IMG/VR virus record: IMGVR_UViG_3300036945_000802
Strand: one strand, 5' to 3'
Length of the DNA: 64,000 nt
DNA from: an uncultured virus (IMG/VR IMGVR_UViG_3300036945_000802)
Lineage: Duplodnaviria; Heunggongvirae; Uroviricota; Caudoviricetes
Positions 1 to 64,000 of this stretch are shown here, one piece after another. The notes beneath the pieces were generated by a model. The model was not told the origin of the DNA. It saw only the letters and a program-made list of their open reading frames with translations, and did not search any database. The first letter of the stretch is position 1. Each line of letters starts with the position of its first letter. Both the position numbers and the translations under genes were made by a program.

Positions 1-1
1 G

Positions 2-127
2 TTAGAGGAATATACTCAATTAATCATACAAGAATGTAATAATGCCCTTAGTCCTATGTTACGTGATATGATTAGTCGTGGACATGCATATGATCTGATT
101 AAAGAACATTTTGGAGTAAAAGAATGA
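2..127 (+). CDS. 3' end of a small hypothetical phage protein (partial)
   Basis: Frame 2 is open from the window edge (LEEYTQLIIQEC...LIKEHFGVKE*). Its TGA overlaps the next ATG (ATGA). Confidence 0.7.
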   Translation, partial: LEEYTQLIIQECNNALSPMLRDMISRGHAYDLIKEHFGVKE

Positions 128-336
128 ATTTAGAACATGGTAAAGATCCAGTATCAGCAAAATGGAATGAATCAATTAATTCATGGGATGTAGGAGAGAA
201 GACAAAATATCGATGGGTTACTAATGATAAGGTAGCACAGAGTGATTGGTTCTACGATATATCAGAGGCATTAGTATGGATCAAAGAACATGATATAAAG
301 GTAGCAACTGAAGCTCGCTCCCATACCATCCTGTGA
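124..336 (+). CDS. hypothetical protein
   Basis: 70-aa ORF, translationally coupled to the upstream ORF; GGAG upstream. Confidence 0.65.
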   Translation: MNLEHGKDPVSAKWNESINSWDVGEKTKYRWVTNDKVAQSDWFYDISEALVWIKEHDIKVATEARSHTIL

Positions 337-445
337 AATAAAGGGATTATTTTAGCCGTGCCCAGAGCCAAGAAGACCCGTGTAAGCCAATGATCTGTAT
401 AGACAAATAATACTGTACTAAAACGGTAGACTACTCAAATAAACA

Positions 446-474
446 TGTACAAGGGCCCGCAGGTGTGGTATTAT
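446..474 (+). promoter_or_regulatory. early (sigma70/T4-early-like) promoter
   Basis: TGTACA-17 bp-TATTAT with extended -10 TGTGG, upstream of the AAA ATPase. The same layout recurs at 2523-2551. Confidence 0.7.
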
Positions 475-511
475 CTATCCATAGATTGAATAATACACAT
501 AAGGATAGTAA

Positions 512-1435
512 ATGACTCAAGTTTCTGTAATGATCGCCTTTGACAAGGCAGCTGGCAAGTTCAAATGTTCCATCAATGGTCAGAAGTTTACCACGACCAA
601 ACAGTCTTACATCGAATACATGTTCAAGCAAATCACTGGTCAAAAGCGTACATTCAAAGACATCGAGGCAATGCAAAAAGCCACTGTTGAGAAGTTCGGC
701 ATTAACGAGCGATTTGGTTTCGTGGAGAAGATCGTAGGCATGGTAGCCACTGGCATTCAGCCATCTACAGTGATCACCGGTCAAGGTGGTTTGGGCAAGA
801 CATACACTGTAATGAAAACCTTGAAGGCCTCTGGTCTCCAAGATTACAATGAATTGATCCAACGTCTGCCTTCTGGCTCTACGATCCAAATGTCTAAGGT
901 GTATGTTACTGTTAAAGGTTACTCTACTCCTAAAGGTTTGTACCGTACCTTGTTCGAGAATCAGAATGCCACGATCGTGTTCGACGACTGTGACTCAATC
1001 CTCAAAGATCCTGTTGCCTTGAACTTGCTCAAAGGTGCTTTGGACTCCTATGGCAAGCGTATCATTTCTTGGAATGCAGAATCCTTTGGCAAAGACGACG
1101 AATTGCCACGTAGCTTCGAGTTCAAAGGTCGTGTAGTGTTCATCTCTAACATGGACCAAGACAAGATTGACCAAGCCATCCGTAGTCGTTCTATGATGAT
1201 TGACTTGTCCATGACAGACGATCAGAAAATTGACCGTATGGCTCACATTGCAGACAGCGAAGAATTCATGCCAGAATACGACGCTAAAGTCAAGTCCGAT
1301 TCACTTGCTCTCATCCGCGAAGTTAAGGACGATGCTAAGGAAATCTCTCTCCGTACCTTGATCAGTGTCTGTAAGATCCGCGCAGCTAACCCTGTGGACT
1401 ACAAAGACCTCGCAACTTACATCTTGACTAACTAA
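512..1435 (+). CDS. AAA+ family P-loop ATPase (early gene)
   Basis: Walker A GQGGLGKT, Walker B IVFDDCD, sensor-like ISN, Arg-finger-like AIRSRS; SD AAGGA. Confidence 0.85.
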   Translation: MTQVSVMIAFDKAAGKFKCSINGQKFTTTKQSYIEYMFKQITGQKRTFKDIEAMQKATVEKFGINERFGFVEKIVGMVATGIQPSTVITGQGGLGKTYTVMKTLKASGLQDYNELIQRLPSGSTIQMSKVYVTVKGYSTPKGLYRTLFENQNATIVFDDCDSILKDPVALNLLKGALDSYGKRIISWNAESFGKDDELPRSFEFKGRVVFISNMDQDKIDQAIRSRSMMIDLSMTDDQKIDRMAHIADSEEFMPEYDAKVKSDSLALIREVKDDAKEISLRTLISVCKIRAANPVDYKDLATYILTN

Positions 1436-1436
1436 T

Positions 1437-1601
1437 ATGGACGCGATTAGCAGAGTACTTGCCGAAAAGGCTATCCAATATAACGCTCTTCCTGGCAAAT
1501 GGTCAGACTATGATCGCCTTGTAGTGTACCGTATCCTGGATAGGTTTGACCAATTGCTAAAAGAAAGGATTGCCAATGAAGCTATTCAAAGAGACGACTA
1601 A
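1437..1601 (+). CDS. hypothetical protein (54 aa, below the ORF-track cutoff)
   Basis: ATG 1 nt after the ATPase stop: MDAISRVLAEKAIQ...EAIQRDD*. Confidence 0.55.
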   Translation: MDAISRVLAEKAIQYNALPGKWSDYDRLVVYRILDRFDQLLKERIANEAIQRDD

Positions 1602-1770
1602 GGACTGGCAGCAGCCTACACCCAATCATGCCTATGTCCTATCAGATGACAAACAGTGGATGTATGGGTATGTCAAGTCAGGGACCAGAGACCTGATTAC
1701 ATTGAAGAACCGGATCAAATTCAGTACTCGGTACCGGACATTTGTTGAACTAAAGAAGGGACAGATATGA
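1576..1770 (+). CDS. hypothetical protein
   Basis: MKLFKETTKDW...; SD AAGGA favours ATG 1576 over TTG 1570. Confidence 0.65.
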   Translation: MKLFKETTKDWQQPTPNHAYVLSDDKQWMYGYVKSGTRDLITLKNRIKFSTRYRTFVELKKGQI

Positions 1771-1904
1771 AGCTATTCAATGCAGTAACGGACATGATCC
1801 AGGCACGGATGTACATGTGTCTGTTAGGAGTAATCATTGTCCTAGTAGGCATGGTATCACCACAGTTGGCAATGAAGTGTGTACAGACAGGAGTGAACAG
1901 ATAA
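1767..1904 (+). CDS. small hypothetical membrane protein (45 aa)
   Basis: ATGA overlap with the upstream gene and TAATG overlap with the downstream gene; hydrophobic stretch MCLLGVIIVLVGMV. Confidence 0.55.
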   Translation: MKLFNAVTDMIQARMYMCLLGVIIVLVGMVSPQLAMKCVQTGVNR

Positions 1905-2101
1905 TGGACAAATCATACAATAACCAGATACATGGTACATACACATATAGGGTCGGATCAATCAATCGCAAACGCCAGATCATAGATGCCATGATGAATG
2001 ATCTACATGGACAGCAGCTAGACTTCATTGATGCCGCAGTAGACACATCAGACCTAGCAGATGCAAAAATGGTCATAGACTATATTATGCAGAAACAATA
2101 G
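1904..2101 (+). CDS. hypothetical protein
   Basis: MDKSYNNQ...; SD AGGAG and TAATG coupling favour a start at 1904. Confidence 0.6.
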   Translation: MDKSYNNQIHGTYTYRVGSINRKRQIIDAMMNDLHGQQLDFIDAAVDTSDLADAKMVIDYIMQKQ

Positions 2102-2522
2102 TACTACAGGCAGGGTACAGATAGGAAACTAAGGTACCCTTTGGTAAGGATCCTTATACTAAGGTTCCATATTAATAGGAGACCATCTATAAGTTACATA
2201 CTCGGTTAAACCGTTGTCGTCCGTCACAAACGTTGTTTTTAAAAATCCCGGGGTGGGGCAGAATATCCCCAAGGATGAGCAGTTAATTTACAGATTTGGT
2301 TATTATATTCGCCAGTTGATAGCTTTGCTATCTTAGTTGATAGGTAGAAAAATCCCCCTAGGGTAATACTGTATCCCATACTGCTTCACTGAGATTAATA
2401 CCTTACAACCTTCACATTGTTCCCCGCACGGGCCCTTGGGCACGGGCCTATAGGTTGTTTGTTTCTCATTGTATACAGAATACTACAGTTTGTATACTAT
2501 AAGAAACAGTATTACGTACCAG

Positions 2523-2581
2523 TGTACTACAGACTATTTTTGTGGTATAATTAGGTATAATTCAGTATAATTCAGTATAAT
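2523..2581 (+). promoter_or_regulatory. early-type promoter followed by three extra phased TATAAT boxes
   Basis: TGTACT-17 bp-TATAAT with TGTGG. GTATAAT occurs at 2545, 2555, 2565 and 2575 (10-bp period). Confidence 0.7.
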
Positions 2582-2630
2582 CTTTGGGGCTCGTGGGGGT
2601 CCTCTGCCTAATATTTAAGGAGCGCGCGAA

Positions 2631-2861
2631 GTGGGATATGTAACAGTAAACGTAGATGTGGATGTAGATCTATATGACATCGATACAGATGAACTAAAGG
2701 AAGAATTAGAACGTCGTGGGGCCCTTCCGTCTGATTGTGATTGGGACGGCGATGATAATAAGAACCTACTCAATATCATCTATGAAGCAAAGAGATTGGG
2801 GAAAGAATATGAACGAGAACTGGATCTCTTAATCTTTAGAGTACTTGGGAGGATTCTATAA
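2631..2861 (+). CDS. hypothetical protein
   Basis: GTG start with SD TAAGGAG; acidic 76-aa ORF. Confidence 0.7.
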   Translation: MGYVTVNVDVDVDLYDIDTDELKEELERRGALPSDCDWDGDDNKNLLNIIYEAKRLGKEYERELDLLIFRVLGRIL

Positions 2862-2965
2862 TGGAAGTATTCGATTTACCATGGTGGCAATTAGCATGGG
2901 GTTTTGGTGTCGTGGGAAACTATGCCTACTGGATATTAAGAGACGCAATAAAAAAGGGACCGTGA
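2861..2965 (+). CDS. small hypothetical membrane peptide (34 aa)
   Basis: TAATG overlap and SD GGAGG; MEVFDLPWWQLAWGFGVVGNYAYWILRDAIKKGP*. Confidence 0.45.
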   Translation: MEVFDLPWWQLAWGFGVVGNYAYWILRDAIKKGP

Positions 2966-2976
2966 GGTCCCTTTTT
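2950..2976. terminator. bidirectional rho-independent terminator
   Basis: AAAAAGGGACC-GTGA-GGTCCCTTTTT between the convergent early (+) and late (-) blocks. Confidence 0.85.
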
Positions 2977-3038
2977 AGTATGAAGGAAAATCCTTCGGGT
3001 CTGATTTAGGTAGGTCGTTTAAAAACTTCCTAATCTTC

Positions 3039-4724
3039 TTAACGTGCGCCACGAGCCATTGCATCTTCTGGATCCCATTTAGTTGTACTTGCTGTGATTG
3101 GAATTGCTTGTGCTTGCATATTTGTATTAGCGTTTTGGTTTGCACGACCAAAGCTTGGACGTAGACCTAACTTCATCTTCTCTACGTTTGCATCTGCCTT
3201 ACTCATATTGCCTTCCTCGACTGATTTATTCAATCGGTCTTGGGCTTGCTGTAGAGTCTCTTGTGATTGGACTGGTACAATAGCTTGTTTAGCTTGTATT
3301 TGAGGTACAGCAGCTTCAGTTGCCTTGGCCTCTGGACTTGCCTCTGCAGATTTACCTGTCTTAGGATCCATACCAGCAAATGTATACACAGAATCTGGGA
3401 TAGCCTTAGCAGCTAACTTCTCCATGAAACTACCAGCAGGATTTGGTAGTACCATTCTTAATAGAGACTTCAATACGTCTTTGGCTTTCTCAGCCATATT
3501 AGACATGAAGTTACCTAGTCCTTCGATGACTTGTCCTGGTCCCTTCTGGAATATGTCGATCACAAATCGTACCATACTCTCGACCATACTAAACAAACCG
3601 CCGACTATCTTTGTGATAAGATCTGAGAACGAGAAGCTATCAAGGATAGAAGCAGCTTTGTCAAATCCTAATGCACTGAGGATCCATGATAGACCATCTT
3701 TAAGTAGATCTAATAATCCACCAATCAAACCATTCAATAGACCTGTTAAACCACCAGCAAGACCGCCCATAAATTTGGCTAGGAAATCTCCCTCAGTTTT
3801 ATTCCATCCTTCTAATGCACCTGTTACTGTGTCCCAAATGCCAATGATAACTTGAAGTGGTAATGCTAACTTACCAAGGATTGCACCTAAACCTTTGAAG
3901 AAAGATGTTAGTGGGGCAAAGAACTTTAGTAAATCATCGAAGTAACTTAATAAGCCACCACCTCCACCACCGAAGATCTTTGCTAATCCTTGTAATGGTT
4001 TACCCATCATTTCCCAGATGCCTTTTAGATTCTTGCCTAAACTGGCAAAGTCATCCATTAGACCACCAAGATTAAATGTTTTTACTACCCAACCAGCGAT
4101 ACCACCAAAAAAGTTCTTGATGCTTTGTATCCACTTCATCTCGCCTAATAAACCTTTAACGAAATTCCAGGCTTTGGCGAAACCTCCGCCCAATAACTCC
4201 GTTATGTAGGTAAATCCTTTAGAAATCTTTGAAAAGATACTAGCAATAAGACCATCTACTTTAAGTGCTTTAGCCATAGCAGCCCAAAATACTTGTAGAC
4301 CTTTGATATAGTTCTTAATGAATGCGATACCACCTAAAACTAAACCAGCAACCAAAGATGCAGCTAAACCAAGCCAAGAAAAATCGCCTTTCTTTTCTTG
4401 AGATACTGCAGGCTTCTTACCATCTTTGATGGCCTTGAGCATTTCTTCCCAGTTCTTTTGTTCTTCTAATGTACGTTCTTTTTCTTTCAAACTATTGCCA
4501 GTCATTAAAGTGGCAATATTGTGTACATCAGCGTAGATGTCTAAGATAACATTGTTAACAGTTTGTAGAGCATAGGTTTGGGTAAACGTCATGTCGGCTG
4601 ACGCTTCTAATAGACCATTGGTCTCTTTGACTTTGTCTATTAACGAACCTAAATTACCGCGTACGCTATCTGCTCCGCCTGGAGTAGTTGGGTTATGCGC
4701 CCCGGATTTTTTCTTCTTTGCCAT
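3039..4724 (-). CDS. tape-measure / tail-length regulator-like protein (T4 gp29 position)
   Basis: 561 aa with long amphipathic Gly/Leu/Phe-rich helical repeats, lying downstream of gp26/gp51-like genes. Confidence 0.6.
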   Translation of the reverse strand: MAKKKKSGAHNPTTPGGADSVRGNLGSLIDKVKETNGLLEASADMTFTQTYALQTVNNVILDIYADVHNIATLMTGNSLKEKERTLEEQKNWEEMLKAIKDGKKPAVSQEKKGDFSWLGLAASLVAGLVLGGIAFIKNYIKGLQVFWAAMAKALKVDGLIASIFSKISKGFTYITELLGGGFAKAWNFVKGLLGEMKWIQSIKNFFGGIAGWVVKTFNLGGLMDDFASLGKNLKGIWEMMGKPLQGLAKIFGGGGGGLLSYFDDLLKFFAPLTSFFKGLGAILGKLALPLQVIIGIWDTVTGALEGWNKTEGDFLAKFMGGLAGGLTGLLNGLIGGLLDLLKDGLSWILSALGFDKAASILDSFSFSDLITKIVGGLFSMVESMVRFVIDIFQKGPGQVIEGLGNFMSNMAEKAKDVLKSLLRMVLPNPAGSFMEKLAAKAIPDSVYTFAGMDPKTGKSAEASPEAKATEAAVPQIQAKQAIVPVQSQETLQQAQDRLNKSVEEGNMSKADANVEKMKLGLRPSFGRANQNANTNMQAQAIPITASTTKWDPEDAMARGAR

Positions 4725-4725
4725 A

Positions 4726-5160
4726 TTAACTTACCTTTGGTGGTACTGCAATAACTGGTGGTGGTTTAGCCACAGCAGGTGCAGCAACAGTTGGAGTTGG
4801 TACTGTTGGTGTTACTACTGCTGGAGTTGGAGAAGCAGCTGCTGGAGCAGGAATTACTGCACCACCATTATTAGCACCACCCAATTTTTCTTGTGTGCGA
4901 CCATAAGCAGCGATACCAAGGATTGCACCCATTGCCATATGGAAAAGTCCTGCGCCTTGTAAAGTAATAGGCGACCATTGTGTTTCTACTTTTCCACCAC
5001 CGATAACCTGAACTAAAGACCAAAGAATTGGGAATAGAACGAAGTCGGCTGTACAAACTACCATGTACATCCAACCCATCATTGGACGCCATTTGCTGTT
5101 CATCCAATCTTCTTTTTTCTTTTCGCTCTCGCTCATAGCTGGCTTGACTTCTTCGGTCAT
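4726..5160 (-). CDS. holin-like membrane protein (GTA 3TM-holin-type) with Pro/Ala-rich tail
   Basis: KWRPMMGWMY...DFVLFP and MGAILGIAAYGRTQEK motifs with hydrophobic helices. Confidence 0.65.
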   Translation of the reverse strand: MTEEVKPAMSESEKKKEDWMNSKWRPMMGWMYMVVCTADFVLFPILWSLVQVIGGGKVETQWSPITLQGAGLFHMAMGAILGIAAYGRTQEKLGGANNGGAVIPAPAAASPTPAVVTPTVPTPTVAAPAVAKPPPVIAVPPKVS

Positions 5161-5170
5161 ATTAGTTCCT

Positions 5171-5311
5171 TCATTTATATTTGTTGTTGAGTTCTTTGAC
5201 CCTTTGGTTTTCTTCTTTAATATACTCGATCAACATTGCAATATAAATTTCTCTCTCCCACGGTATCATATGTTCCAATTCGGTTAAACTGTACTTATGA
5301 TGTTGCATCAT
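5171..5311 (-). CDS. gp51: baseplate hub assembly catalyst-like protein (gp51-like); probably expressed as a -1 frameshift fusion with gp26
   Basis: MMQHHKYSLTELEHMIPWEREIYIAMLIEYIKEEN motif. The frame stays open upstream (ALSHDSLENHFKTNF) to the slippery site at 5365-5371. Absent from the ORF track. Confidence 0.8.
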   Translation of the reverse strand: MMQHHKYSLTELEHMIPWEREIYIAMLIEYIKEENQRVKELNNKYK

Positions 5312-5358
5312 AATGAAGTTAGTCTTGAAGTGGTTTTCAAGACTATCGTGTGAGAGAG

Positions 5359-6072
5359 CTATCCGAAAAAATTCTGCAAACCTTCAACCATGATGTCATT
5401 GTGTGTACCACACTTCTCGCACTTGAAGTTTACTTCTTTTCTTAGTTTCGGAGTTGATTCAAAAAATTCTTTGATCTTCTCAAATTGCTTAGAGTTCAAG
5501 GATTCAACGAAAGCGTCAATCTCTTTACGTTCTAAGTTTTTTGCCTCGTATATATTCTCTGTATCGAAAATCATATCGATACATGAAGTAATTAAAGCAA
5601 ATGTGTTTTCGATCTGGCCGTTTTTAGACTGCAAGACCTTAGTTAATTCGTCTGCTGTTGGATATTTTAAACGTACACCAACTTGATCTGTAAGCATAAT
5701 CTTATTTTCAAGTTGTTTGTCACCAAAATCAATCTCAATAGTATCTAAATTGATGGTTACAGGATTAGTGTGTTCACATGATGTACATGCATAACCTATA
5801 GTAGATGTTTCTCCAATAGACTTAGAACGGAGTTTTAAGAATAATAATTCTAATTCTGCCGTTGGCAAAGTCTTGGACTTAATTTCTCCAAATGTACAAG
5901 CATCAATGATATCTTGTACAGTTTTAATGATCATGCTTGGATCTTGTGATTCCATAGCAACCATCAATTGTTTTTCTTCCTTAACTAAGTAAGGACGATA
6001 TGTAACCGTTTTCTTTGAAATTGGTAATTCAACTTCATATTTCGGCGTGTTTAAAACAATAGGTAAAGACAT
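5359..6072 (-). CDS. gp26: baseplate hub assembly chaperone (T4 gp26-like)
   Basis: LNTPKYEVELP...YRPYLVKEEK, LFLKLRSKSIGE, two CxxC motifs, C-terminal EGLQNFF; SD GGAG favours a start at 6072. Confidence 0.85.
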   Translation of the reverse strand: MSLPIVLNTPKYEVELPISKKTVTYRPYLVKEEKQLMVAMESQDPSMIIKTVQDIIDACTFGEIKSKTLPTAELELLFLKLRSKSIGETSTIGYACTSCEHTNPVTINLDTIEIDFGDKQLENKIMLTDQVGVRLKYPTADELTKVLQSKNGQIENTFALITSCIDMIFDTENIYEAKNLERKEIDAFVESLNSKQFEKIKEFFESTPKLRKEVNFKCEKCGTHNDIMVEGLQNFFG

Positions 6073-6090
6073 AATATACTCCAATAAAAA

Positions 6091-6741
6091 TTAAAAACCA
6101 AATGTTTTTCCAACTGATCCAAGAAGCACTTTGCCTTTGGACAGAATAGATTCTACAAAACCCTCTTCATACCAATCATCGTATGCTAGGGTAATTTGCA
6201 TACGTTGTGTTTGATTTTCCCCTGCATTGCTTACTTCATAACCAGCAATAGTAGTAGGGAATGCGTTACGTAATGTGCATGTGTAAACAGGAACATCGCG
6301 CTGGTCCAATTGCTGAATGATAACATCCGTTGCATATTGAGCCTTATATTTAATTGTCATTGAACGACGATCAACGATCTGATTGAACCACTTCTCAAAA
6401 TATTTTTTCATGAAGTGATCGTTTGTAATATGGAATGAGAATGTAACATCATCATTCATATACGTGTATGGCATTTTTACAGCAAGCAAATTGTTTTGCA
6501 AGTCGTTGGTTGCAATCTGACGTCCAGGCATGGTAACTGAATCACACAAGATTGATACATCTCGTGGATCATTGATACCAAATAAACCTCCGCTAGTATT
6601 TGCACCTTGATCAAATACTTTAGCTATTAGATCTTGTGGATCAAAACTAATCAATGGCAATGCCATATACACGGCAAAACGATTTTGCGGAGCTAATCCT
6701 CCACGTTTGCCAATTACTGATTTAAACTTGTCGATTTGCAT
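6091..6741 (-). CDS. baseplate tail-tube initiator / tail-tube-fold protein (gp54-like)
   Basis: GGLAPQNRF, CDSVTMPGR, KMPY and LRNAFPT motifs of the gp19/gp54 fold; TAATG coupling at 6741. Confidence 0.7.
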   Translation of the reverse strand: MQIDKFKSVIGKRGGLAPQNRFAVYMALPLISFDPQDLIAKVFDQGANTSGGLFGINDPRDVSILCDSVTMPGRQIATNDLQNNLLAVKMPYTYMNDDVTFSFHITNDHFMKKYFEKWFNQIVDRRSMTIKYKAQYATDVIIQQLDQRDVPVYTCTLRNAFPTTIAGYEVSNAGENQTQRMQITLAYDDWYEEGFVESILSKGKVLLGSVGKTFGF

Positions 6742-7340
6742 TATGCTCTGTATCCTGTAACCATTTTCTTGGATTCTCTCCAAACTTTGGTCTTATTTGC
6801 ACCAACAAACTTTTCTGTTGGTAAAAAGATGGCAATTTCCCATTCTGAAGAAGGTACTAACATAATCTTCGATTCAACCTGAGAAAACAAGTATCGTTTA
6901 AAGCATGGTCTAAACCACCTAAACTTAGCAGCAGAATTTAGAATATTGTAATTGATTCTAAATTTTGTTGTCTCATCATAATTCTCATTGTTTGTCGTTA
7001 ATAATAAACTATCCAATAAGCGAGCTCGTGGTACTGGAGCAACGTAATGTAAGTTCATTCCATAGAATCCACCTTCTGCAGGTGCTACGGCAACGATTAA
7101 CGGAAAACGGTCAAAATAAGGTAGTGTTTCTTTATGTAGCGCATCATAGATGAAGTGATACATAAATCCAGGTCTAAAAGTAGTCTTTCTAATAAAATGA
7201 GGATCTTTTAACATCTGCATTGAATTGATGTTACCTTTAAGACCTCTTACTTTATCAGCAAACCATTTTCTAGACGCATTAGTATTCGCCTCGGCAGTCA
7301 TGCCTTTGCGCATTTTGTCAAATAAACTTGTTGTAGCCAT
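6741..7340 (-). CDS. gp2: DNA end protector protein (T4 gp2)
   Basis: PGFMYHFIYD...LPYFDRFPL...GMNLHY...KRYL...LPTEKF motifs; adjacent to gp4. Confidence 0.9.
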   Translation of the reverse strand: MATTSLFDKMRKGMTAEANTNASRKWFADKVRGLKGNINSMQMLKDPHFIRKTTFRPGFMYHFIYDALHKETLPYFDRFPLIVAVAPAEGGFYGMNLHYVAPVPRARLLDSLLLTTNNENYDETTKFRINYNILNSAAKFRWFRPCFKRYLFSQVESKIMLVPSSEWEIAIFLPTEKFVGANKTKVWRESKKMVTGYRA

Positions 7341-7345
7341 ACTTC

Positions 7346-7353
7346 TATTTATG
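7346..7353 (-). promoter_or_regulatory. late-promoter-like element (CATAAATA)
   Basis: 7/8 match to TATAAATA, overlapping the gp4 stop just before gp2. Confidence 0.4.
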
Positions 7354-7792
7354 TCAATAACCGGATGCCCATGGATTTAATTGTGTCTTCAGTCCAAATT
7401 ACAAATTGCCAATTACGGTCATTTGCATAGTCTGTAGCAGCTTTCCATTTGCATTGATTTTTTACAAAAGTCCTAGCTTCTTCTAAGTACTTTTGTGTTT
7501 GTCTTGAGGGTTTCTTTGGAGGTAGTGTTTGAGACTTTGGTTTAATCTCTACTAAGAATGTACCTTGAGCAGTAGTGTACTTGACATCGACAAAATATCG
7601 ATGCCATTTTCTATCCAATGGGAGATAGTAAGGCACGACTATCTCCTCAGAACTCCATTTAAGGACCTGATCATTTGAGTCGCACCATCGAAATACTTGC
7701 ATCTCCCAATGAGATCTATAGACGACGTTCTTAAAATCGCCATCATATTTCGCAGGGTTCTTCACCCTATAAAAACCTTTGTAAGTTGCCAT
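7349..7792 (-). CDS. gp4: head completion nuclease (T4 gp4, TnsA-like)
   Basis: YKG..VKNPAKY, YRSHWE, WSSEEIVVPY, HRYFVD, EIKP, NQCKWKAA, TEDT. Confidence 0.92.
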   Translation of the reverse strand: MATYKGFYRVKNPAKYDGDFKNVVYRSHWEMQVFRWCDSNDQVLKWSSEEIVVPYYLPLDRKWHRYFVDVKYTTAQGTFLVEIKPKSQTLPPKKPSRQTQKYLEEARTFVKNQCKWKAATDYANDRNWQFVIWTEDTIKSMGIRLLT

Positions 7793-7799
7793 ATAAATA
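7792..7799 (+). promoter_or_regulatory. T4-type late promoter
   Basis: Exact TATAAATA upstream of gp48. Confidence 0.75.
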
Positions 7800-7832
7800 C
7801 TAGAAAGAGAAATTTCACCTTATAGGGTATCT

Positions 7833-8732
7833 ATGGCAATTCTTACAGATCTAGTTGGCAGTGTAAAGTCAACCATTACTAAAATATTAGGTGTCGACCT
7901 ATTCACTAATCCGTTTGGAGCTCAGGTAAGTTACCGATATCCATTGGGAGATGTGCAAAAGTATGAGAACGTTATTAAGTTTTCTGCTTTGGCTCGTGTA
8001 AAAAAGAGCGGAGTACTTGATTTTAGAGTTCCTAAGCTAGCAGAAAAACCATTAGGTAGCGTAACGCTATACATGCCTGCAGGAGTTTCAGTTAATGATA
8101 ACTTATCATACGATAATGCTGATACTGGTCTAGGCGGTATGGCTGTTAACGCAGCAGGCTCATCAGCAAATACTGGTGAATTCATCGATAAAGTTAAAAA
8201 GAATGCCAAGCCACTAGCACAAAGCGCTGTGTCTCAAGGACTAGCTACTCTTTCTCAAGAAAAGGGTTTAGGTGGTGCATCTCAACAAGCACAGATTAAT
8301 CTTGGTGTGGTTGCTAACCCTCATACACAAATGTTGTTTAAGACACCTGCGCTTAGACAATTTACATATAGTTTTAAAATGATCCCTCGTTCACAGGCAG
8401 AAGCTCGTGAGATTATTAAGATCGTACAATTTTTCCGTATTGCTGCATATCCAGAACTTGGCGGTGGCGGCGGTGACACTAGTGGAGAAGGTACACTTGA
8501 AATGGCAACATTTAAGTTCCCTGATATTTTTGAGATTACATACCTTAATAGAGGTGTTGAAAACGAAAACATGATTGCTGTAATGAATTCATATTTAACT
8601 TCAGTGACTGTAACATACAATACAAATAGTCCAACATTCCATAAAGATGGTATGCCAGCTGAAGTTGATTTACAGCTTACATTCCAAGAATCTAAAGCAC
8701 TCAATAGAGCGCTTATTAAAAAAGGTTATTAA
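7833..8732 (+). CDS. gp48: baseplate tail-tube cap (T4 gp48-like)
   Basis: LYMP, NPHTQMLFKTPALRQFTYSFKMIPRS..EA, FPDIF and LQLTFQE motifs. Confidence 0.85.
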   Translation: MAILTDLVGSVKSTITKILGVDLFTNPFGAQVSYRYPLGDVQKYENVIKFSALARVKKSGVLDFRVPKLAEKPLGSVTLYMPAGVSVNDNLSYDNADTGLGGMAVNAAGSSANTGEFIDKVKKNAKPLAQSAVSQGLATLSQEKGLGGASQQAQINLGVVANPHTQMLFKTPALRQFTYSFKMIPRSQAEAREIIKIVQFFRIAAYPELGGGGGDTSGEGTLEMATFKFPDIFEITYLNRGVENENMIAVMNSYLTSVTVTYNTNSPTFHKDGMPAEVDLQLTFQESKALNRALIKKGY

Positions 8733-8733
8733 G

Positions 8734-9450
8734 ATGTCAGTGTATTTCCAAGGTTTTCCTACAATTCAGTATGATATCGATGATGATAGACATTTTATTG
8801 AAGTCACTGATATCTTTAGAACAGTTAGACCAAAACAATCGTTAAAAGATGATTTGTTATTGTATAGCAAATATACAATTAAAGATGGTGAACGTCCAGA
8901 TCATGTTTCGCAAAAGCTTTATGGTTCTATTGATTATTATTGGACATTCTTTATGGTTAACGAAAAATTAGTTAACTATCATAATGATTGGCCACGTTCT
9001 CGCCAAGAATTAGAAGATCATATTTTATTGAAGTATGATGGATATGCGCTAACTGTTGATAGTGATATATCTACATTGTTTACTAAAAACGAAACAATTC
9101 AAGGTTTAGTATCTGGTGCAACCGCAACTATTACACAAAAAGATTGTAATACAGATACCATTAGAATCACTAACCTAATTGGTGAGTTTAGATCTAATGA
9201 GTTAATTAGAGGATTGACAAGTAACGATACTGTTCAAATTACTGGTCAAATTCCATTTTATGATGCAACACATCATTACGAAGGACCTAATTCAACAATT
9301 ACAGATAAAGCACGCGGAATTCCTGTGACTTATGCAGAACATGAATTCAATTTAAATGAAGAAAAAGCTGAACTTAAAGTCATTAGACCACAATACATAA
9401 TGCGTGTATCAGAACAATTCTTCCAACAAATTAACCCGACAGCAGAATAA
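8734..9450 (+). CDS. gp53: baseplate wedge subunit (T4 gp53, LysM-like)
   Basis: YFQGFPTIQY, IKDGERPDHVSQKLYGS..YYW, NEEK; start at ATG 8734. Confidence 0.88.
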   Translation: MSVYFQGFPTIQYDIDDDRHFIEVTDIFRTVRPKQSLKDDLLLYSKYTIKDGERPDHVSQKLYGSIDYYWTFFMVNEKLVNYHNDWPRSRQELEDHILLKYDGYALTVDSDISTLFTKNETIQGLVSGATATITQKDCNTDTIRITNLIGEFRSNELIRGLTSNDTVQITGQIPFYDATHHYEGPNSTITDKARGIPVTYAEHEFNLNEEKAELKVIRPQYIMRVSEQFFQQINPTAE

Positions 9451-10709
9451 TGGCAGCATTAGGTAAATTAGACTATTCGATAGACGAAGCAACTTTGACT
9501 TCGTCTACTGGTGAAGTGTTCAAATTTAAAGATTTGATTAGCGGCATCGACATATATGAATCATTATTATCTCCGTATATTAAAGTAGATTTGACAATTG
9601 TTGATGCTGCAAACTTATTTGAAGTTGCTCCTATTATTGGCCAAGAAAAAATTGAATTAGTTATTACTGAAGGTCCGCATAAAATTACTAGAACTTTCTA
9701 TGTTGCTGGTATGTCGAACTTTATTAAAGGTAATAATCAAGCTACAATGTATGTGTTGAAATTGATTACACCTGAACAAATGATGAATAGTTTATTATTA
9801 GTGTCACAATCATTTAGCGGCACTATAGATCAATCGATTGAACAAATCGTAAAAGACTATTTAAAAAGCAAGATTACGACTAAAGAACAAGCTGCAGGAA
9901 ATTATAGTGTAGTAGTTCCAAATTGGAATCCATTTCAAGCAATTGATTGGTTAGCTCGTAGAGCTATGACATCTAAAAAAATGCCATTTGCTTTTTATGA
10001 AACATGGAAAGATGGTTTTCAATTTGAATCTTATGAATCTATGTTTAAAAAGAAAGTGTATAATAAATTTGTTCATAAAGGCGGTACAACTGCAGAGAGT
10101 GATGCCGAAAACCAAGAAGCTTCATATAATGTTGCATTTGAATATGATTTAACAGATTATGCAAATACACATAAAAATACATTGCGTGGAACATTTGGTT
10201 CTGGTATGTGGGTAATTGATATCGCAACTAAGTCCTATAAGTTTGTTCAATATAATTATGAAAAAGATTTTAGCAAGAAAGAACACTTGGATAAAAAATC
10301 TTTCGTTAATCCAGATTTTAAAGTAGCCGGTAAGAAAATTTCTGAATATGATTCTATTCATCATGTAATCAATAAGAATACAAAAGCCTTTGGTGAAAAA
10401 ACTACGAATAATTATAATAATGAAGCAGAATATGCAAAACTTGAGGGTGATCCATTCATCTATCAATTGACATTGAATAAAATGAACTTAGCAGTTCGTG
10501 GAAGATCGGATTTAACTCCAGGTAAAATTATTGATTTTGCTGTAGATAGAGCAAAACCTTCGGTATATGGTAATACTAAAGATGAGAACGAATACATTTC
10601 TGGTAAGTATCTTGTATTAAATACACACCATAAATTAGCATCTGGTAAATTTGTAACTATTTTTGATGCTGTTCGTGATTCTCTTGGTAAGAAAGTGAAA
10701 CAAAGATAA
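9450..10709 (+). CDS. baseplate hub protein (gp27-like)
   Basis: Lies between gp53 and gp5; IYESL, PIIGQEKI, PNWNPFQAIDWL and SGKYLV motifs. Confidence 0.7.
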   Translation: MAALGKLDYSIDEATLTSSTGEVFKFKDLISGIDIYESLLSPYIKVDLTIVDAANLFEVAPIIGQEKIELVITEGPHKITRTFYVAGMSNFIKGNNQATMYVLKLITPEQMMNSLLLVSQSFSGTIDQSIEQIVKDYLKSKITTKEQAAGNYSVVVPNWNPFQAIDWLARRAMTSKKMPFAFYETWKDGFQFESYESMFKKKVYNKFVHKGGTTAESDAENQEASYNVAFEYDLTDYANTHKNTLRGTFGSGMWVIDIATKSYKFVQYNYEKDFSKKEHLDKKSFVNPDFKVAGKKISEYDSIHHVINKNTKAFGEKTTNNYNNEAEYAKLEGDPFIYQLTLNKMNLAVRGRSDLTPGKIIDFAVDRAKPSVYGNTKDENEYISGKYLVLNTHHKLASGKFVTIFDAVRDSLGKKVKQR

Positions 10710-11950
10710 TGAAAAACTACATGAATTGGTGGACTGGCGTAGTCGAAGATCGTTCAGATCCACAAGAATTAGGCCGTGTTCGTGTTCGTATTTTCGGACA
10801 TCATACAGACGATATCGACAAGATTAAATTGGGTGATTTACCATGGGCTCATGTAATGATGCCTACTACATCTGCATCTATCTCAGGTTTAGGTTGGTCA
10901 CCAACAGGATTAGTTGAAGGTTCATGGGTTGTTGGCTTTTTTGCTGACGGTGAAAACTGTCAAGATCCTATCGTATTAGGTTCTATTCATGGATATCCAA
11001 CACAAAGTGGTGATGAGAAGAAAGCATTTAAAGATTACATAGGTAATTATCCTCGTTGGTTAAATGATACAGACGTATCGTACACAGCGCGAGGAAAATG
11101 GAAGGAACATCAATCGTATTTCTCAAGATATGGTGAAATGGTTAAAGGCATTGAGCAATCAACAAAACCTACACTAAAAACGGTTGATGCTGATGCAACA
11201 GATGAGACGCGTCAAACATGGGATGAACCAGAACCAAGACGTGGTGTACCAGGTGCATATCCATTCGTTCATACATTTGAATCTGAATCAGGAATTGTTA
11301 GAGAGATAGATGACACTAACGCTAATCCTCGTATTACTGAATATCATCCTGCTGGCACATTTTATGAAATATTACCTGATGGTGATAAAGTAACAAAAGT
11401 TTCTGGTGATAATTATGAAATCATTATTGCATCAGATAATATTTTAGTTCGCGGTACTAGAACAACTACTATTGAAGGTGATTGTCGTCATCTTGTTAAA
11501 GGTAATTATATCGTTGAAGTTATGGGTGACTATAACTTAAAAGTTCACGGTAATAGAAATACTAAAGTTACTAAAAACGATAATATGGAAGTTGTTGGCA
11601 ACTATAACTTAAACGTTGCTGAAGATTTCTTAACACGCGTTGGTAAAAACCAAACTTTATTGATTGATGTGGATAAAACTGAAAGTATTGGTGGTAAATC
11701 AACATTGACCGTAACTGGTGCAGCTGATTTAGTATTTTTAGACACATACAGTATGTTCTCCAATGGAGCACAACAAGTATCAACAAATTCTACACAACAG
11801 TTTTTATCAAAAGATGGTTTAGATTTTGGTTCTCAAGCAGATTGGATATTGAATTGTAATTCTAATATGACAATTAATGTTTCAGGTACATTTAATATTA
11901 ATGCTGGTCCAACATTTAAAGTTTTAGCAGATAAGGTAGAGTTGAACTAA
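10709..11950 (+). CDS. gp5: baseplate central spike (T4 gp5-like) without a lysozyme domain
   Basis: OB-fold WWTGVVEDRSDP..LGRVRVR and GSWVVGFF.DG, followed by VxGN-type beta-helix repeats. Confidence 0.9.
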   Translation: MKNYMNWWTGVVEDRSDPQELGRVRVRIFGHHTDDIDKIKLGDLPWAHVMMPTTSASISGLGWSPTGLVEGSWVVGFFADGENCQDPIVLGSIHGYPTQSGDEKKAFKDYIGNYPRWLNDTDVSYTARGKWKEHQSYFSRYGEMVKGIEQSTKPTLKTVDADATDETRQTWDEPEPRRGVPGAYPFVHTFESESGIVREIDDTNANPRITEYHPAGTFYEILPDGDKVTKVSGDNYEIIIASDNILVRGTRTTTIEGDCRHLVKGNYIVEVMGDYNLKVHGNRNTKVTKNDNMEVVGNYNLNVAEDFLTRVGKNQTLLIDVDKTESIGGKSTLTVTGAADLVFLDTYSMFSNGAQQVSTNSTQQFLSKDGLDFGSQADWILNCNSNMTINVSGTFNINAGPTFKVLADKVELN

Positions 11951-11951
11951 T

Positions 11952-13241
11952 ATGGCAAATAAAGTTTGTGGCGTAAACGCTGCGTTAGATGAAGCAAAGG
12001 CCGGAATAGATTCTTTAAAAGAAAAAATTTCCGGAGGATTAGATTCGATTGGTGATTTAGGTGGCTTAGCAACTACTATTAAAAATAAATTGTCTGAGGT
12101 AAACGTACCTCAACTTCCAACAACAAATCTTCAAGCAGAATTAGCAAATCTTCCAAATCTAACTCCTGAAGAATATGCAACTAAAGTTGCGCAGTTGAAA
12201 AAAGCTTTTGGTAGTGCAGTTCCTAATCTAGATAATATTATTGACAAAATTCCAAAACCAGCAGGCGTTGGCGGAGTTGGAGAAAAAGATATCTTTGCAG
12301 ATTTAAAGGCTTTAGCTGGTGATGTTGGTGCTGCTGTTAGAAAAGCACAAGAACAACTGGCGACATTAAGTATTGATTCAGTTGTTGCAGATGTTTGCAA
12401 AGATGTACCAAACGTTGAAGTAGTTACTACAACTGAAATTATTAAAATCGCAGACCCAAAAACTGGTAAAGAAACTAAAGTAGAAGTTCCAGTAACTTCA
12501 CCTCCAGTTGAAAAAGCAAAACCACCTACAACACCAAAAGAAAATCCAGTAAAAGAAACTAAACCCGCAGAACCTCCTGCCAAAGGGTTTACATTTGATT
12601 TTACAAAGGATAAATTAATTAAAGCAGCCGGAAAAGAGTCTGCAATATGGTATGATGCTATGGTTGAAGTACTTCCTAAGTATAATATCACAACACCAGA
12701 ACGTGTTGCTGCGTTTTTAGGTAATTGTAGAACTGAAACTAATTGGACAACGTTATCTGAAAACTTAAATTATGGTGCTAAGTATTTGTTCGAACACTTA
12801 AATCCAGGCCGTATTCGTTTTCCCACTTATGAAGATGCGGTACGAGTAGAAAAACAAGCTGAAAAAATTGCAAATATCATCTATATGGTTGGTCGCAAGT
12901 TATTAGACCCAGAACCAGGTGATGGTTGGAAATATCGTGGTCGTGGTTTAATTCAATTGACATTTAAAGAAAATTATCTAAGAGCATCTAAAGCTATTTT
13001 TGGCGATGATCGTTTAGTTAAAAATCCCGATCAAGTTGCTAATGATAAAGCTATGGCTATTGAAACAGCATGTTATTATTTTAAGCGCACTAATGTAAAT
13101 GCTTGGGCAGATAAACAAGATTGGGGAAATTGTAGAAGCATCACTAACGCAGGTTCTCCCGGCAAAGATCCTTCTAAGATTCACGGTTATGCAGTTGCAG
13201 TAAAACATCAAGAAACTGCGTATAACGTTCTGAAAGGTTAA
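11952..13241 (+). CDS. virion-associated GH19 (chitinase-like) peptidoglycan hydrolase with N-terminal helical domain
   Basis: ITTPERVAAFLG..TET, ENLNY, DGWKYRGRGLIQLT..ENY; Pro/Lys-rich linker. Confidence 0.85.
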   Translation: MANKVCGVNAALDEAKAGIDSLKEKISGGLDSIGDLGGLATTIKNKLSEVNVPQLPTTNLQAELANLPNLTPEEYATKVAQLKKAFGSAVPNLDNIIDKIPKPAGVGGVGEKDIFADLKALAGDVGAAVRKAQEQLATLSIDSVVADVCKDVPNVEVVTTTEIIKIADPKTGKETKVEVPVTSPPVEKAKPPTTPKENPVKETKPAEPPAKGFTFDFTKDKLIKAAGKESAIWYDAMVEVLPKYNITTPERVAAFLGNCRTETNWTTLSENLNYGAKYLFEHLNPGRIRFPTYEDAVRVEKQAEKIANIIYMVGRKLLDPEPGDGWKYRGRGLIQLTFKENYLRASKAIFGDDRLVKNPDQVANDKAMAIETACYYFKRTNVNAWADKQDWGNCRSITNAGSPGKDPSKIHGYAVAVKHQETAYNVLKG

Positions 13242-13252
13242 TAAATAGGATC

Positions 13253-13690
13253 ATGCGTACACAACAATCCAGCGACTTACAAGTCCCAAAAGCTTCGATA
13301 ACAGCTAAAAGTTATGTTCATACTGATTTAGATTTGACGTTTATTGCAAATCCGGTCACTGGTGACATCAATGCAATTAAAGATATCGAAGCTATTAAGC
13401 GTTCTGTTAAGAATCTTATCTTAACTAACTTCCAAGAGCGTCCGTTTCAACCTGAAATAGGTTCTGGAGTACGCGGATTGCTATTTGAATTAGCAGATCC
13501 AATCACAATGCATGATATTAAGCAAGCAATTGCTCGTACTATTAAAAACTTTGAACCAAGAGTTAATTTGCTTGATGTATCTGTAAATGATGATTTTGAT
13601 AATAATGCATATAATGTCGACATAACATTTCAAATTATTGCTAATGAATTAGTTGGCAATGCAACAATCATACTAGAGAGATTACGATAA
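13253..13690 (+). CDS. gp25: baseplate wedge subunit (T4 gp25)
   Basis: DLDLTF..NPVTGD, IKRSVKNL, ERPFQPEIGS, FEPRV, LERLR; AATAAATA at 13240-13247. Confidence 0.92.
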   Translation: MRTQQSSDLQVPKASITAKSYVHTDLDLTFIANPVTGDINAIKDIEAIKRSVKNLILTNFQERPFQPEIGSGVRGLLFELADPITMHDIKQAIARTIKNFEPRVNLLDVSVNDDFDNNAYNVDITFQIIANELVGNATIILERLR

Positions 13691-15618
13691 TGGCATCTAA
13701 CCTAAGAGTTACTGAGTTAGATTTTTTCCAAATTAGAGAAAACTTCAAAACTTATCTAAAAGCTCAACAAGATAAAGGTAAATTCACTGACTATGACTTC
13801 GATGGGTCAGGTATGTCTGTGCTTTTAGATATTTTAGCATATAACACTCACTATAATGCAGTGAATGCAAATATGGCACTTAACGAAGTGTTCTTAGATA
13901 CAGCAGAACGTCGTAATAACGTTGTTTCTCTAGCTAAGATGATTAGTTATGTTCCACGTTCTATTGCAGCACCATTTGCAACTACTAATATAGTTGTTAA
14001 TTCTCCTACTGGTGCACCTGTATCTTTAACATTAGACCGCGGCACAGTATTTAATACTACCATCGATGATCAACAATACACATTTGTTAATTTAGAAGGT
14101 ATAACAATTACACCACAAGATGAAGTTATTACTACTATTAGTGGTGGACAAACACTAACAACTACAAATTATAATGTTTATCGTTTCCCTGAAGTAAAAT
14201 TATATGAAGGTACATTGACAAATATTGAATATACAGTTGATTCATTTGATGAAGGATTTTATTTCCAAATTCCAGATGAAAAAGCTGATATTACTACACT
14301 AGTTGTTAAAGTAAAACCAAATACTTCTTCTACAAGACAAGAAGTATTCACCCTAGCAACAGATTTTACAGCTATTCGTGAAGATACAGCAGCGTACTTT
14401 TTACAAGAAGGTCTTGACGGAAAATTTGAAGTATATTTTGGTGATGGAGTTACTGGTAAAGCGCTTCAAGGCGGAAACGTAGTCATATTGGAATGGTTAA
14501 GTACTAATGGTATTTCAGCAAATGGAGCTTCTACATTTGTATTAGCTGATACTATCGGTGGAAATTCTGATGTAGATATCGCTACTATTAATAAAGCAAC
14601 AGGCGGTGCTGAGCGTGAAGACGTTGCTTCTATTAAATTCAATGCTCCTTTATCTTATCTAGCACAAAATAGAGTTGTTACGGCTGAAGACTATAAGTCA
14701 ATGGTTGCTAATAATTATGGTGATGTTGAAACTGTTACAGTTTGGGGAGGTGAAGAGAATGATCCACCGCAATATGGCAAAGCATATATTTGTATTAAGC
14801 CTAAAACAGCAGCTGCATTAAATGATATTGAAAAAAAATTCATTGTCGATAATATTTTAAGAACAAAAAACGTAGTATCTATCACACCAGTATTAGTTGA
14901 TCCTCAATACACATACTTATTTTTCGATGTAAACTTTAAATATAATCCAAATTTAACTGATTCGTCATCAGGTCAATTGAAAACAATTGTAAATAACGTA
15001 ATTTCTACATATAATTCAACAGATTTGAAAAAATTTGATGGAGTTTATCGTCAATCTAAGATGACTAGACTAATTGATGCTTCTGACGCTGGAATTTTAA
15101 GTTCTTCGGTGCGTGTTTTTATGCAAAAACGCTTGGAACCTACTTTGGATGTAAAAAAACGCTATGAAATGCAATTTTCAGCTCCAATTGTTGGTACTAG
15201 AAGCAATCCAAATGAACCTATTATAAAATCTAGTGGATTTACACATAATGGAGTAACACAATACATCGAAGACAGAGTTTTAGCTACTGGCGAAGTAAAT
15301 GCTCACGTTGATGAGAATGCAACTCATGTTTTACAGATGTATCGTATTGTAAACAATCAAAAAGTGATTACAAACGCTGATATTGGTTATGTTAATGCTG
15401 ATACTGGTTTAGTAGTAATTACCAGTTTGCAAATTTCAGCTGTACCAAACACATATATTAATTTTACAGCTATTCCATCTTCAGATGATATTGCTCCAAA
15501 GCGCGAACAGTTGTTAGAAATCGACATTGGCCTTTGTACTGTTACTCCTGCAATTGATACTATTGCGGTAGGTAGTTCAAATGCTGGTATTGGCTATACA
15601 ACTACTAAGCGTAATTAA
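13690..15618 (+). CDS. gp6: baseplate wedge subunit (T4 gp6)
   Basis: LDF..I...K.YL, DYDFDGS, LAYNTHYN, YFGDGV.G, QNRVVTAEDY, WGGEENDPPQYG. Confidence 0.93.
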   Translation: MASNLRVTELDFFQIRENFKTYLKAQQDKGKFTDYDFDGSGMSVLLDILAYNTHYNAVNANMALNEVFLDTAERRNNVVSLAKMISYVPRSIAAPFATTNIVVNSPTGAPVSLTLDRGTVFNTTIDDQQYTFVNLEGITITPQDEVITTISGGQTLTTTNYNVYRFPEVKLYEGTLTNIEYTVDSFDEGFYFQIPDEKADITTLVVKVKPNTSSTRQEVFTLATDFTAIREDTAAYFLQEGLDGKFEVYFGDGVTGKALQGGNVVILEWLSTNGISANGASTFVLADTIGGNSDVDIATINKATGGAEREDVASIKFNAPLSYLAQNRVVTAEDYKSMVANNYGDVETVTVWGGEENDPPQYGKAYICIKPKTAAALNDIEKKFIVDNILRTKNVVSITPVLVDPQYTYLFFDVNFKYNPNLTDSSSGQLKTIVNNVISTYNSTDLKKFDGVYRQSKMTRLIDASDAGILSSSVRVFMQKRLEPTLDVKKRYEMQFSAPIVGTRSNPNEPIIKSSGFTHNGVTQYIEDRVLATGEVNAHVDENATHVLQMYRIVNNQKVITNADIGYVNADTGLVVITSLQISAVPNTYINFTAIPSSDDIAPKREQLLEIDIGLCTVTPAIDTIAVGSSNAGIGYTTTKRN

Positions 15619-15632
15619 TAAAAGGTAAGAGT

Positions 15633-16556
15633 ATGTCTGATGTTACTAAGAGAATAAATCCTTCGAATCCAAAGTTTTACTCTTTGGATTCTATCTTGCC
15701 TGAGCATTTAAAAGAAAATACTAAATTCACTGAATTTTTAAAAGAGTATTTTAATTGGATGCAGCTTGATGAAAGTTCTCCAGTTTCAGTTATCAATAAT
15801 TTGGACAAATATCGTGATGCTGATTTAATCAATGAAAGTTTTTTAAAGTATTTAGAACGAGAATTAGCAACGTCTATCCCCGGTAATTTACCAAATATAG
15901 ACAAACGCAAACTTTACAAACAAATAAACGACGTTTATCGTGCAAAAGGTTCTATTCCTTCCTTTGAAGCTTTATTTAATTTGTTATACGGAGATGATAT
16001 TGAATTATATTATCCACGTGTAGATTTGATGAAGCTTTCAGATGGTAATTGGAATGAAAATGAAAATCGTTATTTGAACAAAGGTAGTTTTTTATCTGAT
16101 TATAACTATATTCAAGATAGCTATTACTATCAAGATTATTCATATGTAATTAAAACAAGAAAACCATATGAACAATGGCAAGCTGCTGTTAGAAAGATGT
16201 TACATCCTTCAGGATTTGCATTATTTGGTAGAGTAGCTGTTGTAAGCGAAGCAGAAGTTAAAAGATTAAAATCTCCTAAACTTCAACCTGGAAGTTCATT
16301 TACATCATATGACAATGTTATTCCAATTAGATTAGCGGTTGTTAAAGCAACCACGACTGTTGTAGAAATAGATTCGTTTTTAGAAACAACTTATTTTTCA
16401 ATTGGAGCAAAATTTGGTCCAGCTTTTAGTTTATTAGATAAAATTAAGTTTATCATCGATCAGCCAATCAATGCATATATGCAATTCACATTGAGAGATG
16501 CTAAAGATGGTAATGGATTCAACGTATTACCAGGTTCTGAAATAACAGTATCCTGA
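15633..16556 (+). CDS. baseplate wedge subunit (short gp7-like)
   Basis: FLKEYF, YRAKGS..SF..LF, IQDSYYYQDYSY and HPSG motifs; lies between gp6 and gp8. Confidence 0.7.
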   Translation: MSDVTKRINPSNPKFYSLDSILPEHLKENTKFTEFLKEYFNWMQLDESSPVSVINNLDKYRDADLINESFLKYLERELATSIPGNLPNIDKRKLYKQINDVYRAKGSIPSFEALFNLLYGDDIELYYPRVDLMKLSDGNWNENENRYLNKGSFLSDYNYIQDSYYYQDYSYVIKTRKPYEQWQAAVRKMLHPSGFALFGRVAVVSEAEVKRLKSPKLQPGSSFTSYDNVIPIRLAVVKATTTVVEIDSFLETTYFSIGAKFGPAFSLLDKIKFIIDQPINAYMQFTLRDAKDGNGFNVLPGSEITVS

Positions 16557-16559
16557 GCA

Positions 16560-16567
16560 TATAAATA
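16560..16567 (+). promoter_or_regulatory. T4-type late promoter
   Basis: Exact intergenic TATAAATA. Confidence 0.75.
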
Positions 16568-16593
16568 GTTAAAGTACATAATAAGGACATAGA

Positions 16594-17922
16594 ATGTCAG
16601 CAATCATCACTACAAAATTTCGTTATCAAACTGCTGTGAATTTAATTAACGCTATGGGCGGAAATGGTTCACAAACGGATGACAAGTATTATCTTTTCAT
16701 TGGTCGCACTGAAGCTTGGTCTGACGATGATAATCCTCCATTACCAGAAGATAGCGTTCAACAAGAAATTGACGCTCGCTATAATATGCTTTCTCTTAAG
16801 CTTATTACTGCACCAAAAATTAGTCACGTGATTCCACGTTATAATTGGACTTCAGGTCAAACATATTCCGAATTCGATGATCAAGATGATGCATTAACTA
16901 CTAAGCGTTTTTATGTTTACACAGAAGATGATCTAAGCGTATATAAATGCATTAAAGCAGGTTCTGGTGCATCTGTTGTTAAACCTACAGGTACTGATTT
17001 GACAATCGGTGAAGTTTTATCTGACGGATATCAATGGAAATATATGTTCACATTGACAGGTTCAGCGATTGGTACATTTACAACTTCTCAATTTATTCCA
17101 GTAAAAACTTTAGCTACTGACGATTTAACGTATCAATGGGATGTACAACAAGCTGCTATTTCTGGAGCTATTTGGAGAATCAAAGTTACTAATGGTGGTA
17201 CAGGATATCAATCAAAACCTACAGTAACTATTGAAGGTAATGGTACAGGTTGTATTGTACAAGCAGACGATATTACATTAAGCGGCGGAGTTATTACACA
17301 GATTTTAGTAAAAGCTGCAAACGTTGGCCAAGATTATTCACAAGCAAAAGTTGTATTCACTGGCGGTGGTCCAACATCTGCTGCTGTTGCTCGTCCAATC
17401 ATTACACCAAATGGTGGTCATGGTTCAGATCCAATTCAAGAACTTGGCGGATATTACTCAATGATTACTTCAACACTTTCTGGTGATGAAGGTACCGGTG
17501 ACTTTATTGTTGACAATGGATTCCGTCAAATTGGTATTTTACGTAACCCTATAGATACTATTACTGATGAAATTGGTGAATCCACTACATATTTGGCATG
17601 CACTAAATTAGAATTCTCAGATCTTATTGGTGGAGAATTTGCGGTAGGCGATACAGTAATAGGTGCAACTTCTGGTGCAGAAGCTATTATCGATTCAGTT
17701 GGTACTGGATTTCTTTTAGTACACCAAAATATTGGCACAGGATTTACGACATTTGATGTTGCAGAATCAATTGAAGTTGATTCAGTAAGCGCAACATTAG
17801 ATACTATTACAGAACCAGAGATTGATTTAAATAGTGGTCAAGTATTGTATATTGAAAACATTTCTCCTGTTACTCGTAATGAAAACCAAACAGAAGATAT
17901 TAAATTAGTTTTAGAGCTATAA
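16594..17922 (+). CDS. gp8: baseplate wedge subunit (T4 gp8-like)
   Basis: MSAIIT.KFR, YLFIGR, VIPRYNW, VYKCI, DGYQWKYMF, GHGSDP..ELG, QTEDIKLVLE. Confidence 0.88.
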   Translation: MSAIITTKFRYQTAVNLINAMGGNGSQTDDKYYLFIGRTEAWSDDDNPPLPEDSVQQEIDARYNMLSLKLITAPKISHVIPRYNWTSGQTYSEFDDQDDALTTKRFYVYTEDDLSVYKCIKAGSGASVVKPTGTDLTIGEVLSDGYQWKYMFTLTGSAIGTFTTSQFIPVKTLATDDLTYQWDVQQAAISGAIWRIKVTNGGTGYQSKPTVTIEGNGTGCIVQADDITLSGGVITQILVKAANVGQDYSQAKVVFTGGGPTSAAVARPIITPNGGHGSDPIQELGGYYSMITSTLSGDEGTGDFIVDNGFRQIGILRNPIDTITDEIGESTTYLACTKLEFSDLIGGEFAVGDTVIGATSGAEAIIDSVGTGFLLVHQNIGTGFTTFDVAESIEVDSVSATLDTITEPEIDLNSGQVLYIENISPVTRNENQTEDIKLVLEL

Positions 17923-17937
17923 CACAAAGGCAAAAAC

Positions 17938-20900
17938 ATGTCACTGAAGATTTTTTCCCAAGCTCCTTATCATGACGATTACGATGAAACGAAGAAGTAT
18001 CTTCGTATGTTGTTTCGTCCAGGAGTTTCGTTGCAAGTACGAGAGTTAAATCAATTACAAACTTATCTACAAACGCAAATCGAACGTTTAGGTTTACACC
18101 TATTTAAAGAAGGTTCGATGGTCATTCCAGGTCAAACTGCGATTGACACAAAAATTGTATATTTAAAAATTGAATCTGAAACGAATGGTGTAGAAATTGA
18201 CACTATTCTTTCTGATTTAGTAGGAAAAACTATTACTGGAGCTAGTGGTGTACAAGCTCAAGTTCTTACATATGCAACTGAAGAAGATACAGATCCAATT
18301 ACATTATTTGTTAGATATGTTTCCTCTTCTGATGACGAAGAAACAAAAACATTTTCTGCAGAAGAATTATTAACAACGGTTATCGATGGTGAAGAATATA
18401 CTCTTCAAATTCTCCCTGTAGCTAATACTCCTGTTGGTTTAGGTTCTATTGCTTCTATACAATCTGGCATTTACTTTATTAAAAGCCAATTTGTTCAAGT
18501 TGAATCTGCAACAATCATTCTTGCAAAATATAGCAATACGCCGACATATCGTGTTGGTCTATTGGCAACAGAAAACATTGTAACATCTAATTCTGATGCT
18601 ACATTAAATGATAATGCCAATGGTTCACCAAATGAAAATGCTCCAGGTGCACATCGTTATCAATTATTGTTAACTTTCGCTAAATTAACTTTAGAATCTG
18701 AATTAGACGAAAACTTTATTGAATTACTACGCATTGAAGATGGAGAACTAAAGAGTAAAGTAGAAACATCTACATATTCTGAACTAGCTAAAACACTAGC
18801 GCGTCGTACATATGATGAATCTGGTAATTATACAGTTCGTCCTTTTAAATTAGCTATTCGCGAGCATCGTAATAATGATCGTGGTCCATGGCAAGCATTT
18901 ACAGAATATCGTTTAGGCGATGTTGTAAAGAGTGGTGATAATTATTTCACTGCTATGGAAACAGCTACATCTGGTACAATTGAACCAGATACTACATTTT
19001 CTGAAACTAATCCATATCAAATCTATTCAGATAGTAATATGGATTGGAACTATACTCCTCGTCCTTCGTTTAATCGTGGATATAAAGCACCAGAAAATGG
19101 TGGTTCAGAATCTTCATTCGCAGTTGCTGTTGAACCTGGTAAAGGCTATGTTCAAGGTTATGAAATTGAAAAAATTGCAACTGAATTTTTAGAAGTTCCT
19201 AAGTCGCGCGAATATGTACGTATTGATGGTGACTCTATTGATATTAAATACGGCAATTTCATTTATGTTTCAAACGTATATGGTGTACCAGATTGTACAA
19301 CATATCCAACTGTTACATTATATGATCAATTAACTCCATCTACAAATTCTCAAGCTTCTGGTGCTGGTAATGCTATCGGTACAGCACGTTTACGTGCATT
19401 TGAATATGATTCAGGTACTCCAGGAGCTTCTGCTGTTTATAGAGCGTATTTGTTCGATCTTCAAATAGAAGAAGGATATACATTTGAGCGTGATGTTAAA
19501 CAACTATATTATGATTCAGGTACAACACTAAGCAATTTTGTTGCTGATGTTTCTCAAATTTATGTTACATTAAGCGGTACAATTGGCGCTTCATCTACAA
19601 CAGTAACTGGTGTTGGTTCAAAATTTACAACAGAATTAAAAGTTGGTGATTATATTCGTGTAGAAGATTCTGCTGGAGCATTAGAAACTCGCAGAATTAC
19701 TTCTATTACTAATAATACAACTCTTGCTATTGCAACTGCATTTAGTGGCACTGTTACTGGTAAAACATTCCAGCGTGTAATGACACAAATCCAAGATCCA
19801 AGTTTTACTGGATTGATTTTCCCGCTTGCGCAATCATTTATTCGTAAAGTTCGTGGCGGTGATAATGATGCAACATTTGCAACGTCATATACAACCACAC
19901 AAAAGTTTACTGGTTCTACTTCTTCAGGTCAAACATCATTGACTATCTCTGTTGGAGCAGCATCAGGTTCAACGACTCTTGGTACTGAATTTAATCCAGC
20001 TGCTAATAAGAATGAATTCGTTGTAATCAATCGTTCTACTGGCAGACCAGTTAATCCTACTGCTATTAATTTAATCAATAATGGTGCTGATGCACAAATT
20101 ACAGGATTAGCACAATCATCTTCATATACAGTATTTGCTCCAGTTCGTAAGGCTGGTACAATTGCTCAAGAAAAGAAGAAAACACTTATTAGCAATGCAG
20201 TTAAAGATTTTACATCTATTGGTGCAGTTCAACCATTAACATTATCTCTTGCTAAAGCTGACGGATATCGCATCATTGCTATTCGTATGAAAAATAGCGG
20301 ATTCACTGCGTCTTCTGATCCAGCTGAAACAACTGATATCACAGATTGGTATACATTTGACAATGGTCAACGTGAAACACACTATGATGTGGCTACAATC
20401 ACACGTAAACCTGGATATCCAGTTCCAAAAGGTGCTGTTCGTGTAATCTTTGATTATTTTGACCACACAACTGGTACTGCTGGTGACTACTTCACAGTAG
20501 ACTCATACTCAGATATTCCATTTGAAAATATTCCATATTTCACACCTCCTGGTGGCATGATTGCTCTTGCCGACGTAATGGATTTCCGTCCACGTATCAA
20601 TGATGCTGGTACAGGTTATAGCAGCACAGGTGCATCTCCTTCAGAATTGCCAAAACTTGGATTCGAAACAATTGCAAGTTATTCACATTATCTAGCTCGT
20701 CGCGATAAGTTGGCGCTTGATATCGAAGGTAGATTCTTTACTGTTTCAGGCGTAGCAAGCACTGCACCGCAAGAACCAAAAGATCCTGTGCTTGGAATGA
20801 TGCTTGCTAAATTAAACGTATCTCCATACACAGCGTTTCCAAGCGATGGTTCTGTTACGATTGAAACTATTGACACTAAGCGTTACACAATGCGTGATAT

Positions 20901-23900
20901 TGGTAAGTTAGACAAGCGTATTGAAAACTTAGAATATTACACTGCTCTTTCATTGTTAGAAAACGAAACAAAATCTCTTACAATCAAAGATGAAGTTGGC
21001 TTAGAGCGTTTCAAAAATGGATTTATTGTTGATAACTTTAAAGGTCAAGACTTAGGTGACGTAGCATCTACTGATTATCGTTGTTCTATTGATATGACTG
21101 CACAAGAATTACGTCCATTTTATACAATGGATAACGTAAATCTTGTAGAAGAAAATCAAATTCCTGGAGATAGAGTAGCAGACGGTTATCAATTAACTGG
21201 TGATATTATTTCATTACCATATAGCCATCTTAAGTTTATTTCTCAACCATTTGCTTCGCGTACTGAGAACGTTAACCCATTTGCTGTGTTTACATTCTTG
21301 GGTCAAATGTCATTAAATCCACCATCTGATGATTGGTTTGAAACAGATCGTCGTCCAGATATTATCACAAACGTAGAAGGTAACTTCTCAGCTGTACAAA
21401 CACAACTTGAAAACCAAGGCGTTCTTGGTACAGTATGGAATGCATGGCAAACAACTTGGACAGGTCAAACACGTAACATTGATCGTTTAGTTGTTACACG
21501 TGGATTTGATAGCACAAACTTTGGTCTTGGCGCTGGTCGTTGGATGGATCGTCGTACATTTACTGCTGCTGAACTTCGTGCAATTGGTGGTGACGCAACA
21601 TCATTTGGTAATGGTGCAGCAGGTGCTCGTGTATTGACATTCCAAACACAAGCTACTACTGTTGGTCAATCTCGTTCAGGTATTACAACATCTGTTGTAC
21701 CTAAAGTTGATTATGAAGTAATCGATGACAAAGTACTTCAAACTGCTGTTATTCCATATATTCGTGCTCGTGAATTATTATTTGTATGTCGAGGTTTAAA
21801 ACCAAATACAAAATTAAATCCATTCTTTGATGATGCATCAATTCAAGCATATGTAACTCCTGCAACTCGTCTTCCAATTACACAAAATGGTTCTTTAGAG
21901 TTTGACACAGAAACTAATGCTGGTGCAGCTGCTAATGATATTGGTCGTCAAGTTGGCGGTAAACCAGAAGTATCATTCAATAAGGGTGATGTAATTTACG
22001 TTAAAACACGTGGAGGTACAACGTACAATTCACAAGTAACATCTCCAGCTCGTGGCGTTGCAGTATTAAAAGAAAAAACTACTGATACTGGTGCAGAAGG
22101 TGTTTATGTTCTAAACGTAACTGGCACATTCCAAGGCGGAGATATTATTAAGGGTTCTATTTCAGGAGCAGAATATATTATCCAAGGTTCAGGAGCTATT
22201 GCTACTGCTATACAAGGCGCAAATTTAGTAACTAACTTTAACGGTAACTTAGCTGGTATTTTCTCAATTCCAAATACTGACAGCATGCGTTTCCGCACAG
22301 GTATTCGTGAATTTAAATTGAGTGATAGTACAACTGGTGGTCAAGACTTTACAACACAAGGTCGTGGCACATATCGTGCACAAGGTACACTAGAAACTAA
22401 ACAACGTTCAGTTAATGCTGTACGTAATGCTGAAATTGTTACACGTCCTGCATCAGAACAACGTACACAAGAGATCTTCTCTCCAGAACGTATTGTTCGT
22501 GATACTGGTTGGTACGACCCACTTGCCCAAACTATTATGATTGGTTCTAAGGGCGGTGCATTCTTAACTAAAGTTGATATTTTCTTCTCTACTAAAGATG
22601 CAAACATTCCTGTTAACTTACAAATTCGTGAGTCTGTAAACGGTTATCCAGGTCCAGGTATTTTACCTTTCTCTAAGATTACATTAAACCCAGATCAAAT
22701 TCAAACATCTAACGATGCTACTGTACCAACTACATTCACATTTGAATCTCCAGTTTATGTTCAAGACGAGACTGAATACTGTATCGTTCTTTTATCTGAT
22801 TCAAATAATTATCGTGTTTGGATTTCACAACTTGGCGAAAAGAATATTGGAACAGAACGTTTCATTTCTGAGCAACCATATGCAGGTGTATTGTTTAAAT
22901 CACAAAACGCTTCTACATGGACTGCTAATCAAGAACAAGATTTGAAGTTCACAGTATATCGTGCCGAGTTTAATACAAACACAGAAGGTATTGCAACATT
23001 TACTAATGATATTCTTCCTCCTGCTGTTTTAGATGCAAATCCATTTAAGACAACGCTAGATTCATCTAAAGTACGTGTATCACATCGTAATCATGGTATG
23101 CCATCTGGTTCAACTGTAATTATTTCTAACGTTGCTGATGGAGACTATAACGGTATTATTACAACTTCTTCTTCTGGTTTAAATGGTGAATTTATCATTA
23201 GTAATCCAGAATCAGATTCATATGTTATCGATACTGGTACAGATGCTGATGCTACAGGATTTGTTGGTGGTACTGATATCGTTGTTTCTGAAAACGTTCC
23301 AATGGACGCAGCTCAACTAATTACTCAATCACAAACATTCTCTGACACAACATTGTCATATGAAATGTTGACTACTGATACAGCATATAATTTTGCAACA
23401 GAACCGGTTAGTGTAATTCCTAATGAAACCGTATATTTTACTTCATCACAACAAGTAGTTTCTGCAATTAACGAAGCAACTGCTACTTCTTTAGATGGTT
23501 CAAAATCGTTAAAGGTTGTTGCAAGATTGAATACAGATAATTCTGCATTATCTCCAATCATTGATACTTCACGCTTATCTGTTGCAACGATTAAAAATAG
23601 AGTTGATAACTTTACGTATGTTACTAAAAACGTTGATGGCTTAGACGATATAATTATCGCAGATGCTATTTCAGGTTTCACATTTGATGAAAATAATCCA
23701 GGAACAATTTATGTTCCAAGTACTGCAAGAGCTGCTGTTCGTTCTATCACAGTTGGCAAGTATGTATCTGTTAGCGGCACAACAAATAACAATACAACAC
23801 TTCCAGTATTAGTAACTGCTGTTGCTGCTGATGGTTCATCTATCACGACAAATTACGATGCATTTGAAACTGAATCTCCAGCTAATACTACTATCACATT

Positions 23901-24294
23901 GAAAGATAATTTCATTGATGAAAGTGTACCAATTGGCGGCACTGCAACATCTAAGTACTTAACTCGTTTAATTAACTTAGAACAACCTTCAACATTCTTG
24001 AAAGTTATGTTCTCAGCTAATATTCCTGCAGTAACTGATTCAGATGTTGAAGTTTGGTATAAACTAATTCCAACTGGTACAAACGGAGATATCTCTCAAC
24101 ATTCATTTGTTCGTGCTACAACGCCTACAAAAAATGTTAAGAAAACTTCTAATCCAGATGAATTTGTAGATGTACAATACGATTTGACAGATCTTGCAGA
24201 ATTTGATGGTGTTGTTGTTAAATTAGTGTTCAAATCTGGTAATAGCGCACAAGTACCACGCGTAAAAGAATTACGAGTAATTGCTTGTGCATAA
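17938..24294 (+). CDS. large virion structural protein (DUF4815 / VrlC-like)
   Basis: PYHDDYD, LFRPG..LQ.RELNQLQ, LARRTYDESGNY, RYTMRDIG.L..RIENLEYYT, DPLAQT, LFKSQNASTW; 2118 aa. Confidence 0.8.
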   Translation: MSLKIFSQAPYHDDYDETKKYLRMLFRPGVSLQVRELNQLQTYLQTQIERLGLHLFKEGSMVIPGQTAIDTKIVYLKIESETNGVEIDTILSDLVGKTITGASGVQAQVLTYATEEDTDPITLFVRYVSSSDDEETKTFSAEELLTTVIDGEEYTLQILPVANTPVGLGSIASIQSGIYFIKSQFVQVESATIILAKYSNTPTYRVGLLATENIVTSNSDATLNDNANGSPNENAPGAHRYQLLLTFAKLTLESELDENFIELLRIEDGELKSKVETSTYSELAKTLARRTYDESGNYTVRPFKLAIREHRNNDRGPWQAFTEYRLGDVVKSGDNYFTAMETATSGTIEPDTTFSETNPYQIYSDSNMDWNYTPRPSFNRGYKAPENGGSESSFAVAVEPGKGYVQGYEIEKIATEFLEVPKSREYVRIDGDSIDIKYGNFIYVSNVYGVPDCTTYPTVTLYDQLTPSTNSQASGAGNAIGTARLRAFEYDSGTPGASAVYRAYLFDLQIEEGYTFERDVKQLYYDSGTTLSNFVADVSQIYVTLSGTIGASSTTVTGVGSKFTTELKVGDYIRVEDSAGALETRRITSITNNTTLAIATAFSGTVTGKTFQRVMTQIQDPSFTGLIFPLAQSFIRKVRGGDNDATFATSYTTTQKFTGSTSSGQTSLTISVGAASGSTTLGTEFNPAANKNEFVVINRSTGRPVNPTAINLINNGADAQITGLAQSSSYTVFAPVRKAGTIAQEKKKTLISNAVKDFTSIGAVQPLTLSLAKADGYRIIAIRMKNSGFTASSDPAETTDITDWYTFDNGQRETHYDVATITRKPGYPVPKGAVRVIFDYFDHTTGTAGDYFTVDSYSDIPFENIPYFTPPGGMIALADVMDFRPRINDAGTGYSSTGASPSELPKLGFETIASYSHYLARRDKLALDIEGRFFTVSGVASTAPQEPKDPVLGMMLAKLNVSPYTAFPSDGSVTIETIDTKRYTMRDIGKLDKRIENLEYYTALSLLENETKSLTIKDEVGLERFKNGFIVDNFKGQDLGDVASTDYRCSIDMTAQELRPFYTMDNVNLVEENQIPGDRVADGYQLTGDIISLPYSHLKFISQPFASRTENVNPFAVFTFLGQMSLNPPSDDWFETDRRPDIITNVEGNFSAVQTQLENQGVLGTVWNAWQTTWTGQTRNIDRLVVTRGFDSTNFGLGAGRWMDRRTFTAAELRAIGGDATSFGNGAAGARVLTFQTQATTVGQSRSGITTSVVPKVDYEVIDDKVLQTAVIPYIRARELLFVCRGLKPNTKLNPFFDDASIQAYVTPATRLPITQNGSLEFDTETNAGAAANDIGRQVGGKPEVSFNKGDVIYVKTRGGTTYNSQVTSPARGVAVLKEKTTDTGAEGVYVLNVTGTFQGGDIIKGSISGAEYIIQGSGAIATAIQGANLVTNFNGNLAGIFSIPNTDSMRFRTGIREFKLSDSTTGGQDFTTQGRGTYRAQGTLETKQRSVNAVRNAEIVTRPASEQRTQEIFSPERIVRDTGWYDPLAQTIMIGSKGGAFLTKVDIFFSTKDANIPVNLQIRESVNGYPGPGILPFSKITLNPDQIQTSNDATVPTTFTFESPVYVQDETEYCIVLLSDSNNYRVWISQLGEKNIGTERFISEQPYAGVLFKSQNASTWTANQEQDLKFTVYRAEFNTNTEGIATFTNDILPPAVLDANPFKTTLDSSKVRVSHRNHGMPSGSTVIISNVADGDYNGIITTSSSGLNGEFIISNPESDSYVIDTGTDADATGFVGGTDIVVSENVPMDAAQLITQSQTFSDTTLSYEMLTTDTAYNFATEPVSVIPNETVYFTSSQQVVSAINEATATSLDGSKSLKVVARLNTDNSALSPIIDTSRLSVATIKNRVDNFTYVTKNVDGLDDIIIADAISGFTFDENNPGTIYVPSTARAAVRSITVGKYVSVSGTTNNNTTLPVLVTAVAADGSSITTNYDAFETESPANTTITLKDNFIDESVPIGGTATSKYLTRLINLEQPSTFLKVMFSANIPAVTDSDVEVWYKLIPTGTNGDISQHSFVRATTPTKNVKKTSNPDEFVDVQYDLTDLAEFDGVVVKLVFKSGNSAQVPRVKELRVIACA

Positions 24295-24520
24295 AGCTGT
24301 TAAAGTTGAAAATGAAGTAGGTCTCTACCGAGACCTACATTCTGGTGCCATTGTAAATACAGATGATAGCTCTAGAAATGCATATTTAAAGCATCGTAAG
24401 GCATTGCTTAAATCCAGAGAAGAAACTGAACAAAACACACAGGACATTAAAGAGCTTAAAGAGGAAGTTCAAGACATTAAGCAAATGCTAAGTCAGATAT
24501 TAGCACATGTCCAAAAATAA
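24281..24520 (+). CDS. small coiled-coil protein conserved after DUF4815-type genes
   Basis: LYRD..SGAIVN motif plus a coiled coil; start may be GTG 24287. Confidence 0.7.
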   Translation: MLVHKAVKVENEVGLYRDLHSGAIVNTDDSSRNAYLKHRKALLKSREETEQNTQDIKELKEEVQDIKQMLSQILAHVQK

Positions 24521-24531
24521 GAGAGAAGTAA

Positions 24532-25623
24532 ATGTCTGTCATAAACGTAAGTTTAGAAGATACATTCGAACAATGGAGAGTTAAGACTAATCAACTTGGT
24601 TCTACCATTGGTGATGCAGATTCTCTTCAAACAACTTCAACAAATTTAGTTGCAGCAATTAACGAAGTGCGTAGTAACGCGCTAGTTGATGGTACTATCA
24701 CGACTTTTGGTAATACATTTCAAATTAACGTCGATCAAGGCGATTCAGCTGAGTTAATCTTAGATTTAGATGGAAATTTAACATTAGCTGGTGATTTAAT
24801 TGCTGACGTTACTGGAAACTTAAATGGTAATGCAAATACAGCTACAAAACTTCGTAATGGTCGTATTATTTCTATCACTGGAGATGCAACATGGGATGTA
24901 GTATTTGATGGATCTTCAAATGCAACGGGACAATTACAACTTAATCCTACCGGAGTAGAACCTGGAACTTATACAAAGGTTACAGTAGATGGTGATGGTA
25001 GAATTTATGAAGGTTTTGATTTAGAAGATACAGACGTTACTACAGCATTAGGTTTTACACCAGTAAGTGAAGAAGCAGGATATGATAATCCAAGTTGGCT
25101 TACATCTATTAATGGTAATAAGATTAATAGCTCAACAGATATTACTATTGCCAATCTAACAGTTGGAAGTAGAGTATATCTCGGTAATGGTTCTGCTACT
25201 GCCCCAAGTCTTGGATTTTCATCTGATGGAGCACAAGATACTGGAATTTATTGGGGTGGGGATGGTTCTATATTTTTTACAAATAACGGTGTAAAAAGTG
25301 GAGAGATTCAACCCGGTGGTAATTTGGTTATGGTTGGTAACGTTGGTGGTTATTCAGATATACGTCTTAAGAAAGACATTGAAACTATCAAAGGTGCTTT
25401 AGATATTGTTAATCAATTAAGAGGCATCTATTACACATCTATAGATACTAATGAACGTAGTGTTGGTGTTGTAGCACAAGAAGTGCAAAATAAAATTCCA
25501 GAATTAATTCGCGTTGGCGAAAATGGAATGCTCTCAGTTTCATATGGAAATATGGGAGGTCTTCTTCTACAAGCTATTAATGAATTGACAGATAGAGTAA
25601 AAGCTATTGAAGCTAAATTATGA
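24532..25623 (+). CDS. tail fibre with C-terminal intramolecular chaperone (peptidase S74)
   Basis: N-terminal DTFEQWRVKTN; GTYTKVTVD.DGR fibre motif; SDIRLKKDIETI...GVVAQEV...VSYGNM..LLLQAINEL. Confidence 0.88.
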   Translation: MSVINVSLEDTFEQWRVKTNQLGSTIGDADSLQTTSTNLVAAINEVRSNALVDGTITTFGNTFQINVDQGDSAELILDLDGNLTLAGDLIADVTGNLNGNANTATKLRNGRIISITGDATWDVVFDGSSNATGQLQLNPTGVEPGTYTKVTVDGDGRIYEGFDLEDTDVTTALGFTPVSEEAGYDNPSWLTSINGNKINSSTDITIANLTVGSRVYLGNGSATAPSLGFSSDGAQDTGIYWGGDGSIFFTNNGVKSGEIQPGGNLVMVGNVGGYSDIRLKKDIETIKGALDIVNQLRGIYYTSIDTNERSVGVVAQEVQNKIPELIRVGENGMLSVSYGNMGGLLLQAINELTDRVKAIEAKL

Positions 25624-26030
25624 CTTTACAAACAACTGGATTAATTACTCTTAGAGATATCGCAAATGAGGCTGGGCAACCAACCTCATTTTCACCTTCC
25701 CTATCGTGGGTTAAATCAATCGTAAAACCTGCAAATAGACTTCCAACGAACGAAATTGATGACGTCTATGGATTTGCGTATTTCCAAAAAAATTCAGAAG
25801 GCAATTGCGCTAACGGCAATTGTATTGCAAACTGTAATTGCGGAAATATTCAATGCACGAATTGTGCTATTACTAGTGCAGTGAATTGTACGAATTGTGA
25901 TACACAAGCTTGGTTACAACCAAATTGTAATTGTGCTTGTACATATAATTGTAATCAAACTGAAATCAGCTATAATTGTGCATGTGCTTGTGCATGTGCG
26001 TGTGCATGTGCTGATGGTGGTGGTGGATAA
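25620..26030 (+). CDS. Cys/Asn-rich fibre-tip-like protein; putative radical SAM substrate
   Basis: N-terminus MTLQTTGLITLRDIANE resembles small proteins that follow S74 fibres. The C-terminal ~75 aa hold 18 Cys (11 as Asn-Cys) and end (CA)6DGGGG. Confidence 0.75.
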   Translation: MTLQTTGLITLRDIANEAGQPTSFSPSLSWVKSIVKPANRLPTNEIDDVYGFAYFQKNSEGNCANGNCIANCNCGNIQCTNCAITSAVNCTNCDTQAWLQPNCNCACTYNCNQTEISYNCACACACACACADGGGG

Positions 26031-26033
26031 ATA
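26026..26033 (+). promoter_or_regulatory. late-promoter-like element (GATAAATA)
   Basis: 7/8 match to TATAAATA, overlapping the Cys-rich gene stop and ahead of the radical SAM gene. Confidence 0.45.
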
Positions 26034-26051
26034 GTTATTTAAGGCGATATT

Positions 26052-27485
26052 ATGATATTTGAAATTTTAGCAGAGCGCAGTGAAAAAGACAGAAAAACAT
26101 TTTTTTATGATAATGTAAAAAATGTTTTATCTTCTGAAGATGGTTTTATATTTAGTGTAGAAAATAAAAAAACACACGATCATATATCTACACCATTTTC
26201 TAAAAAATCCCCATTAAAGAAATCCAAAAATATTACAAAGCTAAAGATCCAAATGGGTCTTTCGTGTAATTATTCATGCGACTATTGTTCTCAAAAATTT
26301 GTAGGTCGTCCACCAGAAACAAATAAAAAAGACATTGAAGACTTTATGAAAAAGTTGGAAGTGTTAGAGTTTACTGAGCAACAAGGATTATCAGTAGAAT
26401 TTTGGGGAGGAGAACCTTTCGTTTATTGGAAAACTATGAAGCCTCTTGCAGAAGCTATTATGGAAAAGTTTTCTCATTGGAAAAATAGACCTAAATTTTC
26501 TGTAATCACAAACGGTTCTATTTTAACGCGCGATATTTGTGCGTGGTTGTATTATATGGGATTTTACGTTTCTATTAGTCATGATGGACCTGGACAAAGT
26601 GTTAGAGGACCTGATCCATTCGAAGACGAAGAAGCAAAGAAGATCGTATTAGAATTTTATAAGATAATGAAACCACAAGGTAGAATTAGTTTTAATTCTA
26701 TGTTAAATTCTAAAAATAAAGATCGTAAAGCTATCCACGATTGGTTTATTAATTTTACTGGAGATCCTCAAGTTCCATTAGGAGAAGGAGCTTTAGTTGA
26801 TGCATATGATTTAGATGGCATGAATAATTCTTTATCTACTAAACAAGAACATTTTGAGTTTAGAAGAAATTCATTTAATGATATTAGATCAAATAATGGT
26901 TATATTGGATTTGGAACTATTCTTCAAAAAATAGATGGATTTACTAATTCTGTTATGAATCAACAACCTGCTTCTGGTCTTGGTCAAAAGTGTGGTATGG
27001 ACGATCAACATGTTTTAGCGATTGATATGAAAGGTAATGTTTTAACATGCCAAAATGTATCTGCTGTTGAAACTGCCATGAATGGTGAATCTCATTTGGG
27101 TGGTAACTTAGATGATTATGATAATGTCGAATTAAAATCTGCTACTCATTGGGCTAATAGAGAAGAATGTTCAAAATGTCCTGTTTTACATATGTGTAAA
27201 GGTTCATGTATGTTTTTAGATGGCAAATTTTGGAAAACAACGTGTGATAATGCATACTCCGATAATATTGCACTTTTTGCATTAGCATTTGAAAAGATGA
27301 CATCAGGCTATATTCCATTGTACATAAATAGTAATGAATTGCCTTCAGAGAGAAAAGATATTTGGGGCACAATATTAAGTCATAAAGAAGAAACTTCTAA
27401 AAGAATTATCCCTATTGTTGCAGTAAGTGAAAAAACAGTACTAGATAATGTAGAAGTTTATACACAAGCAAGGGTACAAGAGTAA
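26052..27485 (+). CDS. radical SAM / SPASM-domain peptide-modifying-type enzyme
   Basis: CNYSCDYC (CxxxCxxC), FWGGEP, ITNG, SISHDG; SPASM KCG...GNVLTC and CSKCPVLHMCKGSC...C. Confidence 0.93.
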   Translation: MIFEILAERSEKDRKTFFYDNVKNVLSSEDGFIFSVENKKTHDHISTPFSKKSPLKKSKNITKLKIQMGLSCNYSCDYCSQKFVGRPPETNKKDIEDFMKKLEVLEFTEQQGLSVEFWGGEPFVYWKTMKPLAEAIMEKFSHWKNRPKFSVITNGSILTRDICAWLYYMGFYVSISHDGPGQSVRGPDPFEDEEAKKIVLEFYKIMKPQGRISFNSMLNSKNKDRKAIHDWFINFTGDPQVPLGEGALVDAYDLDGMNNSLSTKQEHFEFRRNSFNDIRSNNGYIGFGTILQKIDGFTNSVMNQQPASGLGQKCGMDDQHVLAIDMKGNVLTCQNVSAVETAMNGESHLGGNLDDYDNVELKSATHWANREECSKCPVLHMCKGSCMFLDGKFWKTTCDNAYSDNIALFALAFEKMTSGYIPLYINSNELPSERKDIWGTILSHKEETSKRIIPIVAVSEKTVLDNVEVYTQARVQE

Positions 27486-27805
27486 TGATATTAATTGATA
27501 TAGAAAGTCAAAATTTACCAGAACTAATTCGCTTATATAAAACTATTCCTTATGTAGCACAAGTGCGCTGCAATAAAATTTTAAGACAACATTATAAAAA
27601 TATTGTAGGGGAAGATGGATTATACATTGCATGTTTAGTCCAGGTGAAGTCAGGCGAAGACAAGTATTTGAAGTTTGAAGATATCTTATCTAAAGAAGTG
27701 TGGGATGATCCTATGCAATATCAGAATTGTCTGCAAAGCATGAAATTAAAGATCGACGAATATATTGAAAACGATGTTCTTCCAAAACTACCAGATAGCG
27801 AATAA
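27485..27805 (+). CDS. hypothetical protein (paralog of next ORF)
   Basis: VAQVRCNKILRQHYKNIVGEDGLYIACL; TAATG coupling to the rSAM gene. Confidence 0.7.
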   Translation: MILIDIESQNLPELIRLYKTIPYVAQVRCNKILRQHYKNIVGEDGLYIACLVQVKSGEDKYLKFEDILSKEVWDDPMQYQNCLQSMKLKIDEYIENDVLPKLPDSE

Positions 27806-27807
27806 TT

Positions 27808-28104
27808 ATGGAAACATCTAATTTATTAACGTTAGTAAATCGTCTTAGACAAACTGAGCACGTTGCTCAAGTTAGATATCATCAAGTCTTAAAACAAAGA
27901 TTTAGAGATTTAGTTGGTGTAGATGGAGTTTCAATTGTATGTTTACTTACTAATAAAGCTAATTCTGAAAAGTTTGTTAAAATTGTAACTATATTAGAAG
28001 CTTCAGTGATTGAGAATTTAGATCGTCATGATGCAATCATAGAAGATATTAAAACCAGAATTGATGATTATATCATCAGAGATATAAGGCCTCCGATATT
28101 CTAA
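27808..28104 (+). CDS. hypothetical protein (paralog of previous ORF)
   Basis: VAQVRYHQVLKQRFRDLVGVDGVSIVCL. Confidence 0.7.
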   Translation: METSNLLTLVNRLRQTEHVAQVRYHQVLKQRFRDLVGVDGVSIVCLLTNKANSEKFVKIVTILEASVIENLDRHDAIIEDIKTRIDDYIIRDIRPPIF

Positions 28105-28838
28105 TGCTAACAGATCAAGAAATTAATGACTACTACGATAGTCTTGTGCCAATTATGCCAAGACCAGAAGATCGTGTAGTAGACATGTCATTCAAAAACA
28201 CTAATACTAATATTTTGATATCAGCTGGTAGATTATTGGCTGTTGCAAACTATTCTGCAAGTGTAAAAGCTTTAGCTGAATTTGATAAATCTAATATTTT
28301 TACATTTCAGTTAGTGGGAATGGAAGAACGTCCAAACTTATATTTCCAAAAGAATAAGTGTTGGAGAATTCGTGTTACAGAAGATGGTAAAGCTTGGCAA
28401 GATTCTCCTAATATCGAATCATTAGAGCAACTATATGATTTTATTCTGATCTCTCAAAAAGCTGCAGTATTAGATGTTATTCATCGTCGTTTAGATATGA
28501 ATAGACGTAGAGAAATTAAAGCTGCTCAAGGTCAAAACCACATTTATTTTGCAAAATATTTAGAAGCAAAAGAAATCCTTGAAAAAGGAATTACTGAAGA
28601 TCCTATTTGTAAATATCCATTTGTAACTGGTTATGCTGACTTAGTTGGTATGGATATTGTAGAAGCTTCTAAACGTATTAAATTCAAATATGAAACGCGT
28701 GCATCGTTTTTAGCAGAAAATGAAACACTTAGATTAAAATATACTTCATTTGTTAAACAACAAACTACTCTTGAAGATTTAGGTATTATTTTAGAACAAT
28801 TTAAAGCTGAAAGCACAAAGTACGGCGATTCACTATGA
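28104..28838 (+). CDS. hypothetical protein, possibly fibre-assembly-chaperone-like helical C-terminus
   Basis: 244-aa coupled ORF with a Y..KY.EA...YPFV..YA..G helical motif. Confidence 0.6.
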   Translation: MLTDQEINDYYDSLVPIMPRPEDRVVDMSFKNTNTNILISAGRLLAVANYSASVKALAEFDKSNIFTFQLVGMEERPNLYFQKNKCWRIRVTEDGKAWQDSPNIESLEQLYDFILISQKAAVLDVIHRRLDMNRRREIKAAQGQNHIYFAKYLEAKEILEKGITEDPICKYPFVTGYADLVGMDIVEASKRIKFKYETRASFLAENETLRLKYTSFVKQQTTLEDLGIILEQFKAESTKYGDSL

Positions 28839-29956
28839 GCACTATATTTTATAATAGTTACGATATCTTCGTAAACGAAGCATATCACGATAAGCGCAAT
28901 CAAATTCCAGGCGGTCATGCGTTTGGTGGTTATTTCCAATTGTTTTCTAGCAACATTACCTCTATTGATAGAACTAACACATTTAGTATTCCACTAAAAA
29001 CCACTTTATTACCACATCTTCAAATGCCTGAAATGAGAACATTCACTAAATCATTTAGTGATATTTGTGATGATAGAGCCATTGAATTGATGGATAAAGC
29101 TAAACGAGATAATCGTAAGATTGCTGTAATGTATAGCGGAGGGATTGATTCCACTGTTATTATATGTGCATTATTAAAAAATTGCTCTGAGCAAGATTTA
29201 AGAAATCACGTTGTTGTTTTATTAACTGATCATAGCATATTAGAAAATCCTAATTTTTATAACGATTATATTATTAAAAAGTTTGAATGCATTTCAAGTT
29301 ATAGATTTCCATATTTTTTAGGAAACGATGACTATATTGTAATTTCTGGTGAAAATGCAGATCAGTTATTTGGTTCTCAAGTAGTAGCTAAATTTATTGC
29401 ATATCGTTCATTTGATTATTTGTTTACTCCATTAGAACAAGCTTCTGGAGATATCATTGATTGGATGACTATGAAATTGCAAGATGAATATAAAAAATAT
29501 GCGCCGTATTATTGGCAAATGTTTAAGCATCTTTGTAATGCTGCTCCTATTCCTATTGATAATGTATATAAGTTTTTTTGGTGGATTAATTTTACAAATA
29601 AATGGCAGTCAGTTTATGTGCGCATATTGCCATATGCAAAAAATCGAAGCAACATTAAATTAGAAGATAACTATACTACGTTTTTCTGTCCAGAAGATTT
29701 CCAACTGTGGTCATTAAATAATCCAGATAATTTAGTAAGAGAATCTTTAGACAATGTAAAATATATTGCAAAAGATTATATTTTAGATTTTAATGGCGAT
29801 CAATCTTATTATAAAAAACCTAAGATTGGTAGTTTAACAAATATAGTTAAACAAAAAGAAATTGTTATGTTATTAAATGATGATATGACATTTACGAATG
29901 GTTATCCCGATAGCCAATACTGGAATGAAACAAATACTTTTTCGGAGATGATGTAA
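28835..29956 (+). CDS. asparagine-synthetase-like N-type ATP pyrophosphatase (synthetase domain only)
   Basis: PP-loop VMYSGGIDST and ISGENADQLFG (AsnB has LSGEGADELFG); no N-terminal Cys glutaminase domain. Confidence 0.8.
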   Translation: MSTIFYNSYDIFVNEAYHDKRNQIPGGHAFGGYFQLFSSNITSIDRTNTFSIPLKTTLLPHLQMPEMRTFTKSFSDICDDRAIELMDKAKRDNRKIAVMYSGGIDSTVIICALLKNCSEQDLRNHVVVLLTDHSILENPNFYNDYIIKKFECISSYRFPYFLGNDDYIVISGENADQLFGSQVVAKFIAYRSFDYLFTPLEQASGDIIDWMTMKLQDEYKKYAPYYWQMFKHLCNAAPIPIDNVYKFFWWINFTNKWQSVYVRILPYAKNRSNIKLEDNYTTFFCPEDFQLWSLNNPDNLVRESLDNVKYIAKDYILDFNGDQSYYKKPKIGSLTNIVKQKEIVMLLNDDMTFTNGYPDSQYWNETNTFSEMM

Positions 29957-30600
29957 TGATTATTGAAAATAAGATCGATGCGTTAGATACAATGTACCCT
30001 TGTTTTGCTGAAAAAATAGTAAACGCATTATATCATTCTAAACCATATTCTACTTTATATGGTTATATCATGTCTGGCGAAGTAACATTTCCAAATGGAA
30101 GCGTAGCTGTAGAAGGACAATATTTCTGTTATTGGACTGGACAAGGTGATTCTATTAGAACTACTGGAGAAGTTTACATATTCGCACGTCTTGGGTTCAA
30201 AGGGCAAAATACTATTGGTGGACCAATTGAAAAAAGTGGCCGCTTAGTTTATATTGACTCTTGTTCGGACAGTTTATTGGTGTATCCTCCTCGAATGGGA
30301 GATCCTTCATTAAACTTATTACAATTTCCAGTTGCCATTAAACAGACTTATCATATTCATCCAAGTATTAGACTTGGTGTAGTGGTAAAAGGCAAAGGTT
30401 ATGCTTGTATTAAAAGAGCATATGAAGAAGAACTAATTGAATTAAAACCAGGTATTATGTTTTGTATTGAAGAAAGAGAACAACATCGTTTTATGACAAC
30501 ACAAGATGAAATGACTGTTATTGCATTTCACCCAGATGGTGATTGGGGTCCAACTGATCATAATCACACAATGTTAAATAGAACATATATCACGAAATAA
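29956..30600 (+). CDS. cupin-fold metalloprotein
   Basis: QTYHIHPSIRLGVVVKGKG...EREQHRF...IAFHPD. Confidence 0.75.
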   Translation: MIIENKIDALDTMYPCFAEKIVNALYHSKPYSTLYGYIMSGEVTFPNGSVAVEGQYFCYWTGQGDSIRTTGEVYIFARLGFKGQNTIGGPIEKSGRLVYIDSCSDSLLVYPPRMGDPSLNLLQFPVAIKQTYHIHPSIRLGVVVKGKGYACIKRAYEEELIELKPGIMFCIEEREQHRFMTTQDEMTVIAFHPDGDWGPTDHNHTMLNRTYITK

Positions 30601-30611
30601 TCGGAGAAAAT

Positions 30612-30971
30612 ATGGCAGCGCCAAATATCGTTAACGTAACAAACATTACTGGTAAAACAGCGGTAATGTTTGTTACTACATCAGCACAAGATCTTATTAC
30701 AAATGCTGCAGCTAGTAATAAAGTGTTAAAAATAAACAGTTTAACTATTGCTAACGTTAATGGAACGGCTGCTGCATCTGTCACTGTTAGTATTTTTAGA
30801 AGCTCTTCAGAATATAAACTTGCGCATACTGTATTCGTTCCAGCAAATTCCACGCTTGTTGTAGTATCAAAGGATAGTGGAATTTATTTAGAAGAAGGCG
30901 ATAGTTTACGTGTTGTTGGATCAACTAATAGTTATTTACATGCTGTATGTGGATACGAGAGCATTAGTTAA
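30612..30971 (+). CDS. small beta-rich virion/fibre-associated protein
   Basis: MAAPNIVNV..ITGKT, IANVNGT, VPANSTL, YLEEGDSL; similar to 36214-36555. Confidence 0.65.
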   Translation: MAAPNIVNVTNITGKTAVMFVTTSAQDLITNAAASNKVLKINSLTIANVNGTAAASVTVSIFRSSSEYKLAHTVFVPANSTLVVVSKDSGIYLEEGDSLRVVGSTNSYLHAVCGYESIS

Positions 30972-31603
30972 TGCCTTTACGTAGTAAACATAAAGCTGGT
31001 TATATAGGCTATGATAGGGTGAATAGTCCAGATGTTGGAAGTGGCATTTGGAATTTAAATCAACATCACACTGAAGTCACTGATTATAGTTGGGCTACTC
31101 AATCACTATACACGAATTATGATGGAAATTTGAATGGATTTACTGTTAGCGGTGCTACGACAAGTAGTAGCGCAATATATGTTCCAGGTAATAGCTATGC
31201 ATATAGAAATATGGTATCTCCATTTACAAGTGTATTATTTAAAACTATGACATTTGAAGTTTATATTAGTGGCGGAGTGTGTGGTGTATTAATCGGAAGT
31301 ACTGGTGATGGTCGAGGGCCTTTATTAAAATTAGATGCTCGTGGTGGTAGTAATTACAGTGGTATGATGTTCCAAACTTCGTGGACTGTTAGGGGTGACC
31401 CTCCAATTACTGGTGTACAATTACCGGCAAATTCTTGGGTACCTGTTCGGCTAGAAGTTAATAACGCTATGCGTATTGATTGGTCTGCTAATAATAAGTA
31501 TGATCGTCAACCAATTCTTTTATCTGGTGCATTTATTACATTTTTTGGATTAGGCGGTGCTGGATATTTTAGAAATATTAGAGTTTATAATGGTGTTTCA
31601 TAA
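30971..31603 (+). CDS. putative fibre-associated lectin-like protein
   Basis: N-terminal G.IG...SGIWNL motif followed by a beta-sandwich-like body. Confidence 0.5.
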   Translation: MPLRSKHKAGYIGYDRVNSPDVGSGIWNLNQHHTEVTDYSWATQSLYTNYDGNLNGFTVSGATTSSSAIYVPGNSYAYRNMVSPFTSVLFKTMTFEVYISGGVCGVLIGSTGDGRGPLLKLDARGGSNYSGMMFQTSWTVRGDPPITGVQLPANSWVPVRLEVNNAMRIDWSANNKYDRQPILLSGAFITFFGLGGAGYFRNIRVYNGVS

Positions 31604-32796
31604 TGTATAACGGTGGAATATTCGGAAAAAAAAATTATCCAAACGTTTTTAGTGCTAATGGAATATGGCATTTAAAACAAGTTGGTAGTTTTATCGAGCG
31701 TGGAGAATGGTATTTCGGAAGAAATGCTACTGTTAATGCAACTTCTTTCTTAGAAGGCGATACAATTACTGTTACGATTAATGCTCCAACTTTGCCAGAT
31801 GGAACCAAATTGTATTGGACTATTAATACTGTTTCAGGTACTATTCGTACAGATGACTTTGATAATCGTATTTTGAATGGTCCGCTTTCTATCATCAATG
31901 GCAAAGATACAACCAGTCGTAAATTAGAAACTAGCAAACAAGGCGATGGCAATAGATCATTTACTATCGCTGTTAGAACTGAATCAGTTGAAGGCCCAGT
32001 TATTGCAACAACACCTGTATTATCTTTAGATGACGTCGCTCGTGGTGGTAATGCTATTTTTGATAGAGGCGGTTATCGTTATCATAAATTTACTTCTTCC
32101 GGAAATTTCCTTTGTAATCGTTCTCTTGGTTTAACTGTATTTGCAGTTGGAGGAGGTGGCGGTGGCGGAGGTAATGGCGGTGGTGGAGGTGGAGGTGGCG
32201 GTATCGTATATACCAACATTAGTGTCGGAGCTGGAACATATTTTATTGGAATTGGTGGAGGTGGTAGCGCTGCACCAAATGGAAGCGTTCACGGCGGAAG
32301 TGGTGGTAATACTACATTCCAAGGATTTATAACTGCTAACGGTGGCGGTGGCGGTGGTTCTCGCGACACGGATCGTAATGGTTATTTTGGCGGATCAGGT
32401 GGAGGTGGTTCAAGCAACGGCGGCGGAGGTGGAGGAACTCCTGGTCAAGGCAATGGTGGAGGTAATGGTATTATTGCTGGTAATGGCGAAGTTCAATCTA
32501 CTGGTGGAGGCGGCGGTGGATATGGCGGCGGTGGTCAAAGCGGTGTAGCTAAAGATGCTGGTAATGGTGGACCTGGCGGTGCATTTGATCCAACTGCCGA
32601 TGGTGCTGCAGAATATTATTCTGGCGGAGGAGGCGGAGGTAGAACAGTATTTGGTACAACAGGTGCTAATGGTCAAGGTCAAGGAGCAAATCGCGGTGGC
32701 GGAGGTAAAGGTGGATCTGGAGGAGCGACTTCATTTGCAGCTCAAGCAGGAGATACTGGATATTGTGTAGTGCGTTATTTAATTCCGAGTAGTTAA
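31603..32796 (+). CDS. glycine-rich adhesin-like protein
   Basis: N-terminal GGIFG...GIWHL, an Ig-like middle, YHKFTSSG and VGGGGGGG polyglycine repeats ending G.CVVRY. Confidence 0.75.
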   Translation: MYNGGIFGKKNYPNVFSANGIWHLKQVGSFIERGEWYFGRNATVNATSFLEGDTITVTINAPTLPDGTKLYWTINTVSGTIRTDDFDNRILNGPLSIINGKDTTSRKLETSKQGDGNRSFTIAVRTESVEGPVIATTPVLSLDDVARGGNAIFDRGGYRYHKFTSSGNFLCNRSLGLTVFAVGGGGGGGGNGGGGGGGGGIVYTNISVGAGTYFIGIGGGGSAAPNGSVHGGSGGNTTFQGFITANGGGGGGSRDTDRNGYFGGSGGGGSSNGGGGGGTPGQGNGGGNGIIAGNGEVQSTGGGGGGYGGGGQSGVAKDAGNGGPGGAFDPTADGAAEYYSGGGGGGRTVFGTTGANGQGQGANRGGGGKGGSGGATSFAAQAGDTGYCVVRYLIPSS

Positions 32797-32797
32797 T

Positions 32798-33166
32798 ATG
32801 GCAACATACGCTCAAATAAACGAAAATGATATTGTAATAAATGTTATAGTGGCTGAAGAAGAGTTTATTAATTCTTTGCCAGATGCTTCTATGTTTATAC
32901 AGACTTCTAGAAATACATACGGAGGAGTACACATATTAGGTAAAACTCCTCTTAGAAAAAATTATGCAGCCATTGGCTATCTTTATGATAGAAATAGAGA
33001 TGCATTTATTCCTCCAAAGATTTTTGATTCGTTTGTGTTTAATGAACAAACTTGTCAGTGGGATCCTCCTATTCCATGTCCAAATAAAGATGGTTACATG
33101 TATAAATGGGATGAAAATACGGTTTCATGGATTGAAGAATTAATTCCTCCAGACGAATCGGCGTAA
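32798..33166 (+). CDS. conserved phage protein accompanying Gly-rich adhesins (possible fibre chaperone)
   Basis: YAQINEN.IV.NVIV, RKNYA.IGY.YD..RDAFIPP, W.PPIP.P, Y.WDE...W. Confidence 0.7.
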   Translation: MATYAQINENDIVINVIVAEEEFINSLPDASMFIQTSRNTYGGVHILGKTPLRKNYAAIGYLYDRNRDAFIPPKIFDSFVFNEQTCQWDPPIPCPNKDGYMYKWDENTVSWIEELIPPDESA

Positions 33167-33177
33167 GCAGTAAATCA

Positions 33178-33185
33178 TATAAATA
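33178..33185 (+). promoter_or_regulatory. T4-type late promoter
   Basis: Exact intergenic TATAAATA. Confidence 0.75.
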
Positions 33186-33218
33186 AAGCCAGAATAACAA
33201 TATTTTGGATTTGAATTA

Positions 33219-33557
33219 ATGTCTCAGTTAGTTAACTTAGTTATCGACCAAGGATCAGACTTCGTGGCCACGTTGGACATCGAAGACTCCATTGGTACTG
33301 CGTTGGATTTAGCTCCATATACAGTTCGTGGGCAAATTAGAAAGACATATACTTCTCTTACAGCAACTGCAATCGGTTGCGATAAGACTGACAATAGAGG
33401 CGAAGTAAAGCTAACATTGACAAACACACAAACATCAGCTATGCGTGATGGTCGTTATGTTTATGATATTGAGATTGTCCACACAATTTTAGGCACGGTA
33501 ATTCGTGTTGTTGAAGGACAAGTAACAGTAACGCCTAGAGCAACTCGACCAGCATAA
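33219..33557 (+). CDS. fibre-attachment/adaptor-like beta-sandwich protein
   Basis: NLVIDQGSDF, GQIRK, GRYVYDIEI, RVVEGQVTVTP. Confidence 0.7.
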   Translation: MSQLVNLVIDQGSDFVATLDIEDSIGTALDLAPYTVRGQIRKTYTSLTATAIGCDKTDNRGEVKLTLTNTQTSAMRDGRYVYDIEIVHTILGTVIRVVEGQVTVTPRATRPA

Positions 33558-33566
33558 GAGGTATAA

Positions 33567-33791
33567 ATGACAACATTAAGATCAAGAATTAAACTTGACA
33601 CACCAGTCACAGTTCGTACTTTTGCTCTTGGTATTACATCTTTAAATTTATTAGATTTAAATGATGTTGATTCCACTGAATTAGAAGACGGTGCGATGAT
33701 GATATATGATGCTGATACTTCAAAATTCAAACTAACAGCTACGATCGATCATCCTCGATCAAAAGTAAAAATCATCGGAGGAAAGTACTAA
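33567..33791 (+). CDS. small virion protein
   Basis: L.DLNDVD...LEDGAMMIYD..KF motif; C-terminal IIGGKY. Confidence 0.6.
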   Translation: MTTLRSRIKLDTPVTVRTFALGITSLNLLDLNDVDSTELEDGAMMIYDADTSKFKLTATIDHPRSKVKIIGGKY

Positions 33792-33794
33792 ACC

Positions 33795-35186
33795 ATGGCA
33801 ACGATTATTAAAATCAAAAACTCGGGCACAAGCGGCTCACCAAGTACGCTTGCAACAGGCGAGTTAGCGTATTCATACCTATCACAAGATGCGATCGAAG
33901 GTCTTGTTGTTGCCAATGGCGGTGATCGCTTATACATTGGTACAGGCGACGAAGTTGCTGGTGAAGCAACGAATATCGTCCACATTGGTGGTAAGTATTA
34001 CATGGATATGTTGGACCACCAAAACGGTGTTCTAACAGTTAATTCTGCAGTAATTACAGACTCTAACAATAAAGTAAATCAATTCAACGTTGATAACTTG
34101 CGTTTAGATTCTAATACGCTTTCTATCACAGAAACAAACGGTGATTTACATTTAGCAGCTAATGGTACAGGTCAAATTCGCTTTGATTCTGATATTGTAT
34201 TAGATACATCTGCAGTTGATACAATCACTTCTTCTCGTGAAGACGGCAACATTTTCATTGAGCCAACTGGCACAGGTTATGTTCAGTTCTCTTCACAAAA
34301 TTCAATTCGTTTACCTATAGGTAACACAGCAACAAGAGATTCATCACCTTTACAAGGTATGGTACGTTATAACACAACCGACGGTTGGTTTGAAGGTTAT
34401 GATGGTACTGATTGGGTTTCATTAAATCGTTTAATCGATTCAGCATCTTCTGGCAATGATACAAAGATTACTGTTGAGAATGCAACTGGTGCAAATAACG
34501 ATCAGATCCGTTTATGGACTGACGGAGTTGAACGCCAACGTGTTGAAGCATCAGGTGAAACAAAGTTCTCTGATGATTTAACAGCAGTATCTCCAGTTGG
34601 TACACAAATCAAGAACAATAGAATTTCTACATTCGGTTCTGATATTCTTTACCTTGATCCATCAACAGGTGAATCAAATACTGGTTCTGTTGTTATCGAA
34701 GGTAACTTAACAATCAAAGGTACTACAACAACAGTATCTGCTGCGTCTTCACAATCTAATGATCCTACAATGATCTTGGGTTATCAATCAGACGCTGAAG
34801 GTGCTGAAACAGCAATGACTGCACCTGATGGACTTGATAAAGGTATCGAGTTTAGATGGCACAATGGTACAGCAGCTAAATCTGGTTTCTTCGGTTATGA
34901 TTCATCAGCTAATCGTTTTACTTTCATTGAAGATGCTACTAATTCTGGCGATGCATTCTCTGGTACACCATCAGATGTTCGTTTCGGTAATGCATTATTA
35001 ACAGATTTATCTTTCAGCACATTTACAGCTAACTCAGTACCTTGGGTTGATGTTAGCGGTGACACATATTTTATTACAGGTGACGATGAATCTGTATACA
35101 ATGGTGGTGATACAACAGGGCAAGTATTGCAAATGAATGCATCTGGTTTACCAGTTTTCAGTCACATTGATTGTGGCACATATTAA
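33795..35186 (+). CDS. tail fibre protein
   Basis: IKIKNS....PSTLATGELAY N-terminus, LPIGNTATR...GMVRYN..FEGY, DKGIEF, C-terminal IDCGTY. Confidence 0.75.
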   Translation: MATIIKIKNSGTSGSPSTLATGELAYSYLSQDAIEGLVVANGGDRLYIGTGDEVAGEATNIVHIGGKYYMDMLDHQNGVLTVNSAVITDSNNKVNQFNVDNLRLDSNTLSITETNGDLHLAANGTGQIRFDSDIVLDTSAVDTITSSREDGNIFIEPTGTGYVQFSSQNSIRLPIGNTATRDSSPLQGMVRYNTTDGWFEGYDGTDWVSLNRLIDSASSGNDTKITVENATGANNDQIRLWTDGVERQRVEASGETKFSDDLTAVSPVGTQIKNNRISTFGSDILYLDPSTGESNTGSVVIEGNLTIKGTTTTVSAASSQSNDPTMILGYQSDAEGAETAMTAPDGLDKGIEFRWHNGTAAKSGFFGYDSSANRFTFIEDATNSGDAFSGTPSDVRFGNALLTDLSFSTFTANSVPWVDVSGDTYFITGDDESVYNGGDTTGQVLQMNASGLPVFSHIDCGTY

Positions 35187-35205
35187 TTAATTATAGGAAT
35201 ATATC

Positions 35206-35409
35206 ATGTCAGCTATTGAAGCAAGTCAAGAATTTGTTAATAAGTTTGTAGAGAGACAACAACGCGCGATTGCGGATCTAATGAATAAAGTAATTTTATT
35301 AGAGACGCAATTAGCCGTTGCACAAGATAGAGTTAAAGCACTAGAAGTTGCAGCTCAAAAAGAAGATAAAAAAGAAGACTTTCAGTCATCAGAAATTAAA
35401 GAAGCGTAA
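35206..35409 (+). CDS. small coiled-coil protein (possible fibre chaperone)
   Basis: Heptad pattern IADLMNKVILLETQL; SD AGGA. Confidence 0.6.
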   Translation: MSAIEASQEFVNKFVERQQRAIADLMNKVILLETQLAVAQDRVKALEVAAQKEDKKEDFQSSEIKEA

Positions 35410-35918
35410 TGGCAACTAACGGTACAATAGTTCAACTTCGTAGGAATAGTACACAGGACGTTGCTCCTGATGGTACAATACTATATGATGGAGAAGTTGC
35501 GATCAATACATTTAATCGCAAGCTTTATACTCGTGTTACTGAAGGCTATGAATATGTTGAAGGTATACCGTTTGGTGTATTAGAATCAAATCAACTGGTT
35601 TGGAATCACGCCACTCAAACAACTGTTACGCTAGATTCTTTTGACATTACGTTGCATAAGACAGCAAAATATTTTATTGAAATACAAAGCAGCGGTGCAA
35701 CTCCTCAAGCATATTATCAAGCGATGGAAGTCATTGCTATTCATAATACCGTTGATGCATTTGTTACTAGATATGGTCTAATAGACACCAATGGAGAAAT
35801 AGCAACTGTCACTGTTGATATTGATGATGGACAACTAAGATTGAGAGTTACAAGTACTCCACTAGATTCTAATACAAATTATGTGGCTAAATTTGTACGT
35901 ATCATGCAGCAATTATAA
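35409..35918 (+). CDS. fibre-associated structural protein
   Basis: QLRR...GEVAINT..KLY N-terminus; TLDSF...AKYFI..Q C-terminal domain. Confidence 0.6.
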   Translation: MATNGTIVQLRRNSTQDVAPDGTILYDGEVAINTFNRKLYTRVTEGYEYVEGIPFGVLESNQLVWNHATQTTVTLDSFDITLHKTAKYFIEIQSSGATPQAYYQAMEVIAIHNTVDAFVTRYGLIDTNGEIATVTVDIDDGQLRLRVTSTPLDSNTNYVAKFVRIMQQL

Positions 35919-35921
35919 ATA
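35914..35921 (+). promoter_or_regulatory. T4-type late promoter
   Basis: Exact TATAAATA overlapping a stop codon. Confidence 0.65.
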
Positions 35922-35928
35922 GAATAAT

Positions 35929-36210
35929 ATGACAACAACTGCTAAACCATTTTTAATAAAAGATAATTTAGTTATCGATCAAGCGCCTGGTCGTCAATTT
36001 GTTATTCCAATTGGTGTTGATGCTAATAGACCTGGTGTAGCAGGGTTGCCTGAACCAATTGCTGGAACAATTAGATTAAACGAAGATCGTGGCGTTGTTG
36101 AAATCTGGAATTCTGCTGGCGAATGGCAATCTGTTGCTTCTGCTGGTGACGCGGTTAACGCCACTGGTGCCGAAGAAATCGCATTAGTGCAATCAATTAT
36201 TTTTGGATAA
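35929..36210 (+). CDS. small fibre-associated protein
   Basis: IPIG..ANRP...GTIRLN motif; C-terminal IALVQSIIFG. Confidence 0.6.
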   Translation: MTTTAKPFLIKDNLVIDQAPGRQFVIPIGVDANRPGVAGLPEPIAGTIRLNEDRGVVEIWNSAGEWQSVASAGDAVNATGAEEIALVQSIIFG

Positions 36211-36213
36211 GAT

Positions 36214-36555
36214 ATGGCATCAGTAAGTAATATCACAAATAAAGTACTTAAGAATTTAGGTAAAGATGAACAGACACTGATTTCAACGTCATCTGTTCAA
36301 AAGGGCGCATGCGTTGGTTTAAGCCTTGCTAATTTAACACAACAAGTTGTTAAAGCATCTGTATTTGTTACTGATGCGACCGATGTTAAAGGTTACTATA
36401 TTAAAGATTTAGAGATTGCTCCTAATAGTAGTGCACGAATTATTAACGGTGGTGAAAAGCTATTGCTAGCACCATCTAATTCTGTAAGCGTTGTATGTGA
36501 TACGTGGGATGCGTTAGACGTTGTATTCTCTCTTGTTGTTATCACATACTCATAA
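36214..36555 (+). CDS. small beta-rich virion protein (homolog of 30612-30971)
   Basis: GLSLANL, IAPNSS..I..GEKLLL, DVVFS. Confidence 0.65.
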   Translation: MASVSNITNKVLKNLGKDEQTLISTSSVQKGACVGLSLANLTQQVVKASVFVTDATDVKGYYIKDLEIAPNSSARIINGGEKLLLAPSNSVSVVCDTWDALDVVFSLVVITYS

Positions 36556-36564
36556 GGTTAATAC

Positions 36565-37362
36565 ATGACAACACCATACGTTTTAGGACAATCAGTAGGA
36601 GATTTTGAAAATTCTCCTGGCGTATATCTTTTTGCATTACGCCGCACAGAAGAAGGAGACTTATATCTCCTTAAAGTAAATTTAAATGATCCAAATGATT
36701 CAGCACAATTATTTGGTGACGATATGCCTGCAGAATTTGCAGATTATACATTTCCAGGTGATGACTATTTTGATGGCAGAGATGCAGCTAAATTATTAGA
36801 ATTTAGTACAGATGATGTAAAATATGAGCAATGGAAATGGGAAGATTCAATTAGATCTTACTATATTGACACAGAAGGTAATTTTGTATTAGTTACTGGC
36901 GAAAATGTTGAATTGCCAGCAATCGAAGATATACAAATTCCAAATGGTCATGCACAAACGTTTGATATTGTTGGAGAAAACTTCAATATTAACTTATACG
37001 ATAAACTAATTTCAATGGGTTGGAATGGTTTATCTGAAGTAACTGTGAATATTACTGGTGATATCGGTTCTACAAACCCAGTAAAACCTGCATTATTGAT
37101 TACTAAACAATTTAAGAACGGTTTAACGATCATAAATACAGGTAATATCATTGGATGCAATGGTAATTTACAACACGATCCTGTAGATAATAGATACAAT
37201 GGCGTTGCTATTGTAATTGAAACTGCAGTAGATACATTTACAAATAGTGGACTTGTCAAAGCTGGCTCATTCAATGGAGCTTACGCTAACGTTTTCAGAG
37301 GATTCAATAACATTGATACTTGGGATAACGATGGCGGAACTTGGACAGGTTACGACGATTAA
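36565..37362 (+). CDS. hypothetical structural protein
   Basis: FALRRT..GDLY, YEQWKW...YYID.EG.FV, with a C-terminal beta-rich domain. Confidence 0.6.
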   Translation: MTTPYVLGQSVGDFENSPGVYLFALRRTEEGDLYLLKVNLNDPNDSAQLFGDDMPAEFADYTFPGDDYFDGRDAAKLLEFSTDDVKYEQWKWEDSIRSYYIDTEGNFVLVTGENVELPAIEDIQIPNGHAQTFDIVGENFNINLYDKLISMGWNGLSEVTVNITGDIGSTNPVKPALLITKQFKNGLTIINTGNIIGCNGNLQHDPVDNRYNGVAIVIETAVDTFTNSGLVKAGSFNGAYANVFRGFNNIDTWDNDGGTWTGYDD

Positions 37363-37402
37363 TTTTAGAGCACTCAAACTGCAATATCAAAGGGAATAAC
37401 AA

Positions 37403-40400
37403 ATGGCAGAGTTTAAACTAGGTAGACTTAAATTCGTATGGAAAGGTCAGTGGACTGCTTCTGCTACGTATGTAAAAGATGACATCGTGCGTCACGGTGG
37501 TAAATCTTTTGTGTGCGTACAAGGTCACGTTGCTGGTGCTACTCTGTACTCAGATTCTGCCAAATGGGAATTAATGAACGATGGTTTTGCGTGGAAAAAC
37601 GTATACACACCATCAACATATTACAAAGTTAATGACATCGTTGCATACGGTGGTTCATCATATATTTGTACAAATGCTCATACTGCTGGTGCTCTACTAA
37701 ACGAAAGTTACTGGGACGTTTTTGCTAAAGGCGTCGAAGTTGAAGAATCATGGGATTCTGAAGTAGAATACCAATTAGGCGACGTAGTTTCATACGGTGG
37801 TTACACATACTATGCATTAGAAGCTAACTCTGATGTTACTCCTACTTCAGATGTCGCAGTTTGGAGACCATTTGTTGAAGGTATTAACAATCGTGGTGCA
37901 TGGGTAGCTTCTGGTTCTGGTATTCAACCATACAAAACTGGTGACGTAGTACGTTACGGTGGTAATTCATATTTGTGTATTGCTGATGCTACTACTCAAT
38001 TGCCTTCTGATACAGATTATTGGGAATTGTTTACTGAAGGTTTCGCATGGCAACAAAACTGGACTTCAGGAACTGGATATAAGTTAAATGAAGCTGTAAA
38101 ATTTAATGCTTCTACATACATTTGTATTCAAGCTCACACAGCAAGTTCATTGAATTCTCCTGATGTTGACGTAGATCACGATTATTGGGATACATTAGCT
38201 GACGGTTCTGCTGCAGCTGTTGTTACTGTTCAAGGTGACATGGTTTATCGTGATGAATCAGGTGCACAACGTCTTCCAATCGGAGAACTTGGTCCTGAAC
38301 ACGCTGACCATGAAGGTCAATTACATTCAATTCAACCAATTTTAGTTGTTAATCCAGATGGTACAGAACCTGAATGGTCAACAACTGCACACATTGCTGT
38401 TGAAGCTATTCACATTGATAACCACTTATTAGTTGGTAACGATGACACTGAAGCTTCTGCTAGTGCATCTGTGTTTATTGGTGTAGACGCTCAATCATAT
38501 TTAGCTGATGATTCTCAGTTTGCTGGATATGTAGGTTTAACAGACGTAAAATTCTTGTCTGTGACAGACACAGAAGGTTTCGGTCAGATCGCATTTAAGA
38601 ATATTAATAGTGGTGCAGCTGCATCTACTGACTTCATTATGTACACTGATGATGGTGATAATGATTCAGGTTGGATCGATATCGGTATCACATCCTCTGG
38701 TTTTGACATTACTTCAGGTTATGGTATTACTGGTGTTCATGACGGTTATATCTTCATGAATGCACCTGTTAATACTTCAGGTTTAGGTAACTTAGTTATC
38801 GCTACAGGTGAAAACGGTTCAGAAAAAGATATCGTCTTCGTTACAGGTGGTTTCGATCCTACTACTAATACTGACGCTGAGAAGATGCGTATTATTGGTG
38901 AACCACGTGATGGCGCGATGTTTACTGGTGAAATCGCTGGTACAACATTAACTGTTACAGCTGTTAGTATGGGTACTATTTTATCTGACGGCAAACATAC
39001 AATTTATGGTGCAAACGTACTTGATGGTACAGTTGTTACAGCTCAATTATCTGGTGCTGCAGGTTCTACTGGTACTTACACTGTTAGTAAGAAACAGACT
39101 GTTACAAGTGTCTCAATGTCACAAGACTTAGATACTCCTGGCGTTAAGGTCTATATTGAGACAGCTTCGACAAACCCATACACTGGTGGTTTGATGGTTC
39201 GAGGCGGTATTGGTTGTGAAGGTGACGTATGTATTCAAGGTACAATTGAAGCTGGTGGTGGTGCAATCTATCAAGGTGGAGATGGTGCTGTTACAGCTCG
39301 TATGCTAACAGTTGATGATTCAGTTTCTCCTGGTTATGTTGGTCTAACTGATGCATCTGCAGTGTTTACTGGTCATGCTGACTCATTCGTTCAGATGGCA
39401 TTGAAGAACTTTAGTTCTGGTGCTTCTGCTTCTACAGACATGATTGTATATTCATCTAACGGTGATAATGATTCTGGTTGGATGAACGTTGGTATCACAT
39501 CTGAAAACTATAACGATCCAACATTCACAGTTACTGGTCCATCAACTGGTTACATTTTTATGTCTGCTCCAGCAGGAACATCTTCTTCAGGTGACTTATT
39601 AATTGGTACAGACGAAACTGGTACAGATAATGACATCGTATTCTTCACAAACGGTTTCGATGGTGGTAATGAAAAACTACGTATCATTGGTGCACCAAGA
39701 GTTGGCCACCAAGCTGGTGTTGAAATCTATGCTGATACAGAATCTACATCTAATACTACTGGCGCTCTTCGCGTTGATGGCGGTGTTGGTATTGTTGGTA
39801 ACTTAAACGTTGGTGGTAACGTAGCAATTACTGGTACAATTTCTATCGGTGGTTCTGGTTCATCTCTAGAAACAACAACACTTGCTGTTTCTGACCCAAT
39901 GATTCGTATGGGTTCTGGTAACCCAAGTGACTTAATCGACTTAGGTTTCTACGGTACATTCAGTTCAATTGCAACACAGTTAAATGGTGCGATCGATGCA
40001 GTTGTTACAACTCTAACAGTAGACGATACAACTTCATTCCCAGCATCTGGTAATTTAGTTTGCGGCACAGAAGAGATGTCATACACTGGTAAGACATCTA
40101 CAACATTTACTGGTGTTACTCGCGGTGTTAATAGTACTACTGCTGCGACTCACGGCGATAATTCGCCAATCTTCGTAGCTTCATACGCTGGTTTAGTAAG
40201 AGATGCTTCTGACGGTGCATTTAAGTTATTCACTAACTTAGGCACATTAGCACCAACTGCAACAGTTGATTTTGGTTCAGCAACACTTGCTGCGTTATCT
40301 GTAGGTGCAATTACTTCTACTGGTTCTAGCACATTCTCAGGTGATATCGCTGTAAACGGTGGAGATTTAACATCTTCTGCTACAACATTTAACTTCTTAA

Positions 40401-40873
40401 ATTCTACTGTAGAAACATTAAATATCGGTGGTGCTGCAAGCGCTATTGCATTAGGCGCTTCAGGTAGTACACTGACATTAGGTGGTAGTTTAACAGTTGG
40501 TGGTATCACTAGCGTTAAGTCAATCACTGAAGTTATGGATGCCAAAGCTTCTGCCACTGGTACAGTAGCACACGACTTCTCAACAAGTGACGTATTCTAT
40601 CACACTGGTATTTCTGCTAACTTTACAGCAAACATTACTAATGTACCAACAACAGTTGGTAGAATTAGTACTGTAACATTAATCTTAGCACAAGGTGGTA
40701 CAGGTTACTTACCAACTGCAGTTCAAATTGGTGGTACTGGTCAAACTATTAAATGGGCAGGTAACACACAACCTACTCCTCAAGCTAACAAAACAGACGT
40801 TGTTGTATTCACACTAATTAGAACATCGGCTGGCGCTTGGGTAGTTTTAGGCCAAATGTCTTCTTACGGTTAA
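37403..40873 (+). CDS. long tail fibre with N-terminal carbohydrate-binding-like (CBM5/12-type) repeats
   Basis: MAEFKLGR.KF.WKG.W; five W....Y..xDxVxYGG..Y repeats; internal ~125-aa duplication; C-terminal IKW.G..P..DV..F domain. Confidence 0.8.
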   Translation: MAEFKLGRLKFVWKGQWTASATYVKDDIVRHGGKSFVCVQGHVAGATLYSDSAKWELMNDGFAWKNVYTPSTYYKVNDIVAYGGSSYICTNAHTAGALLNESYWDVFAKGVEVEESWDSEVEYQLGDVVSYGGYTYYALEANSDVTPTSDVAVWRPFVEGINNRGAWVASGSGIQPYKTGDVVRYGGNSYLCIADATTQLPSDTDYWELFTEGFAWQQNWTSGTGYKLNEAVKFNASTYICIQAHTASSLNSPDVDVDHDYWDTLADGSAAAVVTVQGDMVYRDESGAQRLPIGELGPEHADHEGQLHSIQPILVVNPDGTEPEWSTTAHIAVEAIHIDNHLLVGNDDTEASASASVFIGVDAQSYLADDSQFAGYVGLTDVKFLSVTDTEGFGQIAFKNINSGAAASTDFIMYTDDGDNDSGWIDIGITSSGFDITSGYGITGVHDGYIFMNAPVNTSGLGNLVIATGENGSEKDIVFVTGGFDPTTNTDAEKMRIIGEPRDGAMFTGEIAGTTLTVTAVSMGTILSDGKHTIYGANVLDGTVVTAQLSGAAGSTGTYTVSKKQTVTSVSMSQDLDTPGVKVYIETASTNPYTGGLMVRGGIGCEGDVCIQGTIEAGGGAIYQGGDGAVTARMLTVDDSVSPGYVGLTDASAVFTGHADSFVQMALKNFSSGASASTDMIVYSSNGDNDSGWMNVGITSENYNDPTFTVTGPSTGYIFMSAPAGTSSSGDLLIGTDETGTDNDIVFFTNGFDGGNEKLRIIGAPRVGHQAGVEIYADTESTSNTTGALRVDGGVGIVGNLNVGGNVAITGTISIGGSGSSLETTTLAVSDPMIRMGSGNPSDLIDLGFYGTFSSIATQLNGAIDAVVTTLTVDDTTSFPASGNLVCGTEEMSYTGKTSTTFTGVTRGVNSTTAATHGDNSPIFVASYAGLVRDASDGAFKLFTNLGTLAPTATVDFGSATLAALSVGAITSTGSSTFSGDIAVNGGDLTSSATTFNFLNSTVETLNIGGAASAIALGASGSTLTLGGSLTVGGITSVKSITEVMDAKASATGTVAHDFSTSDVFYHTGISANFTANITNVPTTVGRISTVTLILAQGGTGYLPTAVQIGGTGQTIKWAGNTQPTPQANKTDVVVFTLIRTSAGAWVVLGQMSSYG

Positions 40874-40886
40874 TAGGTAGTAAAGA

Positions 40887-42524
40887 ATGGCTTTTTTAGG
40901 GTCTACAGGTGGAAACGCGCTAAACACTGGAAGGGGTGGTTTCCACCCTGGTGTTGGGCCTCAAGATAACAACTATCCAGTTTCTGTAAGTACTGGTACA
41001 GAATTGCAATCTCCTGTTAATGGATTGCAATTAAGAATTAATAGTACCCAAGATTTATGGACCACATATGAGAATTTACCAGCAATCTTAACTGGTGTTG
41101 GTAAAGTAACATCAACTGTTATTAACGAAACTGATAGTGGTACATTCACTGTAACACAACCTTGTCGTGTTTGGTTGCTCAGATCACCATCATGGAGCGC
41201 AGTTGACGTTTCAGCATATACTCTATATTCTACTTTAAATAGTATTGGTATTGATGGTGGCAATACATCAATTTATTACCGCGATGTTGATCCAGGTACA
41301 TATCCATACGATAATAATTCTGCGATGTATATCTGGTCGTTCGATAGACCAATTTCAGAAGTAAGTGGTACATTGGGTACAGCTGTAGTAAATGGTGCAG
41401 GTGATACTACTGCTAACGTAAGTTCAACAAGAATTTCTGGACAACGTGGTACTATCGATCCATTCCACAATGGACCAGTAACATATTCCATCTCTGCTGG
41501 TTCACTTCCACCAGGTTTCACACTAAACGCTTCGACAGGTCAAATCACTGGTACATATACTGCATCAGGCATTAACACAGACGGTCAAGTTTATTCATTC
41601 ACTGTTCGTGCTACTGATAATTCTCCTGGTGCTAAATCAACGTCAGATCGTGCATATACAGTCACGCTAAGTGTGCCTTGGTTGTATCGTCAAATCATTA
41701 CGACATTGTATATGGTTGGTGGATATAAAGATTCAACTGCATGGTCCAACGGCAATAGATTCCCAAGATCAACAGAAACATGTACTAACTTAGGTAATGG
41801 TTGTATTGACAACTATAATTATAAGTCTGGTATGTGTAGTGATAATAACGGTTATGTATTTGGAGCTGGTGGTGGTCATAGTACTGCATTAAATACCACA
41901 TCTAAATTTAGTCATAGAACAGAAGTCAAAGCATCTAATCCAGGAGGTCCTGGATTTAACTGCGGGAATACTGCTACAGCATTTGCACCAGATCGTAATA
42001 GATCTTTTACTGTTGGTGAAGGTGTTAGTAACTGCTTTAGATTTACTGCTTCAACTGAAGCATTCGCTACACTTGGCGGTGGACAAGCCGGAAATGCTTG
42101 CCAAGTTTCTGGTGAAAATAAAGGTATATTTTGGGGTGATGCTAATAGATCTATTAACTTTAGCACAGAAGGACAATCTACTATCAGTATGGCTGGTGGA
42201 GCACATGGCCAACAAAAAGGTTTGTCATCTAAATTAAATATTGGTTATGGTGGTAACGAAGGCACATACAATGGTGGATTCAACCATCGTAAAATAAATA
42301 TCACGAACGAAACGTATAATACAATCACAAAAATATTACCAGATTGTGGCGAAGAAAACTATGGAATGTCACAAGATCGTGGTTATGTTTTAGGTGAATA
42401 TAACGGCGCACAAAATAATAATTGCGGAAGACTTATATACGCTACTGATGCTCGTACTGCATTATCGACATCAGTACAAGGCAATGGCGGATCTTCGTCT
42501 GGTCATTGTTTCTGGAGAGATTAA
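40887..42524 (+). CDS. putative receptor-binding/fibre-tip protein, paralog 1 (Ig-like plus repeat domain)
   Basis: YSISAGSLPPGFTLNASTGQITG Ig-like motif; Gly/Asn-rich repeats; ends SSSGHCFWRD. Confidence 0.7.
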   Translation: MAFLGSTGGNALNTGRGGFHPGVGPQDNNYPVSVSTGTELQSPVNGLQLRINSTQDLWTTYENLPAILTGVGKVTSTVINETDSGTFTVTQPCRVWLLRSPSWSAVDVSAYTLYSTLNSIGIDGGNTSIYYRDVDPGTYPYDNNSAMYIWSFDRPISEVSGTLGTAVVNGAGDTTANVSSTRISGQRGTIDPFHNGPVTYSISAGSLPPGFTLNASTGQITGTYTASGINTDGQVYSFTVRATDNSPGAKSTSDRAYTVTLSVPWLYRQIITTLYMVGGYKDSTAWSNGNRFPRSTETCTNLGNGCIDNYNYKSGMCSDNNGYVFGAGGGHSTALNTTSKFSHRTEVKASNPGGPGFNCGNTATAFAPDRNRSFTVGEGVSNCFRFTASTEAFATLGGGQAGNACQVSGENKGIFWGDANRSINFSTEGQSTISMAGGAHGQQKGLSSKLNIGYGGNEGTYNGGFNHRKINITNETYNTITKILPDCGEENYGMSQDRGYVLGEYNGAQNNNCGRLIYATDARTALSTSVQGNGGSSSGHCFWRD

Positions 42525-42527
42525 TAA

Positions 42528-43781
42528 ATGGCATTTAATGGAACAATTGGCGGTAATAGTTTAAACAGTGGTCGTGGTGGATATCATCCAGGTGCCATCG
42601 CTGATACCGCATCCTCTGCAGCATCTGGATCTTTAGGAACAGCAACTGTTAACGGTAGTGGTGAAGATATTGCTAATACCGGTTCTACATCCGTTTCAGG
42701 TCAGCGTCAAGTATTTGATCCTTGGCATAATGGAATTACATATTCCATTTCTTCTGGTGCTCTTCCTCCAGGTTTTTCATTAAATGCATCAACTGGACAA
42801 ATTACTGGTGCATATTCAGCATCTGGAATTAATACTGATGGAACTGTTTATAACTTTACAGTTCGTGCATCTGATAATTCTGCAGGTGCAAAGACTACAT
42901 CTGATCGTTCATATAGTGTAACGCTTTCAGTGCCATGGTTATATCGTCAAATTATTACGACGCTATACATGGCAGGTGGATATAAAGATTCGTCTTTATG
43001 GTCTAACGTTAACCGTTTCCCACGTTCAACTGAAACATGTACTAACTTAGGCGATGGTACTATTGATAATTTCCATTATAAATCTGGAATGTGTGATGAA
43101 AATCGTGGCCACGTTTGGAATGGTAATAGTACGACTACATTCCAATTACGCACTGAAGTAAAAGTAAATGGTGTTGGTGGTTGTGGATTTGCAACTACAA
43201 ATACTGGTACAACATTTGCGCCTGATCGTAATAGGTCATTCACTGTAGGTGAAGGTGTTGGCAATATGTTTAGATTTACTGCAAGTACTAATGCATTCGC
43301 GACGCTTGGTGGTGGTAATGATGGTCATGCTACTGGTGTTTCTGGTGAAAATAAAGGTATTTGGTGGGGTCATGGTGGTACAAACCAAAACAGATCAATC
43401 AACTTCTCAACAGAAGCACAAGCAACAATTAGTATGGCCGGTGGAGCGCATGGTCAACAAAAAGGCATGTCTGCAAAAACTGGATTTGGTTATGGTGGTA
43501 ATGAAGGCACATACGCTGGTGGTTATAACTTCAGAAAAATTAATATTACCAATGAAACATATGGCACAGTTGGTAAAATGTGGGGTAACTGTGGTGAAGA
43601 AAATATGGGTATGTCGCAAGATCGAGGTTACATATTAGGCCAATACGATGATTCTGCTGGTGTAGGACAAAATAATAGATGCGGTAGACACGTTTACGCA
43701 ACTGATGCTGGTGCACAACTTGGTACAACCATACAAGGACACGGTGGAGCTTCTTCAGGTCATGCATTCTGGAGAAACTAA
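42528..43781 (+). CDS. putative receptor-binding/fibre-tip protein, paralog 2
   Basis: Colinear with the previous ORF except for a missing ~130-aa insert; ends ASSGHAFWRN. Confidence 0.7.
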   Translation: MAFNGTIGGNSLNSGRGGYHPGAIADTASSAASGSLGTATVNGSGEDIANTGSTSVSGQRQVFDPWHNGITYSISSGALPPGFSLNASTGQITGAYSASGINTDGTVYNFTVRASDNSAGAKTTSDRSYSVTLSVPWLYRQIITTLYMAGGYKDSSLWSNVNRFPRSTETCTNLGDGTIDNFHYKSGMCDENRGHVWNGNSTTTFQLRTEVKVNGVGGCGFATTNTGTTFAPDRNRSFTVGEGVGNMFRFTASTNAFATLGGGNDGHATGVSGENKGIWWGHGGTNQNRSINFSTEAQATISMAGGAHGQQKGMSAKTGFGYGGNEGTYAGGYNFRKINITNETYGTVGKMWGNCGEENMGMSQDRGYILGQYDDSAGVGQNNRCGRHVYATDAGAQLGTTIQGHGGASSGHAFWRN

Positions 43782-43787
43782 TAAATA
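43780..43787 (+). promoter_or_regulatory. late-promoter-like element (AATAAATA)
   Basis: 7/8 match, overlapping the stop of paralog 2 and ahead of the second enzyme cassette. Confidence 0.45.
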
Positions 43788-43822
43788 GTAATAGTTAAAT
43801 ATTTTTTTGTTAAAGGTAAAAA

Positions 43823-44731
43823 ATGACTGATATCGTAGAGTATGGAAAATATAAGTATGAAAATCACTTCCCTAAAAAGAAGATTTCAACTGATGTTTCT
43901 TTGATCCCAAAAAAATCCCAAGAATTACTCGAGTTTTCTTATAACAACTATTGGAGTACTCCAAAGTTTAAGCTAAAGTGGTTTGTGGGTCAAGCTGAGT
44001 ATACTCCATTCCATATTGTTCGTCAATACCTATTAGAACTTCGTGCACGCGAAGATTCTTTAGAGCTACAAGAATATGAATTGAAAAAAATCGAGATTGA
44101 ATTGAAGATGGCTATTCGAGATCGTGATGCAGCCACTGATGATTTAGTTAAAGAAATGCTAGATTTAGAAGTAAGTAAAAAAACTAATGGTGTGGCATCA
44201 ACTAGAACTCGTGTAAAAGATCTTTATATTGAACGTCAATTTTTCATAGAATTAGTAGAAGAATTTTTAAGTGGTCCTCATGGCAAAACTTCAGATGGTA
44301 GACCATTAACTGAAGTACTTGGTACTGAAGAAGAAGAAAAATACGAACGTGATTATTGGACTGTTCGCTTAGCACGTCAAGCTGCTATGGATCTATGTGC
44401 TTATGGACGTATTGGTTCTGGTAACTTAGATGCTATTATGCAACTTCAACCTGAACAAAGAGAAGAAACTCTTGCATTAGCACATACAGTTAACTTAGCC
44501 GTTGAACAACAACAAGTTAATATAAGACAAGAAGCTGCAAAAGCATTGCAGTTAACGAATGATGGTAAATTAAATTATATTGGTTCATTAGATCCACAAT
44601 TAATTAATAATGCTATTAATGCAGATTTAGAATTGATTAATGCAGCAAGTGCAAAATTAAATTTAAACAACAATCCTTCTATTCCTGAACCAACTTTGCC
44701 AAAAGAATTCAATGAAATTTATAACGTTTGA
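43823..44731 (+). CDS. hypothetical coiled-coil protein
   Basis: TP...RQYLLEL, coiled coil, YW..RLARQAAMD...GRIGSGNLDAI. Confidence 0.7.
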   Translation: MTDIVEYGKYKYENHFPKKKISTDVSLIPKKSQELLEFSYNNYWSTPKFKLKWFVGQAEYTPFHIVRQYLLELRAREDSLELQEYELKKIEIELKMAIRDRDAATDDLVKEMLDLEVSKKTNGVASTRTRVKDLYIERQFFIELVEEFLSGPHGKTSDGRPLTEVLGTEEEEKYERDYWTVRLARQAAMDLCAYGRIGSGNLDAIMQLQPEQREETLALAHTVNLAVEQQQVNIRQEAAKALQLTNDGKLNYIGSLDPQLINNAINADLELINAASAKLNLNNNPSIPEPTLPKEFNEIYNV

Positions 44732-45428
44732 GAAAAGCGAATATGAAATAGGTCTATTAAAGCAATTCAATTATAGACCTTTAACTAGTTTTTGGATATA
44801 TGATGTGTATCAAATTGAAGAGGATATAAGTCTTTTTCCAAAAGAATTGCAAGATACGTTAATTGAAATCCCAGAAAGTATTGCTAAAGGATCTATATTC
44901 TCACACATAGATTTAAATCAACGAAATACTATGAACGTGAAGGTAGAACAATTCGCGTTTGAAAGCGTAAAAGATTCTCTTAAAATACCAAAGAATAAGA
45001 AGTTAAATCCTAGAGATAAATTTACTTATACTATAACAGGGGAAGATGAAAAGAACTCCGTTGAATTTATAAAAACGGTTTTACTAGATTATTTGCAAAA
45101 GCATTATAACTCTCTTTCTGAAGGTAACAAAGTACGCTATCGCAAAAAGATTGATGGTATAAAAACTGCGATACAAGAATGCAAAACTAATTATGATTGT
45201 CATGTAATTATGCACAATCATTTTAATTATCCGTTATTAGTAGTAAAAGATAAACTTGGAACTTCTTTGCCTGGTGCAAGATGGAATTTATCAACTCCAT
45301 CTAAGAAAACTGAAGTTTCGTATTTCACTCCAGAAATGCTTGATACTGGACCTACTATAGATAATATTAGTCCAACAGTATTTGAACTAAAATGGGAAAT
45401 TGGTGAACCAGTATTAGTTAATCTGTAG
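44712..45428 (+). CDS. hypothetical protein
   Basis: 238-aa ORF overlapping the upstream gene by 20 nt. Confidence 0.6.
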   Translation: MKFITFEKSEYEIGLLKQFNYRPLTSFWIYDVYQIEEDISLFPKELQDTLIEIPESIAKGSIFSHIDLNQRNTMNVKVEQFAFESVKDSLKIPKNKKLNPRDKFTYTITGEDEKNSVEFIKTVLLDYLQKHYNSLSEGNKVRYRKKIDGIKTAIQECKTNYDCHVIMHNHFNYPLLVVKDKLGTSLPGARWNLSTPSKKTEVSYFTPEMLDTGPTIDNISPTVFELKWEIGEPVLVNL

Positions 45429-45447
45429 TAGTATATAATTTTATAGG

Positions 45448-47133
45448 ATGAGTAAAGTGACTCCCAAAAAAATCTTCAGTATTCCAATCAATCCTAAACT
45501 TTCTCAAGAAGAGTTTACGGCATTTTACCATTGGCTAGATCAGTATAAAGACTGGATCGCTGATGTGTATTTCACATCTAGAATTAACCCGTTCAATCAA
45601 GACGCAATGGGTGAAGTCATTATGTTTAATCAAGATAAGGTAAATCTTATTGAGACAGCATTAAACATTCAAAAATACCTTGGTATTAAAGCATCAGCTA
45701 CATTTAATAATATCCAAGTACCTCCAACACAAACTAATTTAGATACTTTCATCATTAACTTTAAACCGTTATACGATGCAGGTATTAGAACAGCGACCAT
45801 CCCTCATACACATTGGATGGCAACTGGTCAAATCAAAGCTGCATTCCCAGAGTTATATGTTAAAAATACTATTCTAAGAAATGTAAGACGACCAGCTGAA
45901 GTTGTTGCTTTAGTTAAAGAAGGATTTGATTACATCAATTTAGATCGTGATTTGATGCGTGATAAGGATGCATTAATTAGATTACAAGAAACAAAGAAGT
46001 GGATTAAAACTCACCTAAACAAAGATATTCATTATAGTTTATTGGCTAATGAAGGTTGTTTAGGTGAATGTCATATGATGGATGAACACTTTGAATATAA
46101 TAATTCAAGGAATGATAAAGATGCATCATATTTTAATTCACCTATTAGTAGAGTTAGTTGCCCAAAATGGGATGTAGAAGATCCAGCAGTATATTTAAAA
46201 ACTGCGAACTTCTCTCCATGGAAAGCAGATTGGGATGAATACTTACAATTAGGTATTGATGTATTTAAAATGCATGGTCGTGAAAGCATTCAACGACTAG
46301 GCGAGACTATGCGTAAAGTAGAACGTTACGTTGCTGGTAATGAAATATTAGATGATAACTTCGAAGACTTTATTGGTAAAGCACAGTTAACTGGAAAACC
46401 AATTAAAATTTGGCGTGACAAGATTCGTAACTGTAAATTCGATTGTTGGGAATGTCAGTACTGTGATAAGATCGAAGAGAAAAAAGATGAGTACGATTAC
46501 ACAGCAGTTACAAAACATGTAGTAGATTCTATTGCTAAGAGTGGAATTCCTAAAGTTAATATTAATATTAGCGGATTAACGAGTGCGCGTGTTCAAACAC
46601 TATTAAATTCTTTAGCTTCTCAGTGTGGTTCTTATTTGGAAGTAGGTTCATATTTAGGTGCAACTGCTGCCGCAGTATTACATAACAATCCAATTAATGC
46701 ATATTTTGTGGATAAGTGGGAAGAACAAATTCAACCTGCGCGTGAAGACATACAAACTGAAGCAAATGATTATAATCAATTTGTAGAAAATATTAAACCA
46801 TATATTGGCAACTCTAATGTTAAAGTTTTAAAAGGTGACATGTTGAGTATTGATTTATTCCAAATAGATCATACGATTGATATGTTTATGTACGATGGTC
46901 CGCATGATGTTAAATCTACTGCTGATGCATTAAAATATTACTGGCCTAAATTATCTAAAGATTGTATTTTAATATTTGATGATGCCAATTGGGAAACTGT
47001 AGTGCAAGGAGCAAGAGAAGCGTTGCAAGATATGGATGCTCATGTGGTATATGAAAAACTTATTCTAAATTCAGAGGAAAATCCTCGTGAATGGTGGAAC
47101 GGGTTATATATTTTGGTTATTAGAAAAACATGA
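45448..47133 (+). CDS. U32-family Fe-S protein fused to a class I SAM methyltransferase
   Basis: INLDRD, LLANEGCLGEC...H...SC, FKMHGRE and CxxxCxxCxxC; C-terminal YLEVGSYLGAT, MYDGPH, IFDD. Confidence 0.75.
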   Translation: MSKVTPKKIFSIPINPKLSQEEFTAFYHWLDQYKDWIADVYFTSRINPFNQDAMGEVIMFNQDKVNLIETALNIQKYLGIKASATFNNIQVPPTQTNLDTFIINFKPLYDAGIRTATIPHTHWMATGQIKAAFPELYVKNTILRNVRRPAEVVALVKEGFDYINLDRDLMRDKDALIRLQETKKWIKTHLNKDIHYSLLANEGCLGECHMMDEHFEYNNSRNDKDASYFNSPISRVSCPKWDVEDPAVYLKTANFSPWKADWDEYLQLGIDVFKMHGRESIQRLGETMRKVERYVAGNEILDDNFEDFIGKAQLTGKPIKIWRDKIRNCKFDCWECQYCDKIEEKKDEYDYTAVTKHVVDSIAKSGIPKVNINISGLTSARVQTLLNSLASQCGSYLEVGSYLGATAAAVLHNNPINAYFVDKWEEQIQPAREDIQTEANDYNQFVENIKPYIGNSNVKVLKGDMLSIDLFQIDHTIDMFMYDGPHDVKSTADALKYYWPKLSKDCILIFDDANWETVVQGAREALQDMDAHVVYEKLILNSEENPREWWNGLYILVIRKT

Positions 47134-48659
47134 TTAAGAAAATAAAAAACATTGTTATTTTTGGTGGTGGTACAAGCGGTTGGTTAACTGCTGCTTATAT
47201 CACTAATCAATTAAACTTTCCATGTAATATTACATTGATCGAAAGTAAAACGATTGGACCTATTGGTGTTGGTGAAGGTACTCAACCATTTACATCTAGA
47301 TTTTTATTCAAAGCTGGTTTAACTCCAGCACAATGGATGAAACCTTCACAAGCTGCATTTAAATACGGTGTGTTATTAGATGGTTGGAATAAAGAACCAT
47401 ATTTTGTGGACAATGATTTCATTGAGAATCATATCATAGGTCCTAAATTATATGCACACGACTATTTTATTAATAAACCAAATAAAGAATTTGTAGAATG
47501 GTTACCTGCTTATAGATTGGCAATGGCTAATAAAAGCCCTAAGCTTGATGGATACGATCATTGCCTATCTCAACGATCGTATGAAGATTGGGGTGCTGTA
47601 CATTTTTCTGCATTTGATATTTTAGATACTATCCATGATTTAATTAAAGATAGAATTACATATTTTGATACTAAAATTATTGATATTAAAAGTAATGACG
47701 ATGGTATTGAATATTTGCTAGATGAACAAGGTAGAAAACATACTGCTGATTTATTCATTGACTGCACTGGATTTGAAGCTAAATTAATTAATAAAGAATT
47801 GAATGTTCCATTTGTGGATATCTCTGGTATTCTTCCATGTGATAGTGCTGTTGCAATGCCTACGCAGTTTAAAGATCCAAAAAACGAATGCCATCCATAT
47901 ACAAAAGCCACAACAATGACTGCTGGTTGGAGATGGACGATTCCAACATTTAAACAAATTGGCAATGGATATGTTTATTCTTCAAAACATATTACACCTG
48001 AACAAGCTGAAAAAGAATTAAGAGATAGTATTGGCGAGTATGATGTAAAAGCTCGACATGTAAAAATGAGATGTGGTGCATCTGAAAAGGTTGCACATAA
48101 GAATGTTATTGCTGTGGGATTATCTGCTGGATTTGTAGAACCATTAGAAGCAACTGGTATTACATTCACAACTAAAATTGTTGAAGCTTTGTGTGCTGGT
48201 TTAAATTTCCATAATGGTGTTTGGAATGATAATTTGCAAGTAGCATTCAATGCTGCTTATATCAATATGGTAACTGAAATCATTTCATTTGTATGGGCGC
48301 ATTATCACTATAGTGATAGAGATGATACACCGTTTTGGCAAGAAATTAGAAATCAAAAGTTAGAAGACGCACCCGAATATATCCAAGAAATTTTTAGCCA
48401 GTTCTATCCTAAGTTACATAGAAATTTTTATTTGGATGATAAGACGTCTGGTTTCCATACCGGTCATTGGTTTAGTATGTTACATGCAAATGATGCGTAC
48501 AAAGATAAAGAAAAATATCAGTTAAGCCAAGAACAATTAAAATACGCTGAGTACTATATTAAGACTAAAAAAGCTGAGATAGATAATGCTATAGAGTATT
48601 TCCCAAATCATTATGAATTTTTGAAGGATTGGTATGCGCGAACCGGTGACACTATTTAG
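47130..48659 (+). CDS. flavin-dependent halogenase (tryptophan halogenase family)
   Basis: GGGTSG, IGVGEGT, AAFKYG (catalytic Lys position), FIDCTG, WRWTIP, GLSAGFVEPLEATG. Confidence 0.92.
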   Translation: MIKKIKNIVIFGGGTSGWLTAAYITNQLNFPCNITLIESKTIGPIGVGEGTQPFTSRFLFKAGLTPAQWMKPSQAAFKYGVLLDGWNKEPYFVDNDFIENHIIGPKLYAHDYFINKPNKEFVEWLPAYRLAMANKSPKLDGYDHCLSQRSYEDWGAVHFSAFDILDTIHDLIKDRITYFDTKIIDIKSNDDGIEYLLDEQGRKHTADLFIDCTGFEAKLINKELNVPFVDISGILPCDSAVAMPTQFKDPKNECHPYTKATTMTAGWRWTIPTFKQIGNGYVYSSKHITPEQAEKELRDSIGEYDVKARHVKMRCGASEKVAHKNVIAVGLSAGFVEPLEATGITFTTKIVEALCAGLNFHNGVWNDNLQVAFNAAYINMVTEIISFVWAHYHYSDRDDTPFWQEIRNQKLEDAPEYIQEIFSQFYPKLHRNFYLDDKTSGFHTGHWFSMLHANDAYKDKEKYQLSQEQLKYAEYYIKTKKAEIDNAIEYFPNHYEFLKDWYARTGDTI

Positions 48660-49242
48660 AGCAGATTTATTTAGTTATTCAAACGTAGGAACGCCTGAAC
48701 AGAGGCAAGAATTGATTGATCGTTTATTGGCACTAAAAGCATCAGGTGCTAAAGACATTAATGAGTTGACTAATAACGAAGGATGCTGGAGATATTCATA
48801 TCCAATAAAAGATTGTGACTGGTTAAATCATGCTCTTTCAGTTATTATGAATGATGCATTCACATATTATGGTAATCAACCTGGAAGTAGAATTAGAATA
48901 CCTAGTGAAGAAAATAAAGTTTCTATAGGTAGTTGGTGTAATATTAATGAGAAATATTCTCGTAATGTATATCACTCACACAAAGGTTCTATTTTTTCAT
49001 GCGTATATTATCTTCAAGCAACTGATACTGGTAAACTAGTATTATCTAATCCTGCAAACATATTAAATGATTGCAGCGACTTTTCTCCATATACACGAGA
49101 CTTTTTCTTTTTACCAAAAGATGGTGATTTAGTACTTTGGCCTTCATGGATTCCGCATGAAGTAGAACCTAATATGTCTGATCGTCAGCGTATTAATATA
49201 GTATTTGATATTGATGTTCCATTTGTTTATGAACCAAAGTGA
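48634..49242 (+). CDS. putative 2OG-Fe(II) oxygenase (TIGR02466-like)
   Basis: SWCNIN, HSH, SCVYY, GDLVLWPSW.PHEV.PN, RINIVF. Confidence 0.8.
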   Translation: MREPVTLFRADLFSYSNVGTPEQRQELIDRLLALKASGAKDINELTNNEGCWRYSYPIKDCDWLNHALSVIMNDAFTYYGNQPGSRIRIPSEENKVSIGSWCNINEKYSRNVYHSHKGSIFSCVYYLQATDTGKLVLSNPANILNDCSDFSPYTRDFFFLPKDGDLVLWPSWIPHEVEPNMSDRQRINIVFDIDVPFVYEPK

Positions 49243-49720
49243 AGTATTATTTCCAGTACAAATATTTACAGGTAAAGTAGCATTAGACGAAAAGCTTGTA
49301 CAAGAATATCTAAAATGGTTAGAGATTCAAAAACTATTAGAAGAAGATATTAGTAGCGTAAGCACTACTATGAATGGTTGGCAATATGCGTTTAAGCATA
49401 GCGACGTTCAACCTGAATGGCACAAATCTATTATATCACAAATCGATGTTGATTTCCATTTAAAAGATAAAAGTAGTTGGATTGTTGACTACGATATTGG
49501 TGGATATCAAGATCCGCATATTCATAGAAGTAGTCATGGCACTATGATAATCAATTTAGTTGGTAGCGGCGATTTATTATTATATGATACTAGGCCAACT
49601 GGTGGATTTGAAGTTAAGACTTTGAATCCTGGAGATTGGATATATATTCCAGGTTGGTTGATGCACTCTAGTCGACCATGCAAAGAAAAGCGAAGTATAT
49701 TAGTGATTGATTATAGATGA
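49229..49720 (+). CDS. putative 2OG-Fe(II) oxygenase / DSBH protein
   Basis: SWIV.Y..GGYQDPHIH, PGDWIYIPGWLMH, R.IL; start at ATG 49229. Confidence 0.7.
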   Translation: MNQSEVLFPVQIFTGKVALDEKLVQEYLKWLEIQKLLEEDISSVSTTMNGWQYAFKHSDVQPEWHKSIISQIDVDFHLKDKSSWIVDYDIGGYQDPHIHRSSHGTMIINLVGSGDLLLYDTRPTGGFEVKTLNPGDWIYIPGWLMHSSRPCKEKRSILVIDYR

Positions 49721-50493
49721 TGAAGATTGAATTTTTTTCTAGCATTGACGGCGTTGCAGATTCTACTCCTATATTGGAAGCTAAAGAATACCAACAGCCT
49801 TGGTTTAATGAATCTAAAAAAGATTATATTAAACAACTGGACTTTGCAAATGGTGGTACATTTGCTCATGTCTATAGATGTCCTGGAATATTTGATCTTT
49901 ATAAGACAGGATTTTTCATAACTGCATGGTGTGATATTAAGATTGAAACTAATGGAGATCCAAATTATTATAAATGGACTTTACCTAATGTCAATTTAAT
50001 TGAGTTGATGGATGAATCAGAGAAAAGTCCTATTGTTGAAGAGCATTCATTTGATGGTGTTGCTAAACATTTGCCAATACCACCAAATACATTAAGATCA
50101 ATCATTAAGATTAATACTCCTTGGCATATTATGGCACCTAAAGGTGTTAAGTTCATGATGCTGCCCGTGCCATATTCAAATGATTTTACATTCACTCAGT
50201 CTATTGGCATCTTAGATCCTTCAGTGTCTTCTTCTATTAATTGCCAGTTATATTGGCATAAGCTTAATGGTGAACATACTATCAAAGCTGGTACACCGCT
50301 AGCTTATATTGTCCCAATCACTGAAAAGAAATACGCATTTGAATGTAGAGATAAAAATAAAAAAGATGAAAGCTGGTTAAAGAAAAGAGAATTTCTTAAA
50401 AACTTTACTTTCACATTTAAACGTACTGCTATGAAATCCGCGTATGACAAACATAATGAATCGAAGTGCCCATTTACAAGGATATTTAAATGA
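49717..50493 (+). CDS. hypothetical beta-barrel protein of a type often found beside phage oxygenases
   Basis: RCPGIFD...G, KINTPW..PKG, GILD, IKAGTPLAY.VP, C-terminal KCPF. Confidence 0.55.
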   Translation: MMKIEFFSSIDGVADSTPILEAKEYQQPWFNESKKDYIKQLDFANGGTFAHVYRCPGIFDLYKTGFFITAWCDIKIETNGDPNYYKWTLPNVNLIELMDESEKSPIVEEHSFDGVAKHLPIPPNTLRSIIKINTPWHIMAPKGVKFMMLPVPYSNDFTFTQSIGILDPSVSSSINCQLYWHKLNGEHTIKAGTPLAYIVPITEKKYAFECRDKNKKDESWLKKREFLKNFTFTFKRTAMKSAYDKHNESKCPFTRIFK

Positions 50494-50840
50494 CAATGTA
50501 CCAAACAATTATTGCCTGTATAATTACAGGCATTTTAGTTTTTGTAGTCTATAGACATGTTGGTTTAGAGGCTATAAAAAACTGCTATGGGATGTGGTTC
50601 ACACGAGAGTATTGGACCAATTATAACATAGTAGAAGCCCTATCATGGGGCACAAAAGCAATCATCATTGTCCCAGGTTTAATATTTGGAATTCAAATTT
50701 GGTGGTTATATTTCTTAACGCTTGCTACAAGTCTTACTTTGATTTGGGCAAGTAATAAAAAGTTATTGCCAACACTTGTGGCTTTCAATACTCTTTGGAC
50801 CTGGATTAGCGTGATGGTTTTAGTTAAATCGTTAGTTTAG
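50490..50840 (+). CDS. small integral membrane protein
   Basis: About 4 hydrophobic segments in 116 aa. Confidence 0.65.
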   Translation: MTMYQTIIACIITGILVFVVYRHVGLEAIKNCYGMWFTREYWTNYNIVEALSWGTKAIIIVPGLIFGIQIWWLYFLTLATSLTLIWASNKKLLPTLVAFNTLWTWISVMVLVKSLV

Positions 50841-50849
50841 AGGTAAATT

Positions 50850-51887
50850 ATGGACTTTGTTCTAAATGTTCTGTTAAAGAACATCAATTATCTTTGGATG
50901 GTATTCTTCATTATGATCTCTGCGGGATTAGCAAAACAGTATCAACTTTTTGCCCCTGCTTATGCCTATGTTAAGAATACATTCAGAAGTAATAAATTTG
51001 TAGTTGTACTACTTAGTGCTATTGGTGGCGTACTCCCAATTGAGGGAAGAGTTACTGTTAGTGCGGGTCTTCTAGATACTGTGGCTCCTAAAAGCGGTCC
51101 TGGTAGAGAAAAGATGGGTATTGTAGACTACTTAGCAACACACCACTATTACATGTGGTCTCCGCTTGAAAAGACAGTTATCCTTCCAATCGCAGCATTT
51201 GGTTTATCATATGCGGCCTGGATTGGGATGGTTTGGCCTTTGATAGCAATTAGTTTAATCTTCATCTATTGGTATATTTGGCAGAAAGTTAAAGATGATG
51301 AGATTGCTATTACACCTGGCAATTTTAAGATGTCTGCTGTTGCACGAGGTGTAGTTCCTATGTTTGCAGCTATTGCTGCATATATTGCTGGTGTAAACTT
51401 CATAGCGTGTTTTGGATTCTTAACGCTGTATTATATGTTTATTACCCAACAATGGAACATCAGGAAGTTACTAGAGTATGTTAATTGGAATGTGTTGATT
51501 ATTGTAGGTATCGCAATTATTGCTGGTAATTACTTTAAATCTGAGAGTGCACTATTTGAAGCTATGATTAAAGGTAGTATGGTAGATCCTACTACGTTTA
51601 TTGGCATTGCTATACTTAGTGCACTTAGTTTTGCATTTTCATTCTTAATGGGATCTAGCGGAAAGTATGTGGCTTTGGCAGTATTAACAGCACAAGCATT
51701 TGGACCTCAATATTTCTTATGGTTTTTTGCAGTTGATTATGCTGCGTATTTGTTATCTCCTACACATAAATGTGTTATGGTTGGCAACACATATTTTGGT
51801 ACTCCATTAAAGACTTACTATACCGCATTAGGTGCATGGTCAGTATTATTGGTTGCAGTAGCTGGTATTTTTACATTTTTAATTTAA
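50850..51887 (+). CDS. multi-pass membrane permease (ion-transporter-superfamily-like)
   Basis: About 10 TM segments; GGVLPIEGR, WSPL, LMGSSG, LSPTHKC. Confidence 0.7.
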   Translation: MDFVLNVLLKNINYLWMVFFIMISAGLAKQYQLFAPAYAYVKNTFRSNKFVVVLLSAIGGVLPIEGRVTVSAGLLDTVAPKSGPGREKMGIVDYLATHHYYMWSPLEKTVILPIAAFGLSYAAWIGMVWPLIAISLIFIYWYIWQKVKDDEIAITPGNFKMSAVARGVVPMFAAIAAYIAGVNFIACFGFLTLYYMFITQQWNIRKLLEYVNWNVLIIVGIAIIAGNYFKSESALFEAMIKGSMVDPTTFIGIAILSALSFAFSFLMGSSGKYVALAVLTAQAFGPQYFLWFFAVDYAAYLLSPTHKCVMVGNTYFGTPLKTYYTALGAWSVLLVAVAGIFTFLI

Positions 51888-51899
51888 AATTAAAGCATG

Positions 51900-51929
51900 A
51901 AAATGGGGGCCTTGGGTCCCCATTTTTTT
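51900..51929 (+). terminator. rho-independent terminator closing the second enzyme cassette
   Basis: AAAATGGGGGCC-TTG-GGTCCCCATTTTTTT. Confidence 0.8.
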
Positions 51930-51936
51930 ATAAATA
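51929..51936 (+). promoter_or_regulatory. T4-type late promoter
   Basis: Exact TATAAATA directly after the terminator, upstream of dps. Confidence 0.75.
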
Positions 51937-51958
51937 GATTATATTAAGGAGCTTAACA

Positions 51959-52396
51959 ATGAATAAACTTGTCGAACAGTTACGCAAAATTTTAGCGTCT
52001 AACTTCGCGCTATATCTTAAAACCCACATGTTTCATTGGAACGTAGAGGGTGCAAATTTCCCAGAATATCACGAGTTTTTCTCAGATGTTTATGAAGATC
52101 TATTTGACCAATCAGACGTATTAGCAGAATACCTTCGTCAACTTGGAGAAAAAGCTCCAGGTTCACTTTCTGTTTATGCAGAACAAAGCGTAATTAAAGA
52201 TGAAGAAGGATTTCCTTCTGTCATGGATATGTTTGAAAAACTACAAGCTGATACGGCTACAATGATTACATTATATCAAAGCTTATATGATTTTGCTGAA
52301 GAAGCTCGTGAACATCAAATTTCAAATTATGCAGCAGAACGTTTAGGTGCTCATAAGAAAACGGCATGGATGGTTCGTTCTATCCTAAAAAAATAA
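51959..52396 (+). CDS. dps: Dps / ferritin-like DNA-protection protein
   Basis: KTHMFHWNVEG.NF.EYHEFF..YE...D.LAE ferroxidase motifs; H.K.AWMVRS. Confidence 0.92.
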   Translation: MNKLVEQLRKILASNFALYLKTHMFHWNVEGANFPEYHEFFSDVYEDLFDQSDVLAEYLRQLGEKAPGSLSVYAEQSVIKDEEGFPSVMDMFEKLQADTATMITLYQSLYDFAEEAREHQISNYAAERLGAHKKTAWMVRSILKK

Positions 52397-52406
52397 GAGA
52401 TAATAT

Positions 52407-53144
52407 ATGGCAACCCCAACAAGCAGAGCAGAACTAAAAGAATATTGCTTGAGAGCACTGGGTCAGCCTGTGCTTGAAGTTAACATCGATGACGATCAAG
52501 TTGAAGATCGTATTGATGAAGCACTTCAAAAATATTATGATTACCATTCAGATGCACAGAAACGTGTTTATATTCCGCATCAAGTAACAGATATTGATAT
52601 TGCAAATTCATATTTGACTTTATCAGATGATGTTATTTCAGTTCAGCGTATTTTACCATTAACTTCAGCTATGTCTGGTATGAACATGTTTAACATGAAA
52701 TATCAGATGTACTTGAATGACTTCTACGCTTTATACCGTGCAGACTCTATGCAATATTTCGTAGAGATGCAACAATATCTTTCTACACTAGATTCATTAC
52801 TAAACGGTGTACAAACAGTACAATATCAAAGACATGGTAATAGACTTTACATTGAAACTAAATGGAGTGAAAAAATCCAACCAGGTCAATATATTATGGT
52901 TGAAGCTTATGCGCGTGTTGTTAGTGATGAAGTATGGAATGATTTTTGGCTTAAGAGATATACAACTTCATTGATTCAATTCCAATGGGGTACAAACTTA
53001 GCTAAGTTCGATGGTATGCAATTACCAGGTGGAGTTACAATTAATGCTCGTCAATATATTGATGACGCTGAAAACGATATTCGTCTTTTAGAAGAAGAAC
53101 TTCGTAATACACATGAATTGCCAGTCGACTTCTTCTGTGGATAA
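52407..53144 (+). CDS. gp13: neck protein (T4 gp13)
   Basis: LKEYCLRALG.PV.EVN.DDDQ..DRIDEA, QWG.NL.KF.G.QLPGGVT.N. Confidence 0.92.
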   Translation: MATPTSRAELKEYCLRALGQPVLEVNIDDDQVEDRIDEALQKYYDYHSDAQKRVYIPHQVTDIDIANSYLTLSDDVISVQRILPLTSAMSGMNMFNMKYQMYLNDFYALYRADSMQYFVEMQQYLSTLDSLLNGVQTVQYQRHGNRLYIETKWSEKIQPGQYIMVEAYARVVSDEVWNDFWLKRYTTSLIQFQWGTNLAKFDGMQLPGGVTINARQYIDDAENDIRLLEEELRNTHELPVDFFCG

Positions 53145-53153
53145 GAGTAACTA

Positions 53154-54191
53154 ATGCCAACCAATGTCTTCTTTAATCCTGGTGTTCTATCAGAACAACG
53201 TCTATATGAGGATATGATTGAAGAGTCTTTACGTATTTACGGACAAGACATCTATTATATTCCTAGAACACTTAAGAACTTAGATCAAGTACTTAATGAT
53301 GCTGTAGCATCTGAATTTAACCAAGCGTATTTCATTGAGATGTATATTGATGAAGGTGGATATACTGGTGAAGGTACCATTATGTCTAAGTTTGGTTTAG
53401 AGATTCGAGATCAGGCAAACTTTGTTGTATCACGTCGCCGTTGGGAAAACTTTATCGGCCGAGAAAATACTACTATGGTTGGTGGTCGTCCAAACGAAGG
53501 CGACTTATTATACATCCCGCTTTCTGGTACATTCATGGAAATCAAGTTCGTTGAACACGAAGCTGCTTTCTACCAGTTAGCTAACATTTTCGTTTATGAA
53601 TTACATTGCGAAACTTGGGAATACTCTGGTGAGAAGTTCAATACTGGTTATGAAATCATTGATGGTATTGAAGATGTATATGCACCCGCTCAACGCCTAA
53701 CTCTTGGTTCTAACAACGGTATTAACTTCCATCCGAATGAAGAAGTTCAACAATTTGCTGGTTATGATCTTAATAATAATCCAATCTTTGTTTACGGTGA
53801 TTTAGCTGGTGTTGAATTTACTGGTGGTCTTGCTTCTGTAATTAGAGTAAATCAAATTCGTTCTAGCGATAATAAACCTAGAAACTTCCAAGAATCTGGA
53901 ATTGGTGATGCCGCAGTAGAACGACGTATAATTGGTATGACTTCTGGAGCTTCATACATAATTGAAGTAGCGGGTGATGCAAAAGAATTACCTAATGATC
54001 CTAATGCACAAAATATTGACTTCGAAGAATTCGGTGATACTATTCTCGACTTCTCTGAGTCTAACCCATTCGGTGAACCGGGTGGAGATTATCAACAACA
54101 AACATTAACTGCTTACGAACCTCAAGTAATCAGATTAGACAATAACATCCTACGCTTTGATGAAAACACTGCGACATGGGATTCAGTATAA
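53154..54191 (+). CDS. gp14: neck protein (T4 gp14)
   Basis: EQ.LYED...E...YG.D.YY.PR, SKFGLEIRD, RPNEGDL.Y.P, DFSESNPFG. Confidence 0.92.
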   Translation: MPTNVFFNPGVLSEQRLYEDMIEESLRIYGQDIYYIPRTLKNLDQVLNDAVASEFNQAYFIEMYIDEGGYTGEGTIMSKFGLEIRDQANFVVSRRRWENFIGRENTTMVGGRPNEGDLLYIPLSGTFMEIKFVEHEAAFYQLANIFVYELHCETWEYSGEKFNTGYEIIDGIEDVYAPAQRLTLGSNNGINFHPNEEVQQFAGYDLNNNPIFVYGDLAGVEFTGGLASVIRVNQIRSSDNKPRNFQESGIGDAAVERRIIGMTSGASYIIEVAGDAKELPNDPNAQNIDFEEFGDTILDFSESNPFGEPGGDYQQQTLTAYEPQVIRLDNNILRFDENTATWDSV

Positions 54192-54206
54192 TAAACAGGA
54201 ACTAAG

Positions 54207-56618
54207 ATGGCAAAGCAAATACTAAATACTGGTACATCAAATAACGATAAGAGCGGTGATACACTTAGAGCTGGTGGTCTTAAGATCAAAGCCAACTTTA
54301 ATGAAATTTATGCTGCGTTAGCAAATGATGGTTCAAACATTTCTGGCGGTGATTTATTAAAGACCGGTAGCTATACAGATTTGCGCAATTTACCTGACTT
54401 TAAAACAATTTCTATAACTGGAAGTTTTGATGATTTAGTTGATGTGCCTGAACTTAGCACATATGTTTCTCCTCCACCAACTCTTTTTGGTATTGATGGA
54501 GATTTGCGCGGTCAAATTGCAGCTGATGATGAATATGTTTATTTGTGTACAAATGATTGGGTACAAGGAACAGTATATTCTCCATTGACATTTATACATG
54601 AAGAAAACGCAGTTGAATTTGTTTTACAGGCTGCAACAAGTGATGTGGCTTCTACTATTATTTTAAAACCTGGAGCAATGTCTCCTGAGATTGACTGGAC
54701 TATTACAAACGGAGTAGATACTAGAACAATTACATTAGTAACTGAAATTGGTGATGGAGAAGATGGTATTTGGTATGAGTGTACATTAGATGGTGAATTT
54801 ACTAGTGTAGCAGATGAATCTTATACTATTTCATACACACCTCCAATGGGTGATTATGTAGCGTGCTTCACATGGAATGGTGCATTCCAACCTATTATTG
54901 ATGCACATAATTTAGATACATTATCTGCGAAATTATTTAAGAGCGGGGATAGTGTTGGTCGTGCGATTACTCATGCTCATCGTAACTCTGATTCAAATAA
55001 ATTAACTATTGTATATAGCGGTGACCAGTTCACAAGTTTTACTGGTATGTCAATTGTTAATGATCAACCAGTTATTTGGAAGCGTGTACCGTTAACTGGT
55101 TCTGTTGCAAGTTCAATTGTAAATGGTAATATTGCGGTAACTTTAAATTCTGGCGGTACACTAGTATTCCCTTCAAACTACACAGATGAAGCAATTAATA
55201 ACGATATTATTACACGCAATAATAGCGATTTAAATATCAGAACAACTCGAGATAGTTATGGTGTTGATGCTGATATTGGAATTTATGCAGCAGATGATTT
55301 GTGGTTAACTGCAGAAGGCGATCAAGTTGAAATCACCGCAGCAAATGACATCGCGTTGTATACATCAAACAATGAAATGGCGACTAATAATTGGTATGTA
55401 GAAGGTGAAGCATTTGTTTGGTCAGGTAATACACTAACTATTCCATTCGTCGAAGATGCACAATTTCTTAGTCAAATAACTCCTTATCTTTCTTCTACTT
55501 ACGCTATTTGGTTTGAAGTGTATGACAATGGCTCATATAGATGGGTTCAAAGTAACACTGTAACACCAATCACTGAAGAAGCTGGAATCTATACTATTCA
55601 GATTGATACAAATAATGCTGCTGCTAATTTATTTATTAGCAGTGTCAAACTTGTTGATCCTACATATAATGGATCCAAACAATGGATGTTTAATAGAAAT
55701 GGTTCAATAAGTTTTCCTGAATTAACAGTTGATCTTCACAATGGTGGACAACAAACTGGTTCAGTATTACAATTTGGTAATACTAATGATTTACAGGCAA
55801 TTATTACTGGTCCAACTCCTACACAAAACCAAAACGCACAGCGTTTAATTATTCAAGGTCAACGTGCTACAGGTTCAGGTGAAGGCGGCGATGTATATTT
55901 CTGGGCTGGTGATTCAGATGTTAATGGCGGTGATATTAAGATTTATGCTGGTGATGCAGATAGTACAACTGAGGGATATGGTGGTTATGTAAACATAGAA
56001 GGTGGCCGAGGATTTAATAGCGGTGGTAATGTTAGTATCACTGGTGGTGATTCTTCAGATGGTGCAGGTGGTAATGTTAATATCAGAGGCGGTTTCGGTG
56101 CTACTAACGGTGAAGTTAGTATACAATCAGGTAGTCATTATTGGAGTTTCAATGATGATGGCAATTTAGCATTACCATATGGTGGTACAATTAAAGACGC
56201 AGACGGTAATGACTTATTACGTCGTATAGTTTCAGTACCTACACATAGCACAGGAGCTAGTGGAGATTTAGAAGGCGACTTTGTGTTTAGTAACGGATAC
56301 ATTTATTATTGTGCAGCAAATTATGTAGGAGATTCTATTTCTGCTACTACACTAGCATCATCAGGTACAGTTGCTTGGATTGATTCTACAGATTATATAG
56401 GAGATTTAGTTGCAGACTTTAATGCAAATCCTTCGGGATGGACATATAATGGTGTAAGTATCGTCAGTGTTACAGCTGATGATTCTTTTGGTCCTGGATA
56501 TGCTTTAGAAGGAACTACTCCATTTGGCATAAATAATGGAGAAAATTACTCTTTAGTTTCTGGAGCTAGTCTTCCAGACATTTGGAAACGTGTTGCTTGG
56601 TCTAATGATACTTGGTAA
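54207..56618 (+). CDS. fibre/appendage protein with gp9/gp10-like N-terminal attachment motif
   Basis: MAKQILNTG...ND.SGDTLR....KI..NFNEIY; GG.V.I.GG repeats; C-terminal WKRVAW. Confidence 0.7.
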   Translation: MAKQILNTGTSNNDKSGDTLRAGGLKIKANFNEIYAALANDGSNISGGDLLKTGSYTDLRNLPDFKTISITGSFDDLVDVPELSTYVSPPPTLFGIDGDLRGQIAADDEYVYLCTNDWVQGTVYSPLTFIHEENAVEFVLQAATSDVASTIILKPGAMSPEIDWTITNGVDTRTITLVTEIGDGEDGIWYECTLDGEFTSVADESYTISYTPPMGDYVACFTWNGAFQPIIDAHNLDTLSAKLFKSGDSVGRAITHAHRNSDSNKLTIVYSGDQFTSFTGMSIVNDQPVIWKRVPLTGSVASSIVNGNIAVTLNSGGTLVFPSNYTDEAINNDIITRNNSDLNIRTTRDSYGVDADIGIYAADDLWLTAEGDQVEITAANDIALYTSNNEMATNNWYVEGEAFVWSGNTLTIPFVEDAQFLSQITPYLSSTYAIWFEVYDNGSYRWVQSNTVTPITEEAGIYTIQIDTNNAAANLFISSVKLVDPTYNGSKQWMFNRNGSISFPELTVDLHNGGQQTGSVLQFGNTNDLQAIITGPTPTQNQNAQRLIIQGQRATGSGEGGDVYFWAGDSDVNGGDIKIYAGDADSTTEGYGGYVNIEGGRGFNSGGNVSITGGDSSDGAGGNVNIRGGFGATNGEVSIQSGSHYWSFNDDGNLALPYGGTIKDADGNDLLRRIVSVPTHSTGASGDLEGDFVFSNGYIYYCAANYVGDSISATTLASSGTVAWIDSTDYIGDLVADFNANPSGWTYNGVSIVSVTADDSFGPGYALEGTTPFGINNGENYSLVSGASLPDIWKRVAWSNDTW

Positions 56619-56623
56619 AATAA

Positions 56624-57397
56624 ATGTTCGGTCAATACTTCTATAATCAACACCTTCGCAAGAGCGTTGCCATTTTCGGTACGCTCTTCAACAATATTAG
56701 TATCGTTAAACGTGATTCTAATGATACTCTATTGAGTAGCCAAAAAGTACCGCTTGCTTATGGACCTAAATCAAAATTCTTAGCACGTCTACGTGAAGAA
56801 CCAGATTTATTAGCACCTGAGGTTGCTATTCGTTTGCCACGCATGTCATTTGAAATTACATCTGTTTCATATGATACTGCTGCTAAGGTAAATAAGAATA
56901 TCAAATTACAAACTCCATCTCCAAGAGGATTGAGTTCAATTTATACTGGTGCTCCTTATGTTTTAGGAATGCAATTAAATATCATTGGTAAAACACAAGA
57001 TGAAGTATTACAAATCACAGAACAAATTTTACCATATTTTAATCCAGAATATATTGTAACAGTTAGAGAAATACCTGAGATTAATTTGGTTCGTGATATT
57101 CCTATTGTACTTCAATCTGTTACAATGTCAGATGATTATGAAGGCGAATTCGAAACACGTCGCACATTAATCTATACACTAGATTTTACAATGAAGATTC
57201 AATTCTTTGGTCCTGTTCAGAAAGACGTCGGGATTATTAAAGACGCTACAGTTAATACACGTGATATTGATAGCAGAAAGAAAACTTCTACCGTTAACGT
57301 ACAAGTTAGTCCATTTGCTGCAAATAAAGATGATGATTATCAAATCATCCAAACAAACATTCAATATGATAATGATTTTGGATTTAGTGAAGAGTGA
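56624..57397 (+). CDS. gp15: tail sheath stabilizer / terminator (T4 gp15)
   Basis: FY...RK....FGTLFNNI, KVPLAYGP..KFL, LPRMSFE, QI.EQILPYF.P, DDYEG.F..RR. Confidence 0.93.
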   Translation: MFGQYFYNQHLRKSVAIFGTLFNNISIVKRDSNDTLLSSQKVPLAYGPKSKFLARLREEPDLLAPEVAIRLPRMSFEITSVSYDTAAKVNKNIKLQTPSPRGLSSIYTGAPYVLGMQLNIIGKTQDEVLQITEQILPYFNPEYIVTVREIPEINLVRDIPIVLQSVTMSDDYEGEFETRRTLIYTLDFTMKIQFFGPVQKDVGIIKDATVNTRDIDSRKKTSTVNVQVSPFAANKDDDYQIIQTNIQYDNDFGFSEE

Positions 57398-57867
57398 ACA
57401 CCATGAAAAGTATAGATAATACTGTAAGCAAGAAAGAAAAGATAGCAGAAGCCCTTAATAAGAATTTGCCGATATCGGCAGTTACAGAATCTTCGCAACC
57501 GGTCGATGACTTGCAAGTCGACTATGATGTGTCGAGAGAGACATATAAAGAACTTATCACTAAGGGTAATGAAGCTATTGATTTGATGATGGAACTCGCA
57601 AGAGATTCTCAACATCCGCGTGCTTTCGAAGTATTAGCTGGCCTTTTAAAAACGCAAGCCGATAATACTGATAAATTAGCTGACCTTCAAAAGAAGGTGC
57701 AGAACCTTCGTGCAGGTCCGAAGGGAAAAAATCAGTCTTCGTCTCCTGAAAAAATTACAAATAATAATGTGTTTGTAGGATCAACAACTGACCTACAACG
57801 TTTTATTCTCTCACAACAGAATAAGAGCAATGTGATCGATGTCAACAGCAACCCACCTAACGAATAA
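57394..57867 (+). CDS. gp16: terminase small subunit (T4 gp16)
   Basis: DY..SR, HPRAFEV, NNNVFVGSTTDLQ; start is GTG 57394 or ATG 57403. Confidence 0.9.
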   Translation: MNTMKSIDNTVSKKEKIAEALNKNLPISAVTESSQPVDDLQVDYDVSRETYKELITKGNEAIDLMMELARDSQHPRAFEVLAGLLKTQADNTDKLADLQKKVQNLRAGPKGKNQSSSPEKITNNNVFVGSTTDLQRFILSQQNKSNVIDVNSNPPNE

Positions 57868-59488
57868 CGAATTCGGTTACCTTGGTAACCCGCTTGTTAA
57901 ACGCGACGGTGTCGAGCAAACCTTTTCCCAAGAAGAACTATCTGAATACATTAAGTGTATGAATGATCCTGCGTACTTCGCAACGAAGTACATTAAGATC
58001 ATTAACTTAGATAGAGGTTTAGTGCCGTTTGATTTATACCCATATCAGGGTAAAATGTTCGATCACTTCAATAGTAATCGATTCTCAATTGTACTTGCTT
58101 GTCGTCAATCAGGTAAGTCTATCTCTTCTGTCGTATACATTCTTTGGTATGCGATCTTCAAACCAGAACAAACAATTGCCATCTTAGCTAACAAAGGCGC
58201 AACTGCCCAAGAAATGCTAGGACGTGTTACACTTGCACTAGAAAATTTACCATTCTTTTTGCAACCTGGTTGTAAGACACTAAACAAAAAATCCATTGAG
58301 TTCTCAAATAACTCTCGTATTGTTGCAGCTGCAACATCAGGTAACTCAATTCGTGGTATGTCTGTTAACTTACTATTCCTTGACGAATTTGCATTCGTTG
58401 AAAACGATGGTACATTCTATACATCTACATATCCTGTAATTACATCTGGTAAAACAACTCGTGTTATTATCACATCAACGGCAAATGGTTTAGGTAATAC
58501 TTTCCATAAATTATGGGAAGGTGCAGTACAAAGCACTAATGATTTCAAACCATTCCGTGTTGATTGGTATGACGTTCCTGGTCGTGATGAAGAATGGAGA
58601 CGTCAAACAATTGCTAACACATCTGAGTTACAATTCGACCAAGAATTCGGTAATAACTTCCATGGTACAGGCAATACGCTTATTAATGCAAATGCATTAC
58701 TATCATTGAAGTCTAAACAACCGTTGTACTCAATGAATAATGTAAATGTCTATGAAACACCAGTTAAAAGAGATTTGGCCGATGCTGAATCAAAAGATCA
58801 TAATTATATCGTGCTTGTGGATGTCGCTAAAGGTCGCGGTCAAGATTATTCTACGTTCAACATTATAGACATAAGCACAAATCCATTTAGACAAGTTGTA
58901 ACATATAGAGACAACTTAATTTCTCCATTATTGTATCCTGACGTCATTTATAAATATGCTAATCTATACAATAAAGCATTAGTAGTTATTGAAAATAATG
59001 ATGCTGGACAAGTAGTGTGTAATGGATTATTCTATGACTTAGAATATGAAAATGTATACACATCTAATGGCGTTAAAGCAGATGCCATCGGCGTATATAT
59101 GGATAAGAAGACTAAACGCATTGGCTGCTCGCATATTAAAGATTTAGTTGAGCAAAAGAAAATCGATATTGTGGATGCAGAAACTATTGTTGAGATGTCA
59201 ACGTTTGTTTCTAAAGGTCAATCATACGAAGCTATGGTTGGTATGCATGACGATTTAATGATGAACTTAGTAATGTTCGGTTGGTTCGCTGCTACACCTA
59301 TGTTTGCAGAATCAGTCGATACAGGCATGAGAGAATACATTTATGCCCAACAAATGAAACAAATTGAAGATGAAGTATTACCATTTGGATTTAATGATGA
59401 CGGTAGACAAGAAGAAAATCCAACACACGTAGATAACGAGGGACAAATTTGGCGAGAATTTAATTGGCCAGATACATTTAAAGAATGA
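57839..59488 (+). CDS. gp17: terminase large subunit (T4 gp17)
   Basis: YLGNP, Walker A RQSGKS, Walker B FLDEFAF, TSTANG, nuclease DVAKG.GQDYS and HDDL; uninterrupted. Confidence 0.96.
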   Translation: MSTATHLTNNEFGYLGNPLVKRDGVEQTFSQEELSEYIKCMNDPAYFATKYIKIINLDRGLVPFDLYPYQGKMFDHFNSNRFSIVLACRQSGKSISSVVYILWYAIFKPEQTIAILANKGATAQEMLGRVTLALENLPFFLQPGCKTLNKKSIEFSNNSRIVAAATSGNSIRGMSVNLLFLDEFAFVENDGTFYTSTYPVITSGKTTRVIITSTANGLGNTFHKLWEGAVQSTNDFKPFRVDWYDVPGRDEEWRRQTIANTSELQFDQEFGNNFHGTGNTLINANALLSLKSKQPLYSMNNVNVYETPVKRDLADAESKDHNYIVLVDVAKGRGQDYSTFNIIDISTNPFRQVVTYRDNLISPLLYPDVIYKYANLYNKALVVIENNDAGQVVCNGLFYDLEYENVYTSNGVKADAIGVYMDKKTKRIGCSHIKDLVEQKKIDIVDAETIVEMSTFVSKGQSYEAMVGMHDDLMMNLVMFGWFAATPMFAESVDTGMREYIYAQQMKQIEDEVLPFGFNDDGRQEENPTHVDNEGQIWREFNWPDTFKE

Positions 59489-60528
59489 CATTTGCACTAA
59501 TACTATTCTTATCAGCGCTTTTAATTTCATCAGTAGCAGCATATTATTCTGTTGCTGGATTGGTCGCAATCTTCTCAAGCGCAACGCTAGCATCTATTGT
59601 CATGGGCGGTGCATTAGAAGCAGCTAAGTTAGTATCAGCATCATGGTTATATCGTAATTGGAAAGAAGCACCAAGACTTTTAAAATATTATTTCACATTT
59701 GCCGTTATAGTATTATCACTTATAACTTCTATGGGTATTTTTGGTTATTTGTCAAAAGCACATTTAGATCAGTCAGTAGTTATTGGTGGAAGTGCTGATA
59801 AAGTTAGAATGTTAGATGAAAAAATTAAAGTCTCAAAAGAAAATATTGAACAATCGCGCAAAGCTCTTAAACAATTGGATGAGGCAGTGGACCAAACGAT
59901 GGCACGTTCTACATCAGAAGAAGGTGCCGGAAAAGCGACTGCGTTGCGTAGGTCTCAACAAACTGAACGCAAAAGGTTATTATCGGACATCGAAGCCGAA
60001 CAAAAGCGAGTGTCTACTATTAATGAAGAGCGTTTACCATTACAAGCTGAACTCACTAAGATAGAGTCAGAAGTAGGACCAATCAAATACGTTGCTGAAC
60101 TTGTTTATGGTTCTAGTGATGAAAACATGATTGGTAAAGCAGTAAGATTGATGATTATATTAATCATCTTGGTTTTTGATCCATTGGCTATTTTGCTACT
60201 AATAGCTGCTAATATGGAAATGAGGAAAAGCACTCCTTCGAAAAGTGTTGAAGAAGTAGCACCAGAGAAGAAAGAGGAACGAGTCATGGAATGGACAACC
60301 TCTGCACTGACACCTAGGAAACCACGTAAACCTATAAAGCCTAAAAAGCCGACTAGAAGTTTACCAGTTAAACCTAAAAAACCTAGTAAACCAAAGACAG
60401 TGCCTAAAAAGAAACCTGCGCCAAAGACGCCTAAAAAACCGGTACCTAGAAAACGACCAGTTAAGAAGACGACGAATGACGAAGACATTGTGATTAAGAG
60501 AAGCACAGTTTATAGGTTTGATGGCTAG
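59485..60528 (+). CDS. membrane-anchored coiled-coil protein with Lys/Pro-rich tail
   Basis: AAYYSV.GL, LE.AKLV, TSMGIFGYLSKAH, EVGPIKY and VFDPLA motifs, then a PKKP-rich C-terminus. Confidence 0.75.
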   Translation: MTFALILFLSALLISSVAAYYSVAGLVAIFSSATLASIVMGGALEAAKLVSASWLYRNWKEAPRLLKYYFTFAVIVLSLITSMGIFGYLSKAHLDQSVVIGGSADKVRMLDEKIKVSKENIEQSRKALKQLDEAVDQTMARSTSEEGAGKATALRRSQQTERKRLLSDIEAEQKRVSTINEERLPLQAELTKIESEVGPIKYVAELVYGSSDENMIGKAVRLMIILIILVFDPLAILLLIAANMEMRKSTPSKSVEEVAPEKKEERVMEWTTSALTPRKPRKPIKPKKPTRSLPVKPKKPSKPKTVPKKKPAPKTPKKPVPRKRPVKKTTNDEDIVIKRSTVYRFDG

Positions 60529-60540
60529 AAACCCATAACT

Positions 60541-60548
60541 TATAAATA
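60541..60548 (+). promoter_or_regulatory. T4-type late promoter
   Basis: Exact TATAAATA upstream of gp18. Confidence 0.8.
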
Positions 60549-60630
60549 TATGTAAGAAGTGAATAATCCTTATTATGACACATATTATGCTCTCAACAAT
60601 CCATATTAACTAAAATCGAGGTAGAGAAAA

Positions 60631-62313
60631 ATGGCTTTTCAAGTTTCTCCTGGCGTAGCAATACGCGAAATCGATCTGACTAACGTTGTACCAGCAGTCT
60701 CTACTTCAATTGGAGCAGTAGTCTTAGCTGGCACAAAGGGTCCTATCGAGGAGATTGTAACCATTACTTCTGAGAAAGAATTAGTAGATTCATTTGGTGT
60801 TCCAAACGAAGATACAGCAGCTTACTTTTTTAACGCTGCAGCTTTCCTTAAGTACGGTAACAATCTAAAAGTGGTTCGCGCAGCAGGCGCAGCGGCAAAA
60901 AATGCTACTGCAACTGGTGGTGGACTTTTAATTAAAAATCAAGATCACTATGAAACTAACTTCATGGGTGGTGAAGCAACTCAAGGTACTTGGGCTGCTC
61001 GTCACGCTGGTGTTATGGGCAACAGCCTAACAGTTTCTGTTGTAACTAATGCAACTGCTTATGCAGATTGGACAGACTATTCAGGTCTATTCGAAACTGC
61101 ACCAGGTACATCTCCATTTGCCGCTGCTAAAGGCGGTGCTGCAGATGAAATGCACATTGTAGTAGTAGATGCTGATGGTGCCATTACTGGTACTGCTGGT
61201 TCTGTATTAGAAAAATTCGCTTATGTTTCACAAGCACGTGATGCAAAGAAATTTGATGGTACTTCAAACTACTATAAAGAAGTTATCAACGCAACATCTA
61301 AATATATCTGGTGGTTAGATCACGCAGCTGGACTAACTAATGCTGGTTCATTATCAACAGATATGACATTCACAACAGACGATGAAGTATTAGAATACTC
61401 ATTAGCTGGTGGTGTAGATGCTAACACACTGGATGTAGGCGATATTGACACAGGTTATCAAGTATTTAACGATGCTGAAACAATAGACGTTAACTTGCTA
61501 ATCGGTGCTCCAACTCTTGATGGCGAAGATGGTGAAACTCAAGCCGCTAATCTATTAGCGATTGCAGAAAATCGTAACGACGTTATCGCGTTCGTTTCTC
61601 CTCCAATTTCAGCAACTGCTGCATCAACAACGCCTAAGGCGGACGTTCTTGCATTTGCTGACACACTAACAAGCACATCATACGGTTTCTTAGATTCTAC
61701 AGCAGTTAAGATCTATGATAAGTATAATGACGTTTACCGTTGGATCCCAGCGGCTGGCCATATGGCTGGTTTATGTGCTAATACAGATAACGTTGCTGAC
61801 GCATGGTTCTCACCAGGTGGCTTCAATCGTGGTCAACTATTAGGTATCACAAAAGTTGCTTTCAATCCTAAGAAAGCAGAACGTGATGACTTGTACAAGA
61901 AGCGTGTTAACCCAATCGTATCATTCCCTGGCGAAGGTACAATCCTATTTGGTGACAAGACTCTTCAAGCTAAGCCATCAGCATTCGATCGTATTAACGT
62001 ACGTCGCTTGTTTATCGTTTTAGAAAAAGCTATTTCAACTGCTGCTAAATACCAGTTGTTCGAGCTTAACGACGAATTCACTCGTGCTATGTTCCGTAAC
62101 ATGACAGAACCTTTCCTTCGTGAAATTCAAGGTCGTCGTGGTATTACTGACTTTAAGGTTGTTTGTGACGAGACAAATAACACAGGTGAGATTATCGACA
62201 GCAACCAGTTTGTTGCAGATATCTACATCAAGCCAGCACGCTCAATTAACTTTATTACTCTGAACTTCATTGCCACTCGTACTGGTGTTGACTTCTCAGA
62301 AATCGGAGGTTAA
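60631..62313 (+). CDS. gp18: tail sheath protein (T4 gp18)
   Basis: SPGV..REIDLT, WFSPGG.NRG, FGDKT, FDRINVRRLF, FELNDEFTR, IKPARSINFI.LNF. Confidence 0.97.
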   Translation: MAFQVSPGVAIREIDLTNVVPAVSTSIGAVVLAGTKGPIEEIVTITSEKELVDSFGVPNEDTAAYFFNAAAFLKYGNNLKVVRAAGAAAKNATATGGGLLIKNQDHYETNFMGGEATQGTWAARHAGVMGNSLTVSVVTNATAYADWTDYSGLFETAPGTSPFAAAKGGAADEMHIVVVDADGAITGTAGSVLEKFAYVSQARDAKKFDGTSNYYKEVINATSKYIWWLDHAAGLTNAGSLSTDMTFTTDDEVLEYSLAGGVDANTLDVGDIDTGYQVFNDAETIDVNLLIGAPTLDGEDGETQAANLLAIAENRNDVIAFVSPPISATAASTTPKADVLAFADTLTSTSYGFLDSTAVKIYDKYNDVYRWIPAAGHMAGLCANTDNVADAWFSPGGFNRGQLLGITKVAFNPKKAERDDLYKKRVNPIVSFPGEGTILFGDKTLQAKPSAFDRINVRRLFIVLEKAISTAAKYQLFELNDEFTRAMFRNMTEPFLREIQGRRGITDFKVVCDETNNTGEIIDSNQFVADIYIKPARSINFITLNFIATRTGVDFSEIGG

Positions 62314-62315
62314 TC

Positions 62316-62843
62316 ATGGCTATTCTAGGCGTAGATGATTTTAAATCGAAACTAGTTGGTGGTGGTGCACGTCCTAACCTGTTCAAAGCTACTGTTAATT
62401 TTCCAGCTTATGCTGGTGGTGAAGTTGAAATAACTTCATTCTTAATTAAAGCAGCTCAGTTACCAGCATCAACAATCGGTACCGTAAACGTTCCATTCCG
62501 TGGACGCCAGGTATTAATTGCAGGTGATCGTACATTTGAACCATGGACAATCACTATCATTAACGATACTGACTTTAAAGTTCGCAATGCTTTCGAGCGT
62601 TGGATGAACGGCATTAATCAGCACCGTAACAACACAGGTTTAACTAACCCAGTTGATTATCAAGCTGACATGTCAGTAGCTCAACTTGATAAAGCAGGCA
62701 ATGAAGTTAAAGTGTACAACTTCCGTGGTACATTCCCAACTGCAGTGTCTTCAATTGAGTTGTCATATGAATCAACAGACGTAATCGAAGAATTCACAGT
62801 TGAACTACAAGTTCAGTACTGGGAATCTGATACAACGTCTTAA
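62316..62843 (+). CDS. gp19: tail tube protein (T4 gp19)
   Basis: GGARPNLF, AAQLPAS, PFRGR....AGDRTF.PW, IEEFTV. Confidence 0.96.
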   Translation: MAILGVDDFKSKLVGGGARPNLFKATVNFPAYAGGEVEITSFLIKAAQLPASTIGTVNVPFRGRQVLIAGDRTFEPWTITIINDTDFKVRNAFERWMNGINQHRNNTGLTNPVDYQADMSVAQLDKAGNEVKVYNFRGTFPTAVSSIELSYESTDVIEEFTVELQVQYWESDTTS

Positions 62844-62851
62844 TTAGAGTT

Positions 62852-62883
62852 GATAAATAGGAGAGAGGAGAAATTCTCTCTCC
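62852..62883 (+). promoter_or_regulatory. late-promoter-like GATAAATA followed by a GNRA hairpin
   Basis: GATAAATA at 62852-62859; stem GGAGAGAGGA-GAAA-TTCTCTCTCC at 62860-62883 with only a weak U-tract. Confidence 0.5.
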
Positions 62884-62909
62884 ACTTTGTTATTATATAA
62901 AGGCATAAA

Positions 62910-64000
62910 ATGGAATTATTCGGCTTCGAAATATCTCGTAAAAAGCAAGAAGAAGAACAAGCGAAAAAACAATCGTTTGTTGCACCAGATACCGACGACG
63001 GCGCAACCGTTGTAGCGGAAGGTGGTTACTATGGCCAATACGTTGACATCGAAGGCACTAAGGCTAAAGACGATTCGGACTTAATTAAAAAGTACCGTGA
63101 AATCTCACTTTATCCTGAGTGTGACGCTGCTATCACTGACATTGTTAATGAAGCTATTGTAGCTGATGACGATGTACAACCTGTAGACGTTATTACAGAT
63201 GATCTTAAATACAACGATAAGATCAAGAAATTAATTAAAGAAGAGTTTGATGAAGTAATTAAGCTATTAAAGTTTAATGCTAACTCACATGATATTTTCC
63301 GTAAATGGTATGTTGATGGTAGACTATACTATCACATGATCATTGATGAGAAAAATCCTAAAGCTGGTATCATAGAACTACGCCCAATCGATTCTCTTAA
63401 GATTCGTAAAGTTCGTTCTATCATCGAAGATAAAGATCCGAAGACTGGCGCTAAGTTAATCAAAGGATTCAATGAATTCTATGTGTATAACGATAATGCA
63501 GGAAACACAAATAATCCAGGTGGTTTAAATGCTGCTGGTGGTTTACGTAGTGCATCTGGTTTAAAGATCGCTAAAGATTCTATTGTGTATGTGCCATCAG
63601 GTTTAATTGAAAGCACATCCAAGAAAATGCTTTCATATCTTTATAAAGCATTGAAGCCAGTAAATCAATTACGTATGATGGAAGATTCGCTTGTCATCTA
63701 TCGTATGGCTCGTGCACCAGAACGTCGTATTTTCTACATCGACGTAGGTAACCTTCCTAAAGGTAAAGCTGAGTCATATCTTCGTGATATTATGGCTCGC
63801 TATAAAAACAAGATTGTTTACGATGCTACAACTGGCGAGATCAGAGATGATCGTAAACATATGGCTATGTTGGAAGACTTTTGGCTTCCTCGTCGTGAAG
63901 GTGGTAAAGGTACTGAAATCTCTACATTACCTGGCGGCGAAAACCTTGGTCAAATTGAAGATATCATTTATTTCCAAAAGAAATTATATCGTTCATTAAA
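62910..64000 (+). CDS. gp20: portal vertex protein (T4 gp20), runs off the window end
   Basis: MELFGFEI, LIKKYRE...PECD.AI..IVNE, FRKWYVDGR, NQLRMMEDSLVIYR..RAPERRIFYIDVGNLP, EDFWLPRREGGKGTEI.TLPGG.NLG. Not in the ORF track because it has no stop in the window. Confidence 0.96.
   Translation, partial: MELFGFEISRKKQEEEQAKKQSFVAPDTDDGATVVAEGGYYGQYVDIEGTKAKDDSDLIKKYREISLYPECDAAITDIVNEAIVADDDVQPVDVITDDLKYNDKIKKLIKEEFDEVIKLLKFNANSHDIFRKWYVDGRLYYHMIIDEKNPKAGIIELRPIDSLKIRKVRSIIEDKDPKTGAKLIKGFNEFYVYNDNAGNTNNPGGLNAAGGLRSASGLKIAKDSIVYVPSGLIESTSKKMLSYLYKALKPVNQLRMMEDSLVIYRMARAPERRIFYIDVGNLPKGKAESYLRDIMARYKNKIVYDATTGEIRDDRKHMAMLEDFWLPRREGGKGTEISTLPGGENLGQIEDIIYFQKKLYRSL

What the first reader, a model, noticed from the sequence alone, without database searches (positions are those of the whole stretch)
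25800..26030. Asn-Cys-rich core ending in (Cys-Ala)6-Asp-Gly4, maintained at the protein level
Eleven of 18 Cys follow Asn (GNC, TNC, YNC, CNC), and the protein ends CACACACACACADGGGG. The six Ala codons vary (GCA, GCT, GCA, GCG, GCA, GCT), so this is not a fresh microsatellite slip. Inference: a repeated modification motif (Cys-to-Asn/Asp thioethers) or a metallothionein-like metal string. The poly-Gly C-terminus recalls the GG ends of ThiS/MoaD/ubiquitin-like proteins that get adenylated, which is notable given the PP-loop enzyme in the same cassette.
Basis: partly seen in the sequence, partly recalled or inferred. Interest (0 to 1): 0.75.

Follow-up and report, generated by a model that had tools for sequence, protein, structure and literature searches.

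The report
Radical-SAM-matured cysteine-ladder phage fibre protein
A T4-like phage encodes, among its tail-fibre genes, a small protein built of asparagine-cysteine pairs that always travels with an iron-sulfur "radical SAM" enzyme, so the phage probably cross-links this protein chemically, much as bacteria mature peptide antibiotics.

Summary
Window 25620-26030 (+) encodes a 136-aa protein with 18 Cys, 11 of them after Asn, ending (CA)6-D-GGGG. It is a real, selected gene: 151 near-length and 133 longer homologues, with Cys and Asn columns invariant or nearly so while their codons vary.

The key fact lies just outside the finding. The next gene (26052-27485) is a radical SAM/SPASM enzyme, and a homologue of it sits on the same strand, within about 1.6 kb, beside the Asn-Cys protein in 80 of 80 viral loci and 5 of 5 bacterial-genome loci.

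Best reading (about 0.6): the protein is a tail-fibre-associated part. It has a folded N-terminal domain of about 58 aa and an Asn/Cys core that the enzyme modifies, most likely by Cys thioether cross-links as in NxxcB, PapB, QhpD and CrpC.

The (CA)6 run is a lineage version of a family-wide (Cys-X)n ladder, with X mostly Ala, Asn or Asp. The Gly4 end is not conserved: 49 of 120 end in Gly, 26 in Trp, and 22 are fused to further C-terminal domains (21 carry Peptidase_S74).

The ThiS/MoaD-like reading is not supported. The PP-loop gene occurs in 9 of 80 viral loci, essentially one clade.

I found no paper describing this module. Earlier agents of this scan noted it in other genomes.

The parts
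25620..26030 (+). 136-aa Asn/Cys-rich protein (whole ORF including stop). Its ATG overlaps the stop of the upstream fibre gene (ATGA).
   Evidence: 151 homologues at E<=0.01; no Pfam, NCBIfam or PHROG family
25620..25793 (+). N-terminal domain, residues 1-58, confidently folded; possible adaptor or recognition domain
   Evidence: AF2 block-mean pLDDT 78-90 for residues 1-50 and 68 for 51-60. Weak fold hits to the gp38 adhesin N-terminus (6f45_D Z 2.2, rmsd 2.3, 45 aligned; BFVD gp38-domain proteins prob 0.89 and 0.63). Not supported by sequence (hhalign probability 0.15).
25800..25976 (+). Asn/Cys-rich core, residues 61-119 (GNCxNGNC...NCNCACTYNC...YN)
   Evidence: Invariant and near-invariant Cys and Asn columns. 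AF2 pLDDT below 50 for residues 60-92 and 104-136, block mean 68 for 91-100. NC units lost together in homologues.
25977..26012 (+). (Cys-Ala)6 ladder, residues 120-131
   Evidence: The family-wide equivalent is (Cys-X)n with 3-8 Cys in 118 of 120 members; X is A 219, N 124, D 102 of 566.
26013..26027 (+). Asp-Gly4 C-terminus, residues 132-136
   Evidence: lineage-specific, GGGG in 9 of 120 and any terminal Gly in 49 of 120
26052..27485 (+). Radical SAM/SPASM enzyme (477 aa), the proposed modifying enzyme
   Evidence: PF04055 3.4e-09. TIGR04085 SPASM domain 34.9 bits against cut-off 27; best full-length matches PapB, QhpD and CcpM, all far below cut-offs. CX3CX2C at C72/76/79 plus seven SPASM Cys, all invariant in 45 homologues. 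AF2 pLDDT 89.8. Nearest solved folds anSME, ChlB, CteB, TigE, SuiB. Adjacent to the Asn/Cys protein in 85 of 85 loci.
24532..25623 (+). Tail fibre protein (363 aa) with a C-terminal Peptidase_S74 intramolecular chaperone domain
   Evidence: PF13884 1.5e-11; PHROG long tail fibre distal subunit families
17938..24294 (+). 2118-aa protein between the baseplate genes and the fibre gene (phrog_358, unknown function)
   Evidence: co-linear in the related loci L012, L013 and L016
27485..28104 (+). Two paralogous small proteins (106 and 98 aa), unknown function
   Evidence: no family. They fall in one similarity cluster, found in L003, L004, L006, L013, L023 and L083.
28104..28838 (+). 244-aa protein of unknown family, part of the lineage-specific accessory cassette
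   Evidence: cluster present in 9 loci
28835..29956 (+). PP-loop (SGGIDS) ATP-pyrophosphatase-like protein; weak match to Asn synthetase and PP-loop families
   Evidence: PF01171 E 0.0048 and PF00733 E 0.0059, both below cut-offs. Present in 9 of 80 viral and 1 of 5 genomic loci.
29956..30600 (+). Cupin-fold protein (214 aa), part of the accessory cassette
   Evidence: PF07883 2e-05, below cut-off; cluster present in 8 loci

Best explanation
The 136-aa ORF encodes a small tail-fibre-associated protein with two parts. Residues 1-58 form a folded N-terminal domain. Residues 61-136 form an Asn/Cys-rich core that is the dedicated substrate of the radical SAM/SPASM enzyme encoded 21 nt downstream. 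By analogy with NxxcB (Cys to Asn C-beta), PapB and QhpD (Cys to Asp/Glu) and CrpC (protein-level ranthionines), the enzyme most likely abstracts a hydrogen from an acceptor residue (Asn, Asp or Ala) and joins that carbon to a Cys sulfur held on an auxiliary Fe-S cluster. It would do this many times, turning a core that does not fold on its own into a thioether-stapled, reduction-proof knot or ladder on the fibre. The (CA)6 run is this lineage's version of a family-wide (Cys-X)n C-terminal ladder. The Asp-Gly4 end is a lineage trait that may be handled by the accessory cassette of 244-aa protein, PP-loop protein and cupin. Shown here: the gene is real and under protein-level selection; the pairing with the enzyme is strict; the enzyme keeps all cluster-binding Cys; the setting is a tail-fibre module. 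Inferred: that the protein is the substrate, that the product is a thioether, and that it sits in the virion.
For: A homologue of the enzyme lies on the same strand beside the protein in 80 of 80 viral loci, 39 downstream and 41 upstream, at most about 1.6 kb apart and mostly under 100 nt, and in 5 of 5 genomic loci. The enzyme has CX3CX2C plus a seven-Cys SPASM motif, invariant in 45 homologues at 64% mean column identity. Its best full-length NCBIfam matches are PapB (5e-21), QhpD (6.6e-19) and CcpM. Its nearest solved folds all modify peptides or proteins: anSME 3.1e-14, ChlB, CteB, TigE, SuiB (profile search). Cys and the preceding Asn are invariant or nearly so despite synonymous codon turnover. 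N71/C72 are lost together in 18 of 23 losses, and N73/C74 in 8 of 8-9. The ladder's X residues are Ala, Asn or Asp in 445 of 566 positions; NxxcB is reported to accept Asn, Ala, Gln and Asp as acceptors (PMC9389541, passages). AF2 with 120 sequences folds the N-terminal domain (block-mean pLDDT 78-90 for residues 1-50) but leaves most of the core below 50, as expected if folding needs modification, metal or partners. Fibre setting: baseplate and fibre genes flank it, and its start overlaps the stop of a Peptidase_S74 fibre gene. 21 of 120 homologues carry a Peptidase_S74 domain themselves, and others carry Hint domains. In the cultured Achromobacter phage JWF, a tail-fibre protein ends in NCNCDCNCNCS before a Hint domain, and a 42%-identical enzyme lies one gene away. 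In Ralstonia phage RSP15, a side tail fibre ends ...NTNCQCGN three genes before a 44%-identical enzyme. Precedent for protein-sized substrates: CrpC/CrpA (PMC13692751, abstract).
Against: No chemistry was measured. The enzyme scores far below every curated family cut-off (PapB 75 against 340, QhpD 68 against 453, TIGR04463 47 against 525). Its best structural neighbour is anSME, which makes formylglycine rather than thioethers. It has no obvious RRE; its N-terminus is three beta strands. Many loci are near-copies or one phage lineage, so 85 of 85 is not 85 independent events (71 distinct coding sequences). In the roughly 300-aa forms the pair lies among non-structural genes (gp59-like, nuclease, cell-wall hydrolase) and the protein ends in a hydrophobic segment, so a virion role may not hold for the whole family. 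The gp38-like fold hit is weak (Z 2.2) and has no sequence support. A Cys-rich string could equally bind metal.
Confidence: 0.6

Rival explanations
1. The enzyme does modify the protein, but by other SPASM chemistry. Options are oxidation of Cys to formylglycine (as anSME does), epimerisation, C-C or C-O cross-links, or sactionine (C-alpha) links rather than beta-thioethers.
For: anSME is the best structural neighbour (3.1e-14). The best PDB sequence hit is 8vpo (TigE), an entry cited in a paper on cyclopropyl synthases (paper seen as a listing only). All curated thioether families are missed by large margins.
Against: The substrate's conserved residues are Cys and Asn, not the Cys/Ser-x-Pro/Ala-x-Arg sulfatase motif (recalled, not from a call) or Val/Lys/Trp motifs. 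The top full-length family matches are thioether makers. The NC units vary together.
Confidence: 0.18
2. The Cys ladder is a metal site or Fe-S scaffold. It would be metallothionein-like, or play the role of the metal-binding His repeats in the T4 gp37 fibre tip (recalled). The enzyme would act on something else, or only help assembly.
For: 18 Cys in 76 residues with Cys-X-Cys spacing. The core is not predicted to fold alone. Alternating Cys-X in a strand would put all thiols on one face (inference).
Against: This does not explain the strict pairing with a SPASM enzyme, nor the near-invariance of the Asn before Cys and the joint loss of NC units. No metallothionein or other family match was found.
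Confidence: 0.12
3. One reading: the Gly4 C-terminus is adenylated like ThiS, MoaD or ubiquitin by the PP-loop enzyme, making the protein a sulfur or ligation carrier.
For: Within one clade, the cassette of 244-aa protein, PP-loop protein and cupin goes with Gly-ended tails in 9 of 10 loci. The PP-loop protein has an SGGIDS motif and weak Asn-synthetase similarity, and that class of enzyme activates carboxylates (established knowledge).
Against: A Gly terminus occurs in only 49 of 120 homologues. The PP-loop gene is in 9 of 80 viral loci and forms essentially one clade plus the divergent L082, whose tail ends in Arg. The Gly-ended lineage L054-L057, L059 and L061 has no PP-loop match, though their contigs differ in how far they run downstream and L055 ends soon after the enzyme gene. 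ThiS/MoaD activators are E1-type, not PP-loop (established knowledge). No beta-grasp fold is predicted. PP-loop relatives occur without the pair.
Confidence: 0.04
4. The modified protein is not a virion part. It would be a released or membrane-acting RiPP-like product, for example for exclusion of other phages or manipulation of the host.
For: The roughly 300-aa forms sit among non-structural genes and end in a hydrophobic segment. Self-cleaving Hint or Peptidase_S74 domains could release the core.
Against: In this window the gene is translationally coupled to a fibre gene inside the baseplate and fibre block. Peptidase_S74 is a fibre and spike chaperone domain (Pfam name). The JWF and RSP15 NC tails are on annotated tail fibres. 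There is no signal peptide by eye (inference).
Confidence: 0.1

Closest known systems
NxxcB/NxxcA (streptococcal radical SAM RiPP, NxxC subfamily)
   Same: A SPASM radical SAM enzyme sits next to a substrate with Asn and Cys. It forms a beta-thioether from Cys to Asn and tolerates Ala, Gln and Asp as acceptors (PMC9389541, passages), the same residues that fill the X positions of the ladder here. NxxC spacings occur in the window protein (N65-C68, N71-C74, N76-C79, N102-C105, N104-C107, N119-C122).
   Different: Its substrate is a short peptide with one cross-link, in a quorum-sensing-regulated bacterial operon (recalled). Here the substrate is a 136-aa phage protein with 18 Cys in a fibre module. 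No NxxcB model was among the 25 best NCBIfam matches listed.
CrpC/CrpA of Methanococcus voltae and QhpD/QhpC of quinohaemoprotein amine dehydrogenase
   Same: SPASM enzymes that install thioether cross-links on protein-sized, Cys-rich substrates encoded next door (CrpC: PMC13692751, abstract; QhpD: family name, chemistry recalled).
   Different: They are cellular, not viral, with unrelated substrates. The enzyme here scores 67.9 against 453 (TIGR03906) and 46.9 against 525 (TIGR04463), so it belongs to neither family.
PapB/PapA (freyrasin) and CteB/SCIFF ranthipeptide systems
   Same: PapB is the best NCBIfam match, aligned over residues 61-387. PapB links Cys to Asp or Glu repeatedly in a repeat substrate (PMC9413430, abstract start in the listing). 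CteB is among the nearest solved structures.
   Different: 75.3 bits against a cut-off of 340. No CX3D repeats. There is no evident leader plus RRE arrangement.
gp38 adhesin of T2/S16-type phages
   Same: A small gene directly after the distal fibre gene (S16 gene order). The only PDB fold hit of the N-terminal domain is S16 gp38 (6f45_D, Z 2.2, rmsd 2.3, 45 residues), and gp38-domain proteins appear among the BFVD hits.
   Different: The match is weak and has no sequence support. The receptor-binding part of gp38 is Gly-rich (visible), not Asn/Cys-rich, and needs no radical SAM enzyme.
ThiS/MoaD/ubiquitin-like GG carriers
   Same: Only a Gly-rich C-terminus in this lineage, with an ATP-pyrophosphatase-like gene nearby.
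   Different: The Gly end is not conserved. No beta-grasp fold is predicted. The nearby enzyme is PP-loop type, not E1 type, and is absent from most loci.

Membership tests
Radical SAM/SPASM peptide or protein maturase (enzyme 26052-27485) | CX3CX2C radical SAM cluster motif | tested here: met
   C72, C76, C79; invariant in 45 homologues; PF04055 37.5 bits against cut-off 29.5
Radical SAM/SPASM peptide or protein maturase (enzyme 26052-27485) | Seven-Cys SPASM domain for two auxiliary clusters | tested here: met
   C314, C333, C373, C376, C382, C386, C398, all invariant; TIGR04085 34.9 bits against cut-off 27
Ranthipeptide systems (PapB NF047865; CcpM TIGR04068; SCIFF TIGR03974) | Enzyme reaches the curated family score | tested here: not met
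   75.3 against 340; 65.7 against 500; 44.8 against 425
Ranthipeptide systems | Cys-rich substrate encoded next to the enzyme | tested here: met
   85 of 85 loci, same strand in all 80 viral loci
Ranthipeptide systems | Thioether between Cys sulfur and a non-alpha carbon of an acceptor residue | not testable with these tools
   Needs mass spectrometry or NMR of the co-expressed product
QhpD (TIGR03906) / CrpC-type (TIGR04463) protein thioether synthases | Enzyme reaches the curated family score | tested here: not met
   67.9 against 453; 46.9 against 525
ThiS/MoaD/ubiquitin-like carriers | Conserved C-terminal Gly-Gly | tested here: not met
   37 of 120 end in GG or GGGG; 49 of 120 end in any Gly; 26 end in W, 15 in C, 22 are fused, 8 other
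ThiS/MoaD/ubiquitin-like carriers | Beta-grasp fold | tested here: inconclusive
   The AF2 model has three short helices and two short strands, with most of the core below pLDDT 50. Foldseek against the PDB gave no match at E<=0.001, and the VIA wide search listed one chain at Z>=2, S16 gp38.
ThiS/MoaD/ubiquitin-like carriers | Partner E1-type (ThiF/MoeB) adenylating enzyme | tested here: not met
   No such family among the 12 neighbouring ORFs. The neighbour is PP-loop-like and is present in only 9 of 80 viral loci.
gp38-type fibre-tip adhesin | Sequence membership (a Pfam gp38 family or similarity to S16 gp38) | tested here: not met
   No gp38 family among the 120 members at E<=10; hhalign against S16 gp38 gave probability 0.15
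gp38-type fibre-tip adhesin | N-terminal attachment-domain fold and a position directly after the distal fibre gene | tested here: inconclusive
   Position met. Fold hit Z 2.2, rmsd 2.3, 45 aligned; BFVD probabilities 0.89 and 0.63 at E 0.3-0.5.
Metallothionein-like metal binder | Stoichiometric metal bound by clustered Cys-X-Cys thiolates | not testable with these tools
   The Cys-X-Cys pattern is present; metal content needs ICP-MS

The most novel reading that the evidence does not exclude
The phage runs a multi-enzyme, RiPP-style maturation line on a virion part. First, the radical SAM enzyme staples the Asn/Cys core, possibly across chains, giving a thioether 'chainmail' at the receptor-binding tip. 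Then lineage-specific tailoring sets are matched to the C-terminal tail. In this window the carboxylate-activating PP-loop enzyme, with the 244-aa protein and the cupin, would amidate the Asp-Gly4 end or ligate it covalently to the fibre. In sister lineages a tryptophan halogenase would act on a terminal Trp.
Probability: 0.15. Interest if true: 0.85.

Novelty: new variant of a known kind. Interest (0 to 1): 0.7.

Why it matters
Radical SAM thioether chemistry is known from small peptide natural products and from a few cellular proteins. Finding it hard-wired to a tail-fibre-associated protein in hundreds of phage sequences would mean that viruses covalently staple part of their host-recognition apparatus inside the reducing cytoplasm. 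That would be a new class of virion post-translational modification. It would bear on fibre stability, host range and phage engineering, and it would provide a large natural set of protein-sized substrates for enzymology. The module is directly testable, because cultured phages (JWF, RSP15) carry related enzymes next to fibres with NC tails.

Tried and rejected
- **Trimer prediction.** Three copies with alignment A1 gave no verdict (score 0.01 against a mark of 0.42). I count it neither for nor against.
- **Fold searches of the Asn/Cys protein.** Foldseek against the PDB found nothing at E<=0.001. A PDB profile search found only a chance-level hit at E 0.052. The atlas returned only unnamed viral clusters.
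- **tblastn of the protein against 50,697 phage records.** No match at 1e-3, with the low-complexity filter on.
- **phmmer of the N-terminal 58 aa against 1.84 billion representatives.** Ten hits. The long ones I read (P0247, P0249) are repeat or low-complexity matches, so no new architecture emerged.
- **gp38 membership by sequence.** Rejected.
- **PHROG hits of family members.** The 25 families listed are mostly tail-fibre families and match at most 21 of the 120 members, the same number as carry Peptidase_S74, so I attribute them to that fused domain; the call does not give match positions.
- **The window's own assembly.** It is not held. The nearest record, G001, is a 33-kb fragment that added nothing.
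- **The PP-loop protein.** No informative PDB match (best E 0.17). Its atlas neighbours are unnamed viral clusters, one with QueC on 10% of members. A scan with the single protein found 6 loci, four of them close relatives.
- **A chance or non-coding origin of the ORF.** Rejected by the homologue counts and codon evidence.
- **A fresh microsatellite.** Rejected.
- **Literature.** Five full-text searches aimed at phage radical SAM, fibre or RiPP systems found nothing on this module. Subscription-only papers are not covered.
Full report
**The observation**

Window 25620-26030 (+) is an ORF of 136 codons. Its start overlaps the stop of the upstream gene. The product has 18 Cys, all between residues 63 and 130, and 18 Asn. 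Eleven Cys directly follow Asn, and the protein ends NCACACACACACADGGGG. None of 100,000 shuffles of the core reached 11 NC dipeptides. TRF reports an imperfect 6-nt array at 25977-26011 with 86% matches.

**A real, selected gene**

- A search of near-length proteins found 151 homologues at E<=0.01 among 326 candidates. Of the 120 listed, I aligned 119 with the window protein as A1.
- A second search for longer proteins found 133 more that carry the same core.
- In A1, C63, N65, N67, C82, C90, N92, C93, N104, C105, Y109, N110, C111, C120, C122 and C124 are invariant. Most other Cys, and the Asn before them, are at least 90% conserved.
- Across 71 distinct coding sequences these columns use both synonymous codons freely, for example C90 TGT 47 / TGC 24 and N92 AAT 26 / AAC 45. 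Selection therefore acts on the residues, not on a DNA repeat.
- No Pfam, NCBIfam or PHROG family covers the protein.

**The C-terminus**

The (CA)6 run is one version of a family-wide ladder. The first uninterrupted (Cys-X)n run has 3-8 Cys in 118 of 120 members. X is Ala 219, Asn 124 and Asp 102 of 566 positions. Only 19 of 120 have (CA)5 or more.

The ends differ:

| C-terminal ending | Members of 120 |
|---|---|
| GGGG | 9 |
| GG | 28 |
| single G | 12 |
| Trp | 26 |
| Cys | 15 |
| other | 8 |
| 170 aa or longer (fused C-terminal domain) | 22 |

Twenty-one members carry a Peptidase_S74 intramolecular chaperone domain directly after the ladder, as in ...CFW|SDDxLK. Among the longer forms, some carry a Hint domain after the ladder (P0165, P0225). 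Most carry an unknown domain of about 170 aa with a hydrophobic end. The Gly4 end is therefore a lineage trait.

**The partner enzyme**

The gene 21 nt downstream (26052-27485) is a radical SAM enzyme with a full SPASM domain. It has CX3CX2C at C72/76/79 and seven further Cys at 314, 333, 373, 376, 382, 386 and 398.

I fetched 80 viral contigs that encode a relative of the Asn/Cys protein; these were the best 80 of 107 confirmed. I searched them with the window's cassette proteins. All 80 hold a homologue of the enzyme (51-100% identity) on the same strand: 39 downstream and 41 upstream, at most about 1.6 kb from the Asn/Cys gene, and mostly under 100 nt. All 5 loci found in bacterial and MAG genomes (Polynucleobacter, Paraburkholderia and three MAGs) show the same pairing. 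Many of these loci are near-copies or belong to one phage lineage, so they are not 85 independent events.

The enzyme is more conserved than its partner, with 64% mean column identity over 45 dereplicated sequences and all cluster Cys invariant.

- Best NCBIfam matches: PapB (5e-21), QhpD (6.6e-19), a geopeptide maturase and CcpM. All are far under the curated cut-offs.
- Best PDB sequence relatives: 8vpo (TigE), CteB and anSME.
- An AF2 model (pLDDT 89.8) matches anSME, ChlB, CteB, TigE and SuiB best.

It is therefore a SPASM enzyme of the peptide- or protein-modifying kind, but a member of no described family. Its N-terminus is three beta strands, not an obvious RRE.

**Setting**

PHROG matches place the window in the baseplate and fibre block of a T4-like myovirus: baseplate hub, wedge and tube proteins upstream, and sheath and terminase downstream. 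The gene before the Asn/Cys ORF is a fibre protein with a Peptidase_S74 domain.

Two cultured phages give independent hints.

- Achromobacter phage JWF has a 42%-identical enzyme one gene after a tail-fibre protein. That fibre ends ...RQNCNCDCNCNCS and is followed by a Hint domain.
- Ralstonia phage RSP15 has a 44%-identical enzyme three genes after a side tail fibre that ends ...NTNCQCGN.

**Structure**

AF2 with 120 sequences folds the N-terminal domain with confidence (block-mean pLDDT 78-90 for residues 1-50). Residues 60-92 and 104-136 stay below 50, and only the 91-100 block reaches 68. The only PDB fold hit of the confident part is the S16 gp38 adhesin (6f45_D; Z 2.2, rmsd 2.3, 45 residues). 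BFVD also lists gp38-domain proteins at weak E-values. Sequence comparison gives no support. I keep "gp38-like cap on the fibre" as a lead only, helped by the shared gene position after the distal fibre gene.

**NC units**

In homologues the Asn and the following Cys are lost together. N71/C72 are both absent in 18 sequences, where 4.4 would be expected by chance. N73/C74 are both absent in 8, where 0.6 would be expected. The replacement residues differ from case to case. The NC dipeptide thus behaves as a unit. This fits either a motif the enzyme recognises or a link between the two residues, but relatedness of the sequences inflates such counts.

NxxC spacings, as in the NxxcB substrate, are also frequent in the window protein. 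NxxcB makes a Cys-to-Asn beta-thioether and accepts Ala, Gln and Asp as acceptors (PMC9389541, passages). These are the residues found at X in the ladder. Protein-sized substrates have a precedent in CrpC/CrpA (PMC13692751, abstract).

**Mechanism I commit to (about 0.6)**

The enzyme binds the protein, perhaps through the N-terminal domain. It holds Cys thiolates on an auxiliary cluster and abstracts hydrogen from Asn, Asp or Ala acceptors. It thereby forms many thioether links, which lock the core into a rigid structure that is not sensitive to reduction, on or at the tip of the fibre.

Shown here are the pairing, the conservation, the intact cofactor sites and the fibre context. Inferred are the substrate relation, the bond type and the location in the virion.

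**Rivals**

- Other SPASM chemistry on the same substrate (0.18).
- A metal-binding ladder (0.12).
- A released, non-virion product (0.1). This is suggested by the roughly 300-aa forms, which lie among non-structural genes.
- The ThiS-like carrier idea (0.04).

**The PP-loop question**

The cassette of 244-aa protein, PP-loop protein and cupin follows the enzyme only in the window's relatives and a few others. The PP-loop gene is in 9 of 80 viral loci and 1 of 5 genomic loci. On a tree of 45 enzymes these loci form one clade (SH-aLRT support 91) plus the long-branched L082.

Within this set the tails end in Gly in 9 of 10 loci; L082 ends in Arg. Another Gly-ended lineage (L054-L057, L059, L061) has no PP-loop match, although those contigs run different distances downstream. 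PP-loop relatives at 33-35% identity also occur in triplicate next to PTPS, radical SAM and GTP cyclohydrolase I genes, without any Asn/Cys protein.

The link to the Gly end is therefore a single-lineage correlation. It is possible as tailoring, but it is not support for a ThiS-like mechanism.

**Prior knowledge**

Five full-text searches aimed at this module found no paper on it. The library lacks most subscription journals. Earlier agents of this scan reported the same kind of module in other genomes, and their notes agree with my reading (32 notes in at least 25 genomes by word search; look-alike stretches of the enzyme in 20 windows of 13 genomes). I saw their notes only after reaching my own reading.

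**Verdict**

This is a new variant of a known kind: radical SAM/SPASM maturation applied to a phage fibre-associated protein. Interest 0.7.

Noticed in passing
Loci L025-L028, L032, L038, L042, L044, L049, L050, L053, L062, L065, L072, L077-L079, L081: All 18 short homologues that end in ...CACACW (terminal Trp) have a gene from one of two similarity clusters nearby. One cluster's representative is a tryptophan halogenase (PF04820, 1.4e-91); the other I did not scan. None of these loci has the PP-loop cassette, so the accessory enzyme sets seem matched to the tail type. The Trp-ended loci form two or three groups on the enzyme tree.
   Followed up: partly
Loci L007-L011, L014, L015, L017-L022, L024, L031, L033-L037 and others (41 loci); proteins P0126, P0140: Forms of about 300 aa carry the same Asn/Cys core followed by an unknown domain of about 170 aa (starting CSKIICAKLY...) with a hydrophobic end. 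In these loci the radical SAM gene is always upstream. Their neighbours include an EF-hand-like 120-aa protein, an Asp/Asn beta-hydroxylase (PF05118) and 2OG-Fe(II) oxygenases (PF13759), among non-structural genes such as gp59-like.
   Followed up: partly
L002:4799-6250 (Achromobacter phage JWF gp028); P0165, P0225: The NC ladder is followed directly by a Hint (intein-like) domain whose first Cys continues the ladder. This suggests self-cleavage, or thioester-mediated transfer, at the ladder's end.
   Followed up: no
L001:4431-5303 and L001:14307-14984 (Ralstonia phage RSP15): A side tail fibre ends ...NTNCQCGN, and a 'head closure Hc2' protein ends ...GTCSC. Both lie within 7 kb of the 44%-identical radical SAM gene.
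   Followed up: no
window 27485-28104: Two tandem paralogous small proteins (106 and 98 aa) directly follow the radical SAM gene. They match no family. They could be stand-alone recognition or chaperone proteins for the enzyme, which lacks an obvious RRE.
   Followed up: no
window 47130-49242: A tryptophan halogenase (PF04820, 1.8e-94) and a 2OG-Fe(II) oxygenase (PF13759) lie about 21 kb downstream in the same late block, next to a methyltransferase-domain protein (45448-47133). Their targets are unknown.
   Followed up: no
L095:5997-8861: Three tandem PP-loop paralogues, two of them 33-35% identical to window 28835-29956, sit beside PTPS, radical SAM and GTP cyclohydrolase I genes. This looks like a 7-deazaguanine-type pathway (my inference from the Pfam names), with no Asn/Cys protein nearby.
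   Followed up: partly
window 31603-32796: A 397-aa protein with long Gly runs (PF21722 Gly_rich_2, 1.1e-11). It and the 210-aa protein before it share an N-terminal 'GIW(N/H)L' type motif. They are probably further fibre or decoration proteins.
   Followed up: no
window 25830-25841 (residues N71-C74) and alignment A1: In homologues the units N71/C72 and N73/C74 disappear together (18 of 23, and 8 of 8-9), with varied replacements. This points to NC dipeptides as the functional unit.
   Followed up: yes
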